Source: Bacteroidales bacterium
GTDB lineage: Bacteria; Bacteroidota; Bacteroidia; Bacteroidales; JAIPAH01
Assembly (NCBI GenBank): GCA_021738485.1
Contig: JAIPBX010000003.1
Coordinates: forward strand, 1,241-65,240
Reading direction: 5' to 3'
Length of the DNA stretch: 64,000 nucleotides
The notes under the pieces: model-generated
Database searches by the model: none
Told to the model about the DNA's origin: nothing
Seen by the model: the letters and a program-made list of their open reading frames with translations, nothing else
Made by a program: the position numbers and the translations under genes
Part shown: positions 1-64,000 of the stretch, piece after piece
Position numbering within the stretch: the first letter of the stretch is position 1
How the letters are laid out: every line of letters begins with the position of its first letter

Positions 1-2212
1 TTTTCATTTCTTTCTTAGCCTCCTTCTCCACTGGAGGAAGGGGATGCTTTTTTTCTATGATATTCAATTCAGACAGCAAGTGATCCGCATCGGCAAATTT
101 ATCGATTACAAAAAGCACATAGCGGATATCGACACATATGGTGCGCTGTAGTTCAGGTTCGAAGGCAATGTCACCACTCATAGCCTCCCAGTTGCCGTCA
201 AAGGCGATACCTGTCATTTGACCTTTTCCGTTTATTACCGGGCTGCCTGAATTTCCGCCTGTAATGTCGTTATTGGTTAAAAAACATACGGTCATGCCTT
301 CTTTTTTGTTGGCATAGCGGCCATAGTCTTTTTCATTATACAACTGCTGGAGTTTTTTAGGAACAACAAATTCCGGATCATCCATGTCTTTTTTCTGCAT
401 GACCCCTTCAAGAGTGGTGTAGTATTCGTAATGAACACCATCGCGCGGATAGTAATCGAGTACTTCTCCGTAGGTCAGTCGCATAGTTCCGTTTGCATCC
501 GGGTAAAAATCTTTGTTGGGTTTCATCCTGCGCAGGGCATGAATAAACTGCCGCTTTGTTCGTTTAAGTTGCCTTTGGGTTTGGCTAAAATTCATCCTCA
601 ATTCCATTAACTTACTCTGCAACCCTTTTGCTGCCGTAACAGCCATATCCTCTTCAAAATCGTCTGCATCGGGGTCCTCCAGAAATTCCATGAATTTCTC
701 TTTCGTTGCAAAAATGGATTCTTCAAAGAGGGCGTCAACATAGGCATCAAAACTTTGGTCATAGTCGGCAATGATGGTTTTGTAAACCGGCGGCAATTGT
801 GATAAAGGGATGGAATTATAAATGGTTTTCAGAGAAGCTTTCAACACATCTTTTTCGGTTTGAATATCGTAATTTTTAAAATGCTCTTTTGCTTTCGTTT
901 TATACTTTTTAAGGTCTTCAATTTTTTCTTCCTGGCTTTTATCGGATTTAGCGATATTGCCAATCCCCATATTCTGTAGTGTAAACTGCATCAGCGAAGA
1001 CCCAAATGTGGCTAAACCGTAATTCCATCTTTTTGTAAAATACATCTTCTTTTGCAGGCTATCATAAGCACTTCTGAAATCTTTTTTGAGGTTTCCGTAT
1101 TTTTCTTCCCGCTCCGGTTTCTTCCGGATCCATTCCATTAGTTCATTTTCCAGGTTTCTTTTCTTTTCAAGAATATCGAGGTTTTTAAGACTTCTGGATT
1201 CGCCCTTTTTGTTTTTCCACATGTTTGAAATCTGGGCCTCTTTCGAGGAATACATGATGCGAACTTCCTCCGACCGATTCATGTTACGCTCCAGGGCGTC
1301 CAGAATATTTCGCCCCATTTTGTGGATAGCGGGATTAATGCTATTCAGCGTAGCCTGAATACCATAAGAAGTTCTATAACGATCGGTCCTTCCGGGATAA
1401 CCCCAAATCATGGCAAAGTCATGCTTGTTGCGATCTTCGAGCGAAAGGGGTAACGCATAATCGGTTTCCAGGGGAACATTGTCTTCAGAGTAAGCAGCTG
1501 GGTTACCTTTTTCATCGGCGTAAATCCTGAAAATAGAAAAGTCTCCCGTATGTCGTGGCCACATCCAATTGTCAGTGTCTCCGCCGTAATTTCCTATCGA
1601 TTCGGGTGGAGCACCTACTAAACGGACATCTTTATAGACTTTGTACACAAAAAGGTAGTATTCATTACCTCTGTAAAAGCTCTCTACCGAAGTAACGTAT
1701 TTTCCGTCTTCTTCCGCTTTCTTTTCTATTTTTTTCGTAGCTTCTGCAATTTTCTTCGACCGTTCTTTTTCCGGCATGTTCCATGTAACGTCTTGAAGAA
1801 CACTATCGGTTACATCCTCCATTCTCACAAAGAATGAAGCGGTTAAATCCTCGTTGGGGAGTTCTTCGTTTTTACTCTGAGCCCAAAACCCTTCAGTCAG
1901 GTAGTCGTGCTCAACGGAGGAGTGCTCCTGAATGGCACTATATCCGCAGTGATGGTTAGTGAACAATAAACCTTGGTGCGAGACAACTTCGGCGGTACAA
2001 AAATTTCCGAAATTGACGATAGCATCTTTAAGGCTTGAGTTGTTGATATCGTAAATTTCTTTGGGTGATAATTTCAGGCCTTTTTCTTTCATTTCCTGGT
2101 AGCTTCGGCCTTCAATAAACATGGGCAGCCACATTCCCTCATCAGGGACAAATTTGGCAAATCCCGGAGCCGTTAACATCAATGCGCAAATTATGAGAAA
2201 TAATTTTTTCAT
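1..2212 (-). CDS. S46 family dipeptidyl-peptidase (DPP7/DPP11-like serine exopeptidase); C-terminal end lies beyond the left window edge
   Basis: Absent from the ORF track because there is no in-window stop. My reverse-strand translation from ATG at 2212-2210 gives MKKLFLIICALMLTAPGFAKFVPDEGMWLPMFIEGRS (signal peptide plus the DEGMWLP S46 N-terminal hallmark). Around nt 240-280 it gives LTNNDITGGNSGSPVINGKG (catalytic Ser motif). I translated only the two ends and both are in the same frame, open to nt 2; the interior was not translated. Confidence 0.8.
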   Translation of the reverse strand, partial: MKKLFLIICALMLTAPGFAKFVPDEGMWLPMFIEGRSYQEMKEKGLKLSPKEIYDINNSSLKDAIVNFGNFCTAEVVSHQGLLFTNHHCGYSAIQEHSSVEHDYLTEGFWAQSKNEELPNEDLTASFFVRMEDVTDSVLQDVTWNMPEKERSKKIAEATKKIEKKAEEDGKYVTSVESFYRGNEYYLFVYKVYKDVRLVGAPPESIGNYGGDTDNWMWPRHTGDFSIFRIYADEKGNPAAYSEDNVPLETDYALPLSLEDRNKHDFAMIWGYPGRTDRYRTSYGIQATLNSINPAIHKMGRNILDALERNMNRSEEVRIMYSSKEAQISNMWKNKKGESRSLKNLDILEKKRNLENELMEWIRKKPEREEKYGNLKKDFRSAYDSLQKKMYFTKRWNYGLATFGSSLMQFTLQNMGIGNIAKSDKSQEEKIEDLKKYKTKAKEHFKNYDIQTEKDVLKASLKTIYNSIPLSQLPPVYKTIIADYDQSFDAYVDALFEESIFATKEKFMEFLEDPDADDFEEDMAVTAAKGLQSKLMELRMNFSQTQRQLKRTKRQFIHALRRMKPNKDFYPDANGTMRLTYGEVLDYYPRDGVHYEYYTTLEGVMQKKDMDDPEFVVPKKLQQLYNEKDYGRYANKKEGMTVCFLTNNDITGGNSGSPVINGKGQMTGIAFDGNWEAMSGDIAFEPELQRTICVDIRYVLFVIDKFADADHLLSELNIIEKKHPLPPVEKEAKKEMK

Positions 2213-2250
2213 CATTATTAGTTTTAAGTTTAACAATCTATTGAAATTCA

Positions 2251-2292
2251 AAAAGAAAAGCCATTGAGAACTGTGAAGCTCAAAATGGCTTT
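2251..2292 (-). terminator. Probable intrinsic terminator after the M49-like peptidase gene
   Basis: Imperfect stem AAAGCCATTGAG (2257-2268) / CTCAAAATGGCTTT (2279-2292) with a 10-nt loop. On the minus strand it is followed by TCTTTTTGAATTT. Confidence 0.4.
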
Positions 2293-2365
2293 CTATGCCA
2301 GAATAATTTTAACAGTTTAAAATCTTTCTGGCTTGAGCTTTCCGGACCATTCCAAAGACAAATTT

Positions 2366-4060
2366 TTACAAGTCGAGGTTGTCTTTGCCCTGTTCAAAAG
2401 TCACATCTACCGGAACGTCTGAGTTATTCAGGCGATCAAGGTCATTTTGCAGTTGTGGTGTGATAACACCCTGGTTGTCGATCCATTGACGAGCTTTTTC
2501 GTACTCTCCGTTGCCCTGAATATGCAGGATTTTTTCTAAAAGATTAACCATTACTTCATGCATTTTCTCGAAATTGACCGTGTAAGTACCGTCATCGTTG
2601 CGGGTAAATGCGCCGTGTTCCCTGAAATAGTTTAAACGCATCATATTTGCTTTTCCATGAGCACTGGCTGCTCCAAACCGGCTGGAACGGAAAATGCTGG
2701 CAAAAAAGGTAACATAATTGTCCATCAGCTCCCCTGATGTTAACTCACCTTCTTCATATAATTTCGTTACGATATACAATCCCATGATATCGGCTTTTCC
2801 TTCTTCAATGGGAGAGTAGGCTTCCTTAAGAGCTTTACGTACGGGTCCTTTTCCGTTTACGGTTTCTTTGATGCCCATAGCATGCCCAACCTCATGGAAC
2901 ATTGTGTTTTCAAAGAAGGCATTAAATGTAAGATATTTGCGTTGATCAGGGTCAATGAGCATGTCTGAGATAGGAACCAGTATCTTTTCAAACTTGGCTT
3001 TCATGGCGTTTTTAAGCATCAGTTTTCGCGTACCGTATTTTACATGTACTTCCTCATCGTTGGGAAGGTTAATGGCTATGGTTTTGCTGCCGGCTTTACA
3101 ATCTCCGGAATAATATACCGCATCGTAGACATTGATATCCGATTTGGTTCCCGGTACCTCTTTCTTATATTTTTGTTCTACCGGCAACTGCTGCTGGAGC
3201 TTAGGCAGCATTTTGGTGAAACGGGTTAATTTTTTACTCCATTCCGGGTCTTTAATTAAAATGAAAGATTCAAATGCGGCTTTATAGCCAAAAAGCCCAT
3301 CTTCATAATTTTCAATAGGGCCGACTACCATATCGATATTTGAATCTTTCATCTCCATCCAGGCAAAATCACTTTTCTGATATTTGGAAGTTAACAGAGC
3401 CTTGGCCCTGAGATTCAGGTATTTCTTCAGACTTGGCTTCCCGGCAATTTTTGCTGCCTTTTTGAGGAGTTTGGAGGCTTTTTCCAATTCCGATTTATAA
3501 GCTTCATGATACCACACCGATTTCAAATTTCCTTTATTATCCCGTCGGATGAGTGTGTATAAGCTGGTTTTGTTTTCATTCTCCCAGTTTTTGAATTCCT
3601 CTTTATCCATATCAGTAGGATAAAAATTTGCGCCGGCAGGTTTGGGCCCGATTTCTTTGAAAAACGGCTTGTTGTTATTGAGGCGGTCCCAGGGGCCATA
3701 ATTAATTTTAGCAAATTTTTTGGCTTGTGGGTTTTCGATACGATTTAAAAATTCTTCTTTTTGTCCGATTGTTTGTTCCCAAAACAGGTCACCCATGATG
3801 TCGGCCACGTCAAAAAGTATGGGAAGAATTTTCTTCTCTTCTTTTGTCAGGTGATCGATATCGGAAGTTAATGTGAAAGGCGCATAAATATTCAGCCTTT
3901 CTTCAAGATTATCGACCGGTGTGAGCTTTTCTGTTTGAGGTAAGTTCCCCGGATGTTCTTCTTCAAGTTCCTCTTCAGTTTTTTGCTGGCTGCATGAGCC
4001 GATAATGGCAATGGATAATAATCCAATCGTCAGTCTGGATATTGTTGTAAGCATATTCAA
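2366..4060 (-). CDS. Zinc metallopeptidase lipoprotein, M49 / dipeptidyl-peptidase III-related family
   Basis: 564 aa. Lipoprotein-type signal (LLSIAIIGSC). HEVGH zinc motif followed about 30 aa later by EEGKADIMGLY, a pattern I associate with bacterial DPP3-family proteins. Family recalled, not searched. Confidence 0.55.
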   Translation of the reverse strand: MNMLTTISRLTIGLLSIAIIGSCSQQKTEEELEEEHPGNLPQTEKLTPVDNLEERLNIYAPFTLTSDIDHLTKEEKKILPILFDVADIMGDLFWEQTIGQKEEFLNRIENPQAKKFAKINYGPWDRLNNNKPFFKEIGPKPAGANFYPTDMDKEEFKNWENENKTSLYTLIRRDNKGNLKSVWYHEAYKSELEKASKLLKKAAKIAGKPSLKKYLNLRAKALLTSKYQKSDFAWMEMKDSNIDMVVGPIENYEDGLFGYKAAFESFILIKDPEWSKKLTRFTKMLPKLQQQLPVEQKYKKEVPGTKSDINVYDAVYYSGDCKAGSKTIAINLPNDEEVHVKYGTRKLMLKNAMKAKFEKILVPISDMLIDPDQRKYLTFNAFFENTMFHEVGHAMGIKETVNGKGPVRKALKEAYSPIEEGKADIMGLYIVTKLYEEGELTSGELMDNYVTFFASIFRSSRFGAASAHGKANMMRLNYFREHGAFTRNDDGTYTVNFEKMHEVMVNLLEKILHIQGNGEYEKARQWIDNQGVITPQLQNDLDRLNNSDVPVDVTFEQGKDNLDL

Positions 4061-4135
4061 AATTTGTTTGTTAATGTTTGTATCACGAAAATATGAAAAA
4101 TCTTGATTATCCGGTTGATTGAGGCGATATAAAAA

Positions 4136-5404
4136 TTATTCATCCCGCAAAGCATCTATGGGTTTGATTCGAATGGCTTTTTTGGCAGGTATGATGCCTG
4201 CCATCATTCCGGAGACAATTAAAATTATTAACGCCGTGACGGCTATGCTAAAACTGATTTCAGGATTTCTGAATGAATTGCTTTCGGCACCCTGCGAAGC
4301 TAATGCATAGCTAATTATCTCTAGTAAACCCACGCCAATCACCAACCCCACATAACCGGCAAAGGTTGTCAGGACAACCGATTCGGTAACCACCTGGGAG
4401 ATGATCTTACGGGGTGTTGCGCCAAGGGCTCGCTGCACTCCGATTTCCTGGGTGCGTTCTTTTACAATGACCAGCATAATATTACTTATACCTATAACGC
4501 CGGCCAGTAAGGTACCTGTGCCGACAATCCAGATCAGTAGATCTATTCCGCTGAATAAGCCGCTGATTTGTGCAAACTGCTCGCCCAGGTTAAAGTATCC
4601 GAAAGCTTCTTTATCCTCGGGATGAATAGTATGCCTTTTGGCCAGAATACTCAGGACTTCATCTTCGATCGATTTGACCGGTGTGTCCGGTTGAGCTGTA
4701 ACAGCAAACCAATGCACGGTGTTGCCGTAATTGTATACTTGTTGTAATGTTGTATAAGGAACAAAAAGTGATTGGCTTTTATCACCACCGAAATTGATGT
4801 TGTCATTCAGGGGCTTGAAAACGCCTACTACCTGGAAATATACCCCTTGTATCCGAACATATTCTCCGAGAGGATTTTCCTCCTTCCCGAAGAGTACCTT
4901 TTTAACCTGCTCCCCGATGATAGCGACTTTGCGCTTTTTCTTTACGTCAATTTCATTAATAAAACGCCCCTGAAGCATTTGAACGGGATCAATTTTATTC
5001 CAGACCGGGGCGTCGCCAAAAATATTAAAATTACCGGCTTCCAGGCCTCTCACAACATTCTGACTGTTGCTTCCATCGGAAAACCCCCGAACACGGGGTG
5101 CAACATATTGTATATCCTTTATTTCATTTTTCAATACCCGGGTATCCTCATTGTCGAAACTGAAGCGGCGTCCTTCTTTATAGCCTTTGTAGGCTTTGGT
5201 GGTGGACTGACTCCAAACAAACATGCTGTTTGTAGCAAAATCTCCCATTCCGGACATTATTCCGTTTTGCAATCCTTTCCCCGAACCAATCATTATGATA
5301 AGCATAAAAATACCCCAAAATACCCCAAAAGCCGTGAAGAATGTTCTCCACTTGTTTTTTTTCAAGGAGCTGAATATTTCTTTCCAATGATCTATATCAA
5401 ACAT
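4136..5404 (-). CDS. ABC transporter permease, FtsX/MacB-type (paralog 2)
   Basis: 422 aa. N-terminal TM, large extracytoplasmic loop, C-terminal FtsX-type TM bundle ending PIDALRDE. Alignable with the upstream permease. Confidence 0.8.
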   Translation of the reverse strand: MFDIDHWKEIFSSLKKNKWRTFFTAFGVFWGIFMLIIMIGSGKGLQNGIMSGMGDFATNSMFVWSQSTTKAYKGYKEGRRFSFDNEDTRVLKNEIKDIQYVAPRVRGFSDGSNSQNVVRGLEAGNFNIFGDAPVWNKIDPVQMLQGRFINEIDVKKKRKVAIIGEQVKKVLFGKEENPLGEYVRIQGVYFQVVGVFKPLNDNINFGGDKSQSLFVPYTTLQQVYNYGNTVHWFAVTAQPDTPVKSIEDEVLSILAKRHTIHPEDKEAFGYFNLGEQFAQISGLFSGIDLLIWIVGTGTLLAGVIGISNIMLVIVKERTQEIGVQRALGATPRKIISQVVTESVVLTTFAGYVGLVIGVGLLEIISYALASQGAESNSFRNPEISFSIAVTALIILIVSGMMAGIIPAKKAIRIKPIDALRDE

Positions 5405-5414
5405 AACTTTTCGT

Positions 5415-6647
5415 TTATTCGTCTCTTAATGCCACTACCGGCTTGATAGAAGCTGCTTTGCGTGCCGGTATGAAACCTGCTATGGCTCCTGAAGCCACTA
5501 GTACGACAGTTGCCCTGATGGCAATACCAATATCCGCCGAGGGATGTTGGAAGAATTGAGTATTAAACATCGGCGACACCGCTTCCAGTAATACAACCCC
5601 CAAAACAAGCCCGATATATCCTGCAAAAGTGGTTATCACAACAGATTCCTGGAGGATTAGGCCGATAACCCCCCACGGCCGTGCTCCGATAGCCTTACGG
5701 ATGCCTATTTCTTTGGTTCTTTCTTTCACTACAATAGCCATGATATTGCTCACTCCAACAATACCGGCGATGATAGTTCCTATTCCGATTATCCAGATAA
5801 AAATGCGTATTCCTGCAAACATATCCAGCACATCCTGGAGTTGTTCTACTGCGTTCCAGATGTAAAGGGCCTGATCGTCATCTTCTTTAAAATGGTGTTT
5901 TTCAGCCATTTGCTGACGGATGCGCTCTTCCATACGAAGGCTTTTTTCTACAGTAGGATTTTTTACCGTAGCGGCGATGGTATGTACACGGTTACTTCCC
6001 GAAAAAGCTCTTTGAGCAGTGGATATGGGTGTGTAGATGATTTTGGTATTATCCCGGCGCCCTTCATCATCATCAAAAATCCCAACGATTTTAAATGGAA
6101 TCCCGTTGATTTTAATGTATTTTCCCATGGCTTCCCGGTTGCTCTTAAAAAAGAAATCTCTCACCCCAACACCAATGGTGGCTACTTTTTCAAAATTTTC
6201 GATATCCAGTTGATTAATAAATCTTCCGTTAAGAATTTCGACCTTTTCGATATGCCTGTATTCCGGATTTGCCGTAAATACGTCGAAAGCCGAATGTTTT
6301 TCCTGGTAATTGACCCGTGTTGTTCCTAACCTGTATCTTCCCGAGATATATTCCAGGGCGGGTTCGGTTTCTTTGATAAGTTCATAATCGTCATTATGAA
6401 ACCTGATTCTCCGTCCGGATTGGTATCCCTCATAAGCCTTAGAGGTTGTGCCGGGATTGATCCACAATGTATTGGTAGCTGAGGATGCAAACTGGCTGCG
6501 TGTCCCGTTTTCCAATCCCTGCCCAACGCCCAGAAGAATAATCAGCATAAAGATGCCCCAGGCTACACTGAATCCTGTTAAAAAAGTGCGGAGCTTGTTT
6601 TTCTTAATCGTAGTGTATATTTCCTGCCAGCTATCCGGGTTAAACAT
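5415..6647 (-). CDS. ABC transporter permease, FtsX/MacB-type (paralog 1)
   Basis: 410 aa. Same architecture as 4136-5404 and ends PVVALRDE. 10-nt gap to the next gene. Confidence 0.8.
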   Translation of the reverse strand: MFNPDSWQEIYTTIKKNKLRTFLTGFSVAWGIFMLIILLGVGQGLENGTRSQFASSATNTLWINPGTTSKAYEGYQSGRRIRFHNDDYELIKETEPALEYISGRYRLGTTRVNYQEKHSAFDVFTANPEYRHIEKVEILNGRFINQLDIENFEKVATIGVGVRDFFFKSNREAMGKYIKINGIPFKIVGIFDDDEGRRDNTKIIYTPISTAQRAFSGSNRVHTIAATVKNPTVEKSLRMEERIRQQMAEKHHFKEDDDQALYIWNAVEQLQDVLDMFAGIRIFIWIIGIGTIIAGIVGVSNIMAIVVKERTKEIGIRKAIGARPWGVIGLILQESVVITTFAGYIGLVLGVVLLEAVSPMFNTQFFQHPSADIGIAIRATVVLVASGAIAGFIPARKAASIKPVVALRDE

Positions 6648-6663
6648 CTTACTAAAAATCAGG

Positions 6664-7743
6664 TTATTGAATTACTTTGATTTCTTCCTCACCGGTTAGT
6701 CCGGATTTTACTTCGATATTAATACCATCGCTTAAGCCCACTTCCACCTCTCTTTTGTCAAATTGGTTTTCCTGGGTTTTTACTTCGACGTAAGGCTGTT
6801 CGCCGTCAAACTGGACTAATCCTTCTTTTATGGCCATGACACTATCGCGTCGTTGTAAAACAATATCCGCATTGGCACTGTATCCGGCGCGTATAAAGGT
6901 GGATTCTTTAAGTTTTACAGCCGCTTTTATTTCAAACTGAACGGCCCCGTTTTCTTCCACCCCTTTGGGACTGATATATTCGATTTGGGCATTAAATTTT
7001 TCTTTGTCAATCGCCCCAATGGTTAGTATTAAGTCCATATTTTCATGGATTTTTCCCACTTCGGTCTCGTCGACTTTACCTTCAAAAACCATTTGGTTCA
7101 TGTCTGCTACCGATGCTATCGTAGTACCATCATTAAAATTGTTACTTTCGATAACCGAGTTGCCAATCTCCACGGGCACATCCAATACCATTCCATCAAT
7201 GGTGGAGCGGATAAGCGTGTTGGAGGCTTTGTCGGCTTCTTTCCTCACCCCCTTTTTTATTAGTTCGAGGTTGTTTTCAGCCGCTTTCACATCTTCTTTA
7301 GCTGACTGATAGGTTGTTTTGTATTCCAGGAATTCGGCTTCAGAGATGACCTCTTGTTCGTAGAGTTTTTTTCTGCGTTGAAAGTCTGTTTTAGCTTTAT
7401 CGCGGCGGATTTTCGCTTTCTCAAGGCGTGACTCTGCCTCGTTAAGGTTAACCATGTTAGGGATGATTTTTACCTTAGCAATGAGCTGGTTTTCTTTTAC
7501 CACATCCCCGGGTTGTACGTATAGTGTTTGAATAATACCGGAAATTTGGGGTTTGATTTCAATTTCCTTCCGCGGGACTACTGAGCCGGTAGCCACTGTT
7601 TTTTTGACAATGTCTGTGTAGTAAGGTTTTTGAGTTTCAAATACCTTGGGTTTGCTTTTCGACTTATCGTAAAGATAAACGATAGTTCCGGCAAAAATCG
7701 CTATAACAATTGTCCACAGCGTTATCTTTAAGATTTTTTTCAT
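6664..7743 (-). CDS. Efflux periplasmic adaptor, HlyD/MacA family
   Basis: 359 aa. Single N-terminal TM, coiled-coil segment (AESRLEKAKIRRDKAKTDFQRRKKLYEQE) and beta-rich flanks typical of membrane fusion proteins. Sits between the ATPase and the permeases. Confidence 0.8.
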   Translation of the reverse strand: MKKILKITLWTIVIAIFAGTIVYLYDKSKSKPKVFETQKPYYTDIVKKTVATGSVVPRKEIEIKPQISGIIQTLYVQPGDVVKENQLIAKVKIIPNMVNLNEAESRLEKAKIRRDKAKTDFQRRKKLYEQEVISEAEFLEYKTTYQSAKEDVKAAENNLELIKKGVRKEADKASNTLIRSTIDGMVLDVPVEIGNSVIESNNFNDGTTIASVADMNQMVFEGKVDETEVGKIHENMDLILTIGAIDKEKFNAQIEYISPKGVEENGAVQFEIKAAVKLKESTFIRAGYSANADIVLQRRDSVMAIKEGLVQFDGEQPYVEVKTQENQFDKREVEVGLSDGINIEVKSGLTGEEEIKVIQ

Positions 7744-7773
7744 ATTGTAATTGATTTGGGATTTTTATTTCGG

Positions 7774-8493
7774 TTATTTCTTAGTGATTACTTTTTGAGC
7801 AAGCCATTTTTCCCGGTCACCATTAATGATGTTCTTCTCAATTAACCCGTCTTTTAGATGGATAATCCGGTCTGTCATAGCTGCAATGTCGTGTTCGTGG
7901 GTTACAATAATGACCGTTATACCTGTTTCATTTACTTCCTTCAGTATATTCATCACATCGTAGGAAGTTTGCGTATCAAGAGCTCCCGTTGGCTCATCTG
8001 CCAGGATTACTTTGGGTTGGGCGATTATCGCCCTGGCAATTGCAAGGCGTTGTTTTTGCCCCCCGGATAGCTCACTGGGCAGATGTTCGGCCCACTCTTT
8101 CAGACCCATTTTTTCGAGGTGTTCCAGGGCCAGGTTGTTACGTTTTTTGCGGTTGATTTTTTTGTAATACAAGGGAAGCGCTACATTTTCCATTGCATTT
8201 TTGAAAGAGATAAGGTTGAACGATTGAAAAACAAAACCGATAAAGGTGTTTCTCAGGATAGCGGCCTGGGTCTCATTAAGGTTTTTGATGGGCTTATTAT
8301 CTAACAAATATTCGCCCTCATCATAATCATCAAGTATTCCAATCACATTTAATAGTGTGGATTTTCCCGAGCCCGAAGATCCCATCACCGACACGAATTC
8401 ACCGGCCTTGATTTCCAGGTCGATCCCTTTCAGTACATGGAGTTGATTGCCTCCAGCTGAGTAACTTTTATGAATATTCCGGAGTGTGATCAT
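7774..8493 (-). CDS. ABC transporter ATP-binding protein (MacB/LolD-like, stand-alone ATPase)
   Basis: 239 aa. Walker [10 protein letters not shown], signature LSGGQKQR, Walker [12 protein letters not shown]. Confidence 0.9.
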
Positions 8494-8650
8494 ATTTTGA
8501 TTTTTATGGCTGGGAAAAGAGAATCGATTACTGTGCCATATTACATAAAAAACACAAAGCGAAAGGTTTATATCGATATGTCAAAGTACATTTTTAGCTG
8601 TAACTGTTCGGTTTGTCTACACCGGTGTACACATGCGGACGGTGGGTGTG

Positions 8651-8729
8651 GAATTGGTAATTGGTTAATTGGTAATTGGTTAATTGGTAATTAGTTAATT
8701 GGTAATTAGTTAATTGGTAATTAGTTAAG
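8651..8729. repeat. Tandem 15-bp repeat, about 5 copies (GGTAATTGGTTAATT x2, then GGTAATTAGTTAATT x3)
   Basis: Read directly: units at 8656-8670, 8671-8685, 8686-8700, 8701-8715 and 8716-8729, with a partial unit at 8651-8655. The first two units have TGG and the last three have TAG. Confidence 0.9.
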
Positions 8730-8742
8730 AAGTTTTCGGGTA

Positions 8743-8958
8743 AGTGCGCTCAAAGTGCACTAAGAAGAATGTTTGAGATTACTATCATACACCCGGATAA
8801 ATCCGGGAGCTATTCTCATAAAGCGTTATTAAACAATTGACTATGAGATTAGCACCAGCCTTCAGGCTGGTGTCCTGAAGTGGCCCCAGAAACTTTCCCC
8901 AGCCCGCTTTGAGCGGGCTTCCAATTCGTGCGTGAGAACTCGGGCTTCAAATCCCCGA
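8743..8958. repeat. Cluster of five short GC-rich stem-loops (REP-like array or structured RNA)
   Basis: Hairpins: AGTGCGC/GTGCACT (8743-8761), CCCGGA-TAAA-TCCGGG (8792-8807), CACCAGCC-TTCA-GGCTGGTG (8853-8872), AGCCCGC-TTTGA-GCGGGCT (8901-8919) and TCGGG-N9-CCCGA (8940-8958, followed by AATTTTT on the plus strand). Confidence 0.5.
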
Positions 8959-9033
8959 ATTTTTCCCTATTTGAAAAACCCGATTAACCATTATTAATGC
9001 GCCATTCAGCCATACAATCACTCAACCATTCAC

Positions 9034-9933
9034 CTACTCTTTAAATTCCTTCGGCTCTTGGATAGTAAATACGCGGTTGATGTTGAAACCAAAGTAGATG
9101 TCGCCATTGCCCCATTTGCCGCGGGTTTCGGTGATAAAGCCTCGCTCAAACATGGGCTGGGAATTGGTTAGATGAAGCTGGAAGACATGTCCGCCGGTTT
9201 CGAGGTCAACACCTATGGCCAGGGCATTTTCGTATTGCGGGTCATTACGTTCTCCGAAAACGTGGAAATATTCGGCATTAATACTCAGGCTGCCGGTAAT
9301 CATGTAGCGCCCGCTAAATCCGGTAGCGAAGATATCGTTATTGTCGTTGTTATCTTCCACCAGGTTTTTATGTACCAACGAAGGGGTAAGCTGAAGGGAA
9401 AGTTGGTCATTAAATTTCCGTGCGATTAGAAGCTGATGCACGTAGGAAACGTGGGAGGAGAAATGATTATTACGGTCGGGCTCCTGCCATTTCAGGGTGT
9501 TAACGTCTGTGGCGGCCAGGTAGGATACAGTAACCGGCATGGTTTTTTTCCCGCTGCTTTGCCTGAGCATCCGGTACTTGATATAGCCGTCGAGGGTTTT
9601 TTGGAAAGAACTTCTTCCGATACCGACAGCCAGGCGATCGGTTAGGCCATAATGGAGGTCCAGGCGTATAGTGGCCTGGTCCAGTCCGAAAAAATCAGAA
9701 ATCCCTTGGTTGATGCGCCCGAAATGATGGGATACTACAAACTGTAATACCCCATATGACGGACTTTTAACAGAGTGCCCCTGGATGACACGGGTGGATT
9801 TGAAGATAGCGTCGGCATAGGTGGTTTCCGGTTCATTATCATCGAGCATACCCATCAAATCATCCTGGGCAAAGGTAGAGGATGCAAAAACCAATATGAG
9901 TGGTAAAAACAAGGTTTTCCGAATATACGTCAT
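9034..9933 (-). CDS. Exported beta-barrel protein, DUF5777-like
   Basis: 299 aa. Signal peptide (LILVFASSTFAQ) and alternating beta-strand pattern. Last gene of a tight operon after YceI. DUF assignment is from recall. Confidence 0.5.
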   Translation of the reverse strand: MTYIRKTLFLPLILVFASSTFAQDDLMGMLDDNEPETTYADAIFKSTRVIQGHSVKSPSYGVLQFVVSHHFGRINQGISDFFGLDQATIRLDLHYGLTDRLAVGIGRSSFQKTLDGYIKYRMLRQSSGKKTMPVTVSYLAATDVNTLKWQEPDRNNHFSSHVSYVHQLLIARKFNDQLSLQLTPSLVHKNLVEDNNDNNDIFATGFSGRYMITGSLSINAEYFHVFGERNDPQYENALAIGVDLETGGHVFQLHLTNSQPMFERGFITETRGKWGNGDIYFGFNINRVFTIQEPKEFKE

Positions 9934-9938
9934 AAAGG

Positions 9939-10493
9939 TTATTTTTTAAATTTCTTTAATTTACAATCTACCGTTACTTTGACTTCTTTTGCGATATTTT
10001 CCCGGACAGAAGACGGGATTTTAATATCGTAATCCGCTACGGTTACCATAAATTCCGCCTGGGCATGCACCGTACCCCCCTCCACGGTAAGTGTGCCTTC
10101 TTCCTTTATACTATTTGTTACGCCATGAATAGTGAGCTTTCCCCCGACTTTGGCCGGGTATTCCCCATTTTTTGTAAAGTCGATTTCATCAATATTTGTA
10201 ATTTTCCCTTTAAGAGTGCTGTTGGGATATTTATCCGACTCCACGAACTTTTCATTAAAGTGTTCCTGCATTAATGCTTTTTTAAAAGAAAAAGATTTCA
10301 TCAACACTTTGAAAACCACTTCTCCGGTTTCGCTGTTCAGGGCAGCCTGAACCTGTCGGTTGTGTGCTTTGATATCTTCTACGGGTGTCGAACTGAAAAA
10401 TCGGATATAGCCGTTTTTCGTGATATATCGTTGAGCCGTTACGCTGCTTGCCATAAGCAGTAGCAGTAATAAAAGATTCAGTGTTTTTTTCAT
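9939..10493 (-). CDS. YceI family (polyisoprenoid-binding-like) exported protein
   Basis: 184 aa. Signal peptide, then IRFFSSTPVEDIKAHNRQVQAALN...KSFSFKKALMQEHFNEKFVESDKYPNSTLKG, which is typical of Bacteroidota YceI-like domains. Confidence 0.7.
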   Translation of the reverse strand: MKKTLNLLLLLLLMASSVTAQRYITKNGYIRFFSSTPVEDIKAHNRQVQAALNSETGEVVFKVLMKSFSFKKALMQEHFNEKFVESDKYPNSTLKGKITNIDEIDFTKNGEYPAKVGGKLTIHGVTNSIKEEGTLTVEGGTVHAQAEFMVTVADYDIKIPSSVRENIAKEVKVTVDCKLKKFKK

Positions 10494-10511
10494 AGTTATT
10501 TCGATTTTATG

Positions 10512-10943
10512 TTAGTTAAAAGAGCAATGTTCCATGATCACATCTGTATCGTTGTATCCTGTACACAGGCCTTTGATGCTTACATTGGCCGGTGTGGACA
10601 GGTTTTTCGCTTTCTGGTTATATTTTGGCAGCAAAGTACACCGGATCCCTTCATTACCAAACATCCCTGTTGAAAAAACGAAAACTCCTATTGTAAGAGA
10701 ATCGGTTTGTATCACCTTATCCAATTCACCTTTAACCTGGATCATCTTCCCGGTATATTTCTTATTGGCCGCAACTGTTTGATTTTTAAACTCATCGTAA
10801 AATTCCTTAGCCGAAAGGGTGTATTCGGCCACTTCCTTTTCATAATCAGGATGCGGCTTGTTGTAGACAAACCGGTAGACCAGAAAAGCGGCAATGATGC
10901 CGATTAGAGCCAGTATCCCGATAATTTTCAATGTTTTTCTCAT
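10512..10943 (-). CDS. Membrane-anchored OB-fold protein, tRNA_anti-like family
   Basis: 143 aa. N-terminal TM, then YNKPHPDYEKE...AKEFYDEFKNQTVAANKKYTGKMIQVKGEL, matching my memory of the tRNA_anti-like (PF12869) pattern. Confidence 0.5.
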   Translation of the reverse strand: MRKTLKIIGILALIGIIAAFLVYRFVYNKPHPDYEKEVAEYTLSAKEFYDEFKNQTVAANKKYTGKMIQVKGELDKVIQTDSLTIGVFVFSTGMFGNEGIRCTLLPKYNQKAKNLSTPANVSIKGLCTGYNDTDVIMEHCSFN

Positions 10944-10963
10944 AATACTTTGGTTTTACATTA

Positions 10964-11335
10964 TTAATTTCTTGGCGTGCCGTTATCGATCCAAATCCTG
11001 ATTTTTTTCAGGTCACAATCAGGGAGTTGTTCTGCATCTTTAGGCATCGGTGTATAACCGGGCTCGTGGTTTACAGCTCCCCATAGTTGCCCGTTTTCAG
11101 CTATTGTTTTCAAATCCTGATAGTTATCAGTAAAAACCCCTGCATTAGCTGACACTTGATTATGGCAGCTATTGCAGTTGTTTTCCATAATAGGAGCAAT
11201 TTTTGTTTCGTAAGTTACATTGGTTGTGTCGCATTGGCTGCTTTGCGGATAAAGGTCTTCCTCATTATCGTAGTAGCAACCCCCAAATAAACCTGCAAAA
11301 AATATTATGGCCGGTATAAAAAAGAGTTTTTTCAT
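10964..11335 (-). CDS. Lipoprotein with one c-type heme-binding (CxxCH) PSCyt1-like module
   Basis: 123 aa. Lipobox (FAGLFGGC). Motif NNCNSCHN. Ends KKIRIWIDNGTPRN, like the planctomycete-type cytochrome c domain. Confidence 0.6.
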   Translation of the reverse strand: MKKLFFIPAIIFFAGLFGGCYYDNEEDLYPQSSQCDTTNVTYETKIAPIMENNCNSCHNQVSANAGVFTDNYQDLKTIAENGQLWGAVNHEPGYTPMPKDAEQLPDCDLKKIRIWIDNGTPRN

Positions 11336-11339
11336 GACA

Positions 11340-12068
11340 TTAATTCGGTGTTCCGTTTTCTATCCATTTATCTATTATTGTTGTATTACAATTGCTTAGC
11401 GGGTTTTCAGGCGGCATTTGCGGGTAACCCTGCTGATCATTCATTACACCCTGCAAAGTACCGTTGTTGGCCAATACTGCAACCTGGTCATAGTTTTCCA
11501 GAACCACTCCGCCGTTTGCTGTGGCTTCATCATGACATCCCAGGCAGTTGTTACTGATTAAGGTGGCTACCTGGTCGGTATAGGTGACATCAGTTGTATC
11601 GCAACTTGTTTCCATACATTCATTGTTTTTTGCGCCCTGGGCTATCCATGTGCGAATCATATTAATTTTATCCTGCGAAAGACGATCATTAGGAGGCGGA
11701 GGCATGCGGTCGTCTTCGTCTTCTTCCGTTATTTGTTCATAGATTTCACTGTTATCCGGCCTGCCGGGCTCCACATCTCCGGTTTCTATGATGTCCCGGT
11801 AGTTGGTGAGTACCACACCTTCCGTTGCCGATTCCTGGCTATGGCAACCCATAGTGCCACATGAGGATTGCAATACAGGTAATACGTCGTTTTTGAAGTA
11901 CACCGTATCATCAGAACATTCCACCATATTATCGCCATTGTCTGTTGTATCACTATTATCCCCACCTCCATTGCTTTCATCGCCGGGGCGTACCATATCG
12001 TTCGGTTCATGGGTGCAGGAGAACGCTATGGCTCCAAGCATTAAGAAAAATAAAAAACTCTTTTTCAT
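11340..12068 (-). CDS. Lipoprotein with two c-type heme-binding PSCyt1-like modules
   Basis: The ORF track starts at 12083. I prefer the MKKSFLFFLMLGAIAFSC lipoprotein start at 12068. Motifs are SSCGTMGCHS (C-x4-CH) and NNCLGCHD (CxxCH), each followed by a W-I-x-x-G-(A/T) end block. Confidence 0.6.
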   Translation of the reverse strand: MKKSFLFFLMLGAIAFSCTHEPNDMVRPGDESNGGGDNSDTTDNGDNMVECSDDTVYFKNDVLPVLQSSCGTMGCHSQESATEGVVLTNYRDIIETGDVEPGRPDNSEIYEQITEEDEDDRMPPPPNDRLSQDKINMIRTWIAQGAKNNECMETSCDTTDVTYTDQVATLISNNCLGCHDEATANGGVVLENYDQVAVLANNGTLQGVMNDQQGYPQMPPENPLSNCNTTIIDKWIENGTPN

Positions 12069-12217
12069 AATTTTTCCTGTCATGACATTCTAATTAACAA
12101 TTATTTTTCCGGTATGGTGTTTAATTAACTGAATTTTAACAATTTAATTTTTAATAAACTTTGCCGCCCATGAGGCTTTTGAAGTCTTTTGTAGTATTTT
12201 GAGATAAGTCTCGGTAT

Positions 12218-12346
12218 TTAAGTGGTCAATAGCAATCCTCGCCTCCCGTTTGGCCATACTGCCAGACAGAAATGTCCGGCTGCTCCAATGGTTAATCCGA
12301 GTATGATACGAAGAATTTTGTCAGTTTTACTTACATTGCATTTCAT
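12218..12346 (-). CDS. 42-aa small membrane protein, DUF2892/YgaP-TM-like (possibly truncated)
   Basis: Below the ORF-track size cut-off. My translation is MKCNVSKTDKILRIILGLTIGAAGHFCLAVWPNGRRGLLLTT*. The N-terminal half resembles the DUF2892 consensus (N-V-x-x-x-D-R-I-x-R-I-x-L-G). Confidence 0.3.
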   Translation of the reverse strand: MKCNVSKTDKILRIILGLTIGAAGHFCLAVWPNGRRGLLLTT

Positions 12347-12466
12347 AAGATTGATTTTTTTCAATTAAAAAGAATTACTTCTTGCAAAATTCTTATTATT
12401 GTCACCCTAATGAGCAATAAATGTTTATTAGTAAAGTTATTAAAAAAGTTCGTAATATTTCAAGAT

Positions 12467-14809
12467 ATGATAAGAGCATTGTTTACTTTTCTGATTGTAA
12501 GCTTTTTTATGGTTTCAGGGTTACATTCGCAGGATTCGGATTTAAACCAATTTTATGATCACTTACCATATAACCAAGCTATTTCATTGGCATTTGGCGA
12601 TGACAATATATATGCCGCAACACCATTCAGCCTTTTTACATACAATTTGAATGATTATAGTGTGGAGCGCCTGACGAGGGTGGAAGGCCTAAACGATATT
12701 GATATTAGCCGGATCGACTATAATAATCAGGAAAACGCTTTGTTTATAGCCTATAAGAACACCAATATTGATCTTATTAAAGACGGCGAGATTATTAATA
12801 TTTCGGATATTAAAAGGCAGCAGATATTGGGGAATAAGACCATTAATGAGATTTATATGAAAGGCAAATACGCTTACCTTGCCTGTGGTTTTGGTATTGT
12901 GGTGGTCGACATAGTACGGGAGGAGATTCATGATACTTATAAGATCGGACCGGATGGAAGTTTGATAAATGTGTATGATTTTATCTATCATCCCGAAGAC
13001 AACCATTTTTATGCGGCAACAGAATCGGGGATATATTCCGCAGATGCTGATAGCCCCAATTTGGCTCATTTTATTTATTGGCATAAAGATACTACCCTGA
13101 GCAATAATAATGCGGTTTATAACCAGTTGGTATCGCATGGAAAGTATGTGGTGACTAATAAGCATGGAGAAGAGTATGATAATGATACCATTTTATATAA
13201 AGATGGTACAAATTGGATAAAACTGGAGGCAGAAGAAGCCCAGAATCATACTAATGCATCCAATATCCGAAGTAATGGGGATAAGTTATTGATATCCCAC
13301 ACGAGAGCCGTTCGTTTTTTTGATGATGAGTTCAATTTTACCGGAAACATTTATACTTATGGTGAAGGGAAGGTGCGTCCTAGTCCTTATGATTGCTGGC
13401 AGGATGCAGATGGAAATTATTGGGTAGCAGATGGAATACAGGGATTGGTTAAAACCCAGGGGAATTACAACACCGAATTTATAAGACCATCAGGACCCGC
13501 TTATCCGGCCTCGTTCGATATGGCTTCATTTGAAAATGATCTTTGGGTGGCCTCGGGAGGCTATCAAAGTGACTGGAGCCCTTCCGGTCTGAATAATGGG
13601 GCATACACTTATTTAAATGGTGATTGGAAATCCTTTAACCGAAGGAATATGCAAGCTTTTGATACAATACGGGATGTGGTTACCGTAGCCATAGAGCCTG
13701 GCACCGGCGAACGTATTTACATGGGTTCATGGACGCAGGGATTATTGGAATTTTCAAAGAATGATGGTATACAGCAGATCTATGATAAGAGTAATAGTAC
13801 TTTGCAGGGAAACCTTGCAGTTACGGGATATGTGCAGGTGAGTGGACTGGGATTTGACGATGAAAATAACCTTTGGGTTGCGAATACAGGGGTGAATGAT
13901 GTGCTTTCGGTCAAAAAAGCCAACGGAGAATGGAAAGCTTTTAATTTAGGCTCACAATCCAGTGGAAGTTTTATCGGAGAGATGATCGTTGATGCGAATA
14001 ACCAGAAATGGCTGCTTACAAGAGAACATGATATACTGGTGTTTGATGATAACGGCACAATCGATCAAACGCAGGATGATAATGTCAGGATACTTACTTC
14101 TGCCCAGGGGAATGGGAACTTGCCGGGTTCGCAGTCTGTATATTCCATAGCCGAAGATTTGGATGGCAATATTTGGGTAGGAACCGATGAAGGCGTGGGA
14201 GTTTTTTATAATCCTGAGAATGTATCGGCCGGCGAACCTGTCAATGCTGAAAAACCGAAGGTGGAAGTGGATGGGTACGTACAGTATCTTTTAAGTTCTG
14301 AAAAAGTTACGTCAATTGCCGTAGACGGCGCTAACAGAAAATGGTTTGGTACGGAAAGAGCCGGTGTATTTTTGATGTCGGAGGATGGTACGGAACAGAT
14401 CAAGCATTTTAATATTGATAACAGCCCGTTATTCTCCAATGAAATTAACTCTATGTCTATTACTGATAATGGGATGGTTTTTATAGGAACCTCCAAAGGA
14501 ATAATATCTTACAAGAGCGATGCTACTCCGGCACCTTCTTCCAATGACATTTTTATCTATCCTAATCCGGTAACCAAAGGTTATGAGGGACCTATTTACA
14601 TAGAAAACCTGGTGAAAGATGCTAACGTAAAAATTACTGATATTAGTGGGAATATTGTTTATGAAACCACTGCCAAAGGAGGGTTGGCTACATGGAAAGG
14701 AGCTGATTTTGGGGGTGAGCGAGTAAAAACAGGGTATTATTTGGTTTTTGCTTCTAATGAGGACGGAAGTGAGGCCATTGTATCAAAAATTCTGGTAATT
14801 GACCAATAA
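12467..14809 (+). CDS. porZ: T9SS protein with two beta-propeller-like regions and a C-terminal sorting domain, PorZ-like
   Basis: The track ORF starts at 12410. I prefer the signal-peptide start MIRALFTFLIVSFFMVSGLHSQ at 12467. The N-terminal block LTRVEGLNDIDISRIDYNNQENALFIAYKNTNIDLI is PorZ-like. The C-terminus IYPNPVTKG...KITDISGNIVYE...GYYLVFAS is a T9SS CTD. Confidence 0.6.
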   Translation: MIRALFTFLIVSFFMVSGLHSQDSDLNQFYDHLPYNQAISLAFGDDNIYAATPFSLFTYNLNDYSVERLTRVEGLNDIDISRIDYNNQENALFIAYKNTNIDLIKDGEIINISDIKRQQILGNKTINEIYMKGKYAYLACGFGIVVVDIVREEIHDTYKIGPDGSLINVYDFIYHPEDNHFYAATESGIYSADADSPNLAHFIYWHKDTTLSNNNAVYNQLVSHGKYVVTNKHGEEYDNDTILYKDGTNWIKLEAEEAQNHTNASNIRSNGDKLLISHTRAVRFFDDEFNFTGNIYTYGEGKVRPSPYDCWQDADGNYWVADGIQGLVKTQGNYNTEFIRPSGPAYPASFDMASFENDLWVASGGYQSDWSPSGLNNGAYTYLNGDWKSFNRRNMQAFDTIRDVVTVAIEPGTGERIYMGSWTQGLLEFSKNDGIQQIYDKSNSTLQGNLAVTGYVQVSGLGFDDENNLWVANTGVNDVLSVKKANGEWKAFNLGSQSSGSFIGEMIVDANNQKWLLTREHDILVFDDNGTIDQTQDDNVRILTSAQGNGNLPGSQSVYSIAEDLDGNIWVGTDEGVGVFYNPENVSAGEPVNAEKPKVEVDGYVQYLLSSEKVTSIAVDGANRKWFGTERAGVFLMSEDGTEQIKHFNIDNSPLFSNEINSMSITDNGMVFIGTSKGIISYKSDATPAPSSNDIFIYPNPVTKGYEGPIYIENLVKDANVKITDISGNIVYETTAKGGLATWKGADFGGERVKTGYYLVFASNEDGSEAIVSKILVIDQ

Positions 14810-15531
14810 TGCTTCATAAAACCAAGGGGATTTTTTTTCAGAAAATTAATTACTCTGAAAGCAGTTTAATTGTCAGGATATATACCCGCAAGTTTGGTCT
14901 GCAATCGTACCTGCTGAAAGGTGCCCGGAAGAAAAGATCCCGGATGCAGAGCAATGTTCTACAGCATCTTGTCTTGCTGGATATGGAGGTTTATCACCGC
15001 GAGAATGCCAACCTGCAGAAAATAAAAGAATTTGGCATTTCCAGGCATTTCGTGGAGATCCCCTATAGCATACGAAAAAGTGCTATTGCCATGTTTCTCA
15101 ACGAGGTGCTTATTAAAAGCATAAAGGAGGAGGAGGCCAATACTTCACTTTTTGAATTTCTGGAAAACGCCCTTGTTTTCTTAGATAACACACAGGAAAA
15201 AGTCACGAATTTTCATTTAATATTTCTTTTACAACTAACGCGTTTTTTGGGATTTTATCCGCATAACAATTTTTCCCGACAGACCCCTTATTTTGATATG
15301 AGCGAAGGTCGTTTTATTTCTTCAATGAGACATCCCCAGGTCATGGATGAATCGAAGAGCTTATGGCTTAGTCGCCTTATGAAGGGGTCTTTAGAAAACA
15401 TGGATCAATTACAATTACCCCATGAGCAACATACCGGGTTAATGAAGAAAATTCTTGATTATTACACGCTTCATTTGCCGGGATTTTCAAAGGTAAAGTC
15501 AATGGAAGTTCTCCAGGCAGTTTTTTTGTAA
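14809..15531 (+). CDS. recO: DNA repair protein RecO
   Basis: 240 aa. N-terminus KTKGIFFQKINYSESSLIVRIYTRKFGLQSYLLKGARKKRS is typical RecO. The ATG overlaps the porZ stop (TAATG). Confidence 0.85.
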   Translation: MLHKTKGIFFQKINYSESSLIVRIYTRKFGLQSYLLKGARKKRSRMQSNVLQHLVLLDMEVYHRENANLQKIKEFGISRHFVEIPYSIRKSAIAMFLNEVLIKSIKEEEANTSLFEFLENALVFLDNTQEKVTNFHLIFLLQLTRFLGFYPHNNFSRQTPYFDMSEGRFISSMRHPQVMDESKSLWLSRLMKGSLENMDQLQLPHEQHTGLMKKILDYYTLHLPGFSKVKSMEVLQAVFL

Positions 15532-15560
15532 CTCGCTAAAATACAAAGTCTAATTATAGC

Positions 15561-15863
15561 TTACAGGCTTTTATATCTTACTTTTCGGAGGGATATTTCA
15601 TAGCCCTCTTTTGCACAATGGGGGCATGTTTCATGGTTCTCCGTGTGCTCCAAATGGCAACGATCACATACATACCTTTCAATGGTCACTAAGTGGCCTT
15701 TTTCGCTTATGAGTAATGCAATTAAACCCGCTAAAGGGGTTAAAAACACAGACAGTAAAACAACCCAGACCGGTTTTATTCTGAAATTTCTGGAGGCCTT
15801 ATAAAGTATTAAGACGAATACAACATAAATCAACCCTCCAATTAATAAAAAAGTTATTTGCAT
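15561..15863 (-). CDS. Small membrane protein with C-terminal zinc-ribbon (CxxC...CxxC)
   Basis: 100 aa. Two TM helices, then CDRCHLEH...CPHCAKEG. Confidence 0.5.
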   Translation of the reverse strand: MQITFLLIGGLIYVVFVLILYKASRNFRIKPVWVVLLSVFLTPLAGLIALLISEKGHLVTIERYVCDRCHLEHTENHETCPHCAKEGYEISLRKVRYKSL

Positions 15864-15991
15864 TTAAACTACAACAATTATCCCTCAGCTCCTCTGCGGG
15901 CAAAAATAATAATTGTTTTTGGATTTCTTTGTTTATTTGTTTTTAAAACTTAATCAAAAGCAGATATTTTTTTTCGATCGTGGCACAAGTC

Positions 15992-16023
15992 AAAAAAAGC
16001 TGCCTTTAACAAAAGGCAGCTTT
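15992..16023 (-). terminator. Intrinsic terminator after the TPR gene
   Basis: 12-bp perfect stem AAAGCTGCCTTT (15996-16007) / AAAGGCAGCTTT (16012-16023) with loop AACA. On the minus strand it is followed by a T-run (plus-strand A-run 15992-15998). Confidence 0.7.
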
Positions 16024-16047
16024 GGTAACTAATACTGTAAGACGTTT

Positions 16048-17013
16048 TTATTCACATTCCAAAACTTCTTCCATCTGGTATTTAGCAGCTTCACTGCTGG
16101 GGCCATTCAGGGCCTTTTTATAAGCCTCACAAGCCTGCTGGGTCTTATTTAATCCTGAATAAGCGTTTCCTAACTCAAAATAGACATTTCCTTTCAGGTC
16201 TTTATCCGGCTCGCTGTCCAGAGCTTTCTGTGCGAATTTCGCTCCTTTTTCATATTGCCTTTGTTTGTTATAAACTACAGAAGACAAATAGAAGCCCTGG
16301 GCATTACCCGAACCATACTTGTTGTATTTTTTAATGTCATCAAGGGCGGCGGCATAGTTTTCTTCATCTACTTTTGCCTTGGCCTTTTTAAGATAATAAG
16401 TCTGGACTGAAGATACGGCGCTGCGTGCCGATTTGCCATTGGGGTTTATTTCTTTAATTTTCTTTACCGTAGATAGCATTTTGTCTTCTTGATTCAGCGA
16501 TTTATATATCAGCAGCTTACCCAAATAAGCTTTAGCATATTTGTTATTGAACTCAATAGCTTTATCAAAATACTTGTGGGCTTCTTCAAAATTTTTCTTT
16601 TTACGATTTGAATTGGCAATAGCGTTATAAAGAGCTGGAACATTACGGGCCGCTTTTTTATAGAGGCTGTTGTTATTATATTTTTGAGCTATTTCAGCAG
16701 TTTTTTTGAACTTATTGGCCGCTTCCAGGTAATTTTTGCTTTTATAAGCTTCAGAGGCGGCTTTGAAATGCATTAGCGGTAACTGTTTTTTTGCCGACTC
16801 TTCAATATTCAATGCATCCGGACCAGCCATTTCGGCCAGGTCAATGGCTTTTTTGAATTGGTCCGCTGCTTCTTCAAATTTTCCTTCCTTCTTGAGACTT
16901 ATCCCCTCGTTTAAGGCTGCGCCGGCCTCATCAACCGATTGTGCCTGAACCAGCACTGATGTCCCCAATAAAAACACGATGGCTAAAAATACTTTTTGGA
17001 TTGAATCTTTCAT
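16048..17013 (-). CDS. Exported tetratricopeptide-repeat (TPR) protein
   Basis: 321 aa. Signal peptide. Repeated A-x-x-x-F-x-K-A-I/L-E-x-N/D-P 34-aa units (for example FEEAHKYFDKAIEFNNKYAKAYLGK). Confidence 0.7.
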   Translation of the reverse strand: MKDSIQKVFLAIVFLLGTSVLVQAQSVDEAGAALNEGISLKKEGKFEEAADQFKKAIDLAEMAGPDALNIEESAKKQLPLMHFKAASEAYKSKNYLEAANKFKKTAEIAQKYNNNSLYKKAARNVPALYNAIANSNRKKKNFEEAHKYFDKAIEFNNKYAKAYLGKLLIYKSLNQEDKMLSTVKKIKEINPNGKSARSAVSSVQTYYLKKAKAKVDEENYAAALDDIKKYNKYGSGNAQGFYLSSVVYNKQRQYEKGAKFAQKALDSEPDKDLKGNVYFELGNAYSGLNKTQQACEAYKKALNGPSSEAAKYQMEEVLECE

Positions 17014-17169
17014 AATAATAAATTTTTGATTATAAACTCATTTAAAAACAGTTGCAGGCAAAAATAAAAAAATATCTCAGTGCAACAACCATTAAATTTT
17101 TGACAAAAACTCTGCCAAAGGTAGCCCTATGCGTAAAGCCCCCAGAATGTTATATATTGAATACCAAGC

Positions 17170-18888
17170 TTATTTGAACCATTGTTCCACCTCTTCGAGT
17201 TGGAGAGCCGGAATTTTCAATTTGTTTTTTTTGCGATAACCGTTAAGTTTTTGGTGCACCTGTGTCGGCTTCTCGTTTTTCATTTCTTCGGGTGAGCTGT
17301 AACCGGCTTTTATTACATGTTCAGCCCACTCATCGGGAACACCGATTTTTTTGAAATCTTCGGGCGAAGGAGCGGGTTCCTGCTGCTTAGGGCGCATCTG
17401 TGGGAACAGAAGGACTTCCTGAATAGAAGGTTTATTAGTCAAAAGCATAATCAGCCGGTCTATGCCTATTCCCATTCCTGCCGTAGGAGGCATCCCATAT
17501 TCCAAAGCATTGAGAAAATCATAATCGATGTACATGGCCTCATCATCGCCTTTTTCAGATAGGCGAAGTTGCTCTTCAAAACGTTCTTTTTGGTCGATGG
17601 GATCATTCAGTTCGGTGTAAGCATTGGCAAGTTCTTTACCGTTGACAATTAATTCAAAACGCTCGGTTAATTCGGGGTTGTCACGGTGCTTTTTACAAAG
17701 CGGCGACATATCCACCGGGTAATCCATAACAAAAGTCGGTTGGATAAGGTAGGGCTCGACTTTTTCTCCAAAAATTTCATCGATCAGCTTACCCTTACCC
17801 ATACTCTCGTCGACCTCAAGTCCCAAATTACGGCATGTCTCACGAAGTTCTTTTTCATTCATTCCATTGATATCAATGCCGGTATTTTCTTTGATAGCAT
17901 CGTGCATTCTTATCCGCTTAAAAGGGCGCTTAAAATCCAGCATGTTCTCGCCGGATTGTATTCGGGTGGTTCCTTTTACTTGTTTGATAGTTCTTTCAAG
18001 CATTTGTTCGGTAAAGTCCATCATCCAGCGGTAATCCTTGTAGGCCACATAGATTTCCATAACCGTGAATTCGGGATTGTGTGTTCGATCCATTCCTTCA
18101 TTGCGGAAATCTTTAGAGAATTCATAGACGCCTTCAAAGCCTCCAACAATTAGTCTTTTCAGGTATAACTCGTTGGCAATTCTCAGATAAAGCGGGATAT
18201 CCAGGGCATTGTGATGGGTAACGAACGGACGTGCGGCAGCTCCTCCTGGAATAGGCTGCAAAATGGGGGTCTCCACTTCGAGGTAATCCTGCTCATTAAA
18301 AAAGGTGCGCATCGAATTGATGATGCGTGTTCTCTCAATAAAGGTATCGCGACTGCTTTTATTGACAATCAAATCTACATAACGTTGGCGGTAGCGCTGC
18401 TCCTCATCGGAGAAAGCATCATAAACCTTACCGTCTTTTTCTTTTACAATAGGTAGCGGTTTCAGGGACTTGCTGAGCACCTTAAATTGTTTAACGTGAA
18501 TGGTGATTTCTCCCATTTTTGTTTTGAATACGCTGCCTTTTACACCGATGACATCCCCAATGTCAAGGAGCTTTTTGTAGACAGTATTATATAGTGTTTT
18601 GTCTTCGCCGGGGCACAAATCATCGCGGCGGAAATACACCTGGATACGTCCTTTTTCGTCTTGAATCTCTGCAAAAGAAGCGGCTCCCATAACCCGGCGT
18701 GTCATAATTCTTCCGGCAATCGAAACATCCTGGTAGGAGGTTTCATCTTTCTGGAAGTTTTCATGAATCTCCTGTGAGGTCGTATTCACTTCATAGCCTT
18801 CGGCCGGGTAAGGTTCTATTCCAAGCTTTTTTAGCTCTTCAAGGGATTTACGTCTGATAATTTCCTGTTCGCTCCGTTCGTTATTCAT
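17170..18888 (-). CDS. lysS: Lysine--tRNA ligase (class II) with Bacteroidota-type C-terminal extension
   Basis: The track ORF starts at 18927. [28 protein letters not shown] at 18888 is the conventional LysRS start. Class II motifs are present ([28 protein letters not shown]). There is a ~75-aa tail after FPQMRP. Confidence 0.9.
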
Positions 18889-19000
18889 ATCAATAAAGCC
18901 TCTTAATTTTTTATAAATGAGGTGCAAAGATAAAAAGTTTGTGCATTGAATGGCTTGTTAAAGAAACATTAACTTTGCAATGGTTTTTTAATGGGATAGG

Positions 19001-19843
19001 ATGATGAAACGTAAGCCGCAGTGGTTAAAAACACCCTTTCCGAAGGGGAAAAAATACATGGATGTCAGGGACGTGGTTGAAAAAAATCGTTTACACACGA
19101 TTTGCACAAGTGGGAAATGCCCGAATATGGCAGAGTGCTGGGGCAACGGAACGGCCACTTTTATGATTCTGGGAGAAATCTGTACCCGCTTATGTAAATT
19201 TTGTGCCACTCAGTCAGGTAAACCTAATCCTCCTGACTGGGAAGAGCCGAAACGGCTGGCTGAAACCATCAGGACTATGAATTTGAAGCATTGTGTGATA
19301 ACTTCGGTAGACAGGGATGATCTGGAAGATGGAGGGGCCGCTTTCTGGGCTGAGACGGTGCGCCGGATTAAATCTGCTAATCCCGGAATTACTATAGAAA
19401 CGCTGATTCCTGATTTGGATGCTCGTAGTGACAACATTCAAAAAATAGCTGATGCCCATCCCGATGTTATATCTCATAACCTGGAAACGGTGAGGCGGCT
19501 AACCCCGCAAATCCGCAGCAGAGCCAAATATGAGGTGAGCTTGCAAACATTACGGATTGTGGCTCAATCCGGTATAAAGACAAAATCAGGATTTATGGTG
19601 GGAATGGGTGAAACGCAGGAGGAAGTATTCGAGACAATGGATGATCTGTTAGAGGTGGGTTGTCAGATTGTTACCATAGGTCAGTATATGCAGCCTACAC
19701 GAAATCATTGGCCCGTGAAGGACTACGTTCATCCCCAGGTGTTTGAAGAGTATCGTAAAGCAGGTTTGGAAAAAGGATTCGGTTATGTAGAGAGTGCTCC
19801 TTTAGTGCGCTCTTCATATCATGCAGAAAAACATGTTGAATAA
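19001..19843 (+). CDS. lipA: Lipoyl synthase
   Basis: 280 aa. CTSGKCPNMAECW and radical-SAM CTRLCKFC motifs; ends SSYHAEKH. Confidence 0.95.
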   Translation: MMKRKPQWLKTPFPKGKKYMDVRDVVEKNRLHTICTSGKCPNMAECWGNGTATFMILGEICTRLCKFCATQSGKPNPPDWEEPKRLAETIRTMNLKHCVITSVDRDDLEDGGAAFWAETVRRIKSANPGITIETLIPDLDARSDNIQKIADAHPDVISHNLETVRRLTPQIRSRAKYEVSLQTLRIVAQSGIKTKSGFMVGMGETQEEVFETMDDLLEVGCQIVTIGQYMQPTRNHWPVKDYVHPQVFEEYRKAGLEKGFGYVESAPLVRSSYHAEKHVE

Positions 19844-20526
19844 TGAATAATGAAGTCGTTTTTCAGAATTTAAAGGCCATTTCTTTTAAGGAGGCATGGG
19901 ATTACCAGGAACAATTGTTCCAAAAAATAATTGAAGGAAAAAGAGCCGTCGACAAAAACTATAAACAATACCTTTTATTTTGTGAGCATCCTCATGTTTA
20001 TACCCTCGGAAAAAGCGGTCAGGAGCAAAACCTCCTTATTTCGGAAGAATTCAGAAGGAGAAAGCAGATTGAATATTTTAAAATCAACCGCGGGGGAGAT
20101 ATTACCTACCACGGACCAGGGCAGCTTGTTGGTTACCCGATAATTGATCTTGAAGAGTATCAGTTAGGAGTAAAAAGTTATATTTTTCATCTTGAAGAAG
20201 TTATTATCCAGGTCCTGAGGGAATATGGTATAGAAGCCTCGCGCCTGAAGGGGGTTATCGGTGTATGGCTTGATACTGACAAACCATCCAGAGCCCGGAA
20301 GATATGTGCTATCGGTGTGCGGACAAGCCGGTTTGTTACAATGCACGGGTTTGCTTTTAATATAAATACGGATTTGCAATACTTTGATTATATTAATCCG
20401 TGCGGGATTACAGATAAAGGGGTGACCTCTATGCAAAAAGAGCTGGGCAAGAAAGTGGATTTTGAGGAGGTTAGCGGTGTCGTTAAGCAAAAATTCAGGG
20501 AAGTTTTCGGGATGAACTTCCTTTAA
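19843..20526 (+). CDS. lipB: Lipoyl(octanoyl) transferase
   Basis: 227 aa. RGGDITYHGPGQLVGYPI and KICAIGVR motifs. The start overlaps the lipA stop (TAATG). Confidence 0.9.
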   Translation: MNNEVVFQNLKAISFKEAWDYQEQLFQKIIEGKRAVDKNYKQYLLFCEHPHVYTLGKSGQEQNLLISEEFRRRKQIEYFKINRGGDITYHGPGQLVGYPIIDLEEYQLGVKSYIFHLEEVIIQVLREYGIEASRLKGVIGVWLDTDKPSRARKICAIGVRTSRFVTMHGFAFNINTDLQYFDYINPCGITDKGVTSMQKELGKKVDFEEVSGVVKQKFREVFGMNFL

Positions 20527-20556
20527 TGAGAAGAGAATGTTTTCATAAAAGGATAA

Positions 20557-22338
20557 ATGGCTTACATCAGTAGAGAAATTTCAGTTGGTAACGTAAAGAT
20601 CGGGGGCTCACACCCCGTTCGATTTCAGTCAATGACCAATACCCACACGATGAACACCCGTGCGACGGTAGAACAATCCATTCGAATGATTGAGGCCGGT
20701 GCTGAGATGGTACGCATTACTGCCCGCAACTTGAAAGAAGCTGAAAATCTCAAGGTTATAAAAAATGAACTACACCAGGCGGGGTATGAGGTCCCCCTTA
20801 TAGCCGATATTCATTTTAATCCGAAAGTAGCAGAGATAGCCGCCGGGCATGTAGAGAAAATCCGTATCAATCCCGGGAATTATGCCGGCCGCAATGCGAA
20901 AGGGAAGATGCATTTTACAGAGGAAGAGTATCAACAGGATCTTGATAAAATCCGGGAAAGGATAAGACCATTGATCTCTGTTTGTAAAAAGCATGGAACG
21001 GCCATGCGGGTGGGAAGCAATCATGGATCATTGTCGCCAAGGATTACGGACAGATTTGGAGATACGCCCGAAGGTATGGCTATCTCGGTAATGGAGTTTT
21101 GCCGGATTTGTGATGAATTGGATTTTCATAATATCGTAGTCTCAATGAAATCCTCCAATACCCGTGTAATGGTTCATGCTACGCGGCTTTTGGTTAGGAA
21201 AATGGAGGAAGAGGGGTTTTATTACCCGGTTCATTTAGGAGTTACAGAAGCCGGTAGTGGTATCGAAGGCCGGGTGAAATCTGCCGTTGGAATCGGTACT
21301 TTACTTGCGGAGGAAATTGGTGATACGATCAGGGTTTCATTGACCGAATCCCCGGAAAAAGAATTGCCTGTTGCTTCAAACATAGTGGAGGCCGTACAAT
21401 CAGAAAAGGAGAAAGCCCGTAATGGAAAATTATATCCGGCCATTGGCCTGCCTTTTTCTTACCAAAGAAGAGAATCATTCAGTCTTGAAGCAATAGGAAA
21501 TAAGTCTTCTCCTGTAGTTATTAGCCCGGACTCCAACACCGGATTTTACAAGGGAAATGCTCCGGATTTTATTTTTTCAGATGGGAATAAGGGAAATGAG
21601 GTTCTTTATTCATTTGATAGAAAAAATGATTCCCGGACAGCGTATTCGCTTTCGGAGGTGCATCAGATTAAAGACTCTGGGATCTATACCGGTTTAAACT
21701 TTGTTAAAATCAGGAATATCAAGGAATTAGAGGCTGTTCATCAGGTATTGGCCAATAAGCCGTTTGCGTATATTTTATTGGCTAATCCAGCCGGTCAACA
21801 TGAGATGATTCATTTTTTGGAAAACGAAAAGGCTAAGAATCCCGTAATCCTTTATCATTTTAACGAAACTAATGACTGGGAGGCTTTTGCCATTGAGGTT
21901 TCATCTTTACTGGGTCCGTTTTTTATTAATGGCCGGGCAGATGGTATATGGCTCGATAATCCCACGCACGCAGTAAAGGAGGTGGCAGCACTTATGTATA
22001 CCATTTTGCAAGGCAGCCGCAGCCGTATTTCAAAAACCGAATTTATCGCGTGCCCTTCCTGTGGTCGGACAGAGTTTGATATTGAGCAAACCCTTCAAAA
22101 AGTGAAAGAAAAAACCGGTCATCTGAAAGGATTGAAAATTGCCGTAATGGGTTGCATCGTCAATGGCCCCGGCGAAATGGCTGATGCGGACTATGGTTAT
22201 GTGGGAGCGGCTCGCGGAAAGGTTACCCTATACAAAGGAAAGACGGTTAAGAAAAAAAATATCGCTGAGGAGAAGGCGATTGATGAACTTATCAATCTAA
22301 TTAAAGAGGAAGGCGATTGGAAGCCGGTTTTTCGATAA
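20557..22338 (+). CDS. ispG: 4-hydroxy-3-methylbut-2-en-1-yl diphosphate synthase, long form with inserted domain
   Basis: 593 aa. N-terminal TIM-barrel block (VRFQSMTNT...RINPGNY). C-terminal Fe-S block (CPSCGRT...GCIVNGPGE). A ~250-aa insert lies between them, as in Bacteroidota/Chlamydia/plant GcpE. Confidence 0.9.
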   Translation: MAYISREISVGNVKIGGSHPVRFQSMTNTHTMNTRATVEQSIRMIEAGAEMVRITARNLKEAENLKVIKNELHQAGYEVPLIADIHFNPKVAEIAAGHVEKIRINPGNYAGRNAKGKMHFTEEEYQQDLDKIRERIRPLISVCKKHGTAMRVGSNHGSLSPRITDRFGDTPEGMAISVMEFCRICDELDFHNIVVSMKSSNTRVMVHATRLLVRKMEEEGFYYPVHLGVTEAGSGIEGRVKSAVGIGTLLAEEIGDTIRVSLTESPEKELPVASNIVEAVQSEKEKARNGKLYPAIGLPFSYQRRESFSLEAIGNKSSPVVISPDSNTGFYKGNAPDFIFSDGNKGNEVLYSFDRKNDSRTAYSLSEVHQIKDSGIYTGLNFVKIRNIKELEAVHQVLANKPFAYILLANPAGQHEMIHFLENEKAKNPVILYHFNETNDWEAFAIEVSSLLGPFFINGRADGIWLDNPTHAVKEVAALMYTILQGSRSRISKTEFIACPSCGRTEFDIEQTLQKVKEKTGHLKGLKIAVMGCIVNGPGEMADADYGYVGAARGKVTLYKGKTVKKKNIAEEKAIDELINLIKEEGDWKPVFR

Positions 22339-22512
22339 AACCTCCCTGCTTACTATAGGAAGTATTAATAAATTCCCGATAATCGATCTTAAAAATCGAC
22401 AGGAAGGATGGGTCTTACAATTCATTGGTAAGATGGAATCATAGCCAAATGCCCTAAGAAGGAAAAAGTTAAGTGTCTTCGCCTCTCAAACGTATACCAC
22501 TGATATAGTTTT

Positions 22513-23523
22513 TTACCTCGCAGCCTTACTCTGTTTTTCCGGGGTGAATTGCTCAAACTGTTGTTTTGCTTCCTGCGGAACATACATCTGTACTGCTTTT
22601 GGGATGATTTCAAAGGAGAAAGGTGAATGCCCCAGCGATTCACCGTCGGCTTCCAGGTTGAGTTTGCGGCTGTTTTTGGATTCGATGGTTATTTTCTGCC
22701 CTTTGTGAGTCGAGACTTGTGGCAGAGTAACGAATGTGCCGTCGTAAAGCTTTTTCAGCGAGCGGATTACCAGCATTTTCCCTACTTTCCGGATAATGGT
22801 GACATCAATCAATCCGTCGTTGGGCCGGGCAAAGGGGAGCTGTTTTAGGCCATTCCCATTAAAACGGTTGATGCCTACGTTGATACTGAAAATATTGGCC
22901 GGGATTTTCTCATCATCAACCTTGATATGGGTGTTCACCGGATTCCATTTGAAAAGGCTGTAAAAGATGTTATAGAAGTAGGACAATGGGCCGCCTTTGC
23001 CTCTTTCTTTCTGGGTGTTGGTCTTTTGCGCTACCAGGGCATCGTAGCCAATTCCTGCCATGTTGATAAGGTAACGGGAATTGGGCATGTCACCATCGTA
23101 AAAATGAACCAAAGCCGCATCCTGAATAAATGTGGTGCCCGCGGCAATAATTTTGATGGCTTCCTGGTAGTCCAGTGAAATTCCGTACATCCGGCACCAG
23201 TCGTTGCCTGTGCCTACGGGAATAATGCCCACGCTGATTTCGGTGGCCGGATATTTTTTCTGGTGATACACGCCGTTAATCACCTCATTCAAAGTGCCGT
23301 CGCCGCCCACTACTATGATTTTTTTGTAATCCTTTTCCACGTGTTTTTTGGTAAGCTGGATGGCTTGATATTTCCGTTGTGTGAACACCGACACAAACGA
23401 AATGTTGGCCTCCTCCAGTAACTCGGCGATGCGGCCCCAGTCTTTTTCGCCCTTACGCCGGCCGGCGTTGGGATTGACTACGACCAACCAATCATCATTG
23501 GTATTGGGCTTAATTGCTTTCAT
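22513..23523 (-). CDS. Diacylglycerol/lipid kinase family protein (YegS/BmrU-like)
   Basis: 336 aa. VVVNPNAGRRKG, GGDGTLNEV and PVGTGNDW motifs. Confidence 0.8.
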   Translation of the reverse strand: MKAIKPNTNDDWLVVVNPNAGRRKGEKDWGRIAELLEEANISFVSVFTQRKYQAIQLTKKHVEKDYKKIIVVGGDGTLNEVINGVYHQKKYPATEISVGIIPVGTGNDWCRMYGISLDYQEAIKIIAAGTTFIQDAALVHFYDGDMPNSRYLINMAGIGYDALVAQKTNTQKERGKGGPLSYFYNIFYSLFKWNPVNTHIKVDDEKIPANIFSINVGINRFNGNGLKQLPFARPNDGLIDVTIIRKVGKMLVIRSLKKLYDGTFVTLPQVSTHKGQKITIESKNSRKLNLEADGESLGHSPFSFEIIPKAVQMYVPQEAKQQFEQFTPEKQSKAAR

Positions 23524-23572
23524 TTACTAATGGCTTAACGATAACTCAACACAAAACTACAAAAATTCATTT

Positions 23573-24685
23573 CTATTGTTCGATGATGCGGATGAGTTCA
23601 TCGCGGACCCGTATAATGTCAAACTCCTCTTCTGCCATTCTTCGGCCATTTTTTCCAAGGGTTTTCCGTTCATCCGGGTGATAATGAAGATATTCGATTT
23701 TTTCCACCAGCGATTCAATATTTCCGTTGTCGATAAGGAAACCGTTTTTTCCATCTTTTATAAGCTCAGGATTGGAGCTGACATTAAAACCAATCACCGG
23801 TCTCCGGCAAGCCATAGCCTCTGCGATAACATATCCAAATCCCTCCCAGTAGGAAGTTAAAACAAAGACATCAATTTCGTTCATAAATCGTGCAGTATCA
23901 TCAACAAATCCGGGCAACACGAAATACTCTTCCAAACTTTTTTCTTTGATTTTGTGCCGGATGTCTGCTTTAAGCTTGCCTTCCCCACCCAGGATGATTT
24001 TGAAAGGTACTCCCTTTTCCCTGAGTTTTTCGGCAATTTCAATAAAGCGGTGCAGGCCTTTTTGTTTCACAAAGCGCCCGAGGCTGCCGATAACGATTTG
24101 ATGTTTTTCGTTAGCCTTCCCATTACCGCAGTTGTAATTTTCCAGCTTAAGGCCGTTGTAAAGAACCCGGATTTTCTCCCTGGAGATGATATGAGGATTA
24201 TTTGTGAGGATGGTATCCCTGGTGGCTTTTGAATTGACAAGTACCAGGTCCAGGATGTTTCGGTAAAGATAGCGGTTAAGTATGGAGTTGTTTACAGGAA
24301 TAGCACTTCCGCGGCGGTATATGATTTTTGAAACCCCGGCTTTTTGGGCTGCCGGCCCGGCTGTTTTCAAATCGCTGGGAAGGTTCATGATGATGACAGA
24401 AATCGGATTTTTAGAGAAAAATCTTCTGAGTTTGGCCTCCATGAAAGGGTTTAAAAAGCTGAGATTGTTAATTCCAATGCTTATATTTTTTAGTCCTGAG
24501 GCCAGATATTTTTGTTGAAGGGCACTGTTTTTAGCGGTAATGGTGAAAACCCGATAACCTTGGTTTTTTAACATCAGGGCCATATCATAATGCCATTTCT
24601 CTCCACCGCCCCATGCCTTGGCAGTATTACAAAAACAGATGACCGGAGCGGTTTTTTCGTGGGTTGATGTGTCCTCCATTTCCAT
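23573..24685 (-). CDS. Glycosyltransferase family 4 (GT-B fold)
   Basis: 370 aa. C-terminal EGFGYVIAEAMACRRPVIGFNVSSNPELI block, typical of the GT4 E-x7-E region. Confidence 0.8.
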   Translation of the reverse strand: MEMEDTSTHEKTAPVICFCNTAKAWGGGEKWHYDMALMLKNQGYRVFTITAKNSALQQKYLASGLKNISIGINNLSFLNPFMEAKLRRFFSKNPISVIIMNLPSDLKTAGPAAQKAGVSKIIYRRGSAIPVNNSILNRYLYRNILDLVLVNSKATRDTILTNNPHIISREKIRVLYNGLKLENYNCGNGKANEKHQIVIGSLGRFVKQKGLHRFIEIAEKLREKGVPFKIILGGEGKLKADIRHKIKEKSLEEYFVLPGFVDDTARFMNEIDVFVLTSYWEGFGYVIAEAMACRRPVIGFNVSSNPELIKDGKNGFLIDNGNIESLVEKIEYLHYHPDERKTLGKNGRRMAEEEFDIIRVRDELIRIIEQ

Positions 24686-24782
24686 GTAAATAAAAAGTTT
24701 GTGTTCTGTGATTACAAAGATAGGGAATAATTCAGGTGCTTATTCTTACTCCTTTATGGAGGTGGGGTTAACCAAACTGGTT

Positions 24783-25625
24783 TTAAAGAAGTAACTGACG
24801 GGTTTCACGGGCATAAGCGATACATTTATTCCAATCATCATGATATTCTTCGTCTATTTGTTTTAATTCCTGATTTGGAATAAAAGCACTGTCCGGTTCG
24901 GCTTCAGGAAGGAAGTTAGCAGTATAAGCAACCGTGTGGAGAAAGAGCTGACTGATTTTTTTATACAGTTTTTTCAGAAAAGTAATTTTGATTTTTTGAG
25001 GTTGATAAACATAAAAACGATTAAACTTGCGAACCCATTTCAGTTGATGTTCGGAATAGGATTTTTTTACGGTTGATAGTTGAATCCGGGTTTCATCATA
25101 GCTAACATTGACATATCCGGCAATAATACGTATGGTATCTAGCGGAGCCTTTTTGAGCTCTTCCTGAAAAAGGACTAACGGGCGATGCCCGAAAGAGCGC
25201 TCAAGGTGTTTGATTTTTGTGTAAAAGTCAAGATTCATGCGTATTTCCCGACCGGTTGCTGTTTGCGGATCGATGAATTGGTCAAAAGAGGATTTGCCGT
25301 GTTTCCGTATATAGTATTTGTATTTGGACCGTAACCAGGAGCTATGTTTACGTAAAACGATAATAGGATAAACCGTAGAGAAATTCTCCCGGACTTTCCC
25401 GATTTTCTCTTCAGAGCTTTTGTTTCCGGGATGTGGAGTGAATTCAACAGATAAAAGGACATGTTGGGTGTTATTGGATTCGATAACCTTTTCATGTCTT
25501 TTAAAGTCGTGCTTTTTAACGTATGTGATGTCTTGAAAATAAGGGAAAACCCTTCTTTGCAAAAACGTAGATGCTGTTTTTGGTAGACCGACATGGAAAT
25601 AAGCTACTCTTGAATTTTCTGTCAT
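24783..25625 (-). CDS. Sulfotransferase-fold protein, paralog family member 1 (most divergent)
   Basis: 280 aa. HVGLPKTASTFLQ (5'-PSB-like), IVLRKHSSWLRSKY (3'-PB-like), RPLVLFQ, DDWNKCIAYA. Confidence 0.6.
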   Translation of the reverse strand: MTENSRVAYFHVGLPKTASTFLQRRVFPYFQDITYVKKHDFKRHEKVIESNNTQHVLLSVEFTPHPGNKSSEEKIGKVRENFSTVYPIIVLRKHSSWLRSKYKYYIRKHGKSSFDQFIDPQTATGREIRMNLDFYTKIKHLERSFGHRPLVLFQEELKKAPLDTIRIIAGYVNVSYDETRIQLSTVKKSYSEHQLKWVRKFNRFYVYQPQKIKITFLKKLYKKISQLFLHTVAYTANFLPEAEPDSAFIPNQELKQIDEEYHDDWNKCIAYARETRQLLL

Positions 25626-25805
25626 CCTTGCCCCGATTAATTATTCTGCAAAAATAAGTCTTTGCCCTAAGAACCAAAACAAAATAATACCCGATTAAAT
25701 CATTCGTGAATAATAATATAACTCATTGCCTGTCCCGGTCGTAGTCAATAATAATTGTGATTTATAGCTTCTGTTGTTTCATTTTCCCAGCTTTCTCTTT
25801 CCACT

Positions 25806-26636
25806 TCAATACAGCGGAGGGTTGTTTTCTTGAGCATATTGAACACACTTTTGCCAATCATTATAGTAATGCTCCCGGATTTTTTTTAATTGGTCCTGCG
25901 GTACCAGCGATTTATGATTTATCCATGCCTTCGGCAGTAGTTTGGCAATGTAAAGGGTAGCGTATCGGATTAGTCGGTTATAGAGGCGACGCATTTTGCC
26001 GCGTTTGGTATGTCCCGGACGGTGAATTTCTTTGAAAATGGTGTTTTGGGTTACCCACAACCTGAATTTTAATTCCTTATCCCTGTAAGATTTGTGGCGT
26101 GGTTTGTATGAAATAGGGCCCATATCTTTTATTCCTGCATAATTTGCTATTTGTTGAATAAATTTTTTCGGCTCATTTTTTAAATCATTGTGAAAAAGAA
26201 CGAGAGGTTTTTGAGAAAAGTGGCTTTCAAGAAATTTTATTTCAGGATAATAATATAAATCTTCAATTTTCCATGTTCCCTTATCATTTTCAATATCAAA
26301 AAACTCATTGAAATTTTCTTTTAATCCCCGCTTGATAAGGAACCGATAATACGAGGCTATCCACTCATCATGATGGCGAAAAACAATGATTGTTTTAGCA
26401 TGAGGATATTTTTGAGCGAATTTTTTAATCTTTGGATAGAAGTCATGGCGCCCGAATTCATGGGAAAGCAAAACCTTTTTATTCGGATGCCTGGCCACAA
26501 TGTCATCAATATATCGATAATTGCGTTTTATGACATAGTGTACGTCTTTAAAGTTAGGAAACACAGAACGCTGTAAAAAAGTAGTCCCGGTTTTTTCCAG
26601 GCCTACATGAAATATTATTTCGGGATGTGTTTTCAT
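25806..26636 (-). CDS. Sulfotransferase-fold protein, paralog family member 2
   Basis: 276 aa. HVGLEKTGTTFLQ, IVFRHHDEWIASYY, KPLVLFH, NDWQKCVQYA. Confidence 0.6.
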   Translation of the reverse strand: MKTHPEIIFHVGLEKTGTTFLQRSVFPNFKDVHYVIKRNYRYIDDIVARHPNKKVLLSHEFGRHDFYPKIKKFAQKYPHAKTIIVFRHHDEWIASYYRFLIKRGLKENFNEFFDIENDKGTWKIEDLYYYPEIKFLESHFSQKPLVLFHNDLKNEPKKFIQQIANYAGIKDMGPISYKPRHKSYRDKELKFRLWVTQNTIFKEIHRPGHTKRGKMRRLYNRLIRYATLYIAKLLPKAWINHKSLVPQDQLKKIREHYYNDWQKCVQYAQENNPPLY

Positions 26637-26783
26637 TTATTTATTATTTTTTTGAAGAGCCACTGCAAAAGTAATAAGTTTATACTCTTTGGCGTTTAAA
26701 GAAATAGTTTTTAGATTGTGTCCCTGTCTGTGATAGGGCTTTTTTGTAAATGAAGAATGTAAAAAGATATACCTAATACAACG

Positions 26784-27734
26784 ATGAAGATTAGTGGTTT
26801 TACCATGGCTCGCAATGCCAATAAGCTATATTATCCAATACGGCAATCTATAGAATCAATGTTACCTATCTGTGATGAGTTTGTTGTGGCTCTCGGTGAA
26901 TGCGACTCGGATGATGCTACGCGCCAGGAGATAGAGGCTATAGACAGTCCGAAGATTAAAATAATCGATACGAAGTGGGACCTTGAAAAATATCCGCATG
27001 GATCAGAGCATGCCCATCAAACAGATATTGCCAAAGAGGCCTGCTCGGGCGATTGGTTGTTTTATCTTCAGGCGGATGAAGTGGTCCACGAAAAAGATTT
27101 ACCGATTATACAAGAGCAATGCCGCCGTTTTTTAAGCGATAAGGAAGTGGAAGGTTTTTTATTCAATTATTACCATTTTTTCGGGGATTACTCCCATTTT
27201 CATTTTGCTCATGGATGGTACAAGAAAGAAATCAGGATAATACGTAATGATCCGCAGATTCACTCCTGGCGTTCGGCTCAGTCTTTTCGGCGAATCCCGG
27301 ATTTTGACGGGATTCATTACCGCGAAAAGAAGGGCACTTATAAGTTGCAGGTAGTACCCATAAAGGCCAGTATTTTTCACTATGGGTGGGTGCGGCCCCC
27401 GCGATTGATGAAGAAAAAAATGAAAGCCTTTTCGGTGATTCATAGTGGTCCAAGAGCGGCCGCAAAAAAGCATAATGATTTAAACTTCGATTATGGACCT
27501 TTAAATAAACTCAGAAAATACAAAGGAACCCATCCTAAGGTGATGCATGATTGGATGAGGCATTTTGACTGGCGTGAGGAACTCAATTATTCAGGCACTT
27601 ATCCTGTAACCAGGCGAAAGCTTCGCCATGAAACCTTAAAAAATAGACTTATCTCATGGGTGGAAAACAACTTGCTTGGGGGCCGAACCATTGGGGGCTC
27701 CAAAAACTGGATTCTTTTGCGTAGAAGAAAATGA
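26784..27734 (+). CDS. Glycosyltransferase family 2-like protein
   Basis: 316 aa. N-terminus ISGFTMARNANKLYYPIRQSIESMLPICDEFVVALGECDSDDAT...YLQADEVVHE resembles a conserved Bacteroidota GT2 (GT-A, DxD-like ADE) group. Confidence 0.6.
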   Translation: MKISGFTMARNANKLYYPIRQSIESMLPICDEFVVALGECDSDDATRQEIEAIDSPKIKIIDTKWDLEKYPHGSEHAHQTDIAKEACSGDWLFYLQADEVVHEKDLPIIQEQCRRFLSDKEVEGFLFNYYHFFGDYSHFHFAHGWYKKEIRIIRNDPQIHSWRSAQSFRRIPDFDGIHYREKKGTYKLQVVPIKASIFHYGWVRPPRLMKKKMKAFSVIHSGPRAAAKKHNDLNFDYGPLNKLRKYKGTHPKVMHDWMRHFDWREELNYSGTYPVTRRKLRHETLKNRLISWVENNLLGGRTIGGSKNWILLRRRK

Positions 27735-27779
27735 AGTTAGTGATTAAAATCATGATTCGTTTAAGCTAATAACTGAAAA

Positions 27780-29378
27780 ATGAAAATTGGACGCTTTGAA
27801 ATAAGTGCGGAATATCATCACATTTTTTACATTGTTACTTTATGCTTTGTTTTATTTACTTTGCCTTTCAGCTATCGTGCCATGTCGAGCATAGGCATAA
27901 TTGTCATGACCATAAATTGGTTATTTGAGGGGCAATTCCAGGGGAAACTTCAACGCTTAAAATGTAATCCGGGGATTTGGATCCTGGCTTCTTTTTATTT
28001 GACAGGTGTTTTGGGAGCATTGTACAGTGATAATTTTCAACAGGTCATTCATCACCTTCAAAATGGCCTGGCTTTTTTTATCGTACCTTTTATTGTGGGT
28101 ACCTCCCGGCCTTTGAAATTTAAAGAAGTGCGTTATTTGATTCTTACGCTGACTGCTTCGGTCGTTTTAAACTCTATTGTAAGTTATGCGATTTTGGCAA
28201 ATATTTTGGATGTTGAGGTTACGAATTTTCGACAATATGCTTATTTAACCTCCAATGTTCATCTTTCCTATATGTCTATTATCGCAGTGGCAGCTCTCTT
28301 TTATTTTGTTACCCGAAAGCGAAAGTTATTGAGCCATAAGGAGTACTTGCTGTCCATAGTTCTTATAATCTGGATGACCGGTTATGTCTTTTTTTTGCGT
28401 TCCTTCTCAGGGGTTTTAATCATTTCAGCTCTTGCCTGGTTGCTTTTGGTAAAAAGATCATTAAAAATTGCTTCCCCGGTCAAATATCTTTTTTTGTTGT
28501 TACTCCTCAGTTTACCCCTTGTGCCGCTTTATATTTTTAACCAGATATATACCGGAAATTTTTCAGATTATAGCTTTGAGGCCGACACGCTGTCCCAATA
28601 TACTGCCAAAGGAAATAGCTATACTCACGATACTACGAATTTTCACCTTATGGAGAACGGTCGTTATATTGGCTTGTATCTTTGCGAGAAAGAACTGAAA
28701 CAGGAATGGAATGAAAGAAGCAACATAGTTTATAGTGGAGATGGTAAGAAGGGCCATCCCATACGTAAAACTCTTATCAGGTACATGACGGCCAAACATT
28801 TGAGAAAAGATTCCGCCGGATTTGCTGAAATGACGAAGCAAGACATTCGTAATGTCGAAAATGGGGTCCCTAATCCGCTTTATAAAAAAAACACAGACCT
28901 CTATTATCCGAGGCTCTATACGTTGGCGCAAGCAATTTATTTTTACAAAAAAACGGGTCGCCCTTTCGATTCGGTAACCAAACGCATGGAAGGTTATCGG
29001 GCCATGCTCTCAATCTTTAGTAATAACCCTGTAAGTGGGGTTGGTACCGGGGACATTAAAAATGCATATGACTCCTACTACCAGCAAAAGTATGGCCGGA
29101 TTAAAGGTTTCGTTGGAGGACACAACCAGTATTTAAAATCGTTGGCGACCTTTGGTATTATAGGTTTTGTGTGGTTGATAGTGTCCTTACTGGGATCATG
29201 GATAGTTCAGAAAGGGTGGAAATATACGATGGCTCAGATGATTTTAGTCGTAATATTGCTTTCAATGATCTCCGAAGTGCCTTTTGATCAACAAAGGCCC
29301 GCTATTCTCTTTAGTGTTTTCTACAGCCTGATTCTATTCAGGAAATTGCTGACAGGAGACAAAACCTACGATTTATAG
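27780..29378 (+). CDS. O-antigen ligase/polymerase-like (Wzy_C-type) polytopic membrane protein with a large soluble loop
   Basis: 532 aa. About 10-12 TM segments. A ~170-aa hydrophilic insert, then SGVGTGD...GGHNQYLKSLATFGIIGFVWLI, typical of the O-antigen ligase family. Confidence 0.65.
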   Translation: MKIGRFEISAEYHHIFYIVTLCFVLFTLPFSYRAMSSIGIIVMTINWLFEGQFQGKLQRLKCNPGIWILASFYLTGVLGALYSDNFQQVIHHLQNGLAFFIVPFIVGTSRPLKFKEVRYLILTLTASVVLNSIVSYAILANILDVEVTNFRQYAYLTSNVHLSYMSIIAVAALFYFVTRKRKLLSHKEYLLSIVLIIWMTGYVFFLRSFSGVLIISALAWLLLVKRSLKIASPVKYLFLLLLLSLPLVPLYIFNQIYTGNFSDYSFEADTLSQYTAKGNSYTHDTTNFHLMENGRYIGLYLCEKELKQEWNERSNIVYSGDGKKGHPIRKTLIRYMTAKHLRKDSAGFAEMTKQDIRNVENGVPNPLYKKNTDLYYPRLYTLAQAIYFYKKTGRPFDSVTKRMEGYRAMLSIFSNNPVSGVGTGDIKNAYDSYYQQKYGRIKGFVGGHNQYLKSLATFGIIGFVWLIVSLLGSWIVQKGWKYTMAQMILVVILLSMISEVPFDQQRPAILFSVFYSLILFRKLLTGDKTYDL

Positions 29379-29389
29379 ATTTCGGGAAA

Positions 29390-29420
29390 TTTGCAGAAAA
29401 TGCAAATAAACATACATTTG
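29390..29420 (+). promoter_or_regulatory. Bacteroidota sigma-A type promoter (TTTG-N19-TACATTTG) for the 29492 gene
   Basis: TTTG at 29390-29393, a 19-nt spacer, then TACATTTG at 29413-29420. This is an exact match to the -33/-7 consensus TTTG / TAnnTTTG, about 70 nt upstream of the ATG. Confidence 0.55.
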
Positions 29421-29491
29421 CAGATGTAAATCAATGGCTTACAAGGTTGATTAAATAATAATACAATAGGTTAGTAACAAGATCTGTACAA

Positions 29492-30307
29492 TTGATGGAA
29501 CCGACAATTTTTTGGCATGTAGGTTTGGGAAGAACGGCTACCACATTCATGCAATCCCAGGTATTTCCAAAACTTAAGGGTGTGTACTATATCAGTAAAA
29601 AGAATTTTAAAAATGCTGATGAAATCATTAACCAAACTCATCATAATAAATACCTTCTTTCCCATGAATTTAATCGTGATCTCAACGAAGTGCTTAGAAA
29701 CTTTTCCCGAAAATATCCTGATGCGAGGATTATTATTGTGCTGCGAAAGCACGAAGAATGGATAGCTTCGCACTACCGGCGTGTTGTGAAAAACGGGTCC
29801 CCCTGTCTTTTCAAAGAGTATTTTGATGCTGACAATAATAAGGGGACGTGGAAAATCGACGACTTGTATTATTATCCGAAACTTAAGTGCATTGAAAAGA
29901 ATTTCAATCATAAACCTCTAGTGCTTTTTCATCACGATTTGAAGGAGCGCCCGGAATATTTTTTAAATCAAATACTTAAATATTTAGGCATTAGCCAGTA
30001 TGATCCGATTTCTTTCAAGGCCCGCCATACTTCCTACAAAGATAAAGAGCTGAAATTTCGCCGATGGGTTACCCGTCATACTTTCCTGAAAGAACGAGAA
30101 TATCGAGCCAGACATCTTCGTGGCGGCATGATTCGCTTTATGAATAAAACCTATCGCTATGTTGTTTTATACCTGGCACGTCTCATACCGGATGCCTTGC
30201 TGAGTGATGAACCCCTCATCCCACAGGAAGAACTGGATAAGATTAAAGCTATGTATAAAAACGATTGGGAGCGATGCCAGCAGTATGCCCGTGAAAATAA
30301 TCCTTAG
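29492..30307 (+). CDS. Sulfotransferase-fold protein, paralog family member 3
   Basis: 271 aa. HVGLGRTATTFMQ, IVLRKHEEWIASHY, KPLVLFH, NDWERCQQYA. Closest by eye to member 2. Confidence 0.6.
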   Translation: MMEPTIFWHVGLGRTATTFMQSQVFPKLKGVYYISKKNFKNADEIINQTHHNKYLLSHEFNRDLNEVLRNFSRKYPDARIIIVLRKHEEWIASHYRRVVKNGSPCLFKEYFDADNNKGTWKIDDLYYYPKLKCIEKNFNHKPLVLFHHDLKERPEYFLNQILKYLGISQYDPISFKARHTSYKDKELKFRRWVTRHTFLKEREYRARHLRGGMIRFMNKTYRYVVLYLARLIPDALLSDEPLIPQEELDKIKAMYKNDWERCQQYARENNP

Positions 30308-30348
30308 CATTTGATCTCAATCCTGATATTTTTTTTAGTGATGTGAGC

Positions 30349-30499
30349 GAGGCTGTCCAAAAAGCAAAAATTTTATCCATGAAATAATTCGATACACACG
30401 AATAAAAATTAAAACATAATGATATTCAGCAACTTCCCTTTAGGGAATTTAAGGGTAAAAGTTGCTGAATATCTTTCCGGCCGGTTTTTGGACAGACTC
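30349..30499. repeat. Nested inverted-repeat element between convergent genes
   Basis: Outer inverted repeat: GAGGCTGTCCAAAAA (30349-30363) / TTTTTGGACAGACTC (30485-30499), 14 of 15 complementary. Inner perfect 15-bp inverted repeat: GATATTCAGCAACTT (30421-30435) / AAGTTGCTGAATATC (30459-30473). The inner pair encloses CCCTTTAGGGAATTTAAGGG. Confidence 0.8.
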
Positions 30500-30586
30500 G
30501 GCAAAAATTCCCCAACAACCTTCTCTTAGCCCTCTTTAGCAGGCTTTTGGAGAATATCGCAACAAATGGGGAAAACCCATACAGCA

Positions 30587-31417
30587 TCAGGTAATCTTAT
30601 CATCCGAATTTTTGCGGGCATAATCCAGGCACTTTTGCCAGTCGCGGGCATAATGAGTTTTAATTTCTTCCAGCTCCGCGGGGTCGATTAATGGAATTTC
30701 TTCTGAAGTATCTTTTGGGAAAAGAAAATGCAAATACATGATCAGATGACAAAACATCTTTCTAAAACGTCGTTCAAAAGCGTTATCGTTTTTTATGTGT
30801 ATCCCGTTCCATTTATAAAAAGTTTTTCGGGCAATGTTTCTCACCGTTTTTAACTGATTTTCATTGTATGATACATGTTTTGAAGTGAGTGAAATAGCAT
30901 TGATATCATAATCGGTTCCGGTAAAAGTGGCTATTTTATTGAAAAACTGTCTGGGATGATCTTTAAGCTCTTCGTGGAATAACACAAGGGGTTTGTGGTT
31001 AAACTGCGATTCCAGGTGTTTTATCCGCTCATAAAAATTCAGTATGTTTTTATCCCAACGGCCTTGATTGTTTTTAATATCGATAAACTCTTTGAAAGTA
31101 ATCCCGCGTCCGTTTTTGGTAAGGCGTCTGTATTGAGAGGCGATCCATTTATCATGTCTTCTTAAAACCAAAATCGGATGAGCATCAGGATACTCTTTTG
31201 CAAACTTATTGGTTTCTGCAACAAATTGTCGGTCAAATTCCCTGGAAACAAGATATTTGTTATGGTTGGTGGTTTTAATTATCCGTGATGCTTGATTGTA
31301 TTTTGTGCGTTGGATATAGCAAATGCCTTTGAGCTTAGGGAAGAACTTATATTGCAAATAGGTTGTCCCGGTTTTACCCAATCCGGGATGAAAATAGATC
31401 GCTTTCTTTTGCTGCAT
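30587..31417 (-). CDS. Sulfotransferase-fold protein, paralog family member 4
   Basis: 276 aa. HPGLGKTGTTYLQ, LVLRRHDKWIASQY, KPLVLFH, RDWQKCLDYA. Confidence 0.6.
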   Translation of the reverse strand: MQQKKAIYFHPGLGKTGTTYLQYKFFPKLKGICYIQRTKYNQASRIIKTTNHNKYLVSREFDRQFVAETNKFAKEYPDAHPILVLRRHDKWIASQYRRLTKNGRGITFKEFIDIKNNQGRWDKNILNFYERIKHLESQFNHKPLVLFHEELKDHPRQFFNKIATFTGTDYDINAISLTSKHVSYNENQLKTVRNIARKTFYKWNGIHIKNDNAFERRFRKMFCHLIMYLHFLFPKDTSEEIPLIDPAELEEIKTHYARDWQKCLDYARKNSDDKIT

Positions 31418-31582
31418 GATTATTCCTGTTAAATTTGCTCCGCCATCAATTTTGGTTTTTGTATTGCAAAAGTATCAAAAGCTTTTGGATTCGGAACGAA
31501 CACATGCCGGCAAAGTGCTCTTCAGCCTTGCGTAAAAGGCGTGTTAACCCCGAAATATAAGAAGAGGTTTAAAACAAAGGTA

Positions 31583-32479
31583 ATGAACGAAAAAAAAGAA
31601 TACCGGCGAGGTTTTAGAAATGATTACCGTAAAGGAATGCCTTTACCGGAAATGGTTTATAAAGAGATACTATTTGCTTTCCAGGAATTAGGAAATTTTT
31701 TCAACAATGGTTTCAGATCCAAAACTTTACTTGCTTATCCACACTTTCCCAGCCGCCATTCGGCCCTTTACAAACTGTGTCGGTTTATGAATTATAATAT
31801 GACCAATCGTATTAACCGGAATTTCGATATAGCTATATATTACGAGGATGCCACCCATAGAGAGCAATTTGCCGAGATGGAAGAATTAGCTACACGCAGG
31901 AAAGTTATTAACCTTTATTCAAGAGATATAAGTAAGCAAAATGTAGAGAAACATTTTAGGGAAGTTTTTGGTTATTCCAGCTTTTGCGACCCCACCAATT
32001 TTGAAGGATTTTGTGTTAAAAAGAGTGATGCTAACGCCGCCCATGACGGGGAGGTTGTTCAATGTCCGGTTGATAAAAGGGAACCCGGTTATGTGTATCA
32101 AAAACTGCTGGATAACACCACTGCCGGCCATATGCACGAAGATATACGTATACCGGTGATTGCGGGTCAAATTCCTTATGTTTTCCTGCAATATCGGCTT
32201 CCTGAAAACCGGTTCAGCATTGCCAAAGCGGGCAAGCTAAAAAACTCCCAAGAGGTTCTTTCTGATCAGGAAAAAGAGAAGGTGGTTGAGTTGAGCAGAA
32301 GATTGAACCTGGATTTTGGGGAAATGGATGTTATCCGACACAAAGAGGATAAGAAAATTTATGTGATTGATGTCAATAACACCCCGAGCACGCGCGCCCG
32401 GCTTTTTAGTAAAAAAGCATACCGCCCTTTTCTGGATAAGCAGGCGGAGATTTTTAAACAGGCCTTTGGAGCACCTTGA
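31583..32479 (+). CDS. ATP-grasp-like enzyme of unknown substrate
   Basis: The track ORF starts with GTG at 31541. I prefer the ATG at 31583 (MNEKKEYRRG). Blocks FCVKKSDANAAHDGEVV, YVYQKLLDN, EDIRIPVIAGQIPYVF and FGEMDVIRHKEDKKIYVIDVNNTPS follow the ATP-grasp order (phosphate-binding strand, hinge, Mg-binding end). Confidence 0.45.
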   Translation: MNEKKEYRRGFRNDYRKGMPLPEMVYKEILFAFQELGNFFNNGFRSKTLLAYPHFPSRHSALYKLCRFMNYNMTNRINRNFDIAIYYEDATHREQFAEMEELATRRKVINLYSRDISKQNVEKHFREVFGYSSFCDPTNFEGFCVKKSDANAAHDGEVVQCPVDKREPGYVYQKLLDNTTAGHMHEDIRIPVIAGQIPYVFLQYRLPENRFSIAKAGKLKNSQEVLSDQEKEKVVELSRRLNLDFGEMDVIRHKEDKKIYVIDVNNTPSTRARLFSKKAYRPFLDKQAEIFKQAFGAP

Positions 32480-32630
32480 TAAAAGGTGCAATGTAAAACC
32501 CGGCTGAAATTTTTTACCTGGATGTTATATTTAGTAACTTTCTGTTTATCTGATTAATTTTATGAAAAATGAAAATCAGCTTCTGAAATTTTAAGGAAAG
32601 TATTATAGGAATAATCAGTATGTGAGTTGA

Positions 32631-33407
32631 TTAAAGGTAGTCTAATTCTTTTAATAGAGCGACTATTTGCTGGTTGTTCATAATGTTTTCAACTTCTTTG
32701 TTGTATTCCGGACGCTTCCATTTACCTATGGATTGCGGATGAAGGCTGCTGATTTCATTTTCAAAGAGCGCATTGCTTTTTCGAATGTCGGTATTGTTGT
32801 GCCAGTAATGAATATCGTTGGTATATTCCAAATCAAGAAAACCTAGAAGGTCTTTCATCATATTTTCATAGTTCAGGATCAAATCTTCATATTTTAGCGT
32901 GTATACACAAGGATGATTTTTGTGAGCCAAACCCTTACTCACATCTCCTATCCAACGCTCAGGAGAAACCCATTTTTTCTCCGGTGAATCGGGATGTTTG
33001 GAAAGAAGAACGTCCCTGGCATCTCTGACAATATGAATAAATTTTACCTTCTCATTAAAGTAAGACATAATTTCGGGGATGTGGCGAATATTGGAGGGGG
33101 CTTTGGTGCAAAAGCGCGTTGTTTGGCTCGGAATCCTGTGGGTAAGTACATGGCGATAGAGACGATCAATCCGCGCTGGATAAACTCCGTTGGGCGATTT
33201 TTTCCATTGGTTAAAAGCCCCGATTTCTGAAGGAAAAGCAAAAATTTTATCATGGGCCGAAAGTATTGACATCAACAATGTAGTTCCCGACCTTGCACAT
33301 CCGCCAATGATAATGGGGTTTTGGAAAAATACGCGGTTGAGTTTTCTTTCTCCCAAAGCACTGATTAAGGGACGAAAAAGCTCTTTGAAAAGATATTGCC
33401 TTTGCAT
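32631..33407 (-). CDS. Sulfotransferase family protein (canonical type, unrelated to the four paralogs)
   Basis: 258 aa. 5'-PSB IIIGGCARSGTTLLMS and 3'-PB FIHIVRDARDVLLS. Confidence 0.75.
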   Translation of the reverse strand: MQRQYLFKELFRPLISALGERKLNRVFFQNPIIIGGCARSGTTLLMSILSAHDKIFAFPSEIGAFNQWKKSPNGVYPARIDRLYRHVLTHRIPSQTTRFCTKAPSNIRHIPEIMSYFNEKVKFIHIVRDARDVLLSKHPDSPEKKWVSPERWIGDVSKGLAHKNHPCVYTLKYEDLILNYENMMKDLLGFLDLEYTNDIHYWHNNTDIRKSNALFENEISSLHPQSIGKWKRPEYNKEVENIMNNQQIVALLKELDYL

Positions 33408-33558
33408 TATAGCCTTTTTAAGTGGGTAAAAATATAAAAAATAGCTTGTGTTAGCGCCTCTTAATCACTACTATTGCCTTAATGATTTGGGGAAACAGGA
33501 TGTTTTCGGAAATCAGATTTTATTAATTTTATAGCCTTAAAACAAAAATACATCAGCT

Positions 33559-33771
33559 ATGAATCAAAAGATGCAATACAAATGCCCTAAGTGTGGAAAT
33601 ACGCAGTATCAGGCAGACAAAATGCGGGCTACCGGCGGCGCTTTTGCTAAAATATTCGATGTGCAGAATAAAAAATTCACAACGGTGACCTGCACCAATT
33701 GTGGATATACCGAGCTTTACCGGGGCAATACAAGTTCGGCAGGAAATATTCTGGACTTTTTTACCAGCTAA
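33559..33771 (+). CDS. Zinc-ribbon domain protein
   Basis: 70 aa. CPKCGN...CTNCGYTE pairs. Confidence 0.6.
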   Translation: MNQKMQYKCPKCGNTQYQADKMRATGGAFAKIFDVQNKKFTTVTCTNCGYTELYRGNTSSAGNILDFFTS

Positions 33772-33825
33772 CCTTTTCGTAGGGAAGAATTAGTATTGAA
33801 AAAATAACATTATTACTTTTGCGGC

Positions 33826-35358
33826 ATGGCAAAAAACAGCGAAGATAGATTTAAGAAGATCATAGCCCACGCCAAAGAATATGGTTTTGTCTTTCAGTCC
33901 AGTGAGCTTTATGATGGCCTGAGTGCCGTATATGATTATGGCCAGAACGGCGTTGAGTTAAAAAATAATATCAAGGATTATTGGTGGAAATCCATGGTGC
34001 AGTATCATGAAAATATTGTCGGCCTGGATTCGGCCATTTTTATGCATCCCCGAACATGGAAAGCATCCGGGCATCTGGATGCATTCAATGATCCGATGAT
34101 CGATAATAAGGACTCGAAAAAGCGCTATCGCGCCGATGACCTTATCGAGGAACATATGGAGAAAATCCAGGGAAAAATCGATAAGGAAGTTAAAAAAGCC
34201 CGCAAGCGTTTTGGAGAAGATTTCGATGAAGAAAAGTTTTTGGCAACCAATGAAAAGGTGGTTAAATACAAAGAACAGATTGAATCGATCAACAATCGCC
34301 TGGTTAAGGCCCTGGAAAATGAAAACCTCGGGGATTTAAAGCAACTTATCGATGAACTGGGTATAGCCGATCCCGTTTCCGGAACCAAGAACTGGACGGA
34401 CGTGCGGCAGTTTAATCTTATGTTTGATACACGGCTGGGATCGCTTAATGATGAATCTAACAAAGTTTACCTGAGACCGGAGACGGCACAGGGCATTTTT
34501 GTCAATTATCTCAATGTTCAGAAAACCGGCCGTATGAAAATACCTTTTGGTATTGCCCAAATTGGGAAAGCTTTTCGCAATGAGATTGTGGCGCGGCAGT
34601 TTATTTTTAGAATGCGCGAGTTTGAGCAGATGGAGATGCAGTATTTTGTTCGCCCCGGTACCGAGATGGAATGGTTCGAATATTGGAAAAATGAGCGCGT
34701 AAAATGGCATCGTTCTCTGGGTATCCCCGATGAATATTACAAACTGCATGAGCACGAGAATCTGGCCCATTACGCCAATGCGGCTTATGATATTGAATTT
34801 GCCTTTCCTATGGGATTTAAGGAGCTGGAGGGAATTCACTCCCGGACGGATTTTGACCTATCAGCCCATCAGGAATATTCAGGAAGAAAAGTGCAATATT
34901 ATGATCCGGAAACCCAGGAAAGCTATGTGCCCTACGTGGTGGAAACATCTATCGGTTTGGACCGGTTGTTTCTCAGTGTGCTAACGTATGCCTACGAAGA
35001 GGAAAAGCTTGAGGATGGATCGGAACGCATAGTTATGAAGATTCCCTCGTTTTTGGCCCCCATTAAAGCTGCTGTGTTCCCGCTGGTGCGGAAGGACGGG
35101 CTTCCTGAAAAAGCCCGCGAAATTATTGACAGCCTTAAGTATGACTACAATTGCCATTATGAAGAAAAAGATGCTATCGGCAAGCGCTATCGCCGCCATG
35201 ATGCTATCGGCACGCCTTATTGCATTACGGTAGACCATCAAACACTGCAGGATAATACTGTCACTATCCGTGAGCGTGATAGTATGAAACAGGATCGTAT
35301 TCCGATAGATAATATTTCTCCGATTGTGCAGGAGAGGCTGCGAGAAAACCGGGAATAG
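33826..35358 (+). CDS. glyQS: Glycine--tRNA ligase (dimeric GlyQS type)
   Basis: 510 aa. YDGLSAVYDYGQNGVELKNNI, LRPETAQGIFVN, FRNEIVARQFIFRMREFEQMEMQYF and ETSIGLDRL class II motifs. Confidence 0.9.
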   Translation: MAKNSEDRFKKIIAHAKEYGFVFQSSELYDGLSAVYDYGQNGVELKNNIKDYWWKSMVQYHENIVGLDSAIFMHPRTWKASGHLDAFNDPMIDNKDSKKRYRADDLIEEHMEKIQGKIDKEVKKARKRFGEDFDEEKFLATNEKVVKYKEQIESINNRLVKALENENLGDLKQLIDELGIADPVSGTKNWTDVRQFNLMFDTRLGSLNDESNKVYLRPETAQGIFVNYLNVQKTGRMKIPFGIAQIGKAFRNEIVARQFIFRMREFEQMEMQYFVRPGTEMEWFEYWKNERVKWHRSLGIPDEYYKLHEHENLAHYANAAYDIEFAFPMGFKELEGIHSRTDFDLSAHQEYSGRKVQYYDPETQESYVPYVVETSIGLDRLFLSVLTYAYEEEKLEDGSERIVMKIPSFLAPIKAAVFPLVRKDGLPEKAREIIDSLKYDYNCHYEEKDAIGKRYRRHDAIGTPYCITVDHQTLQDNTVTIRERDSMKQDRIPIDNISPIVQERLRENRE

Positions 35359-35378
35359 ATAAAAAAACCTATTCACCC

Positions 35379-36002
35379 CTATTCGGAAGTCGTTTCCTGT
35401 GAATTATCTTCATCCCCGGAAGAAGGAGGGGGTGGTTGTTTTTCATTATAATCATTCATCGTTCTTTCGATGCCTGCGGCCACGAAAGATTTTATCATTT
35501 CCGTAGCTTTTTTAACTTTCGGAATCATGACTTCTTCCTCTTTTTTTGTCCATGTTCCGAGCACAAAGTCTATCTGCGAACCTTTCCTGAAATTGTCCCC
35601 CACACCTATTCTTAACCGTGGAAAATTACCTGTTTGTAGCACTCGTATAATATCTGCCAATCCATTGTGTCCTCCGTCACTTCCCTTTTTTTTCATACGC
35701 AACAAACCTGTGGGAAGGGCAATATCATCCACTACGGTCAGGGAGTTTTCTAAGGGAATATTCTCTTTCTCCAGCCAATAACGGAGCGCTTTGCCACTAA
35801 GATTCATAAAAGTGGATGGCTTCAGCAAAATCACCTCGCGTCCTTTAATTTTAGTGCGTGCGATATCGCCATAGCGCTCAGGTTTAAAGGATACATTTTC
35901 TTTTTGAGCAAAAGCATCTAACACCACAAAGCCGATGTTATGCCGCGTGTCGGCATACTTTTCCCCCGGATTACCCAAACCGGCGATTAAATATTTTTTC
36001 AT
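35379..36002 (-). CDS. pth: Peptidyl-tRNA hydrolase with Pro/acidic C-terminal tail
   Basis: 207 aa. LIAGLGNPGEKYADTRHNIGF and GSDGGHNGL motifs. Tail is EKQPPPPSSGDEDNSQETTSE. Confidence 0.9.
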   Translation of the reverse strand: MKKYLIAGLGNPGEKYADTRHNIGFVVLDAFAQKENVSFKPERYGDIARTKIKGREVILLKPSTFMNLSGKALRYWLEKENIPLENSLTVVDDIALPTGLLRMKKKGSDGGHNGLADIIRVLQTGNFPRLRIGVGDNFRKGSQIDFVLGTWTKKEEEVMIPKVKKATEMIKSFVAAGIERTMNDYNEKQPPPPSSGDEDNSQETTSE

Positions 36003-36096
36003 AATTCATTGTATGAAAGTTATCACAAAAATAAAAAGGGATGCGCAAATATCCATTACACATCCCTTTTGTCTTTCTTCCAGCAGTGGGGAAGTT

Positions 36097-36792
36097 TTAT
36101 TCTTCCTTAGATTCGCCTCCTTCTTCGGAGCTGCCTTCAGCTTCGGTACTTTCTGCGCCCTCTTCGCCTTCGGCACCTTCTTCGCCTTCTTCACCTTCTT
36201 CCTCTTCTTCTTCTTCAGGTTCCATATCAGCACCCATAGCAGCCATAGCTTTGGCCGATTTGATGGCGATGACTACAGATGACTGCGGATCGAGGAAAGT
36301 AAGTTTATCGGTTTGCATATCCCTCACTTTAATTGTGTCGTTGATATCCAGTTTGGAAATATCGACTTCAATTTTTTCGGGCAGGTCCTTCAGCAACCCT
36401 TGAACTTTTAGCTTCCGTCGGTTTTTGTATAGTTTTCCACCTTTAGCCAGTCCGGGTGAAGAGCCTACGGCAGTTACCGGTAGCGATGTGCTAAACGGCT
36501 TGTCGTCTGTAATTTCTAAGAAATCAACATGCAAGATGTGGTCGCTTACAGGGTGCCACTGAATATCTTGCACAATGGCATTATATTCCTGCCCGTCTAA
36601 TGCTATTTTGAAATGATATACATTGGGTGACCAGATGTATTTCACCAAAACTTTCTCCTCAACTTTGAACTGTTTTTGTTCCTTTGAGCCCCCGTACATT
36701 ACACATGGGACTAACCCCATAGCACGGTTTTTTTTAGCATCTTTTTTCCCTACGTTCTCTCTTGGAGAACCGCTCAATGATACTGTTTTCAT
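36097..36792 (-). CDS. rplY: 50S ribosomal protein L25 / general stress protein Ctc, with poly-acidic tail
   Basis: 231 aa. An L25/Ctc two-domain body, followed by EPEEEEEEEGEEGEEGAEGEEGAESTEAEGSSEEGGESKEE. Confidence 0.85.
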   Translation of the reverse strand: MKTVSLSGSPRENVGKKDAKKNRAMGLVPCVMYGGSKEQKQFKVEEKVLVKYIWSPNVYHFKIALDGQEYNAIVQDIQWHPVSDHILHVDFLEITDDKPFSTSLPVTAVGSSPGLAKGGKLYKNRRKLKVQGLLKDLPEKIEVDISKLDINDTIKVRDMQTDKLTFLDPQSSVVIAIKSAKAMAAMGADMEPEEEEEEEGEEGEEGAEGEEGAESTEAEGSSEEGGESKEE

Positions 36793-36818
36793 AATTTAAC
36801 GCTTATTTAATTTAATAA

Positions 36819-37781
36819 TCAGACAAATTTATCTTGTCGTTTAATATTTTCAAATTTGAATATCGAGCTAATCGATTCGTCATGACGTACCCTTCTGATC
36901 ACCTCGGCAAAAAGGTCGGCGGTTGTCAGCACTTCTATTTTCGGACTTTCGGTATTTAAGGGGATTGTGTCGGTTACATATACTTTTTCAAAGGGGGAAT
37001 CCTCAAGTCTTTTAATCGCATCTTTAGAAAAGATCGGATGAGTGGCTATGGCCCGTACGCTATTAGCTCCTTTCTCCAGCATCAATTCTGCCGCACGGGT
37101 TATACTCCCCCCCGTATCAATGATATCATCCACCAATACAATGTCTTTCCCTTCAACTTCTCCCACCACTGCCATTGTTTCCACCTCATTGGGTTTAGCA
37201 CGTTGTTTGTAACAAATGATGAAATCTGTTTCGAGGATTTTGGCATAGGCGGCGGCTCTTTTGGTTCCACCGGTATCGGGTGAGGCCATGCTGATACGTG
37301 GTAGCTTTAATTTCCGCAAATGGGGAACAAAAATAGAGGCCGCAAAAAGATGATCAACCGGAAATTCAAAAAATCCCTGAATCTGATCGGCATGAAGATC
37401 CAGGGTAATGATACGGTTTACCCCCGAGGCGGATAACAAATTGGCAATGAGTTTGGAAGCAATTGAAACCCGGGGTCTGTCCTTTCTGTCCTGACGGGCA
37501 AAACCAAAATAGGGAATGACAGCTACAATATTACGGGCCGAAGCTCTTTTGGCTGCGTCAATAATCATTAGCAGTTCAAATAGATTGTCCGTGGGTGCAA
37601 AAGTAGATTGAATGATGAAAATGTCATTACCCCTGATATTTTCTTCAAACGATGGTTGAAACTCCCCGTCCGAAAACTCGGTGACTTTGACATTACCCAA
37701 TCGTTGCCCATAGCTGTGTGCTATTTGCTTTGCTAAATACTTGGTTGCTCTGCCGGCAACAATATTTACCTCATTTGACAT
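36819..37781 (-). CDS. prs: Ribose-phosphate pyrophosphokinase
   Basis: 320 aa. DLHADQIQGFF and VLVDDIIDTGGSI (PRPP loop) motifs. Confidence 0.9.
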   Translation of the reverse strand: MSNEVNIVAGRATKYLAKQIAHSYGQRLGNVKVTEFSDGEFQPSFEENIRGNDIFIIQSTFAPTDNLFELLMIIDAAKRASARNIVAVIPYFGFARQDRKDRPRVSIASKLIANLLSASGVNRIITLDLHADQIQGFFEFPVDHLFAASIFVPHLRKLKLPRISMASPDTGGTKRAAAYAKILETDFIICYKQRAKPNEVETMAVVGEVEGKDIVLVDDIIDTGGSITRAAELMLEKGANSVRAIATHPIFSKDAIKRLEDSPFEKVYVTDTIPLNTESPKIEVLTTADLFAEVIRRVRHDESISSIFKFENIKRQDKFV

Positions 37782-37887
37782 AAGCGGTGGTTTTTGGGCC
37801 CGTTTAAATTTAGGCGCGAAATTACAACTTTATTTTTGTATAACCAATTACAATGATTATCAACCCATAAAATTAGCAAAAACTTTG

Positions 37888-37917
37888 TTTGAAAGTCATT
37901 AAAAATTCATATTTTTG
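37888..37917 (+). promoter_or_regulatory. Promoter for tRNA-Leu (TTTG-N18-TATTTTTG)
   Basis: TTTG at 37888-37891, an 18-nt spacer, then TATTTTTG at 37910-37917. The mature tRNA 5' end is 19 nt downstream of the -7 box. Confidence 0.5.
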
Positions 37918-37935
37918 CACTCGCCAATATGGTAT

Positions 37936-38019
37936 GCCCAGGTGGCGGAACTGGTAGACGCGTTGGTCTCAAAAACCAATGGGGTAATACCCGTGCCGGT
38001 TCGATCCCGGCCCTGGGTA
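37936..38019 (+). tRNA. tRNA-Leu (anticodon CAA), class II with long variable arm; CCA not encoded
   Basis: Hand-folded. Acceptor GCCCAGG/CCTGGGT (G1-U72 wobble). D region GTGGCGGAACTGGTAGACGCG. Anticodon stem TTGGT/ACCAA with loop CTCAAAA. Variable arm TGGGGTAATACCCGT. T arm GCCGG-TTCGATC-CCGGC. Discriminator A. Confidence 0.9.
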
Positions 38020-38021
38020 CA

Positions 38022-38051
38022 AAAGCTTTCTTGAAAAAGAAAGCTTTTTTT
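38022..38051 (+). terminator. Intrinsic terminator after tRNA-Leu
   Basis: 11-bp perfect stem AAAGCTTTCTT (38022-38032) / AAGAAAGCTTT (38037-38047) with loop GAAA, running into a T7 run. Confidence 0.75.
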
Positions 38052-38091
38052 GTATCTTTACAATTTAAATATACGAATACGTTTTTAAAAG

Positions 38092-39723
38092 ATGTCGAAA
38101 ATAAAGATTTATCTCCCTATAGCCATAGCCATAGTTTTGGCTGCCGGTATTTGTCTGGGCTACAACATGAAAACAGGGCAGTCGGATTCCGGGCAGATAC
38201 TACGCCTCGGAAGGGGGAAAAGCAAGGTTTCTACCGTTCTGGATTATGTCAAAAAAGATTATGTTGATTCGGTTAAGACCAGTAAATTAGAGACCAAGGC
38301 AATTAAAGAGATATTGTCTGACCTGGACCCTCATTCTCAATATATTGCATCTGAAGAATTTAATGATGTGAATGATCCTTTAAAGGGAAACTTCGAAGGA
38401 ATCGGTGTGCAATTCCGCATTGAGAAAGATACGGTGATGATTATTCGCGCGATTAGTGGCGGTCCATCCGAAAAAGTGGGTATTCGTGGTGGTGACCGGA
38501 TTGTCACTATTGAAGGGGATACCGTGGCCGGTGTTGGCATATCGAATGATGAGATTATTAACCGGCTTAAAGGAGAAAAAGGGACCAAAGTACAAGTAGG
38601 GATATTTCGCCGGGGTGTGGATGATCTGGTACACTTTACGATTACACGTGACGTTATACCGACTTATAGTGTAGACATCTCATTTATGCCTACCGATTCG
38701 ACTGGATATATAAAATTAAGCAAATTCTCGGCTACTAGCTACAAAGAGGTGAAGAAAGCCCTGACAAAGCTCAATGATCGGGGCATGAATAATTTAATCC
38801 TTGATTTACGTTCTAATGCAGGAGGCTATTTGCAATCGGCCATAAAGTTAACCGATGAGTTTTTAAAAGATGAACAGCTTATTGTTTATACGGAGGGACG
38901 AAATCGTCCTAAGAAACATGCATATGCCACCGGCAAAGGAGCTTTTGAAGAACAGGATCTGGTGATATTGATAGACGAAGGTTCTGCCTCCGCCAGTGAA
39001 ATTCTTGCCGGAGCTGTGCAGGATAATGACAGAGGACTGATTATTGGGCGGCGTTCTTTTGGTAAAGGCCTTGTGCAGGAACAAAAGCGCCTTAAAGATG
39101 GGTCTGCCGTGCGTCTTACCGTGGCTCGTTATCATACTCCTACAGGAAGGTGCATCCAGCGGCCTTATGAGGAAGACCGAAAAGAATATTATCATGATAT
39201 CTATGACCGCTGGAAAAACGGTGAGCTGGAATCACCGGATAGTATCCGGTTTAATGATTCTCTTAAATATCAAACTCCGGCGGGAAGAACAGTTTATGGC
39301 GGCGGCGGTATTATGCCCGATATTTTTGTATCAATAGAAGAAGAACGGACGAATGATTATATCGGAGATTTGATGCAGAAAGGGGTTTTTTACCGGTTTG
39401 CTTTTGATTATGCCGATAGAAACAGGCAGAAGCTTAAAGAGTATGATTCGGCTCAGGATTATATTAAGGAGTTTACCGTGGACGCTGAGTTGTTAGAGAA
39501 ATTTTTTCAAAATGCCAAAGAATCAGGGGTCCCCAAAAACGATCAGTTATACGAAGAGTCCCTCCCGGAGATTAAGAATTTGCTGAAAGCCTTGATAGGG
39601 CGTAATATTTTTGACAATGAAGGGTTTTATCCGGTTTATTTAAAAACAGACAGTATTTTTCAAAAAGCCCTGAGAACTGTGCAAAAGGATGTTGAGGCAG
39701 TTATGAAAAAGAAAGCTTCATAA
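38092..39723 (+). CDS. S41 family C-terminal processing peptidase
   Basis: 543 aa. N-terminal TM. PDZ block (GIGVQFRIEKDTVMIIRAISGGPSEKVGIRGGDRIV). LILDLRSNAGGYL. Catalytic GSASASEILAGA and GRRSFGKGLVQ. Confidence 0.85.
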   Translation: MSKIKIYLPIAIAIVLAAGICLGYNMKTGQSDSGQILRLGRGKSKVSTVLDYVKKDYVDSVKTSKLETKAIKEILSDLDPHSQYIASEEFNDVNDPLKGNFEGIGVQFRIEKDTVMIIRAISGGPSEKVGIRGGDRIVTIEGDTVAGVGISNDEIINRLKGEKGTKVQVGIFRRGVDDLVHFTITRDVIPTYSVDISFMPTDSTGYIKLSKFSATSYKEVKKALTKLNDRGMNNLILDLRSNAGGYLQSAIKLTDEFLKDEQLIVYTEGRNRPKKHAYATGKGAFEEQDLVILIDEGSASASEILAGAVQDNDRGLIIGRRSFGKGLVQEQKRLKDGSAVRLTVARYHTPTGRCIQRPYEEDRKEYYHDIYDRWKNGELESPDSIRFNDSLKYQTPAGRTVYGGGGIMPDIFVSIEEERTNDYIGDLMQKGVFYRFAFDYADRNRQKLKEYDSAQDYIKEFTVDAELLEKFFQNAKESGVPKNDQLYEESLPEIKNLLKALIGRNIFDNEGFYPVYLKTDSIFQKALRTVQKDVEAVMKKKAS

Positions 39724-39790
39724 TAGTTGAATTTCTTAGCCATATATATTATATTTGTTTAAAAGTAGTATAAACCAAAATAAACAAATT

Positions 39791-40366
39791 ATGGCTTTTG
39801 AATTACCATCACTACCATTTGATCAAAAAGCGCTGGAACCGCTTATTTCTGAGCAAACCGTGTTTTATCATTACGAAAAACATCACAAAACTTACGTAGA
39901 GAAAACTAACAAACAGGTCGAAGGAACAACGTTCGCAAATGCTTCCCTGGAAACCATTATCAAAGAAGCTGATGGTGGTATCTATAACAATGGGGCACAG
40001 ACCTGGAATCACACGTTTTACTGGAACTCCCTGGACCCGGATGGCGGCGGTAAGCCATCGGGTGATCTGTTAAGAATGATTGAACGGGATTTCGGTTCTT
40101 TTGAAGAATTTAAAACCCAATTTACCAATTCCGCCACAACGTTGTTTGGATCCGGATGGATATGGCTGGCATTAACACAGGAAGGGAAGCTAACGGTACT
40201 TCAAAAAAGCAATGCCGGTAACCCCTTGCGCGACGGAATGACGCCACTTCTTACCTGCGATGTATGGGAACATGCCTATTACCTGGACCGCCAAAACCGG
40301 AAACCGGAATATGTGGATGCTTTTTGGAAACTTGTTAACTGGAATGCAGTAGTGAACAGGTTGTAA
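39791..40366 (+). CDS. sodB: Superoxide dismutase, Fe/Mn family (Fe-type signature)
   Basis: The track ORF begins at a TTG at 39755. The ATG at 39791 gives MAFELPSLPFDQKALEP. AQTWNHTFYW and DVWEHAYYLDRQNRKPEY motifs. Confidence 0.9.
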   Translation: MAFELPSLPFDQKALEPLISEQTVFYHYEKHHKTYVEKTNKQVEGTTFANASLETIIKEADGGIYNNGAQTWNHTFYWNSLDPDGGGKPSGDLLRMIERDFGSFEEFKTQFTNSATTLFGSGWIWLALTQEGKLTVLQKSNAGNPLRDGMTPLLTCDVWEHAYYLDRQNRKPEYVDAFWKLVNWNAVVNRL

Positions 40367-40388
40367 TAACTAATGAATTACCAGAAAG

Positions 40389-40428
40389 AAAACGGGAAAT
40401 TGCCTCAAGGCAATTTCCCGTTTTTTTT
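40389..40428. terminator. Bidirectional intrinsic terminator between sodB and glmS
   Basis: 16-bp perfect stem AAAACGGGAAATTGCC (40389-40404) / GGCAATTTCCCGTTTT (40409-40424) with loop TCAA. T-run to 40428 on the plus strand and an A/T-run mirrored on the minus strand. Confidence 0.8.
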
Positions 40429-40439
40429 CTTTGTTTGTT

Positions 40440-42281
40440 TTATTCTACGGTGACTGATTTCGCCAGGTTTCGGGGTTGGTCAACATTACAACCCCTCAGC
40501 AGCGCAATATGATAGGAGAGAAGTTGTAGCGGGATCGTGTTTACTAATGGATCAAGCACTTTGTGAGTAGAAGGCACTTCAATAGTATAGTCGGCAATTT
40601 CTTTTATGGATGTGTCTCCCTGGGGAACCACAGCAATTATCACGCCTTTACGTGCCTTAATTTCCTGGATATTGCTGATCACTTTGTCATAAATGCTTTT
40701 GTTAGTACCAATTACCACTGTCGGCATTTCTTCGTCAATTAAAGCGATGGGGCCATGTTTCATTTCAGCCGCCGGATAACCTTCTGCATGTATGTATGAA
40801 ATTTCCTTAAGCTTCAGTGCTCCCTCGAGGGCAACAGGGAAATTATAGCCGCGGCCGAGATAAAGGAAGTTCCGGCTATCCTGAAACTTCATGGCGATAT
40901 CTTTGACAATATCATTCGATTGCAGGGCTTGCTCTATCTTCGAAGGAATGTTATACATTTCTTGTACGATTTGCTGATAGCTTGAGGCACTGATAGATCC
41001 TTTGAGCTTAGCAATACGCAGAGCCATTAGGGATAGGACCGTGACTTGCGCGGTGAAAGCTTTTGTAGAAGCCACGCCTATTTCCGGTCCGGCATGGGTA
41101 TATGTCCCGGCATGGGTGGCCCGCGCAATCGACGAACCTACTACGTTGCAAATGCCAAGGATCGTGGCTCCTTTTGACCGTGCCAACTCAATAGCCGCAA
41201 GCGTATCGGCTGTTTCGCCTGACTGGGAGATAGCTATAACGATATCTTCTTCCCCGAGGATAGGGTCGCGGTATCGGAACTCAGAGGCATATTCCACTTC
41301 AACCGGCACGCGGGCGAGCTCCTCAAAGATATACTCCCCAACAAGGCCAGCATGCCAAGAGGTTCCGCAGGCTATAATAATAATGCGTTTGGCGGCCACC
41401 ATTTTCTGCTCATAATCAAGGATACCACCAAGGCGCACCTGCCAGTTTTCAGGGTTTAAACGACCTCGCATACTGTCAAGGATGGATTGGGGCTGTTCGT
41501 AGATTTCTTTTAGCATAAAATGATCATACCCTTGCTTTTCCAGGGCACTGAGATTCATTTCAAGCTCCTGCACATATGGTGTTTTTGATTTATTGCGAAT
41601 GGTCTTGATTTGCAGGCTTTCTCCTTTTTTAACAATAGCGATTTCTTCGTCCTCAAGATAAACCACACGTTTGGTGTGTTCCACAATAGGTGTGGCATCG
41701 GAGGCCAGGAAAAAATCATCATCTTTTCCAATACCCACAACCAAGGGACTGCCTTTACGAGCTGCGATCAGCATGTCGGGGTGCGCTTCGGAGGCTATGA
41801 CAATAGCATAAGCTCCGACGATATTGTTGAGTGCAATGCGTACGGCTTCCGTCAGATCCACTTTTTCTTTATCCTGAATATCTTCAATAAGATTAACCAG
41901 AACTTCACTATCCGTATCGCTTTGGAATGTATATCCCCGGTTGATCAATTCTTTTTTAAGAGGGGAATAATTTTCAATAATCCCGTTGTGAACGATCGAA
42001 AGCCCCATAGAATTGGAGGTATGCGGGTGGGCATTTGTATTATTGGGTTCTCCGTGGGTAGCCCATCTTGTGTGTGCTATACCTGTATGACCGCTTATGT
42101 CTTTTCCTGAAAGATATTCTTCCAGAACCGAAACTTTTCCCTTTTGTTTGTATTGTTTTACACCATGATTTACAAGTGTAATACCAGCACTGTCGTAACC
42201 GCGATATTCAAGGCGATGGAGGCCATTGATTAATACCGGGTAAGCTTGTTTATTTCCAACGTAACCTACTATTCCACACAT
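40440..42281 (-). CDS. glmS: Glutamine--fructose-6-phosphate aminotransferase
   Basis: 613 aa. Starts MCGIVGY (N-terminal Cys nucleophile). Two SIS domains. Ends AKSVTVE. Confidence 0.95.
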   Translation of the reverse strand: MCGIVGYVGNKQAYPVLINGLHRLEYRGYDSAGITLVNHGVKQYKQKGKVSVLEEYLSGKDISGHTGIAHTRWATHGEPNNTNAHPHTSNSMGLSIVHNGIIENYSPLKKELINRGYTFQSDTDSEVLVNLIEDIQDKEKVDLTEAVRIALNNIVGAYAIVIASEAHPDMLIAARKGSPLVVGIGKDDDFFLASDATPIVEHTKRVVYLEDEEIAIVKKGESLQIKTIRNKSKTPYVQELEMNLSALEKQGYDHFMLKEIYEQPQSILDSMRGRLNPENWQVRLGGILDYEQKMVAAKRIIIIACGTSWHAGLVGEYIFEELARVPVEVEYASEFRYRDPILGEEDIVIAISQSGETADTLAAIELARSKGATILGICNVVGSSIARATHAGTYTHAGPEIGVASTKAFTAQVTVLSLMALRIAKLKGSISASSYQQIVQEMYNIPSKIEQALQSNDIVKDIAMKFQDSRNFLYLGRGYNFPVALEGALKLKEISYIHAEGYPAAEMKHGPIALIDEEMPTVVIGTNKSIYDKVISNIQEIKARKGVIIAVVPQGDTSIKEIADYTIEVPSTHKVLDPLVNTIPLQLLSYHIALLRGCNVDQPRNLAKSVTVE

Positions 42282-42381
42282 AATTTGGTAAGATTTTATG
42301 TTTTTTCAAATATAGGGATTAATCTTCCTTTATTAAAGAAAGATTAGTACAAAGATTGAAATTTTCCGTGAAAGAAAAAAA

Positions 42382-43767
42382 CTATTCGACTTTTGTGTAA
42401 AGTATTTTCAGTTTCATTTTTCGCCCGGAAGCTTTCGGCCCCTTTAACACTGCATGATTAGCTTTGTTCATACTGTTAGGAATCGTTAGGAGCAAGGTTT
42501 TTGATTTTTCCGAACCTTGAATGGCTCTTTGCAGGTATCTTGAAATCCTGAATTGGTAGTGGTTATCAGCTTCATTATAGAAGCCGCCAAAATAGGCATC
42601 CCCTTCACTGTTGTCCGGTAGTAGTTCCACACCTCCCTCGATTGTGCGCAACAAGAGATTCAATTTATCCGGAGGACCAAAAATGGATTGATTTTCTACC
42701 GGAAATTGAAGAAAGGCATTGTTAATGGCGATTTTTCCTTTTAATTCCTGTAAATGCGGTAAACGGATTGTGGTTTGTATGCCGGCCATGGCCTGCAGGA
42801 ATACCCGTTGATTACCAAGTGTAGTGTCTCCATTAATTACCTGTTGTCGGAAAGAAGCAGATGCTTCTTCATAATTGTTATGGGTGTAATAATCCGTTCG
42901 TGGTGTATTGGCAAAAATTTGGTATTCATAAGAAGATGTATCACTGTCGTTATGGTAATACAGGGTGAGTTTCGATAGGGGGGAATTCATACCAATGTAA
43001 GAAATAGAACCACTTCCCGGCTCATTTACAGGATTAGCTTTAACGTACAGACCTTTAAAAAACTCCTTAAAAGATTCGTTGTCTTCCATATCGCTATCGG
43101 TCGCATTAACAAGCTTATCAGCTAATGAACCATCCAGATTGATGCGAATGTGAGGCGCTCTCAGTGCTGTATCTACCATTACCGAATCTTTCGGTTTTGG
43201 GATGAAAGAGAAATTATCAGATAATTCGACGGATTCATGATTAAAAGTTTGATTCGAATAGTAGGAGGTATCCTCGATTCGCTCGGAGAGCTCGTAGACC
43301 TCAAGATTTTGAGGAGTTACCGTATCACCATAGTGTTTTTTGTAAGCCAGGGAGAGCACTAATGAATCCACCACCGGGTTGTTACCGAAATCGTAGGTCG
43401 CTTCTGTCATAGCAAAAGAGGTGTAAAAATCCGATCGACTGATACCAAAATCCGTATCATAATAGGAGCCGATCAAGGTGAATTCCGATTCATCCGTTCT
43501 TATTGAATCCAACCTTGTGGAATGAGCATGAATGGTAAGCGTGTCCGTAGATTTAATTTCCAGTTCATTATCACCGGGTTGCACATTTAGTCCAATCTCA
43601 CTAGGCTCTTCTTCACATCCCGCAATTAATGAAACAATGGCCGCTACCAACAGGGCCTTAATCACATATCTATTCAATATAACTTCCTTTATAATTCTAC
43701 AATAAAATCCGACGCAATAGTACAAATTCTTAGAGTAACGGCAATTAGCTTTCAAGGATTTTATCAT
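42382..43767 (-). CDS. Lipoprotein, DUF4270-like
   Basis: 461-aa ORF. The first ~30 aa overlap the upstream gene and precede a lipobox (ALLVAAIVSLIAGC), so the true start is probably a TTG/GTG near 43680. The DUF4270 call rests on recalled synteny (GlgA-like gene upstream, glmS downstream) and on size. Confidence 0.45.
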   Translation of the reverse strand: MIKSLKANCRYSKNLYYCVGFYCRIIKEVILNRYVIKALLVAAIVSLIAGCEEEPSEIGLNVQPGDNELEIKSTDTLTIHAHSTRLDSIRTDESEFTLIGSYYDTDFGISRSDFYTSFAMTEATYDFGNNPVVDSLVLSLAYKKHYGDTVTPQNLEVYELSERIEDTSYYSNQTFNHESVELSDNFSFIPKPKDSVMVDTALRAPHIRINLDGSLADKLVNATDSDMEDNESFKEFFKGLYVKANPVNEPGSGSISYIGMNSPLSKLTLYYHNDSDTSSYEYQIFANTPRTDYYTHNNYEEASASFRQQVINGDTTLGNQRVFLQAMAGIQTTIRLPHLQELKGKIAINNAFLQFPVENQSIFGPPDKLNLLLRTIEGGVELLPDNSEGDAYFGGFYNEADNHYQFRISRYLQRAIQGSEKSKTLLLTIPNSMNKANHAVLKGPKASGRKMKLKILYTKVE

Positions 43768-44560
43768 AAAAATCGTTAAAAGCAGGTACGTATTGTTTCA
43801 TTTCATCTCCCTGATAATCCAGAAAGGGTTTCCCGGAGTCTTTTGCTGCTTTTTCCACTTCACTGTCAATAGATTCCGAGCCTTTGATAAGGGCGTCCGA
43901 ATGCTGAATTGCCCCTTTCATCAGATTTTGGTAATCGGGGGTTTTATAAATCTTAAGGTCATCCTCGGTTATGCCGTCCAGTTTGATTTTGCGTGGAAAT
44001 TTTTCATTTAGCTTTTCCTCAAAAGCATCATCATATAAGGAGCAAATCACTTTTGTATCCGAAAAGAGCGGGTTATCTTTAAAGGCCTTTTTTACGTATA
44101 AGGGGATAAGGCTTGCCATCCATCCATGGCAATGAATAATATCCGGAGCCCATCCGAGTTTTTTGACAGTTTCAAGAACGCCCCGGTTGAAAAATACAGT
44201 CCGCTCGTCATTGTCTTCGAAGAAATTGCCGTTTTTATCTCTAATAATGGCTTTTCGATGGAAATAATCTTCATTATCAATGAAATAAACCTGCATGCGG
44301 GCAGATTGGATAGAGGCAACTTTTATGATTAAGGGGCGGTCTGTGTCGTCAATGATAAGATTCATTCCTGAAAGACGAATAACTTCATGGAGTTGATTTC
44401 TTCTCTCGTTTATACTTCCAAATCGAGGCATGAAAGTTCGGATTTCTTTGCCTTTTTCCTGAATACCCTGTGGCAAATAGCGTCCTGTTTTGCTCATGTG
44501 GTTTTCTTTGAGATAAGGCATGATTTCTTGCGATACGAATAATACTCTTGCTTTTTTCAT
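43745..44560 (-). CDS. Short glycogen/starch-synthase-like protein (GT5 N-terminal half only)
   Basis: 271 aa. VLFVSQEIMPYLKENHMSKTGRYLPQGIQEKGKEIRTFMPRFG and DIIHCHGWMASLIPLY resemble the GlgA N-domain. No C-terminal Rossmann half. Confidence 0.6.
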   Translation of the reverse strand: MKKARVLFVSQEIMPYLKENHMSKTGRYLPQGIQEKGKEIRTFMPRFGSINERRNQLHEVIRLSGMNLIIDDTDRPLIIKVASIQSARMQVYFIDNEDYFHRKAIIRDKNGNFFEDNDERTVFFNRGVLETVKKLGWAPDIIHCHGWMASLIPLYVKKAFKDNPLFSDTKVICSLYDDAFEEKLNEKFPRKIKLDGITEDDLKIYKTPDYQNLMKGAIQHSDALIKGSESIDSEVEKAAKDSGKPFLDYQGDEMKQYVPAFNDFYDKILES

Positions 44561-44663
44561 CGGTACAAATTTTAGGCTTCACACTAAGAACGAGATGCAA
44601 ATGTAGGAAAAATCAAGCTAATATTCAATTTAAAAGAGATCTGATGTTCTTTGAGTCATGAGA

Positions 44664-45575
44664 TTATTTTTTTATGAATAAAGCTTTAATGATGTGAGAT
44701 GCCATTTTAGGATTTTCTTTAAGCCGGCGGGTCGAATAACCAAACCATTTTTCCCCGTAAGGAACATAAACTCGCATTTTATGTCCTTTGTTTACTATTT
44801 CCTGCCTCAAATGGGGGGTTACTCCATAAAGCATTTGAAATTCATGCATGTTTTGGGGAACCTGATATTTTTCGATTAATTCATAGGCTTTTTCAATGAG
44901 TGGCCTGTCATGCGTAGCTATGGCAGTATAAAACTTATTTTTCAACAAAAAGTCCATTTGCTCTACAAAATGCTTGTTGATGTTTTCATAGCCTTTGTAA
45001 GCGATTTCCGCAGGTTCAGTATAAATTCCTTTGCAAAGTCTGATGTTTAATGGGTGTTCCGACGTATTTAAATCCATAAGATTTTTGATGTCATCCAGCG
45101 TACGTTTCATATAGGACTGGAACACAATTCCTACATTTTCAGGGAATTCCTGCTTAAGCCTTCTGAAAAGTTCAATTTCAAGATCTGTACAGGAGGAGTC
45201 CTCCATGTCAACCCGTATAAAATTGCCATAGGAAGCAGCCTTTTTGATGACTTCCTTGAGATGCTGGTAGCAAACTTCTTTATCGATGAGTAATCCAAAA
45301 AATGTAGGCTTGATGGAGTAGTTTCCCTGGATATTGTTTTTTTCGGCAGTATCTATAATTTCAATATAAGCATCTTTATTTGCTTTAGCTTCGTCGAGGT
45401 TTGTAATAAACTCTCCCAGTAAATCAAGAGTAACCAATAGCCCCTGGCTATTCAGGTTCTTTGATTCCTGGATGGCATCATCTAATGTTTTTCCTGCAAT
45501 GTATTTTTTTGAGAAAAGCCATACGAAGGATTTGGGCATATATGGCAGAATAGCTGCAATTAGTTTGTTAAACAT
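44664..45575 (-). CDS. Proline dehydrogenase (monofunctional PutA-type PRODH barrel)
   Basis: The track ORF starts at 45650. I prefer MFNKLIAAILPYMPKSFVWLFSKKYIAGKTLDDAI at 45575. Blocks VTLDLLGE, IRLCKGIY, IATHD and YVPYGEKWFGYSTRRLKENP are PRODH-like. Confidence 0.75.
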   Translation of the reverse strand: MFNKLIAAILPYMPKSFVWLFSKKYIAGKTLDDAIQESKNLNSQGLLVTLDLLGEFITNLDEAKANKDAYIEIIDTAEKNNIQGNYSIKPTFFGLLIDKEVCYQHLKEVIKKAASYGNFIRVDMEDSSCTDLEIELFRRLKQEFPENVGIVFQSYMKRTLDDIKNLMDLNTSEHPLNIRLCKGIYTEPAEIAYKGYENINKHFVEQMDFLLKNKFYTAIATHDRPLIEKAYELIEKYQVPQNMHEFQMLYGVTPHLRQEIVNKGHKMRVYVPYGEKWFGYSTRRLKENPKMASHIIKALFIKK

Positions 45576-45858
45576 AATACGCTGTTTTAAATTGTTTGAT
45601 CCAATTTGTTTGTTATTGTAATTACAAGCAAATTTATGTTTTTTTTTCAATATTTGAAAACTTCTATATGTTATTCTTGTTCCGGGTCTTTTAGGAATTG
45701 TTGAAGATTTATATGCCCTTATGCCTGAGTTTTCCCAATAAAACTTATTTTAAATGAAAATAAATTAGTTTCCTGATATAGGAAGGCTTTGAATATGATA
45801 TATATTTGTCTGTTATTAAACTAACAATGTTTTTATTTAAACAATAAACATTTTTCGT

Positions 45859-48800
45859 ATGTATAAGATCGATAAACATCCTATTTTGGAAGTGCCGCAA
45901 AAGGAAGAGGATTCTTTTACTTTTCACAATGAAAAAGTAAAAGCAGAGAAGGGATATACCATTGCTGCGGCTTTACATCAGGCCGGCTATCCGGTGCATA
46001 GTCACAGTGTGAAACATCGTGAAAGGAGTTTGGAATGTGGAATCGGTAAGTGTGGCGCTTGCGAGATGCTTGTGGATGGCGAAGTAAGAAGAATATGTAT
46101 TACCAAAGTGGATGGTGTCAATCGTGTGGAAGAGCTACCATCGGATTATCAACCCCGCATTACCAATTACAGATCAGAAAAACAATACAAAGTATATAAG
46201 ACCGATGTGGCAGTAATAGGAGCTGGCCCTGCCGGATTGGCGGCGCGTGAAGTGCTGAATGAGTATGGCATCCCCAATGTGGTAGTAGATAATAATAATA
46301 GAATTGGCGGGCAATTTGTTATGCAGACCCATCAATTCTTTTTCTTTGAGCAGCAAAAAAAATTCGGCGGTCAGAGAGGATTTGATATTGCCGGCCAGCT
46401 AGCCGGCGATGACCGTCAGGGGATTTTTCTTAACTCCACTGTATGGGATATTCTGGATGGCAAACGATTAGCCATAAAAAATATAGCTACCGATGAAATT
46501 TATTTTGTAGATGCCGATTACCTGGTTGTTGCCACAGGAGCGATACCTTTTTTGCCCCCCTTTGAAAATGACGACCTTCCGGGGGTTTATACCGCAGCTG
46601 TGGTTCAGAAAATGATGAACACCGAATTCACCTTACTTGGCAAGAATGTATTGAGCATTGGCGCAGGGAATATCGGTTATCTCACTTCCTACCAGCTTAC
46701 ACAAGCCGGGGCGAATGTGAAAGCCATCATAGAAGCCCAACCTTCCGAAGGCGGGTTTCCGGTGCAGGCCAATCGCGTGAGGAGACTGGGCATTCCAATT
46801 ATGACGGGTCACACGCTTTTGAAGGCGATACCCAACAAAAACCATGACGGCATCAATGGTGTCATTATTGCAGAATGCCGCGATTTTAAGCCTATACCCG
46901 GCACGGAAAAGCTCATCGATGGGATTGATGCCATAAACGTATGTACAGGTTTAATTGCTGACGATCAATTGATGATTAAAGGGAATGAAGTCTTTGGAAG
47001 AAAATGTCATGTTGCCGGTGATGCTTTGAGAATCGGGGAAGGGACCACTGCTGTGCTCAGAGGGAAACAGGCCGCTTATGAAGTGTTGCAGCAAATGGAC
47101 CACCCCATCAACCATAAGCAGTATCTCAAATTGTCAAAAGAATACATTGATTCGCAGCAGGAACCGGAAAAGGTGCTGGAAAAACCCTATATCCCTTCTC
47201 ATGAGCGCATGTGGGAAAAGCCCTTTGTGATTATTGACTGTCTTCATGGTTTTGCCTGTAACCCTTGTGCTTTTGCGTGTCCTTATGGCGCTATAACAAA
47301 ATCCTCTGCGAGTACAGCCCCTCATATGGATTTTAAGAAATGTACAGGATGTATGCAGTGCATTCATCAATGCCCCGGGTTGGCTGTTTTTGGTTATGAT
47401 TTAAAAAAGCAACGCCTCTTTTTTCCTGTCGAATTTGATGTGAAAGCAAATAAGGAGGTATTTTTGATAGATAACCTGGGGAAGAAACTCGGCGAAGGAA
47501 TGCTGGAGAAAGTTTTACATAAGCCCAACATGACTCATGTGGCCAGAATTAAAGCTTTGGATTTGGGAAAGGCTGAGCTGATAGGTGTTCGCGGGTTTAT
47601 TGCAAAAGAAAATTATCCTGAGCCGCTTGAATTGAAACCGGCGGACCGGATAGAGAATGAAGAAAGCTTTGTGTGTCATTGTGAAGATGTAAAACTCAAG
47701 GAAATTCTGGAAATTATTGGTGATCGTAACTTCATCTCGGTAGATGAGATTAAACATATCACTCGTATGGGAATGGGGGCATGCCGCGGGAAACGCTGTG
47801 TTAAGCGGCTGAAGCAAATGCTCGGCCCGAAGGGGGTTACCCTGGTAGGCGACTCAACACCACGAGCCCCTTTATCTAACCAGATAGGGATGGGAGAAAT
47901 TTATCCCCCAACACAGCATGAAAAAGTTTTGCCCCTTCATCTTAATGGCGGACTGAAAAAAATCAAAACCAAAGCCCTGGTTGCCGGTGGAGGAATAGGT
48001 GGCAGTGCTCTTTTCCGTTATCTGGCCGAAGAAGGATACAGCCCGGTTCTGGTAAATTATGAGAGAGGTTCTTCATGGAGGAATATAGCCGGGGGAAGGC
48101 CGAATTTTAGCATGCCTGAGCTATCAGAAATAGCGCTGAAGAATAAGGAAATCTTTGAAGATCTTCAACAAAGAAAAAATATAGATTATCGGCCCATCCG
48201 CTATGTTACCATGGCTCACGACGATAAAGTATATGCTGCTCTTGAGGAATCGATGAAATGGTCTGATTCGTACATGATAAAACCTGCCGATTTTCCAAAA
48301 GAAATTGCTCCTACGTTTAATCCCAATTGCCAAAAATATAAGGCGGCTTTGGTGACAAAAAATTGCTGGCAATCAACCCCGGGTAAGACCATAGATCTAC
48401 TCCGAAAAATCGGAATCGAAAATGGAGGAGCAGTTCAGGAAGATTGTAAAATGATTGACGTGTGGAGGGAAAAAGAGAATTACCATGTTTTGGTGAGACA
48501 GCATGATGGGGAATATGTGGTTTATATTACTGAAAATTTTATTAATGCCCTGGGGCATAAAGGAGAAGAGTTTGCCAAAAAACTTGGAATTGATACAAAA
48601 TTGTTCCCCGTAAAACATCAGGCATTCATCACACGCCGGCTCCCCTATCTAGGGATTGATGGGAAACCTTTCCCTATGGTTATAGATCGAAGAAAATATA
48701 AGGGTTTTGTGGCAGTCTATGGTCAGCAACTGGCAGAAACAGGACAGATTATAGGTTGCGCTTCTCCGGAAAATGAACCCCTGGAAACTCAATCAAACTT

Positions 48801-49092
48801 AAAGATTAATTCAAAAGAATTTATGGAGATTGCCACAGAAGTTTTTGTTGACTGGCTTCCGGAACTGTCTTCCATCGGATTGCAAGCATTGTGGGCGGGG
48901 TATTATGTGGAGCCACGAATGGTTATCGATGTGCAGAAGGGTTTGTTTCTTGGCCTCCGGGGACAGGGCTACATGTTAGGTCAATACCTGGCGAAAATGT
49001 ATGTCGATAAGCTGACAGGGAAGGCTGTGCCTCAATATTTTAACCGTTTGGCACTCCAGGGCGATGGATTACTCGAAAAAGCCTTTAAATAA
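45859..49092 (+). CDS. Multidomain Fe-S flavoprotein: 2Fe-2S-like + FAD/NAD(P) oxidoreductase + 2x[4Fe-4S] ferredoxin + BFD-like [2Fe-2S] + DAO-type FAD dehydrogenase
   Basis: 1077 aa. Cys60/65/68/80 (CGIGKCGACEM...RIC). GAGPAG at 121-126 and GAGNIG at 268-273. C461/467/470/474-P and CTGCMQCIHQCP at 495-506. CHC...CRGKRC at 606-647. VAGGGIGG at 708-715, then a sarcosine-oxidase-beta/HcnC-like body. Confidence 0.7.
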   Translation: MYKIDKHPILEVPQKEEDSFTFHNEKVKAEKGYTIAAALHQAGYPVHSHSVKHRERSLECGIGKCGACEMLVDGEVRRICITKVDGVNRVEELPSDYQPRITNYRSEKQYKVYKTDVAVIGAGPAGLAAREVLNEYGIPNVVVDNNNRIGGQFVMQTHQFFFFEQQKKFGGQRGFDIAGQLAGDDRQGIFLNSTVWDILDGKRLAIKNIATDEIYFVDADYLVVATGAIPFLPPFENDDLPGVYTAAVVQKMMNTEFTLLGKNVLSIGAGNIGYLTSYQLTQAGANVKAIIEAQPSEGGFPVQANRVRRLGIPIMTGHTLLKAIPNKNHDGINGVIIAECRDFKPIPGTEKLIDGIDAINVCTGLIADDQLMIKGNEVFGRKCHVAGDALRIGEGTTAVLRGKQAAYEVLQQMDHPINHKQYLKLSKEYIDSQQEPEKVLEKPYIPSHERMWEKPFVIIDCLHGFACNPCAFACPYGAITKSSASTAPHMDFKKCTGCMQCIHQCPGLAVFGYDLKKQRLFFPVEFDVKANKEVFLIDNLGKKLGEGMLEKVLHKPNMTHVARIKALDLGKAELIGVRGFIAKENYPEPLELKPADRIENEESFVCHCEDVKLKEILEIIGDRNFISVDEIKHITRMGMGACRGKRCVKRLKQMLGPKGVTLVGDSTPRAPLSNQIGMGEIYPPTQHEKVLPLHLNGGLKKIKTKALVAGGGIGGSALFRYLAEEGYSPVLVNYERGSSWRNIAGGRPNFSMPELSEIALKNKEIFEDLQQRKNIDYRPIRYVTMAHDDKVYAALEESMKWSDSYMIKPADFPKEIAPTFNPNCQKYKAALVTKNCWQSTPGKTIDLLRKIGIENGGAVQEDCKMIDVWREKENYHVLVRQHDGEYVVYITENFINALGHKGEEFAKKLGIDTKLFPVKHQAFITRRLPYLGIDGKPFPMVIDRRKYKGFVAVYGQQLAETGQIIGCASPENEPLETQSNLKINSKEFMEIATEVFVDWLPELSSIGLQALWAGYYVEPRMVIDVQKGLFLGLRGQGYMLGQYLAKMYVDKLTGKAVPQYFNRLALQGDGLLEKAFK

Positions 49093-49240
49093 AATTTTGG
49101 ATTTTTTCTGTGAATGCCCTGAAGTGACCCTTGAATCCTCAGGGAGAGCAATCATTTTTTAGGTTTTGAATGAAATATTTGTATTATTACTGATTCCTTG
49201 TTAGTTTTGCAGCCCTTTTTAAAAAGAAAGTGAGGATCTT

Positions 49241-49810
49241 GTGGGTACGTTAAGAGAATTCCGCATCGCCTTTAGCGGGTTAAAGCTGGGGCAGCATGAG
49301 TACAAGCTCTCTGTCGGGGAAGCGTTCTTTGAAAAATATCATAATTTGGAGATCGATCATGGCGCGGTTGATGTCAACCTTGTAATGACCAAAAAAGAGC
49401 GTATGCTCATTTTTGACTTTCATTTGAAAGGTTGGGTAGAGTTGATATGTGATCGTTGTCTGGGCAAGTACAAGCATTATATTGAGGATGAAGAGAAGAT
49501 GTTTGTCAAACGCCAGAATGGAATCTATGAAATGGTGGAAGAAGCGGAAGATGTGTTAATCATCCCGGACGATTGGTCTGATTTTGATGTGGGCCATTAT
49601 GTTTATGAATATATCGCTGTGCTGCTTCCTATGAAGAGAGTTCATGCCAACGATGAGAAGGGAAATCCGTTATGCGATCCGAAAATGCTTGAGATATTAA
49701 ATAAAGTCAAAGTCACTGATGAGGACGAAAAAGAGGGCGAAAAGAAAGAGAGTGATGAAAATATAGATCCCAGATGGGAGGCTTTACGAAAATTGAAAAA
49801 TAATCAGTAA
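49241..49810 (+). CDS. yceD: YceD/DUF177 family protein
   Basis: 189 aa with a GTG start. CDRCLGKY motif. Sits immediately upstream of rpmF, as in the conserved yceD-rpmF-plsX-fabH cluster. Confidence 0.75.
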   Translation: MGTLREFRIAFSGLKLGQHEYKLSVGEAFFEKYHNLEIDHGAVDVNLVMTKKERMLIFDFHLKGWVELICDRCLGKYKHYIEDEEKMFVKRQNGIYEMVEEAEDVLIIPDDWSDFDVGHYVYEYIAVLLPMKRVHANDEKGNPLCDPKMLEILNKVKVTDEDEKEGEKKESDENIDPRWEALRKLKNNQ

Positions 49811-49829
49811 TCATAAAAAAATATAAATA

Positions 49830-50018
49830 ATGGCACATCCAAAGCGAAAGACGTCGAAAACCAGGAGAGATAAGCGGCGAACACATTACAAAGCAAAGCG
49901 GCCCCAGTTGGCTACTTGCCAGACCACTGGAGAAGTGCATTTGTACCATCGCGCTTATTACGTGGAGGGCGCTTTGTATTACAAAGGAAAGCTGGTGAAA
50001 GAAGCAGAAGTGGAATAA
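49830..50018 (+). CDS. rpmF: 50S ribosomal protein L32
   Basis: 62 aa. [19 protein letters not shown]. Confidence 0.9.
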
Positions 50019-50041
50019 GCCAATAACTTAACCCGTTTTCA

Positions 50042-50998
50042 ATGAAAGTCGGATTAGACGTTATGGGCGGGGACAGGGCACCTGATGCCACAGTAAAGGG
50101 TGCTATTCTCGCCCATAAAGCTATAAAAGAGCACGGGAGTATCGCTCTGATTGGCGATGAAAAAATTATTCGCAATAAGCTCCAGGAGCTTAAAGTTGAT
50201 GAAAATGATTTTGACATCGTCCATTCGGAGGAAACGATACAGATGGGCGAAAATCCCACCAAAGCATATAAGCTGAAGACCACTTCAAGTATTAATGTAG
50301 GTTTCCAGCTACTTAAGAGCGGGGAGATTGATGCATTTGCCAGTGCAGGAAATTCCGGGGCTATGTTGGTGGGCTCCATGTATTCTGTTAAAGCGGTGGA
50401 AGGAATTGCCCGACCCGCCACAGCAGGTGTCTTTCCCCGTCAGGATGGCGGCAACAACATTTTTCTCGATGTGGGGACAAATGTTGATACTAAGCCTGAA
50501 CATCTCTTTCAGTTTGCAATTCTCGGGAATCTCTACGCCCACCATGTGTTTCATGTGGAGGCCCCGCGGGTTGGCTTGCTCAATATAGGTGAAGAAAAAG
50601 AAAAAGGGAATTTTGCTACTAAAGCCGCTTATCCGATGCTGGAGAATAGCAAAACATTCAACTTTATCGGTAATATCGAGGGAAGGGATCTTTTGCGGGA
50701 TAAAGCTGACGTCATTGTTTGTGACGGATTTACCGGGAATGTGGTGCTTAAGCAAACCGAAGCGTTTTTTAGAATGATTACCAAGCGGGGTTTGACAGAT
50801 GATTACCTTGAGCGTTTCAATTATGAAAATTATGGTGGTACGCCCGTTTTAGGAGTTAACGCACCAGTAATTCTGGGTCATGGAATCTCCAATGATGTGG
50901 CTATCAAAAATATGTTGATACATGCCATGGAGGTTTGGCAGGCAAATTTACCGACAAAAATCAGGACGTCCGTTTTAAAGAATTTTCAAAACGGGTAA
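50042..50998 (+). CDS. plsX: Phosphate acyltransferase PlsX
   Basis: 318 aa. VGLDVMGGDRAP, SAGNSGAM and CDGFTGNVVLK motifs. Confidence 0.9.
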   Translation: MKVGLDVMGGDRAPDATVKGAILAHKAIKEHGSIALIGDEKIIRNKLQELKVDENDFDIVHSEETIQMGENPTKAYKLKTTSSINVGFQLLKSGEIDAFASAGNSGAMLVGSMYSVKAVEGIARPATAGVFPRQDGGNNIFLDVGTNVDTKPEHLFQFAILGNLYAHHVFHVEAPRVGLLNIGEEKEKGNFATKAAYPMLENSKTFNFIGNIEGRDLLRDKADVIVCDGFTGNVVLKQTEAFFRMITKRGLTDDYLERFNYENYGGTPVLGVNAPVILGHGISNDVAIKNMLIHAMEVWQANLPTKIRTSVLKNFQNG

Positions 50999-51056
50999 TT
51001 TTGCCGGCGATATAAGTTTATTTTTTGACGTTTTTACTTCATAAAAGCGATAATAC

Positions 51057-52049
51057 ATGAAAGCAGTAATTAGTGGTGTAGGGGCTTATGCCCCGGAAGA
51101 CTTGCTTACTAATGATGAGCTGGCCCGAATGGTAGAGACTAACGATGAATGGATTATGTCTCGCATCGGTATCAAAACACGTCATATCCTAAAGAAAAAG
51201 GGTGAAGGATCATCTTATATGGGTGAAAAAGCAGTTAAAGAAGTGCTGGAAAAAACCAATACTTCCCCCAATGAGATAGATGCCTTGATATGCGCAACGG
51301 TGACTCCGGATCATGTTTTTCCCGCAACAGCAAATATTATCAGTGATAAAGCAGGGATAAAAAACGCTTTTAGCTTTGATATAAATGCCGGATGTTCGGG
51401 ATTTTTATATTCACTCGAAACCGCTTCTAAGTTTATCGAATCCGGAAAATATCATAAGGTATTGGTTGTCGGGGCCGATAAAATGTCTTCGATAACAGAT
51501 TACACCGACAGAGCGACTTGTCCGATTTTTGGCGATGCTGCGGGAGCCGTTCTTGTGGAACCTTCTAACGGTGAAAATGGTGTAATAGATTCCATGCTGC
51601 AAAGCGATGGTTTGGGCAGAATGCATCTTCACCAGAAAGCGGGGGGCTCAGTAAAACCCGCTACTCATGAAACGGTGGATGCTCATGAGCATTATATTTA
51701 TCAGGAAGGACAAGCTGTTTTTAAATGGGCGGTGTCGAAAATGGCCGATGTTTCAACGGATATGATGAAAAAGCATGGTATCGCTCCGGAAGATTTGGAT
51801 TGGCTAGTGCCGCACCAGGCTAATATGCGTATTATCGAGGCAACAGCTAAACGTATGGGGATCAATCGTGATCAGGTGATGATTAACATCCAAAAATATG
51901 GCAACACTACTGCTGCCACTCTGCCTTTGTGCCTCTATGAATGGGAAGAACGGCTTAAACCCGGTGACAATATCATCCTTGCAACATTCGGAGCAGGATT
52001 TACATGGGGTGCCATGTATTTGAAATGGGCCTATAACGGGAAGGAATAG
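51057..52049 (+). CDS. fabH: Beta-ketoacyl-ACP synthase III
   Basis: 330 aa. Active-site [17 protein letters not shown] and GNTTAATLP motifs. Confidence 0.9.
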
Positions 52050-52080
52050 GTAAAGCACTATATCAACAATATCCTTGTAT

Positions 52081-52929
52081 TTAATCCAGGGCGAAAGCCT
52101 CCCAGACAATTCCGGTGTAATAATATATTTCCCTGTAACCTATGTTTTTTAATGCTGGTAGGGCTTGTGCATAATAACCGTCCATTTCGTCGGGCTTATG
52201 GGCATCGGAGTTGAGGCTGATTGGTATACCTTTTTTCAGGGCTTTCTTTAAAACCATTTCCCCGGGAAATAAAGAATCGGAACGGCCTTTGTAAATACCG
52301 CGGGTATTTACTTCCATGATACAATCATTAGCTTTTATATAATCAAGCGTTTCATCAATGAGTTGTCTGTACCAAGTTTCATCTTCCGAGAAATAGCGAT
52401 TTTTATTGTGCATTTTGATTTTATCTATATGACCTACCATATCAGGCTTTTGGGTGGTTATCATTTCATTGATTTGATGATAATAGCCCGATACTGCCTT
52501 GTATATGTCATTTCCGAAGGCTTCATGCAACCCCCGGTCGTAATTCGAAGCATCGGGGCCGTCAATAAACCACAGATGGTCATTGTTATCCCCTATTACA
52601 AGATGTATAGAACCAATAGTATAATCCAGTCCAAAGTTTTTTCTAAAAGTTTCGAAATCTGTTGTAATACCCCGGATATAATCTATTTCCAGAGAAAGAT
52701 ATATGTCAATTTGATCCTTATACTTATTCTGCAGATGACGAACTTCTTGGCAGTATTGACTGAGTTGTGCATTATCAGTTATGGAAAAATTATTCCTGAA
52801 AGGAACAGGAGCATGACTGGAAATCCCCAGTATTTTCAATCCTTTTCGTAAAGCCCCTTTAACCATCTCTTCCATAGAAGCTTTTCCATCGCAATATTGA
52901 CTGTGTGAATGTAAGTTTGCTTTGATCAT
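52081..52929 (-). CDS. PHP-domain histidinol-phosphatase family protein (HisJ-like)
   Basis: 282 aa. NLHSHSQYCDG start, GISSHAP, and SDAHKPDE near the C-terminus. Confidence 0.7.
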   Translation of the reverse strand: MIKANLHSHSQYCDGKASMEEMVKGALRKGLKILGISSHAPVPFRNNFSITDNAQLSQYCQEVRHLQNKYKDQIDIYLSLEIDYIRGITTDFETFRKNFGLDYTIGSIHLVIGDNNDHLWFIDGPDASNYDRGLHEAFGNDIYKAVSGYYHQINEMITTQKPDMVGHIDKIKMHNKNRYFSEDETWYRQLIDETLDYIKANDCIMEVNTRGIYKGRSDSLFPGEMVLKKALKKGIPISLNSDAHKPDEMDGYYAQALPALKNIGYREIYYYTGIVWEAFALD

Positions 52930-54197
52930 GGTTTATTCTGAAAATCTATTTGTTCTTGTTTAACTTCAACAACTTTATAAAATTTGTCCCCTCTTCGGAT
53001 TACTTGTTTGACAGGTATAGAGCAATAATCCCCTTTGGTTGCTTTTTTCACCACGTGCTGGTCCACCCTAAGCTCTTCCACAGTGTCTTCGTAAACTCCT
53101 GTTGTATCTCCTATAATCCTAAATCCGTCTCCCTGGCTGATAGTATTGGTATCTATTCTTAACTCAATCACCCCTATTCGGGAATAGTAGTTTGTAACTT
53201 TTCCCACATAATATTTTTTACGGGTGGCCTGGGACCCATATTTTTCCGACCACTCTCCGAGACGCTGGCCAAGATAATAGCCGTCCCAGAAGCCGCGGTT
53301 GTATACTGTTTTGAGTTTTTTATTCCACTTTTCGATTTTGTCGGGGGTGTAGCTTCCTTGAAACCAAGCGTTGACAGCTTCCCTGTATACTTCTGTCACT
53401 TTTTTGACGTATTCAGGGGATCGTCCCCGGCCTTCAATTTTTAGCACCCTGACTCCGGCATCCAGGATTTTGTTGAGGAAATGAACCGTTTTCAGGTCTT
53501 TAGGCGACATGATGTATTCATTGTCGACTTCAAGCTCAACCTCCCCCGCTTTGTCTTTTACATCATATGCCCTTCGACAGGGCTGGAGACAAGCACCCCT
53601 GTTAGCAGATTCATTAAAGTTGTGCAGGCTGAGGTAACATTTTCCGGAAATAGCCATGCACAAGGCTCCGTGGGCAAATATCTCGAGCTGTACAAGTTGC
53701 CGCGACGGCCCCCTGATATCCTGTTCTTTGATGGCTTTAGTAATCGAGGCTACCTGGTTGAGGTTCAATTCCCGGGCCGTAACCATAACATCAGCCCATT
53801 GCGAAAAGAATCGTACTTCTTCAATATTTGTGATGTTACTTTGCGTGGAGATGTGGACTTCCATACCTTGTTGGCGGGCATGCTGGATGGCTGCATAATC
53901 TGTTGCTATAATAGCACTTACTTTGTTGCGGGCTGCGGTATCGATTATTTGCCGCATTTCCTCCAACTCATCGTCATAAATAATCGTATTTACTGTCAGG
54001 TAAGTGCGCACATTATTTTCCCCGGCAATAGATACTATTTTCTCCAAATCGTCCAGCGTAAAATTCTGTGATGATTTGGAGCGCATATTCAAATGCCCTG
54101 CTCCAAAATAGACGGAATCCGCCCCTCCTTGAATTGCGGCTCTTAGTGAAGCATAGGAGCCAACAGGTGCCATGATTTCAATATCTTTGGGTCCCAT
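52926..54197 (-). CDS. Peptidase U32 family protein (PrtC/TrhP-like)
   Basis: 423 aa. IEIMAPVGSYASLRAAIQGGADSVYFG, E-x-F-x-HGALC (EIFAHGALCMAISGKC) and a Cys cluster CLQPCRR. Confidence 0.8.
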   Translation of the reverse strand: MGPKDIEIMAPVGSYASLRAAIQGGADSVYFGAGHLNMRSKSSQNFTLDDLEKIVSIAGENNVRTYLTVNTIIYDDELEEMRQIIDTAARNKVSAIIATDYAAIQHARQQGMEVHISTQSNITNIEEVRFFSQWADVMVTARELNLNQVASITKAIKEQDIRGPSRQLVQLEIFAHGALCMAISGKCYLSLHNFNESANRGACLQPCRRAYDVKDKAGEVELEVDNEYIMSPKDLKTVHFLNKILDAGVRVLKIEGRGRSPEYVKKVTEVYREAVNAWFQGSYTPDKIEKWNKKLKTVYNRGFWDGYYLGQRLGEWSEKYGSQATRKKYYVGKVTNYYSRIGVIELRIDTNTISQGDGFRIIGDTTGVYEDTVEELRVDQHVVKKATKGDYCSIPVKQVIRRGDKFYKVVEVKQEQIDFQNKP

Positions 54198-54428
54198 CCG
54201 TAATTTTTTTGCAAAGGTAGTTTGATTAACTCATAATTTGTAACCAAAATGTGATGAAATGATAGCAGAAGGAGCGGTAGTAACTGTGGTATTTTTCTTT
54301 ACCTTTTAACATAATGTTAACCTTATGAAGGCCGGATTTTTTGCGCAAAGCGATACTCTTACCAAACAATTAAATATATTTGGGGTTTTAGGAAAATATA
54401 TTTTTATAACAGCAAAAGATTAAAATAG

Positions 54429-55904
54429 ATGTACTTAAAAACAAATTATAGCTGGATTTTGGCGGGGGCCATTTTTTTACTGAGTATCTCAGTCAAAGCT
54501 CAGAATGTAGACCATAAGCGAGAAAATTATTCCGGGAATCATGCCAAATATGTTTTTCTTTTTATAGGAGATGGGATGGGGTTTGCCCATGTGGCAGCTA
54601 CTGAGGCATACTCCTCAGCTATAAGCAACGGAAAAGCATTTAAACCATTAAACTTCAGTAAATTTCCCGCTCAGGGTTTGATGACTACTAATGCCGCAAA
54701 TCGTTTTATTACAGGTTCTGCGGCATCCGGTACCGCCCTGGCTACGGGGCATAAAACGTCCATCAATACCATCTCTATGAAAGAGGACCGCTCGGGTAAA
54801 TACCCGACCATAGCAGAAAAAGCAAAAGCTAAAAACATGAAAGTAGGGATTATTACTTCCGTTTCTATCGATCATGCCACTCCGGCAGCTTTTTATGCCC
54901 ATGAGCCGGTGAGGCATAACTATTATAATATAGGCAAGCAGCTTACCAACAGCGGTTTTGATTACTTTGGCGGCGGCGGATTCAAATTCCGGAATGGCCG
55001 AAAGGGAGATCAACCGGATCTCATCAAAATGTCCAAAAAAAATGGTTACACATTGGTGGATTCCAGACGGGACTTTCACAGGCTTGATAAAGAGGCTGGT
55101 AAAGTTATAGCCATGAATCCCCGACTGGATGATGGAGCTATGCCTTATGCCATGGATATGAACAGAAAGGATATATCATTGGCTGATTTTACTCAAAAAG
55201 GTATTGAACTGCTCAACAATGAGGATGGCTTTTTCATGATGGTGGAAGGAGGAAAGATAGATTGGTCCGCTCACGGGAATGATGCCGCAGGAGTTATTCA
55301 TGGGGTGAGGGCTTTTGCAGATGCTGTTGAACAGGCTATTGCGTTTTATGAAGAACACCCCGAAGAAACTCTGATAATTGTTACTGCGGATCATGAAACC
55401 GGTGGTATGGCCGTTGGCGCTAAAGAAACAAAGTATTCCAGCTATTATGAGAGGTTAAAGCAACAGCGCGTTTCTTTGGATGTTTTTGGAGATAAGCTGA
55501 ATGACCTGGTAAGAAACGGCCGTAATGAAGAAGTTTCTTTTGACCGCGTAATGCAAGTTACCAAAAAATACATAGGCCTTGGCAAAGAACGACATGGGCT
55601 GGGACTCAATAAACGCGACATGAGGCTGCTGCAGCATGCTTATGAGATACAATTTAAAGATAAAGAAAATCCTGAAGAGATGGATGCTATGGCTTTAGCT
55701 TATATTGGGGAGCAATCTTTTGCGCAAACCGCTATAGAAATTCTGACAAAAAAGGCCGGTTTCTCTTTTACTAGCAATTCTCATACCGGAATTCCGGTGC
55801 CGGTTAGTGCTATAGGCCCCGGGGCGGAGCTTTTTGATGGCAGGATAGACAATACCGATATTCCGAAAAACATTGAGACATTATTACAACCAGTAAGTAA
55901 TTAA
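54429..55904 (+). CDS. Alkaline phosphatase
   Basis: 491 aa. Signal peptide. GDGMG. Nucleophile region TGSAASGTALATG. DHATPAAF. MVEGGKIDWSAHGND. ADHETGG. Confidence 0.85.
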   Translation: MYLKTNYSWILAGAIFLLSISVKAQNVDHKRENYSGNHAKYVFLFIGDGMGFAHVAATEAYSSAISNGKAFKPLNFSKFPAQGLMTTNAANRFITGSAASGTALATGHKTSINTISMKEDRSGKYPTIAEKAKAKNMKVGIITSVSIDHATPAAFYAHEPVRHNYYNIGKQLTNSGFDYFGGGGFKFRNGRKGDQPDLIKMSKKNGYTLVDSRRDFHRLDKEAGKVIAMNPRLDDGAMPYAMDMNRKDISLADFTQKGIELLNNEDGFFMMVEGGKIDWSAHGNDAAGVIHGVRAFADAVEQAIAFYEEHPEETLIIVTADHETGGMAVGAKETKYSSYYERLKQQRVSLDVFGDKLNDLVRNGRNEEVSFDRVMQVTKKYIGLGKERHGLGLNKRDMRLLQHAYEIQFKDKENPEEMDAMALAYIGEQSFAQTAIEILTKKAGFSFTSNSHTGIPVPVSAIGPGAELFDGRIDNTDIPKNIETLLQPVSN

Positions 55905-55995
55905 ATCTTGCTTTTCAATTTATTGCCAGGAATTAATTTTGGTTATTAGGAGGAATTTCTGCACCTTTGAGAAGGTAATCTTTATCTGAGAGTGT

Positions 55996-57705
55996 ATGAA
56001 AAGGTCCTTTTTAAGACCCATTTTTACCCATTATACCTTACAAGTATTGTTTCTTGCCGCATTTGTTGGGGTATTATCCGGTTTTGTAGCTATCGGGTTT
56101 CGTTATCTTCTTTTTTCAATTCAGAATCTGCTTTTTTTCCAAGAAATCAGTATAACTGAAACTTCTCCGATAGATCATGTTGTCGGAGAAATAGTTTTTA
56201 TAATCCCTGCCATTGGTGGGCTTTTTGTTGGTTTGATAACCTATTTTTTTGCCAGCGAAGCTAAAGGGCATGGTGTCCCTGAGGTCATGGAATCGGTGGC
56301 TGTTAAAGGGGGTAAGATGCGACCTCGCACAGTTCTTTTTAAAGCATTGGCCTCAGCCATTTCTATTGGAAGTGGCGGGTCGATAGGTCGAGAAGGACCT
56401 ATTGTGCAAATCGGTTCGGCCATGGGCTCTTCCATAGCCCAATGGCTGCGCCTCGACCAATATAAAATTAAGGTTCTCCTGGGCTGTGGTGCTGCCGGAG
56501 GGATAGCCGCTACGTTTAACACACCGATAGCTGGAATAATATTTGCCCTGGAAATTATCCTTCTCGAATTAAAGTCGCGTTCCTTTATGGCGTTAGTCAT
56601 TTCCTCTTTTTTTGCCACCTCTGTGTCAAGAATTTTCCTGGGCTCTACACCTGCTTTTCCTGTACCCTCGTATGAATTTGTTTCATTATATGAGACAGGG
56701 CTATATCTATTGTTGGGTGTGCTGGCAGGATTTACAGGGCTTCTCCTGATAAGGTCCTTATACAAAACCGAAAGACTTTTTGACCGGATACCCATGCCGG
56801 ATTATTTAAAACCGGCTTTAGGTGGTTTGCTCGTTGGAATAATCGGAATCTTTCTACCCCAGGTTTTTGGTGTGGGTTATGATACCATCGAAAAGATGCT
56901 GAATCAAAATATGCTGTTGCAAACCACACTATTATTGCTGATGTTTAAATTTTTGGCATTTATCCTTACCATTGGCTCAGGAGCATCAGGTGGAATTTTT
57001 TCCCCATCACTGTTTATTGGTGCAGCTTTGGGAGCTTCTTACGGATGGATAGCCAATTATTTTTTTCCCGATATAACCGCTCCTGCCGGAGCCTATGCTT
57101 TGGTGGGCATGGCAGCGGTTTTTGCGGCTACATCAAGGGCTACCCTTACAGCCATCATTATTATTTTTGAATTAACTCTGGATTATAAAATTATTCTTCC
57201 GCTTATGTTTGCCTGTGTTATCGCAGATTTGATCACCTGGCTTTTATCTCAGGATACCATTTATACTAAAAAGCTCGCGAAAAGAGGTATTCGTATTTCT
57301 CACGATATGGAAGCCAGTCAATTGGAAGTAAAAAGCATCGGGGAGATTTTTCACCGACAAAAAGGCTACCTGAGCTCCATTTCAGTGGAAGAAATACATC
57401 AGAACCTTTTAAGAAGTAACGTTTATTCTGCCTGTGTGGTTAATGAACAGAATGAATTGGTCGGCGTAACCACAATGAAAAATGTGGAGCGCAAAATTGA
57501 AAGTGGCCTAGCTGTGGGTGAGATTGTTAAAAGAGATATTGATGTGGGCTATCCGGATGAACCATTAAGCGATGCGTTGTATAAAATGGCCAAAAACAAC
57601 CTCGAAATGCTTCCTGTGGTGACGGGGAAAAACAAAAAATTATTAGGTTACATCACCCGGTCAGATGTCCTTCAGACTTTCCAGTCGGAAGTGAGTCCCG
57701 GTTAA
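55996..57705 (+). CDS. ClC-type chloride channel/antiporter with C-terminal CBS pair
   Basis: 569 aa. GSGGSIGREGP and GASGGIFSPSLF selectivity motifs. C-terminal CBS-like repeats. Confidence 0.85.
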   Translation: MKRSFLRPIFTHYTLQVLFLAAFVGVLSGFVAIGFRYLLFSIQNLLFFQEISITETSPIDHVVGEIVFIIPAIGGLFVGLITYFFASEAKGHGVPEVMESVAVKGGKMRPRTVLFKALASAISIGSGGSIGREGPIVQIGSAMGSSIAQWLRLDQYKIKVLLGCGAAGGIAATFNTPIAGIIFALEIILLELKSRSFMALVISSFFATSVSRIFLGSTPAFPVPSYEFVSLYETGLYLLLGVLAGFTGLLLIRSLYKTERLFDRIPMPDYLKPALGGLLVGIIGIFLPQVFGVGYDTIEKMLNQNMLLQTTLLLLMFKFLAFILTIGSGASGGIFSPSLFIGAALGASYGWIANYFFPDITAPAGAYALVGMAAVFAATSRATLTAIIIIFELTLDYKIILPLMFACVIADLITWLLSQDTIYTKKLAKRGIRISHDMEASQLEVKSIGEIFHRQKGYLSSISVEEIHQNLLRSNVYSACVVNEQNELVGVTTMKNVERKIESGLAVGEIVKRDIDVGYPDEPLSDALYKMAKNNLEMLPVVTGKNKKLLGYITRSDVLQTFQSEVSPG

Positions 57706-57733
57706 AAGCTAATATTTTGAAAGCAATCGTTTG

Positions 57734-59176
57734 CTAGAAGTAAGGATACAGGCCATGATCCAGCTTTTCCATCTCAAAAACTTCCATTAAACGGTTACTG
57801 TTTTCAATTCTGTTACGGTTTATTTCTATTTCAACCACTTCTTTTCGAAAAGGTTGGTTGTTAACGCAAAATATATTTTCAAAAACTTGGGCTTCCTTTT
57901 TTGTCAGGGCTATATCCGGGGTTATGCGGCCTCTTTCCACAAATACGGGTTTGTTGTTATTCAGGTGAATCTCTTTGAAAGGGAACTTGTAGGTTAACGA
58001 ATTTCTAAGCTTAGTAGCATGATAATTTAGCGAGACATTTACATCGAATTTTAAAGCCGGTTTTAGACAAGTTTCATGAATGATTAATGCATCTCCTTCA
58101 TCTTTATAAAATTCTCCGTTTAAGCAAATTCTCTTTATCGTTTCACGAACACTGTTCAGCTGCGCATCTGTGCCTGTGAGGATAATGTTACGGATAAGCC
58201 CTGTTTCGGTTATGGTTTCATGCGGGTGAGTAAAAAAGGCAGTTTGTTTTATTCGTGCTGCGCGGCTCTGAAATCTGTAACGATAAATGTAGGAGCAATA
58301 ATTCACCGGAAGATTTATTTTTTCTTTGTAGGAATGAAGCATAACCTTTAATGCCGTCAGTTCAGATTCAAGCACAGTAGCCTTTGGGCCATGCAAAAAA
58401 GTATAACCGCGCTTTTTAAGTTTTGAGAAGTTGTAATCGGTTAGCCTGATTTGATGAAGGTTAAGGAAATCTACACCGGCGTTTTTCATCTGAGGTAACA
58501 GCTCTCTGATTATTTCGAGATCTTCCGGAATAGCCGGGATTTCAACAGTGATATTCCTGATAATTCCTGCGGCTTTTTTAACAGGCTCAAGACGGTAACC
58601 CGCAGCACTTATATCAAAACGTACTTCATCCAGACCAGCACTGGCGAGTTCTTTGAACTTTTCTTTTTCAGCCAGAATCCCATTCGTATACATCCAGATA
58701 TAAATCTCATTACCCAGTTCTTTGCGGATAGTTTTGATGAACCGAAGGGTTTTATCAAAACTCAAAAAAGGCTCTCCGCCGCTTATGCTTGCTCCTTTGT
58801 AGTTAAACCGGCGAAGGTAGGCAACGTAGTCTTCCGGGTTTTGAAAAGTTACAGCACTTGTTGTGGGAACACTAACGTCATCTTGTTTTGAAGGACAGTA
58901 AAAACATCTTGCATTGCACACATTGTTGATGAATAGACAGCTCCACTCTCCTTCCCCGCAAAGACGACATCCCGGTGATAAACTTGATACATCCGCCTTT
59001 GAGGCATGATATCCCCATTGCACATAATTTTCCAGTTCGGAAAGAAGGGTTGACCGTTCAATTTCGTAACCATCTATTTCTTCTTCCTTTATCCAGTTAA
59101 CTTCAGAATACCATTTCTTATATTCACTACGGTTTCGCTCAATGAAAATCGACTTGCTACCCCTCTTATCGTTCAT
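57734..59176 (-). CDS. Radical SAM protein with a ~230-aa C-terminal domain of unknown function
   Basis: 480 aa. CNARCFYC (C87/C91/C94), preceded by C70-x2-C73-x6-C80. GGEP at SISGGEPF. Confidence 0.7.
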   Translation of the reverse strand: MNDKRGSKSIFIERNRSEYKKWYSEVNWIKEEEIDGYEIERSTLLSELENYVQWGYHASKADVSSLSPGCRLCGEGEWSCLFINNVCNARCFYCPSKQDDVSVPTTSAVTFQNPEDYVAYLRRFNYKGASISGGEPFLSFDKTLRFIKTIRKELGNEIYIWMYTNGILAEKEKFKELASAGLDEVRFDISAAGYRLEPVKKAAGIIRNITVEIPAIPEDLEIIRELLPQMKNAGVDFLNLHQIRLTDYNFSKLKKRGYTFLHGPKATVLESELTALKVMLHSYKEKINLPVNYCSYIYRYRFQSRAARIKQTAFFTHPHETITETGLIRNIILTGTDAQLNSVRETIKRICLNGEFYKDEGDALIIHETCLKPALKFDVNVSLNYHATKLRNSLTYKFPFKEIHLNNNKPVFVERGRITPDIALTKKEAQVFENIFCVNNQPFRKEVVEIEINRNRIENSNRLMEVFEMEKLDHGLYPYF

Positions 59177-59328
59177 TTTATCTTTTTTAAAAACCTAAAT
59201 TAATGTTTTTGAGACCTGTTTGTCAGGTAATAGTCCCGCGATAAAAATACGGTCTTTTGGTTTTATTTATGATAAAAAGGGTCAACTTTTAAAAGAAAAT
59301 TATTGAATAATAATTGATTGTTTTATCG

Positions 59329-59511
59329 CTATTCATATCGAATCGCCTCCACCGGGTTCGTTCTAGATTGTTTCCGGGTATGGAAAACAATTGTAGACAA
59401 AGCCATAAGCATGACCACACTTCCTGAGAAAATAAAAACGATGAGGGAGATGTCGGTCGTTGTTATCGCGGAATCCCGAAAGTTTTTTTCCGACCGGGTT
59501 TTTTGGCCCAT
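59329..59511 (-). pseudogene. C-terminal remnant of an FtsX-type ABC permease
   Basis: The 60-aa ORF ends ISLIVFIFSGSVVMLMALSTIVFHTRKQSRTNPVEAIRYE. This is the last TM helix plus the NPVEA-hRYE end typical of Bacteroidota FtsX permeases. No body of the gene lies upstream. Confidence 0.5.
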
Positions 59512-59578
59512 CGCCTTTAAGGCAGCCTGATTGATGATAACACTTTGCGTGGAATCAAGCGAATTTTTGGAAGAGAAG

Positions 59579-60625
59579 TTAAAAATACAACCAATGGAAA
59601 TTCAATTGCCCTTTGGTGTTGTACTCCAATGCCGGAAAAGGAATCTTGATAAAACCGATCACGTTAAACAGTTGTTTTAGAAAATCGGAGTCGGTATTGA
59701 TCTTCGTCAGATCGGCATCCAATGAAAGGAGGTATTGCCGGTGACGTTGAAAATCGGGGATAGGGCGACCTTCATGTTCGGTTACGTTTGAAGATGCCCC
59801 TGTCATCCCTTCGCCACTGTATCCCACGGCTACGTTTAGCCATTCGGGGAGAGAGGATTTTTCTTTCGAGAAGGATTTCAGGTTTGCCGAAAGCCAGAGT
59901 GTCTGGCCGTTGTAGTCTTTAAGCATGTTTACCGGAAGGCTGGTGCCAAATAAATCGGGTCGATAGTCTGTATATTTTGTTTGATGAAAAGAGTACTTGA
60001 AGGTGATGCGCTGTTCCTGCCATAGAAGCTGCTGACCAATAAAAACGCCCGAACCAACGGTGTTACTTAGCAAATCTCCGGGCGAGGATCCCCACTCTTC
60101 TGAAAAACCGTCCAGTGTTTCGATCGTCAACAAATAGACGAAGCCCAGGCCCCCCCCGTACAACACCGATTCTCTTTCACTTACGTTGCACCATTTCAAT
60201 GTCTCATAGCCAAACTTCCCCACATAGTAGGAGGTGATTCCATGACCCACCTTGTCCACCTGCAACCAGGTATCGTTATCGTTATGAAAATGAAATGACG
60301 ACTGCGGATAATCTTTATACCACAAATGATAAAGCCCATACATACTTCCGGCAAACATGCTGGCTTCAGCGATAATCACACCGCGCAGTCTTTGTTTATT
60401 CACTGAATGGTGAGTCGTATCCGAATTGTTGCGTTTGAAAGACACGGTTCGAGAGCTGAAGCTGTTTTTGGATAAAACATTAAGTGAAAGCGGCTGAGAT
60501 GAGGCGTCAAATCCTGCGAGGCACCAATGCAAAACCAGCACCCCAATAAAAAGAACTTTACGATGCTTTTTGAGGAATGTCGAGTGGCCGCCTGGTTTCA
60601 TTTCTGTTTGGATGAAGTATCTCAA
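59579..60625 (-). CDS. DUF2279-like exported protein
   Basis: 348 aa. YHLWYKDYPQSSFHFHNDNDTWLQVDKVGHGITSYY matches my memory of DUF2279. The start could be the internal MKPGG. Confidence 0.5.
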   Translation of the reverse strand: MRYFIQTEMKPGGHSTFLKKHRKVLFIGVLVLHWCLAGFDASSQPLSLNVLSKNSFSSRTVSFKRNNSDTTHHSVNKQRLRGVIIAEASMFAGSMYGLYHLWYKDYPQSSFHFHNDNDTWLQVDKVGHGITSYYVGKFGYETLKWCNVSERESVLYGGGLGFVYLLTIETLDGFSEEWGSSPGDLLSNTVGSGVFIGQQLLWQEQRITFKYSFHQTKYTDYRPDLFGTSLPVNMLKDYNGQTLWLSANLKSFSKEKSSLPEWLNVAVGYSGEGMTGASSNVTEHEGRPIPDFQRHRQYLLSLDADLTKINTDSDFLKQLFNVIGFIKIPFPALEYNTKGQLNFHWLYF

Positions 60626-60657
60626 TTCAAATATGGTTTTGATCGTTTACGCTTCTA

Positions 60658-60843
60658 TCACTGATTATTTCTACCAAGTACACCGGCAAAATTAGTAAAA
60701 GGTATTTTATTCGGGGTTAAAATGAGACTCAAAATGGAATTCAAAGAAAGGGAGGAAATGCCCAGGCAAAAGAGCTTTTTGAGGAAGCTTCTTTTATCGG
60801 TGTCGGAATGGGAGTGCTTTTTGTGTTTGTTTGAGAATCTCAT
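60658..60843 (-). CDS. Hypothetical 61-aa ORF, possibly an N-terminal (Tat-signal-like) gene remnant
   Basis: DKRSFLKKLFCLGISSLSL resembles a twin-arginine-type leader, but with KR. No mature domain follows. Confidence 0.2.
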   Translation of the reverse strand: MRFSNKHKKHSHSDTDKRSFLKKLFCLGISSLSLNSILSLILTPNKIPFTNFAGVLGRNNQ

Positions 60844-60920
60844 CTTGGTAGCGAATAACTGAATTTATTGGGCTGCAATTGATTGGGTCATTTGCTTTTA
60901 TAGGATGAAGTAATATGTAG

Positions 60921-61376
60921 TTAAAATTGTTCTTCTTCTAATGTATTTCTAAGATCTTTCATTCCTGCTGTAGTGATCATTTTATCGTATTTTAGTGAGA
61001 GCAATCCCTTGAACAAAGCCATATCACCAGTCCATAGTAAAGATCCCTTGGATTCATTCAGGGCCACGAAAGCAATGTCTTTAGGATCAATATTTTTAAC
61101 TAAATCATAAGCTTTTAATCTATGTTTCTTTGGAATTTTGGACTCGTCAATAAAGTTGATTTTTTTGAAAACAATATTTTTAGCTTTTAAAAGAGCCTCC
61201 TCGTCTAAATTTGAAATTCTTTTTAATTTTTCCCAATTATTATCTATTTCCTTGATTAGGTAATGACAACTCCAGAAACGAAAAAAAATGTCAGAGTTTA
61301 GTAATAAATCACCGATTGTACTTTTTGTATTAAGGATACCACTAAAGACAATATTCGTATCAACTATGATAATCAT
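60921..61376 (-). CDS. PIN-domain toxin (type II TA)
   Basis: 151 aa. MIIIVDTNIVFSGIL start (first acidic PIN residue) and a later TGDMALF block. Overlaps the upstream small gene by 4 nt. Confidence 0.65.
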   Translation of the reverse strand: MIIIVDTNIVFSGILNTKSTIGDLLLNSDIFFRFWSCHYLIKEIDNNWEKLKRISNLDEEALLKAKNIVFKKINFIDESKIPKKHRLKAYDLVKNIDPKDIAFVALNESKGSLLWTGDMALFKGLLSLKYDKMITTAGMKDLRNTLEEEQF

Positions 61377-61576
61377 TTAAGAAAAGAGTCTTTATTTTTT
61401 TCCCACCAATTTTTGTTCACCTCTGCAGCCAATTTATCAACGTCTTCCTGTTTCGCCTTTGATTTTGATGTAAGTTCCTGGTAACGAACATAGTCAATAA
61501 TGCGTTGCACACTTTCTTTATCAATTGAATTCGGAATTCTTATCAAAATTTCCTTATCTGTTCTTTCTATTTTCAT
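61373..61576 (-). CDS. Putative antitoxin partner of the PIN protein
   Basis: 67 aa, charged. Its stop overlaps the PIN start (ATGA). Confidence 0.5.
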   Translation of the reverse strand: MKIERTDKEILIRIPNSIDKESVQRIIDYVRYQELTSKSKAKQEDVDKLAAEVNKNWWEKNKDSFLK

Positions 61577-61895
61577 AGTCTCTTTTTTAACAAATTTACA
61601 ACAAACATAAGATATATGTTTTATTGTTTTCTAATTTAGGCAAATACAACAAAGTTTCTTAGTTTTTATACCTTGTTATTTTTTTCTTAGCGGCTTTTTC
61701 CAAGACTTCAAACTGGCCTAAGACGCAAAGAGTTTGTAGTAAAACCGTATGCCATTATTCTGCTTGGCGGCTTAGCGTGAAATCAACATCGGTAAAAAAA
61801 ACCGGATTATCCCTTTCTTAAACGGTTCTTTTCACGCAAAGAGCGCAGAGAACGCAGAGATTAAGAAGGGAATCTATTTTTTCATTAATCTCAGT

Positions 61896-62594
61896 TCATC
61901 CTCTCAAATCGATAAACCAAAATCCAATTTCCTTTTGCTTGCTGCTTTTGTCGGGGTTGGGATAGGTTTGGTAGACGGTCTCTCCCAGGGTATATTTAAC
62001 GGGTTCCTGGAAAATGGGTCCGTCAAAACAAAAGGTGTGGAATTCGCCATTTTCCCCGCAGGGATCGACTTCTTCGGGAAGTTCCTTTAGCAAGTCTCTG
62101 GTTAGTTCCCGGCCCAGGAACTCTTTCCCCATCAAATCGGCTTTGGCGGCTACAATCACGGTTCGGAATCCTTGCTCGAGAAAATCATGCATCAGGGCCC
62201 TTGTATTCTTTTTCCAGAGGGGAAACACCGGCTTGATTCCTATGGGGGAAAGCATTCCTTCGCGGTATTGCCGGATGTCTTCCAGGAAAATATCTCCAAA
62301 ACCGGTGTATTCGTATCCGAGATTTTTGAGCCGGAGGATTTCATTTGTCATGATTGAATTGTATTCCTCCATGGACGGCTTTTCGGGTAGTCCAAGGAGG
62401 GAGATCCCCAGCCCCGTCGCTTCGGCCTGAGCTTTCAGAAGTTCTGCCTGCGTACCGTGCATGGCCACCCTGTCATTGGCGGAGTTAATAGTGCTGAGGA
62501 GCAAGTCGATATCGTATTCATTATCCTGCTGAAGGTAGTGCAATGCCAGCGCCGAGTCTTTACCGCTGCTCCAGTTGAAGTACATTTTCTTCAT
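61896..62594 (-). CDS. Dph6-related / MJ0570-type N-type ATP pyrophosphatase
   Basis: 232 aa. PP-loop FNWSSGKDSALAL. C-terminal GENGEFHTF block. Confidence 0.65.
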   Translation of the reverse strand: MKKMYFNWSSGKDSALALHYLQQDNEYDIDLLLSTINSANDRVAMHGTQAELLKAQAEATGLGISLLGLPEKPSMEEYNSIMTNEILRLKNLGYEYTGFGDIFLEDIRQYREGMLSPIGIKPVFPLWKKNTRALMHDFLEQGFRTVIVAAKADLMGKEFLGRELTRDLLKELPEEVDPCGENGEFHTFCFDGPIFQEPVKYTLGETVYQTYPNPDKSSKQKEIGFWFIDLRG

Positions 62595-62597
62595 GGT

Positions 62598-63431
62598 CTA
62601 TACGGCTTTTTTCTTCTTCCAGCGGTCAAAGATATGGAACAGTTGGTCCAGTCCGTCTGTCAGCGCAGCCGGTCCGGGCTGCAGGATGATAGAAGAGTCG
62701 ATTTCGTAGATGTCGTCATTTTGTACGGCGGAAATCGATTGGAAGTTATCGCGACTTAGGATGTGATTTTTGTCAAATGGCGCCCCACACCAGGAAGCTA
62801 AGATGATGTCCGGGTTTCTTTTTACTATCGCTTCCGGCTTTTCGATGATACGTTGTTTGGCCAGCGATTGATTCCGGTTTTCCGGAAAAACATCTTCCCC
62901 GCCGGCTATTTCTACCAGCTCGCTGACCCACTGAATTCCGGAAATCATCGGATCGTACCACTCCTCGAAATACACTCTGGGTTTGAACTCCCAGGTGGAT
63001 GTCACCTGCTGAATTTCATTGATCCTCTGGTTTATATTCTCCAGCAACTGTCGGGCTTTTTCCGACTGCCCTACCATTGCGCCCAGTTGCATGATCATTT
63101 TCCGGATGCCTTCCACGCTGCGGTGATTGTTAATCCACACCGGGATGCCTTTGGAAATGAGTTTCCGGGCGATGTCGGCCTGGATATCCGAAAACCCGAT
63201 CACCAGGTCAGGCTCAAGGTCAACAATTTCCTGGTAGCGGGCATTGATAAAGGTAGAGATTATCGGCTTCTCGCGGCGTGCTTCCGGCGGCCGCTCCGTA
63301 AAACCGGAGACCCCTACAATGCGGTCCTGCTCACCCAAAAGGTAGAGGGTTTCCGTGGGCTCCTCCGTCAGGCAAACAATGCGTTGAGGGGAGTAGTCGG
63401 TTAATGCTGTGTTGTTTTGATGATGCTTCAT
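62598..63431 (-). CDS. BtuF-like class III periplasmic-binding-fold protein without a signal peptide
   Basis: 277 aa. RIVCLTEEPTETLYLLG...IVGVSGF and PDLVIGF blocks, typical of cobalamin/siderophore binding proteins. The N-terminus MKHHQNNTALTDYSPQ is hydrophilic. Confidence 0.6.
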   Translation of the reverse strand: MKHHQNNTALTDYSPQRIVCLTEEPTETLYLLGEQDRIVGVSGFTERPPEARREKPIISTFINARYQEIVDLEPDLVIGFSDIQADIARKLISKGIPVWINNHRSVEGIRKMIMQLGAMVGQSEKARQLLENINQRINEIQQVTSTWEFKPRVYFEEWYDPMISGIQWVSELVEIAGGEDVFPENRNQSLAKQRIIEKPEAIVKRNPDIILASWCGAPFDKNHILSRDNFQSISAVQNDDIYEIDSSIILQPGPAALTDGLDQLFHIFDRWKKKKAV

Positions 63432-63478
63432 ACGAATCCCTTGCTTTTTTGCTTACAACAAATGCGGGCAGGAATTAT

Positions 63479-63676
63479 TCAAAAAAAGGTAAGTCTTGAA
63501 TTGTTGATTTGGGTTCTTGCTTTTTCATATTCACTATAATCTGAGGCAGACCAAGTGGGAGCTGCTAAAATAAGCTCCTCCATTTCTTCTGAAGATTTCT
63601 TGAAAGAGATTTCAACCTGCAGCGCATTGGCAAGTTTTTCAATAACCTTTTCAGGCAATTGACGAATTAGTTTCAA
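63479..63676 (-). CDS. Hypothetical 65-aa ORF (TTG start)
   Basis: Only an ORF-track call. The in-frame upstream region has a stop 14 codons before the TTG. No recognisable motif. Confidence 0.2.
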   Translation of the reverse strand: MKLIRQLPEKVIEKLANALQVEISFKKSSEEMEELILAAPTWSASDYSEYEKARTQINNSRLTFF

Positions 63677-64000
63677 TATTTTTTTGTAATCTGCTTTAAT
63701 TGGCTTCTTTTGTGTTCAAAGTTTCAAGAATAATTAACAATCAGAGTCATCTGTTTATGTATCCATTCTTTTTTTTCTTTATCAAACCCTTTTTCATCCA
63801 TACCCCAAAGTTACAAAAGAATGGATTAAGAAGGAACCCTTAGGTTTTAAAGAAGCTGTTTTTCAACATCAATCAATTTAGTTTTGATAATTGAGGGCAG
63901 TCTAAAAGTCCCCTTTAGGGGATTCAGGGGTTATAAGGCTTTTTAAACTCGACTCATTATTGATTTTTGAAACTTTTTTGGATTTTGAGTTTTGTTATTT

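Follow-up and report, generated by a model that had tools for sequence, protein, structure and literature searches.

Gene content and conservation of the locus

Analysis of 64 kb of DNA from an uncultured saline-lake Bacteroidales bacterium (the whole stretch is hereafter called the window) revealed a conserved chromosomal locus of ten genes. Five of these encode predicted sulfotransferases, and four of the five (P1-P4) belong to one uncharacterised family (Table 1). All five sulfotransferase ORFs were confirmed at the coordinates and strands given in the preliminary description. For P3, an alternative start at ATG 29495, as called by NCBI, gives a protein of 270 amino acids.

Table 1. Genes of the locus, with positions in the window and the basis of each assignment
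Feature	Coordinates	Strand	Length (aa)	Basis
YegS/DAGK-type lipid kinase	22513..23523	-	336	NCBIfam TIGR00147 E 5e-52
GT4 glycosyltransferase, adjoins P1	23573..24685	-	370	Glycos_transf_1 E 1.3e-38; Glyco_transf_4 E 2.4e-10
P1, most divergent paralog	24783..25625	-	280	No Pfam match of its own
P2, sulfotransferase-family paralog (the one modelled)	25806..26636	-	276	Pfam above cut-off
GT2-like (GT-A type) protein	26784..27734	+	316	Sub-threshold Pfam
Wzy_C-domain membrane protein, WaaL/PglL-like ligase	27780..29378	+	532	Pfam Wzy_C
P3, paralog	29492..30307	+	271 (from TTG)	Sub-threshold Sulfotransfer_4 and Sulfotransfer_3
P4, paralog	30587..31417	-	276	Sub-threshold Sulfotransfer_3, Sulfotransfer_4 and Sulfotransfer_1
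ATP-grasp enzyme	31583..32479	+	298 (from M15; ORF opens GTG 31541)	Fold match
ST5, canonical TPST-like/Sulfotransfer_3 sulfotransferase	32631..33407	-	258	Pfam

Comparison with related MAGs, which come from saline habitats, found the gene order to be syntenic in loci L001, L010, L011 and L012 and rearranged in L004-6. The region had been described as an island, a label that proved misleading, since related MAGs keep the locus by synteny and vertical inheritance between ispG/yegS and glyS; a reading as a mobile island was rejected on the same synteny. The GT4 and P1 pair is kept in L001, L004, L010, L011, L013, L047 and L070. The Wzy_C gene belongs to the conserved core of the locus and is kept in L001, L004-6, L010, L011 and L012, and the ATP-grasp gene is syntenic in L001, L004-6, L011 and L012. 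The T9SS component PorZ is encoded 8 kb from the locus.

P1-P4 form four distinct orthogroups, all of which are retained, with 82-89% identity to their counterparts in L001. The P1 and P4 orthogroups both occur in the Salinivirga/Salinivirgaceae MAG loci L048, L054 and L087, the P1 orthogroup also in L047 and L070, and the P3 orthogroup is the sister of the P2 orthogroup. ST5 matches Sulfotransfer_3 (E 7.9e-22) and Sulfotransfer_1 (E 6.3e-13), and its PDB matches are tyrosylprotein sulfotransferases. Its earlier identification as a canonical sulfotransferase stands. It is not a conserved part of the locus: the slot varies among relatives, and in L001 and L004 the ST5 ortholog is absent and a different, unrelated Sulfotransfer_1 protein occupies the slot.

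The P1-P4 family and its predicted PAPS-binding motifs

The four ORFs align end to end as full-length paralogs, as had been proposed. BLASTP identities over about 270 amino acids were 35% for P1-P2, 32% for P1-P3, 33% for P1-P4, 51% for P2-P3, 39% for P2-P4 and 43% for P3-P4; P1-P3, one of the two most distant pairs, still gave E 2e-44, far past chance. All four motif blocks of the preliminary description are present in P1-P4 and read exactly as given there. Block (i) reads HVGLPKTASTFLQ, HVGLEKTGTTFLQ, HVGLGRTATTFMQ and HPGLGKTGTTYLQ in the four paralogs and block (ii) reads VLRKHSSWLRSKY, VFRHHDEWIASYY, VLRKHEEWIASHY and VLRRHDKWIASQY, while blocks (iii) and (iv) are (K/R)PLVLF and DWx(K/R)CxxYA, respectively.

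Several lines of evidence predict a sulfotransferase fold for the family, in agreement with the earlier assignment. P2 scores above the Pfam cut-offs for Sulfotransfer_1 (27.3 bits, cut-off 22) and Sulfotransfer_3 (28 bits, cut-off 27), and P1, P3 and P4 each fall below the thresholds when searched alone. The family profile searched against the PDB recovered 32 sequences at E<=1, every one a sulfotransferase, and aligned block (iii), KPLVLF(Y/H)(E/D)DLK, with VLYLFYEDMKENP of SULT1A1. The AlphaFold (AF2) model of P2 (pLDDT 90.6, pTM 0.87) matched the PAPS-sulfotransferase fold in all of its top 50 Foldseek hits in the PDB (E about 1e-5), the best of which (TM 0.55-0.6) were the carbohydrate enzymes heparan sulfate 3-OST-3 and 3-OST-1.

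Analysis of 116 family members supports the reading of blocks (i) and (ii) as putative PAPS-binding motifs. The K/R-T-x-x-T loop, the R-x7-S motif and an invariant glutamic acid are retained in 96-99% of members (K/R15 in 115, E60 in 112, R87 and S95 in 114 each); the adenine-stacking position is also conserved, and the R-x7-S spacing is that of the classical 3'-PB motif. P1 retains K15, E60 and R87-x7-S95. In the PSB loop of P3, arginine replaces lysine, as at position 15 of 35 of the 116 members. No signal peptide or transmembrane segment was found in any of the five sulfotransferases, and the beta-1 strand begins at about residue 7, which places them in the cytoplasm, where PAPS is found.

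At E<=1e-30 the family has 176 clusters; species-representative genomes contain at least 128 of its loci. It is uncharacterised, as had been stated, but neither rare nor wholly unannotated, P2 already being named 'sulfotransferase domain-containing protein' by NCBI. In other lineages the family is linked by gene neighbourhood to PAPS synthesis, LPS-type glycosyltransferases and flippases. Family genes lie beside cysD/cysN/cysC in six loci from three unrelated lineages, namely as cysD-cysNC-ST operons in three Saprospiraceae loci, in the order ST-cysD-cysN-cysC in Desulfurellales and Hippea, and in a Bacteroidales MAG with an APS-kinase-like ORF 0.8 kb from the family gene. Among 137 immediate neighbours, GT4 appeared 12 times, GT2 five times, Glyco_tranf_2_4 and MsbA-like proteins four times each and GT9 heptosyltransferase three times. 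A Marinimicrobia locus (L008) has the order MsbA-like, family sulfotransferase, GT4, Sulfotransfer_2, unknown, GT9, Sulfotransfer_2, GT4, GT2-like; a Bacteroidales locus (L047) has GT4, GT2, MsbA-like, P1-like, GT4, P4-like; and in Gammaproteobacteria (L025) the gene immediately upstream of the family member encodes a GT9. The glycan context is borne out in the window as well as at other loci, with GT4, GT9 and MsbA-like genes.

Glycan-related genes of the locus and genes sought in the window

The gene reported as a GT2 does match GT2-type Pfam models, but below threshold (Glyco_tranf_2_4 E 1.4e-3, 19.5 bits, cut-off 27.5; Glycos_transf_2 E 0.024). Its family is very large and unannotated (7238 homolog clusters, a few with precomputed PF00535) and highly conserved, with about 60% identity across Bacteroidota, Calditrichaeota and Gemmatimonadetes. 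The gene adjoins family sulfotransferases in L013, L032, L057, L066 and L088, shares a gene cluster with one in L008 and L020, and is the first gene of an MsbA-adjacent glycosyltransferase operon in L091. The O-antigen-ligase-like membrane protein was borne out by a Wzy_C match above the cut-off (E 5.9e-10, 39.6 bits, cut-off 31.7). For the ATP-grasp enzyme the sequence match is sub-threshold (RimK E 4e-3), and the identity is upheld by fold: Foldseek on an AF2 model (pLDDT 91.8) found the Asp1/Vip1/PPIP5K2 kinase domains (E 2e-9), ArgX/LysX, RimK, Ddl and PylC. This family is rare, with only 42 homolog clusters, almost all of them without a name or labelled 'hypothetical protein', and has an invariant GE.D..R...Y..DvNnTP motif.

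Pfam analysis of ORFs of at least 150 amino acids without overlap by a longer annotated ORF, together with six-frame phmmer of the 64 kb, found no cysD, cysN, cysC or sulfatase genes in the window, so the reported absence of PAPS-supply genes holds. By Pfam the window also contains no Wzx, Wzy polymerase partner, chain-length regulator, Wza/Wzc, KpsMT or initiating phosphoglycosyltransferase, a pattern more in keeping with a core/ligase locus than with a polymer locus. With only two glycosyltransferases for five sulfotransferases, some of the pathway's genes must lie elsewhere. Sulfated CPS/EPS loci that carry multiple sulfotransferases have been described (PMC11641403, PMC8205485); as the preliminary description had supposed, no characterised pathway with the same gene set was found.

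Proposed pathway and alternative explanations

The stretch 23573-33407 is best explained as a vertically inherited cell-envelope glycan locus, which would specify a lipid-linked oligosaccharide, sulfated at several sites and resembling an LPS core or short O-unit, that is flipped and then ligated by the WaaL-like protein; we give this explanation, mechanism included, a little better than an even chance. We infer the acceptor (LPS, CPS or lipid), a single shared molecule for all five enzymes and the order of steps. The assignment to LPS draws on the Wzy_C protein together with evidence from other lineages, the window itself having no GT9, WaaA, lpx or MsbA genes.

Sulfated glycolipids and polymers are common in saline habitats, from which the relatives come, and the same enzymes might, though this is rather unlikely, serve a product other than LPS. 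This would be either a free glycolipid bearing sulfate, such as a sulfated glycosyl-diacylglycerol that the GT4 makes and an MsbA-like pump exports, or a sulfated polysaccharide of capsular or secreted type. MsbA-like exporters lack lipid A specificity, and the multi-sulfotransferase loci cited above are a precedent for the polymer. The GT4 weakly resembles diacylglycerol/phosphatidylglycerol glycosyltransferases (NCBIfam E 1e-12 to 1e-13), but is closer to polysaccharide/LPS GT4s (E 1e-28 to 1e-30). The YegS-type lipid kinase is a syntenic neighbour adjoining the GT4 in L001, L010 and L011, but is unlinked in L004, L047 and L070, and its membership of the pathway is uncertain. The absence of Wzx, Wzc/Wza, KpsMT and an initiating transferase from the window, the conserved Wzy_C ligase-type protein and the GT9 heptosyltransferases that accompany the family in three lineages further argue against such products.

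The Wzy_C protein might just as well act as a PglL-type O-oligosaccharyltransferase or a polymerase instead of a WaaL-like ligase; the methods used cannot tell WaaL from PglL. Its intact H448-N-x9-G-xx-G motif fits PglL/PilO as well as WaaL, the H[NSQ]x9Gxx[GTY] motif being common to both, and the hydrophilic loop of about 190 amino acids (residues 258-449) that separates its transmembrane blocks is unusually large and atypical for WaaL. Bacteroidota possess a general O-glycosylation system, and the nearby PorZ may be counted here as well. Hence the product might be a sulfated general protein O-glycan, assembled on undecaprenyl phosphate and transferred to periplasmic or outer-membrane proteins. 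We regard this as improbable, since the locus has neither a flippase nor the additional set of glycosyltransferases usual in O-glycan loci, and since outside Bacteroidota the family is linked to GT9 and MsbA-like genes, which points to LPS.

An equally doubtful reading is that the clustered sulfotransferases have no molecule in common to work on: their acceptors would have diverged to small molecules, lipids and several glycans, or some of the proteins would be catalytically dead scaffolds, and the clustering would reflect only tandem duplication. The genes do form at least four transcription units, spread over both strands, the ST5 slot is variable, and most family members elsewhere are single-copy in heterogeneous surroundings, about two thirds of these in non-glycan neighbourhoods, so the acceptor may differ between members of the family. 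Against this, P1-P4 retain every invariant family residue, so that none looks dead by its sequence, and the orthogroups and their interleaving with the glycosyltransferases, Wzy_C protein and ATP-grasp enzyme are conserved across several MAGs, rearrangements notwithstanding. That P1-P4 are other P-loop nucleotide-binding enzymes merely resembling sulfotransferases is hardly credible: P1 has no Pfam match, P3 and P4 are sub-threshold and the Foldseek values are modest, but all significant Pfam, PDB-profile and Foldseek matches are sulfotransferase-fold proteins, both motifs and the adenine-stacking position are conserved, and the family adjoins cysD/cysN/cysC in three lineages.

In the favoured pathway to a sulfated LPS-type oligosaccharide, the GT4 and the GT2-like enzyme would build the oligosaccharide on a lipid at the inner face of the cytoplasmic membrane. 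The five soluble cytoplasmic PAPS-dependent sulfotransferases (P1-P4 and the TPST-like ST5) would each O-sulfate a different position; the conservation of four orthogroups at 82-89% identity in L001 argues for non-redundant, probably regiospecific roles. The ATP-grasp enzyme would use ATP to add one more decoration, which may be a phosphate or else an amine or amino acid in amide linkage. Once complete, the polyanionic glycan would be flipped by an MsbA/PglK-type transporter encoded elsewhere and handled in the periplasm by the WaaL-like Wzy_C protein, and the product would most likely be an LPS core, lipooligosaccharide or single O-unit that carries several sulfates.

The predicted paralogous sulfotransferases and their PAPS-binding residues

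All ORFs named in the preliminary description were found in place, the interleaved genes included, and the four motif blocks it had given for P1-P4, the four paralogs of an uncharacterised sulfotransferase family, were read exactly as described. P1-P4 align end to end, with a pairwise identity of 32-51% over approximately 270 residues; P1 and P3, one of the two most distant pairs, match with a BLASTP E-value of 2e-44. The window genes carry NCBI locus tags of the K9J27_ series, where P2 is named 'sulfotransferase domain-containing protein' and P3 and the ATP-grasp protein are named 'hypothetical'. No characterised member of the family was found.

Features of the window and of loci (L numbers) carrying family members in other species-representative genomes; lengths of P1, P2 and P4 are from the ORF listing
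Feature	Sequence	Coordinates	Strand	Length	Assignment
PorZ-like protein	window	12410-14809	+		T9SS component, PorZ_N_b_propeller, E 3e-40
GT4	window	23573-24685	-		glycosyltransferase, Pfam E 1e-38
P1	window	24783-25625	-	280 aa	family sulfotransferase (predicted)
P2	window	25806-26636	-	276 aa	family sulfotransferase (predicted)
GT2-like	window	26784-27734	+		Glyco_tranf_2_4, sub-threshold, E 1.4e-3
Wzy_C	window			532 aa	membrane protein, Pfam E 5.9e-10
P3	window	29492-30307	+	271 aa from TTG; 270 aa from ATG at 29495 (NCBI's start)	family sulfotransferase (predicted)
P4	window	30587-31417	-	276 aa	family sulfotransferase (predicted)
ATP-grasp	window	31583-32479	+		RimK, sub-threshold, E 4e-3; NCBIfam MptN, below cut-off, E 6e-6
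ST5	window	32631-33407	-	258 aa	TPST-like/Sulfotransfer_3, Pfam E 8e-22
Zn-ribbon ORF	window	33559-33771	+	70 aa	Zn_ribbon_13, E 1.9e-31
Short ORF	window	37929-38267	+	112 aa	almost certainly spurious
tRNA-Leu(CAA)	window	37936-38020	+
Fifth slot	L001	12934-13761	+		Sulfotransfer_1
Fifth slot	L004	10859-11689	+		Sulfotransfer_1
Molybdoenzyme operon	L004	12526-16383			DMSO-reductase type
Molybdoenzyme operon	L005	9455-13312			DMSO-reductase type
cysD, cysN-cysC, family gene	L053	7064-10837	one strand		Saprospiraceae
Family gene, cysD, with cysN and cysC	L085	9176-15253			Desulfurellales
Family gene, cysD	L062	2578-4106			Hippea
LPS-core-like cluster	L008 (= L019)	4590-13372			Candidatus Neomarinimicrobiota MAG

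Conservation was counted over 116 aligned sequences, P1-P4 and 112 full-length representatives from the exhaustive search, in P2 numbering. The 5'-phosphosulfate-binding (PSB) loop of P1-P4 reads H-x-G-x-x-(K/R)-T-x-x-T, in agreement with the superfamily pattern (K/R)-(T/S)-G-(T/S)-T after strand beta-1. Within and around this region H10 is kept in 112 sequences, G12 in 113, T19 in 100 and Q22 in 111, followed by S58 (104) and E60 (112). Position 15, which lies in the loop, is lysine in 80 and arginine in 35 sequences (115/116); arginine in the 5'-phosphosulfate loop is normal for TPST-type enzymes, and the arginine of P3 is therefore no defect. The R-x7-S 3'-phosphate-binding (PB) motif is present with a spacing of exactly 8 residues, R87 and S95 each being found in 114/116 family members. 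Y97 (111), D260 (113) and W261 (113) are likewise conserved, and position 149 is occupied by tyrosine (53), histidine (29) or phenylalanine (17). All these conserved residues are kept in each of P1-P4, so none of the four looks inactive. By analogy with the heparan-sulfate 3-O-sulfotransferases (3-OST), the conserved glutamic acid E60, which follows the PSB loop, might serve as the catalytic base. The C-terminal helical region of approximately 90 amino acids, ending in DWx(K/R)CxxYA, is specific to the family.

Sequence profiles alone place the paralogs unevenly: P2 cleared the Pfam gathering cut-offs of Sulfotransfer_1 (27.3 bits, cut-off 22) and Sulfotransfer_3 (28 bits, cut-off 27), P3 and P4 scored 17-21.6 bits, under cut-offs of 22-27, and P1 had no Pfam match. 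None of the Pfam matches at E<=1 for the five sulfotransferases of the locus was of the Stf0 type or Sulfotransfer_2, and none of the five had an NCBIfam match. Single-sequence searches of the PDB with P1, P2, the GT2-like, ATP-grasp and Wzy_C proteins gave nothing useful; informative matches came only from searches by profile and by fold. A 22-sequence family alignment was used to build an AlphaFold2 model of P2, which reached a mean pLDDT of 90.6 and a pTM of 0.87, and its best 50 Foldseek matches in the PDB all have the PAPS-sulfotransferase fold. Heparan-sulfate 3-O-sulfotransferases 3 and 1 gave the best TM-scores (0.55-0.6), and the bacterial sulfotransferase 3rnl gave the lowest E-value (3.6e-5). 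Consistent with this, the profile of the same alignment gave 32 matches to PDB sequences at E<=1, all 32 of them sulfotransferases, with SULT1A1 as the best (1.6e-6). In that search the third block, KPLVLF-(Y/H)-(E/D)-D-L-K, was aligned onto SULT1A1 VLYLFYEDMKENP, a segment with Tyr193, the residue stacking on the PAPS adenine. P2 is the modelled member, and for P1, P3 and P4 we infer the same fold from their full-length alignment. Two points on which the preliminary description had let its reading depend, a sulfotransferase fold and conserved PAPS-binding residues, were thus both found, and the prediction that P1-P4 are PAPS-dependent sulfotransferases is well supported by alignment and model.

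The fifth sulfotransferase, ST5, had been called canonical-looking and proved to be an ordinary TPST-like protein that passes the Pfam threshold, with the 5'-PSB loop GGCARSGTTL, the 3'-PB motif RDARDVLLS and tyrosylprotein sulfotransferases as PDB matches. It is unrelated in sequence to P1-P4. All five are soluble proteins with neither signal peptides nor membrane segments. No ST5 ortholog occurs in L001 or L004, two syntenic loci; their fifth slot holds unrelated Sulfotransfer_1 proteins, 49% identical to each other and encoded on the plus strand, against the minus strand for ST5.

A conserved chromosomal locus and the wider family

The locus is real and coherent. Analysis of L001, on a 505-kb scaffold, revealed a gene order identical to that of the window: lipA, lipB, ispG, a yegS-type lipid kinase, GT4, P1, P2, GT2-like, Wzy_C, P3, P4, ATP-grasp, a sulfotransferase, a Zn-ribbon gene and glyS, with orthologs 82-89% identical. 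The same arrangement was found in L010 (85% identical), L011 and L012. L004-L006 carry a rearranged locus lacking the GT2-like gene, with a molybdoenzyme operon between GT4-P1 and the rest. This operon is of the DMSO-reductase type (Molybdopterin, 4Fe-4S, DmsC) and splits the sulfotransferase/Wzy_C block from P1-GT4 in L004 and L005. The Zn-ribbon ORF between ST5 and glyS occupies the same place in L001 and L004-L006.

The label 'island' in the preliminary description is better replaced by 'conserved chromosomal locus', given the synteny with housekeeping flanks. A mobile island was considered and rejected on this synteny, on a GC content barely lower than its surroundings (0.38-0.40 against 0.40-0.45) and on the lack of an integrase among the scanned ORFs of the window. 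No tRNA flanks the locus, the sole one in the window lying 4.5 kb off. A short ORF overlaps this tRNA-Leu(CAA) and the start of an S41 peptidase gene. A scan for promoters and terminators was uninformative, the numbers being close to those expected from shuffled sequence.

In a neighbour-joining tree built from 105 family sequences, P1-P4 fall into four orthogroups. Those of P1 and P4 recur as a cluster of P4, P1 and GT4, in some cases with an MsbA-like gene, in Salinivirgaceae and other Bacteroidales (L047, L048, L054, L070, L087), whereas P2 and P3 are sister orthogroups confined to the lineage of the window. The wider spread of the P1/P4 module thus implies that an ancestral module of two paralogs grew to four with every copy kept, as one would expect if each copy has its own regiospecific job.

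Extreme rarity of the family was considered and rejected: the word-indexed search returned only 20 clusters, which the exhaustive profile search and a genome scan revealed as a sensitivity artefact. The exhaustive search covered 1.84 billion representatives; the matches numbered 176 proteins with E<=1e-30, 1698 with E<=1e-10 and 6248 with E<=1e-3, the tail merging with the general sulfotransferase superfamily, and a single peptide pattern recovered at least 128 family loci in species-representative genomes. The majority belong to Bacteroidota MAGs (Bacteroidales, Salinivirgaceae, Chitinophagales, Cytophagales and Saprospiraceae), the remainder to Caldithrix, Marinimicrobia, Delta- and Gammaproteobacteria, Hippea and Desulfurellales. 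Isolate names (Tobar, Great Salt Lake, BS-150m, SulCav) suggest saline, sulfidic or stratified waters as the source of many carriers. The carriers include Saccharicrinis sp. FJH62 (L071), whereas Marivirga and Salinivirga are represented by MAGs.

Among the neighbours of family genes in other genomes, those for PAPS synthesis bear on the sulfate donor. In three Saprospiraceae loci (L053, L056 and L073) cysD, a cysN-cysC fusion and the family gene stand in a row on one strand; in L085 and L062 the family gene is directly followed by cysD; and in L058, a Bacteroidales MAG, an APS-kinase-like ORF lies 0.8 kb away. Apparent operons of this kind occur in two or three independent lineages. The adjacency lends indirect support to the predicted transfer of the sulfuryl group from PAPS by the family.

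Glycan genes are the other recurrent neighbours. The commonest Pfam families among 137 immediate neighbours were GT4 (12), ABC transporter (7, four of them MsbA-like with ABC_membrane), GT2 (5), Glyco_tranf_2_4 (4), APS kinase (3) and GT9 heptosyltransferase (3). Inner-core enzyme or MsbA-like genes adjoin family members in L008, L025, L047, L054 and L070: in L047 (Bacteroidales) the order is GT4, GT2, MsbA-like, P1-like, GT4 and P4-like, and in L025 (Gammaproteobacteria) GT9 lies directly upstream on the same strand. L063 (Marinoscillum) combines a sulfotransferase, GT4 and GT2. L008 runs MsbA-like, family sulfotransferase, GT4, Sulfotransfer_2, an unknown gene, GT9, Sulfotransfer_2, GT4 and GT2-like. 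This cluster is LPS-core-like, and its three sulfotransferases belong to two families; its MAG is of the same Tobar sample series, and L020 looks similar. Judged from these gene clusters, envelope-glycan sulfation may be common to unrelated phyla of one lake.

As for the genes interleaved with P1-P4, the assignments in the preliminary description held for the Wzy_C protein (above the Pfam cut-off), the GT4 flank and, by fold, the ATP-grasp enzyme, whereas the GT2 is sub-threshold. The GT2-like protein has no NCBIfam match and belongs to a family of 7238 clusters at 90% identity, nearly all 'hypothetical' and approximately 60% identical across Bacteroidota, Calditrichaeota and Gemmatimonadetes. 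It adjoins or clusters with family sulfotransferases in seven distinct loci, and in Calditrichaeota it is the first gene of a glycosyltransferase operon that is oriented divergently to an MsbA-like gene; it looks like a conserved, uncharacterised envelope enzyme.

The Wzy_C protein, with NCBIfam matches below cut-off only, has an unusually long hydrophilic loop of approximately 190 residues between its N-terminal transmembrane block and three C-terminal segments. It carries the H448-N-x9-G-xx-G motif, as expected of a WaaL-type ligase and equally compatible with the PglL type. This motif is common to WaaL ligases and PglL/PilO oligosaccharyltransferases and hence does not separate them.

The ATP-grasp protein belongs to a rare family of 42 clusters, nearly all of them without a name or 'hypothetical', with a single exception among the named ones. 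The AlphaFold2 model of the ATP-grasp protein (pLDDT 91.8) had 175 PDB matches at E<=1e-3, the best 50 all ATP-grasp enzymes. Asp1, Vip1 and PPIP5K2, with their inositol-pyrophosphate kinase domains (E 2e-9), come first, followed by ArgX/LysX, PylC, Ddl, RimK and PsnB. E247, D249, D263 and N265 are invariant, and the segment GE.D..R...Y..DvNnTP fits an Mg-ATP site. The fold would suit either a kinase of a polyanionic sugar or an amine-to-carboxylate ligase. That kinase domains acting on inositol hexakis- and pyrophosphates outrank the usual carboxylate-amine ligases makes this enzyme an odd partner for a sulfation locus.

Proposed product of the locus and comparison with known systems

The target molecule, and the action of all enzymes on one glycan, are what we infer from this gene set. 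P1-P4 and ST5 would work in the cytoplasm, the site of PAPS synthesis, on a lipid-linked oligosaccharide built by GT4 and the GT2-like enzyme, each sulfotransferase taking a different hydroxyl. The ATP-grasp enzyme would add one more ATP-dependent decoration, and the product would be flipped by an MsbA/PglK-type transporter encoded elsewhere and then ligated by the Wzy_C protein. The product is somewhat more probably than otherwise a sulfated LPS core, lipooligosaccharide or single O-unit. This is favoured on three grounds: no polymerisation or export genes were found among the scanned ORFs of the window, a ligase-type protein, Wzy_C, belongs to the conserved core of the locus, and in other phyla the family has GT9 and MsbA-like genes as neighbours. 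The scan covered ORFs of at least 150 amino acids free of overlap by a longer annotated ORF. Among these, across the 64 kb, no Wzx, polymerase partner, chain-length regulator, Wza/Wzc, KpsMT or initiating phosphoglycosyltransferase was found, leaving one Wzy_C protein as the only sign of a Wzx/Wzy-dependent O-antigen or capsule pathway. Nor did the scanned ORFs include a sulfatase, the PAPS-supply genes cysD/N/C, which the preliminary description had also reported missing, or the GT9, WaaA or MsbA genes looked for in a waa-type locus. Upstream of the locus, at a distance of approximately 8 kb, a PorZ-like T9SS component is encoded; in Porphyromonas, PorZ handles anionic LPS during the attachment of cargo.

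Other products were considered. A sulfated non-LPS glycolipid, or a secreted or capsular polymer, is rather unlikely; known multi-sulfotransferase clusters do make polymers, and the polymerisation and export genes they carry are those missing from the scanned ORFs. The long shot of a sulfated Bacteroidota general protein O-glycan, with Wzy_C as a PglL-like transferase, agrees with the shared His motif and leaves the GT9 and MsbA-like neighbours in other phyla to be accounted for. It is about equally doubtful that the paralogs have unrelated acceptors and cluster through duplication alone: roughly two thirds of single-copy family members lie in unrelated neighbourhoods, and on the other side stand the conserved gene order and the retention of every copy. 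That P1-P4 are not sulfotransferases at all, as the missing Pfam match of P1 might suggest, is highly improbable in view of the P2 fold and the conserved PAPS-binding residues.

The proposed LPS-type pathway has its nearest parallel, in logic and not homology, in the enterobacterial waa core locus, which encodes GT4-type glycosyltransferases, the WaaL ligase and the core kinases WaaP/WaaY that add phosphate before MsbA flipping; here sulfate from PAPS would stand in place of phosphate from ATP, and unlike the waa locus the window has no GT9 or WaaA. BT0416 of Bacteroides thetaiotaomicron, a cholesterol sulfotransferase, is a single sulfotransferase beside cysD/cysN/cysC that acts on a host sterol. 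Compared by description only, it is likewise a cytoplasmic PAPS-dependent sulfotransferase of Bacteroidales in a dedicated locus; in the window, by contrast, genes for five sulfotransferases are interspersed among glycan genes, and the 64 kb hold no PAPS genes. The closest solved folds are those of heparan sulfate 3-OST-1/-3/-5 and the NDST sulfotransferase domain (TM 0.5-0.6), which share the K-containing 5'-PSB loop, the R-x7-S 3'-PB motif, the conserved glutamic acid and an implied carbohydrate acceptor. However, identity to them is only 10-18%, and the window proteins are bacterial, cytoplasmic, free of a membrane anchor and equipped with their own C-terminal helical region.

The closest functional precedent, and the only well-established one for the proposed LPS sulfation, is LpsS of S. 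meliloti, a bacterial PAPS-dependent LPS sulfotransferase of the Stf0 family (PMC12445080), together with rhizobial NodH and KpsS. Unlike LpsS, the window proteins have no Stf0 match and form a five-sulfotransferase locus in place of a single gene, in Bacteroidota in place of Alphaproteobacteria. Glycan loci with more than one sulfotransferase from different subfamilies are also known from the synechan (xss) cluster of Synechocystis 6803, with two sulfotransferases, eight glycosyltransferases and Wzx/Wzy/PCP (PMC8205485), and from clusters for sulfated CPS in marine Vibrio and Cobetia (PMC11641403, PMC11766843). Such polymer clusters hold two or three sulfotransferases, many glycosyltransferases, Wzx/Wzy/PCP or ABC export and, in Vibrio, cysNDC, whereas the window locus has five sulfotransferases to two glycosyltransferases and no polymerisation, export or PAPS genes. 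In synechan, eight glycosyltransferases and two sulfotransferases matched eight sugars and two sulfates (PMC8205485); by the same logic, and only provided that no further glycosyltransferases take part, two glycosyltransferases and five sulfotransferases would correspond to over one sulfate per sugar. The preliminary description knew of no characterised Bacteroidota pathway with such a gene set; consistent with this, none was found in the literature, nor was any characterised Bacteroidota pathway for sulfated LPS.

Surface-glycan sulfation by PAPS enzymes is established. Yet of bacterial carbohydrate sulfotransferases 'relatively little is known' (PMC11641403), and in 2021 sulfated polysaccharides were still being described as found in cyanobacteria alone (PMC8205485). 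New here, on computational grounds, are an uncharacterised and sizeable sulfotransferase subfamily and an unusually sulfotransferase-dense LPS-type locus. The locus defines a coherent, conserved subfamily, for which a confident model is available, the PAPS-binding residues are mapped, and other genomes clearly tie the genes to PAPS synthesis and to LPS-type glycosyltransferases. If the proposed pathway is true, five sulfotransferases to two glycosyltransferases would mean an exceptionally high sulfate density on an outer-membrane glycolipid. This would matter for the stability of the envelope in saline, sulfidic waters, for the economy of sulfur and phosphorus, for phage and host recognition, and for efforts to find regiospecific sulfotransferases with which sulfated glycans can be made.

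A more speculative and rather improbable proposal is that in this Bacteroidales lineage sulfate esters replace phosphate as the main anion of the LPS core or lipooligosaccharide, regiospecific cytoplasmic sulfotransferases producing a polysulfated glycolipid with more than one sulfate per sugar. In this joint proposal the ATP-grasp enzyme, whose closest folds include polyanionic inositol-phosphate kinases, would add a further charged group, and the replacement would perhaps extend to other bacteria of the FCB group (Fibrobacterota-Chlorobiota-Bacteroidota) and to others of sulfate-rich stratified or saline waters. If true, this would be a phosphorus-sparing, cation-binding outer-membrane chemistry so far described for no bacterium.
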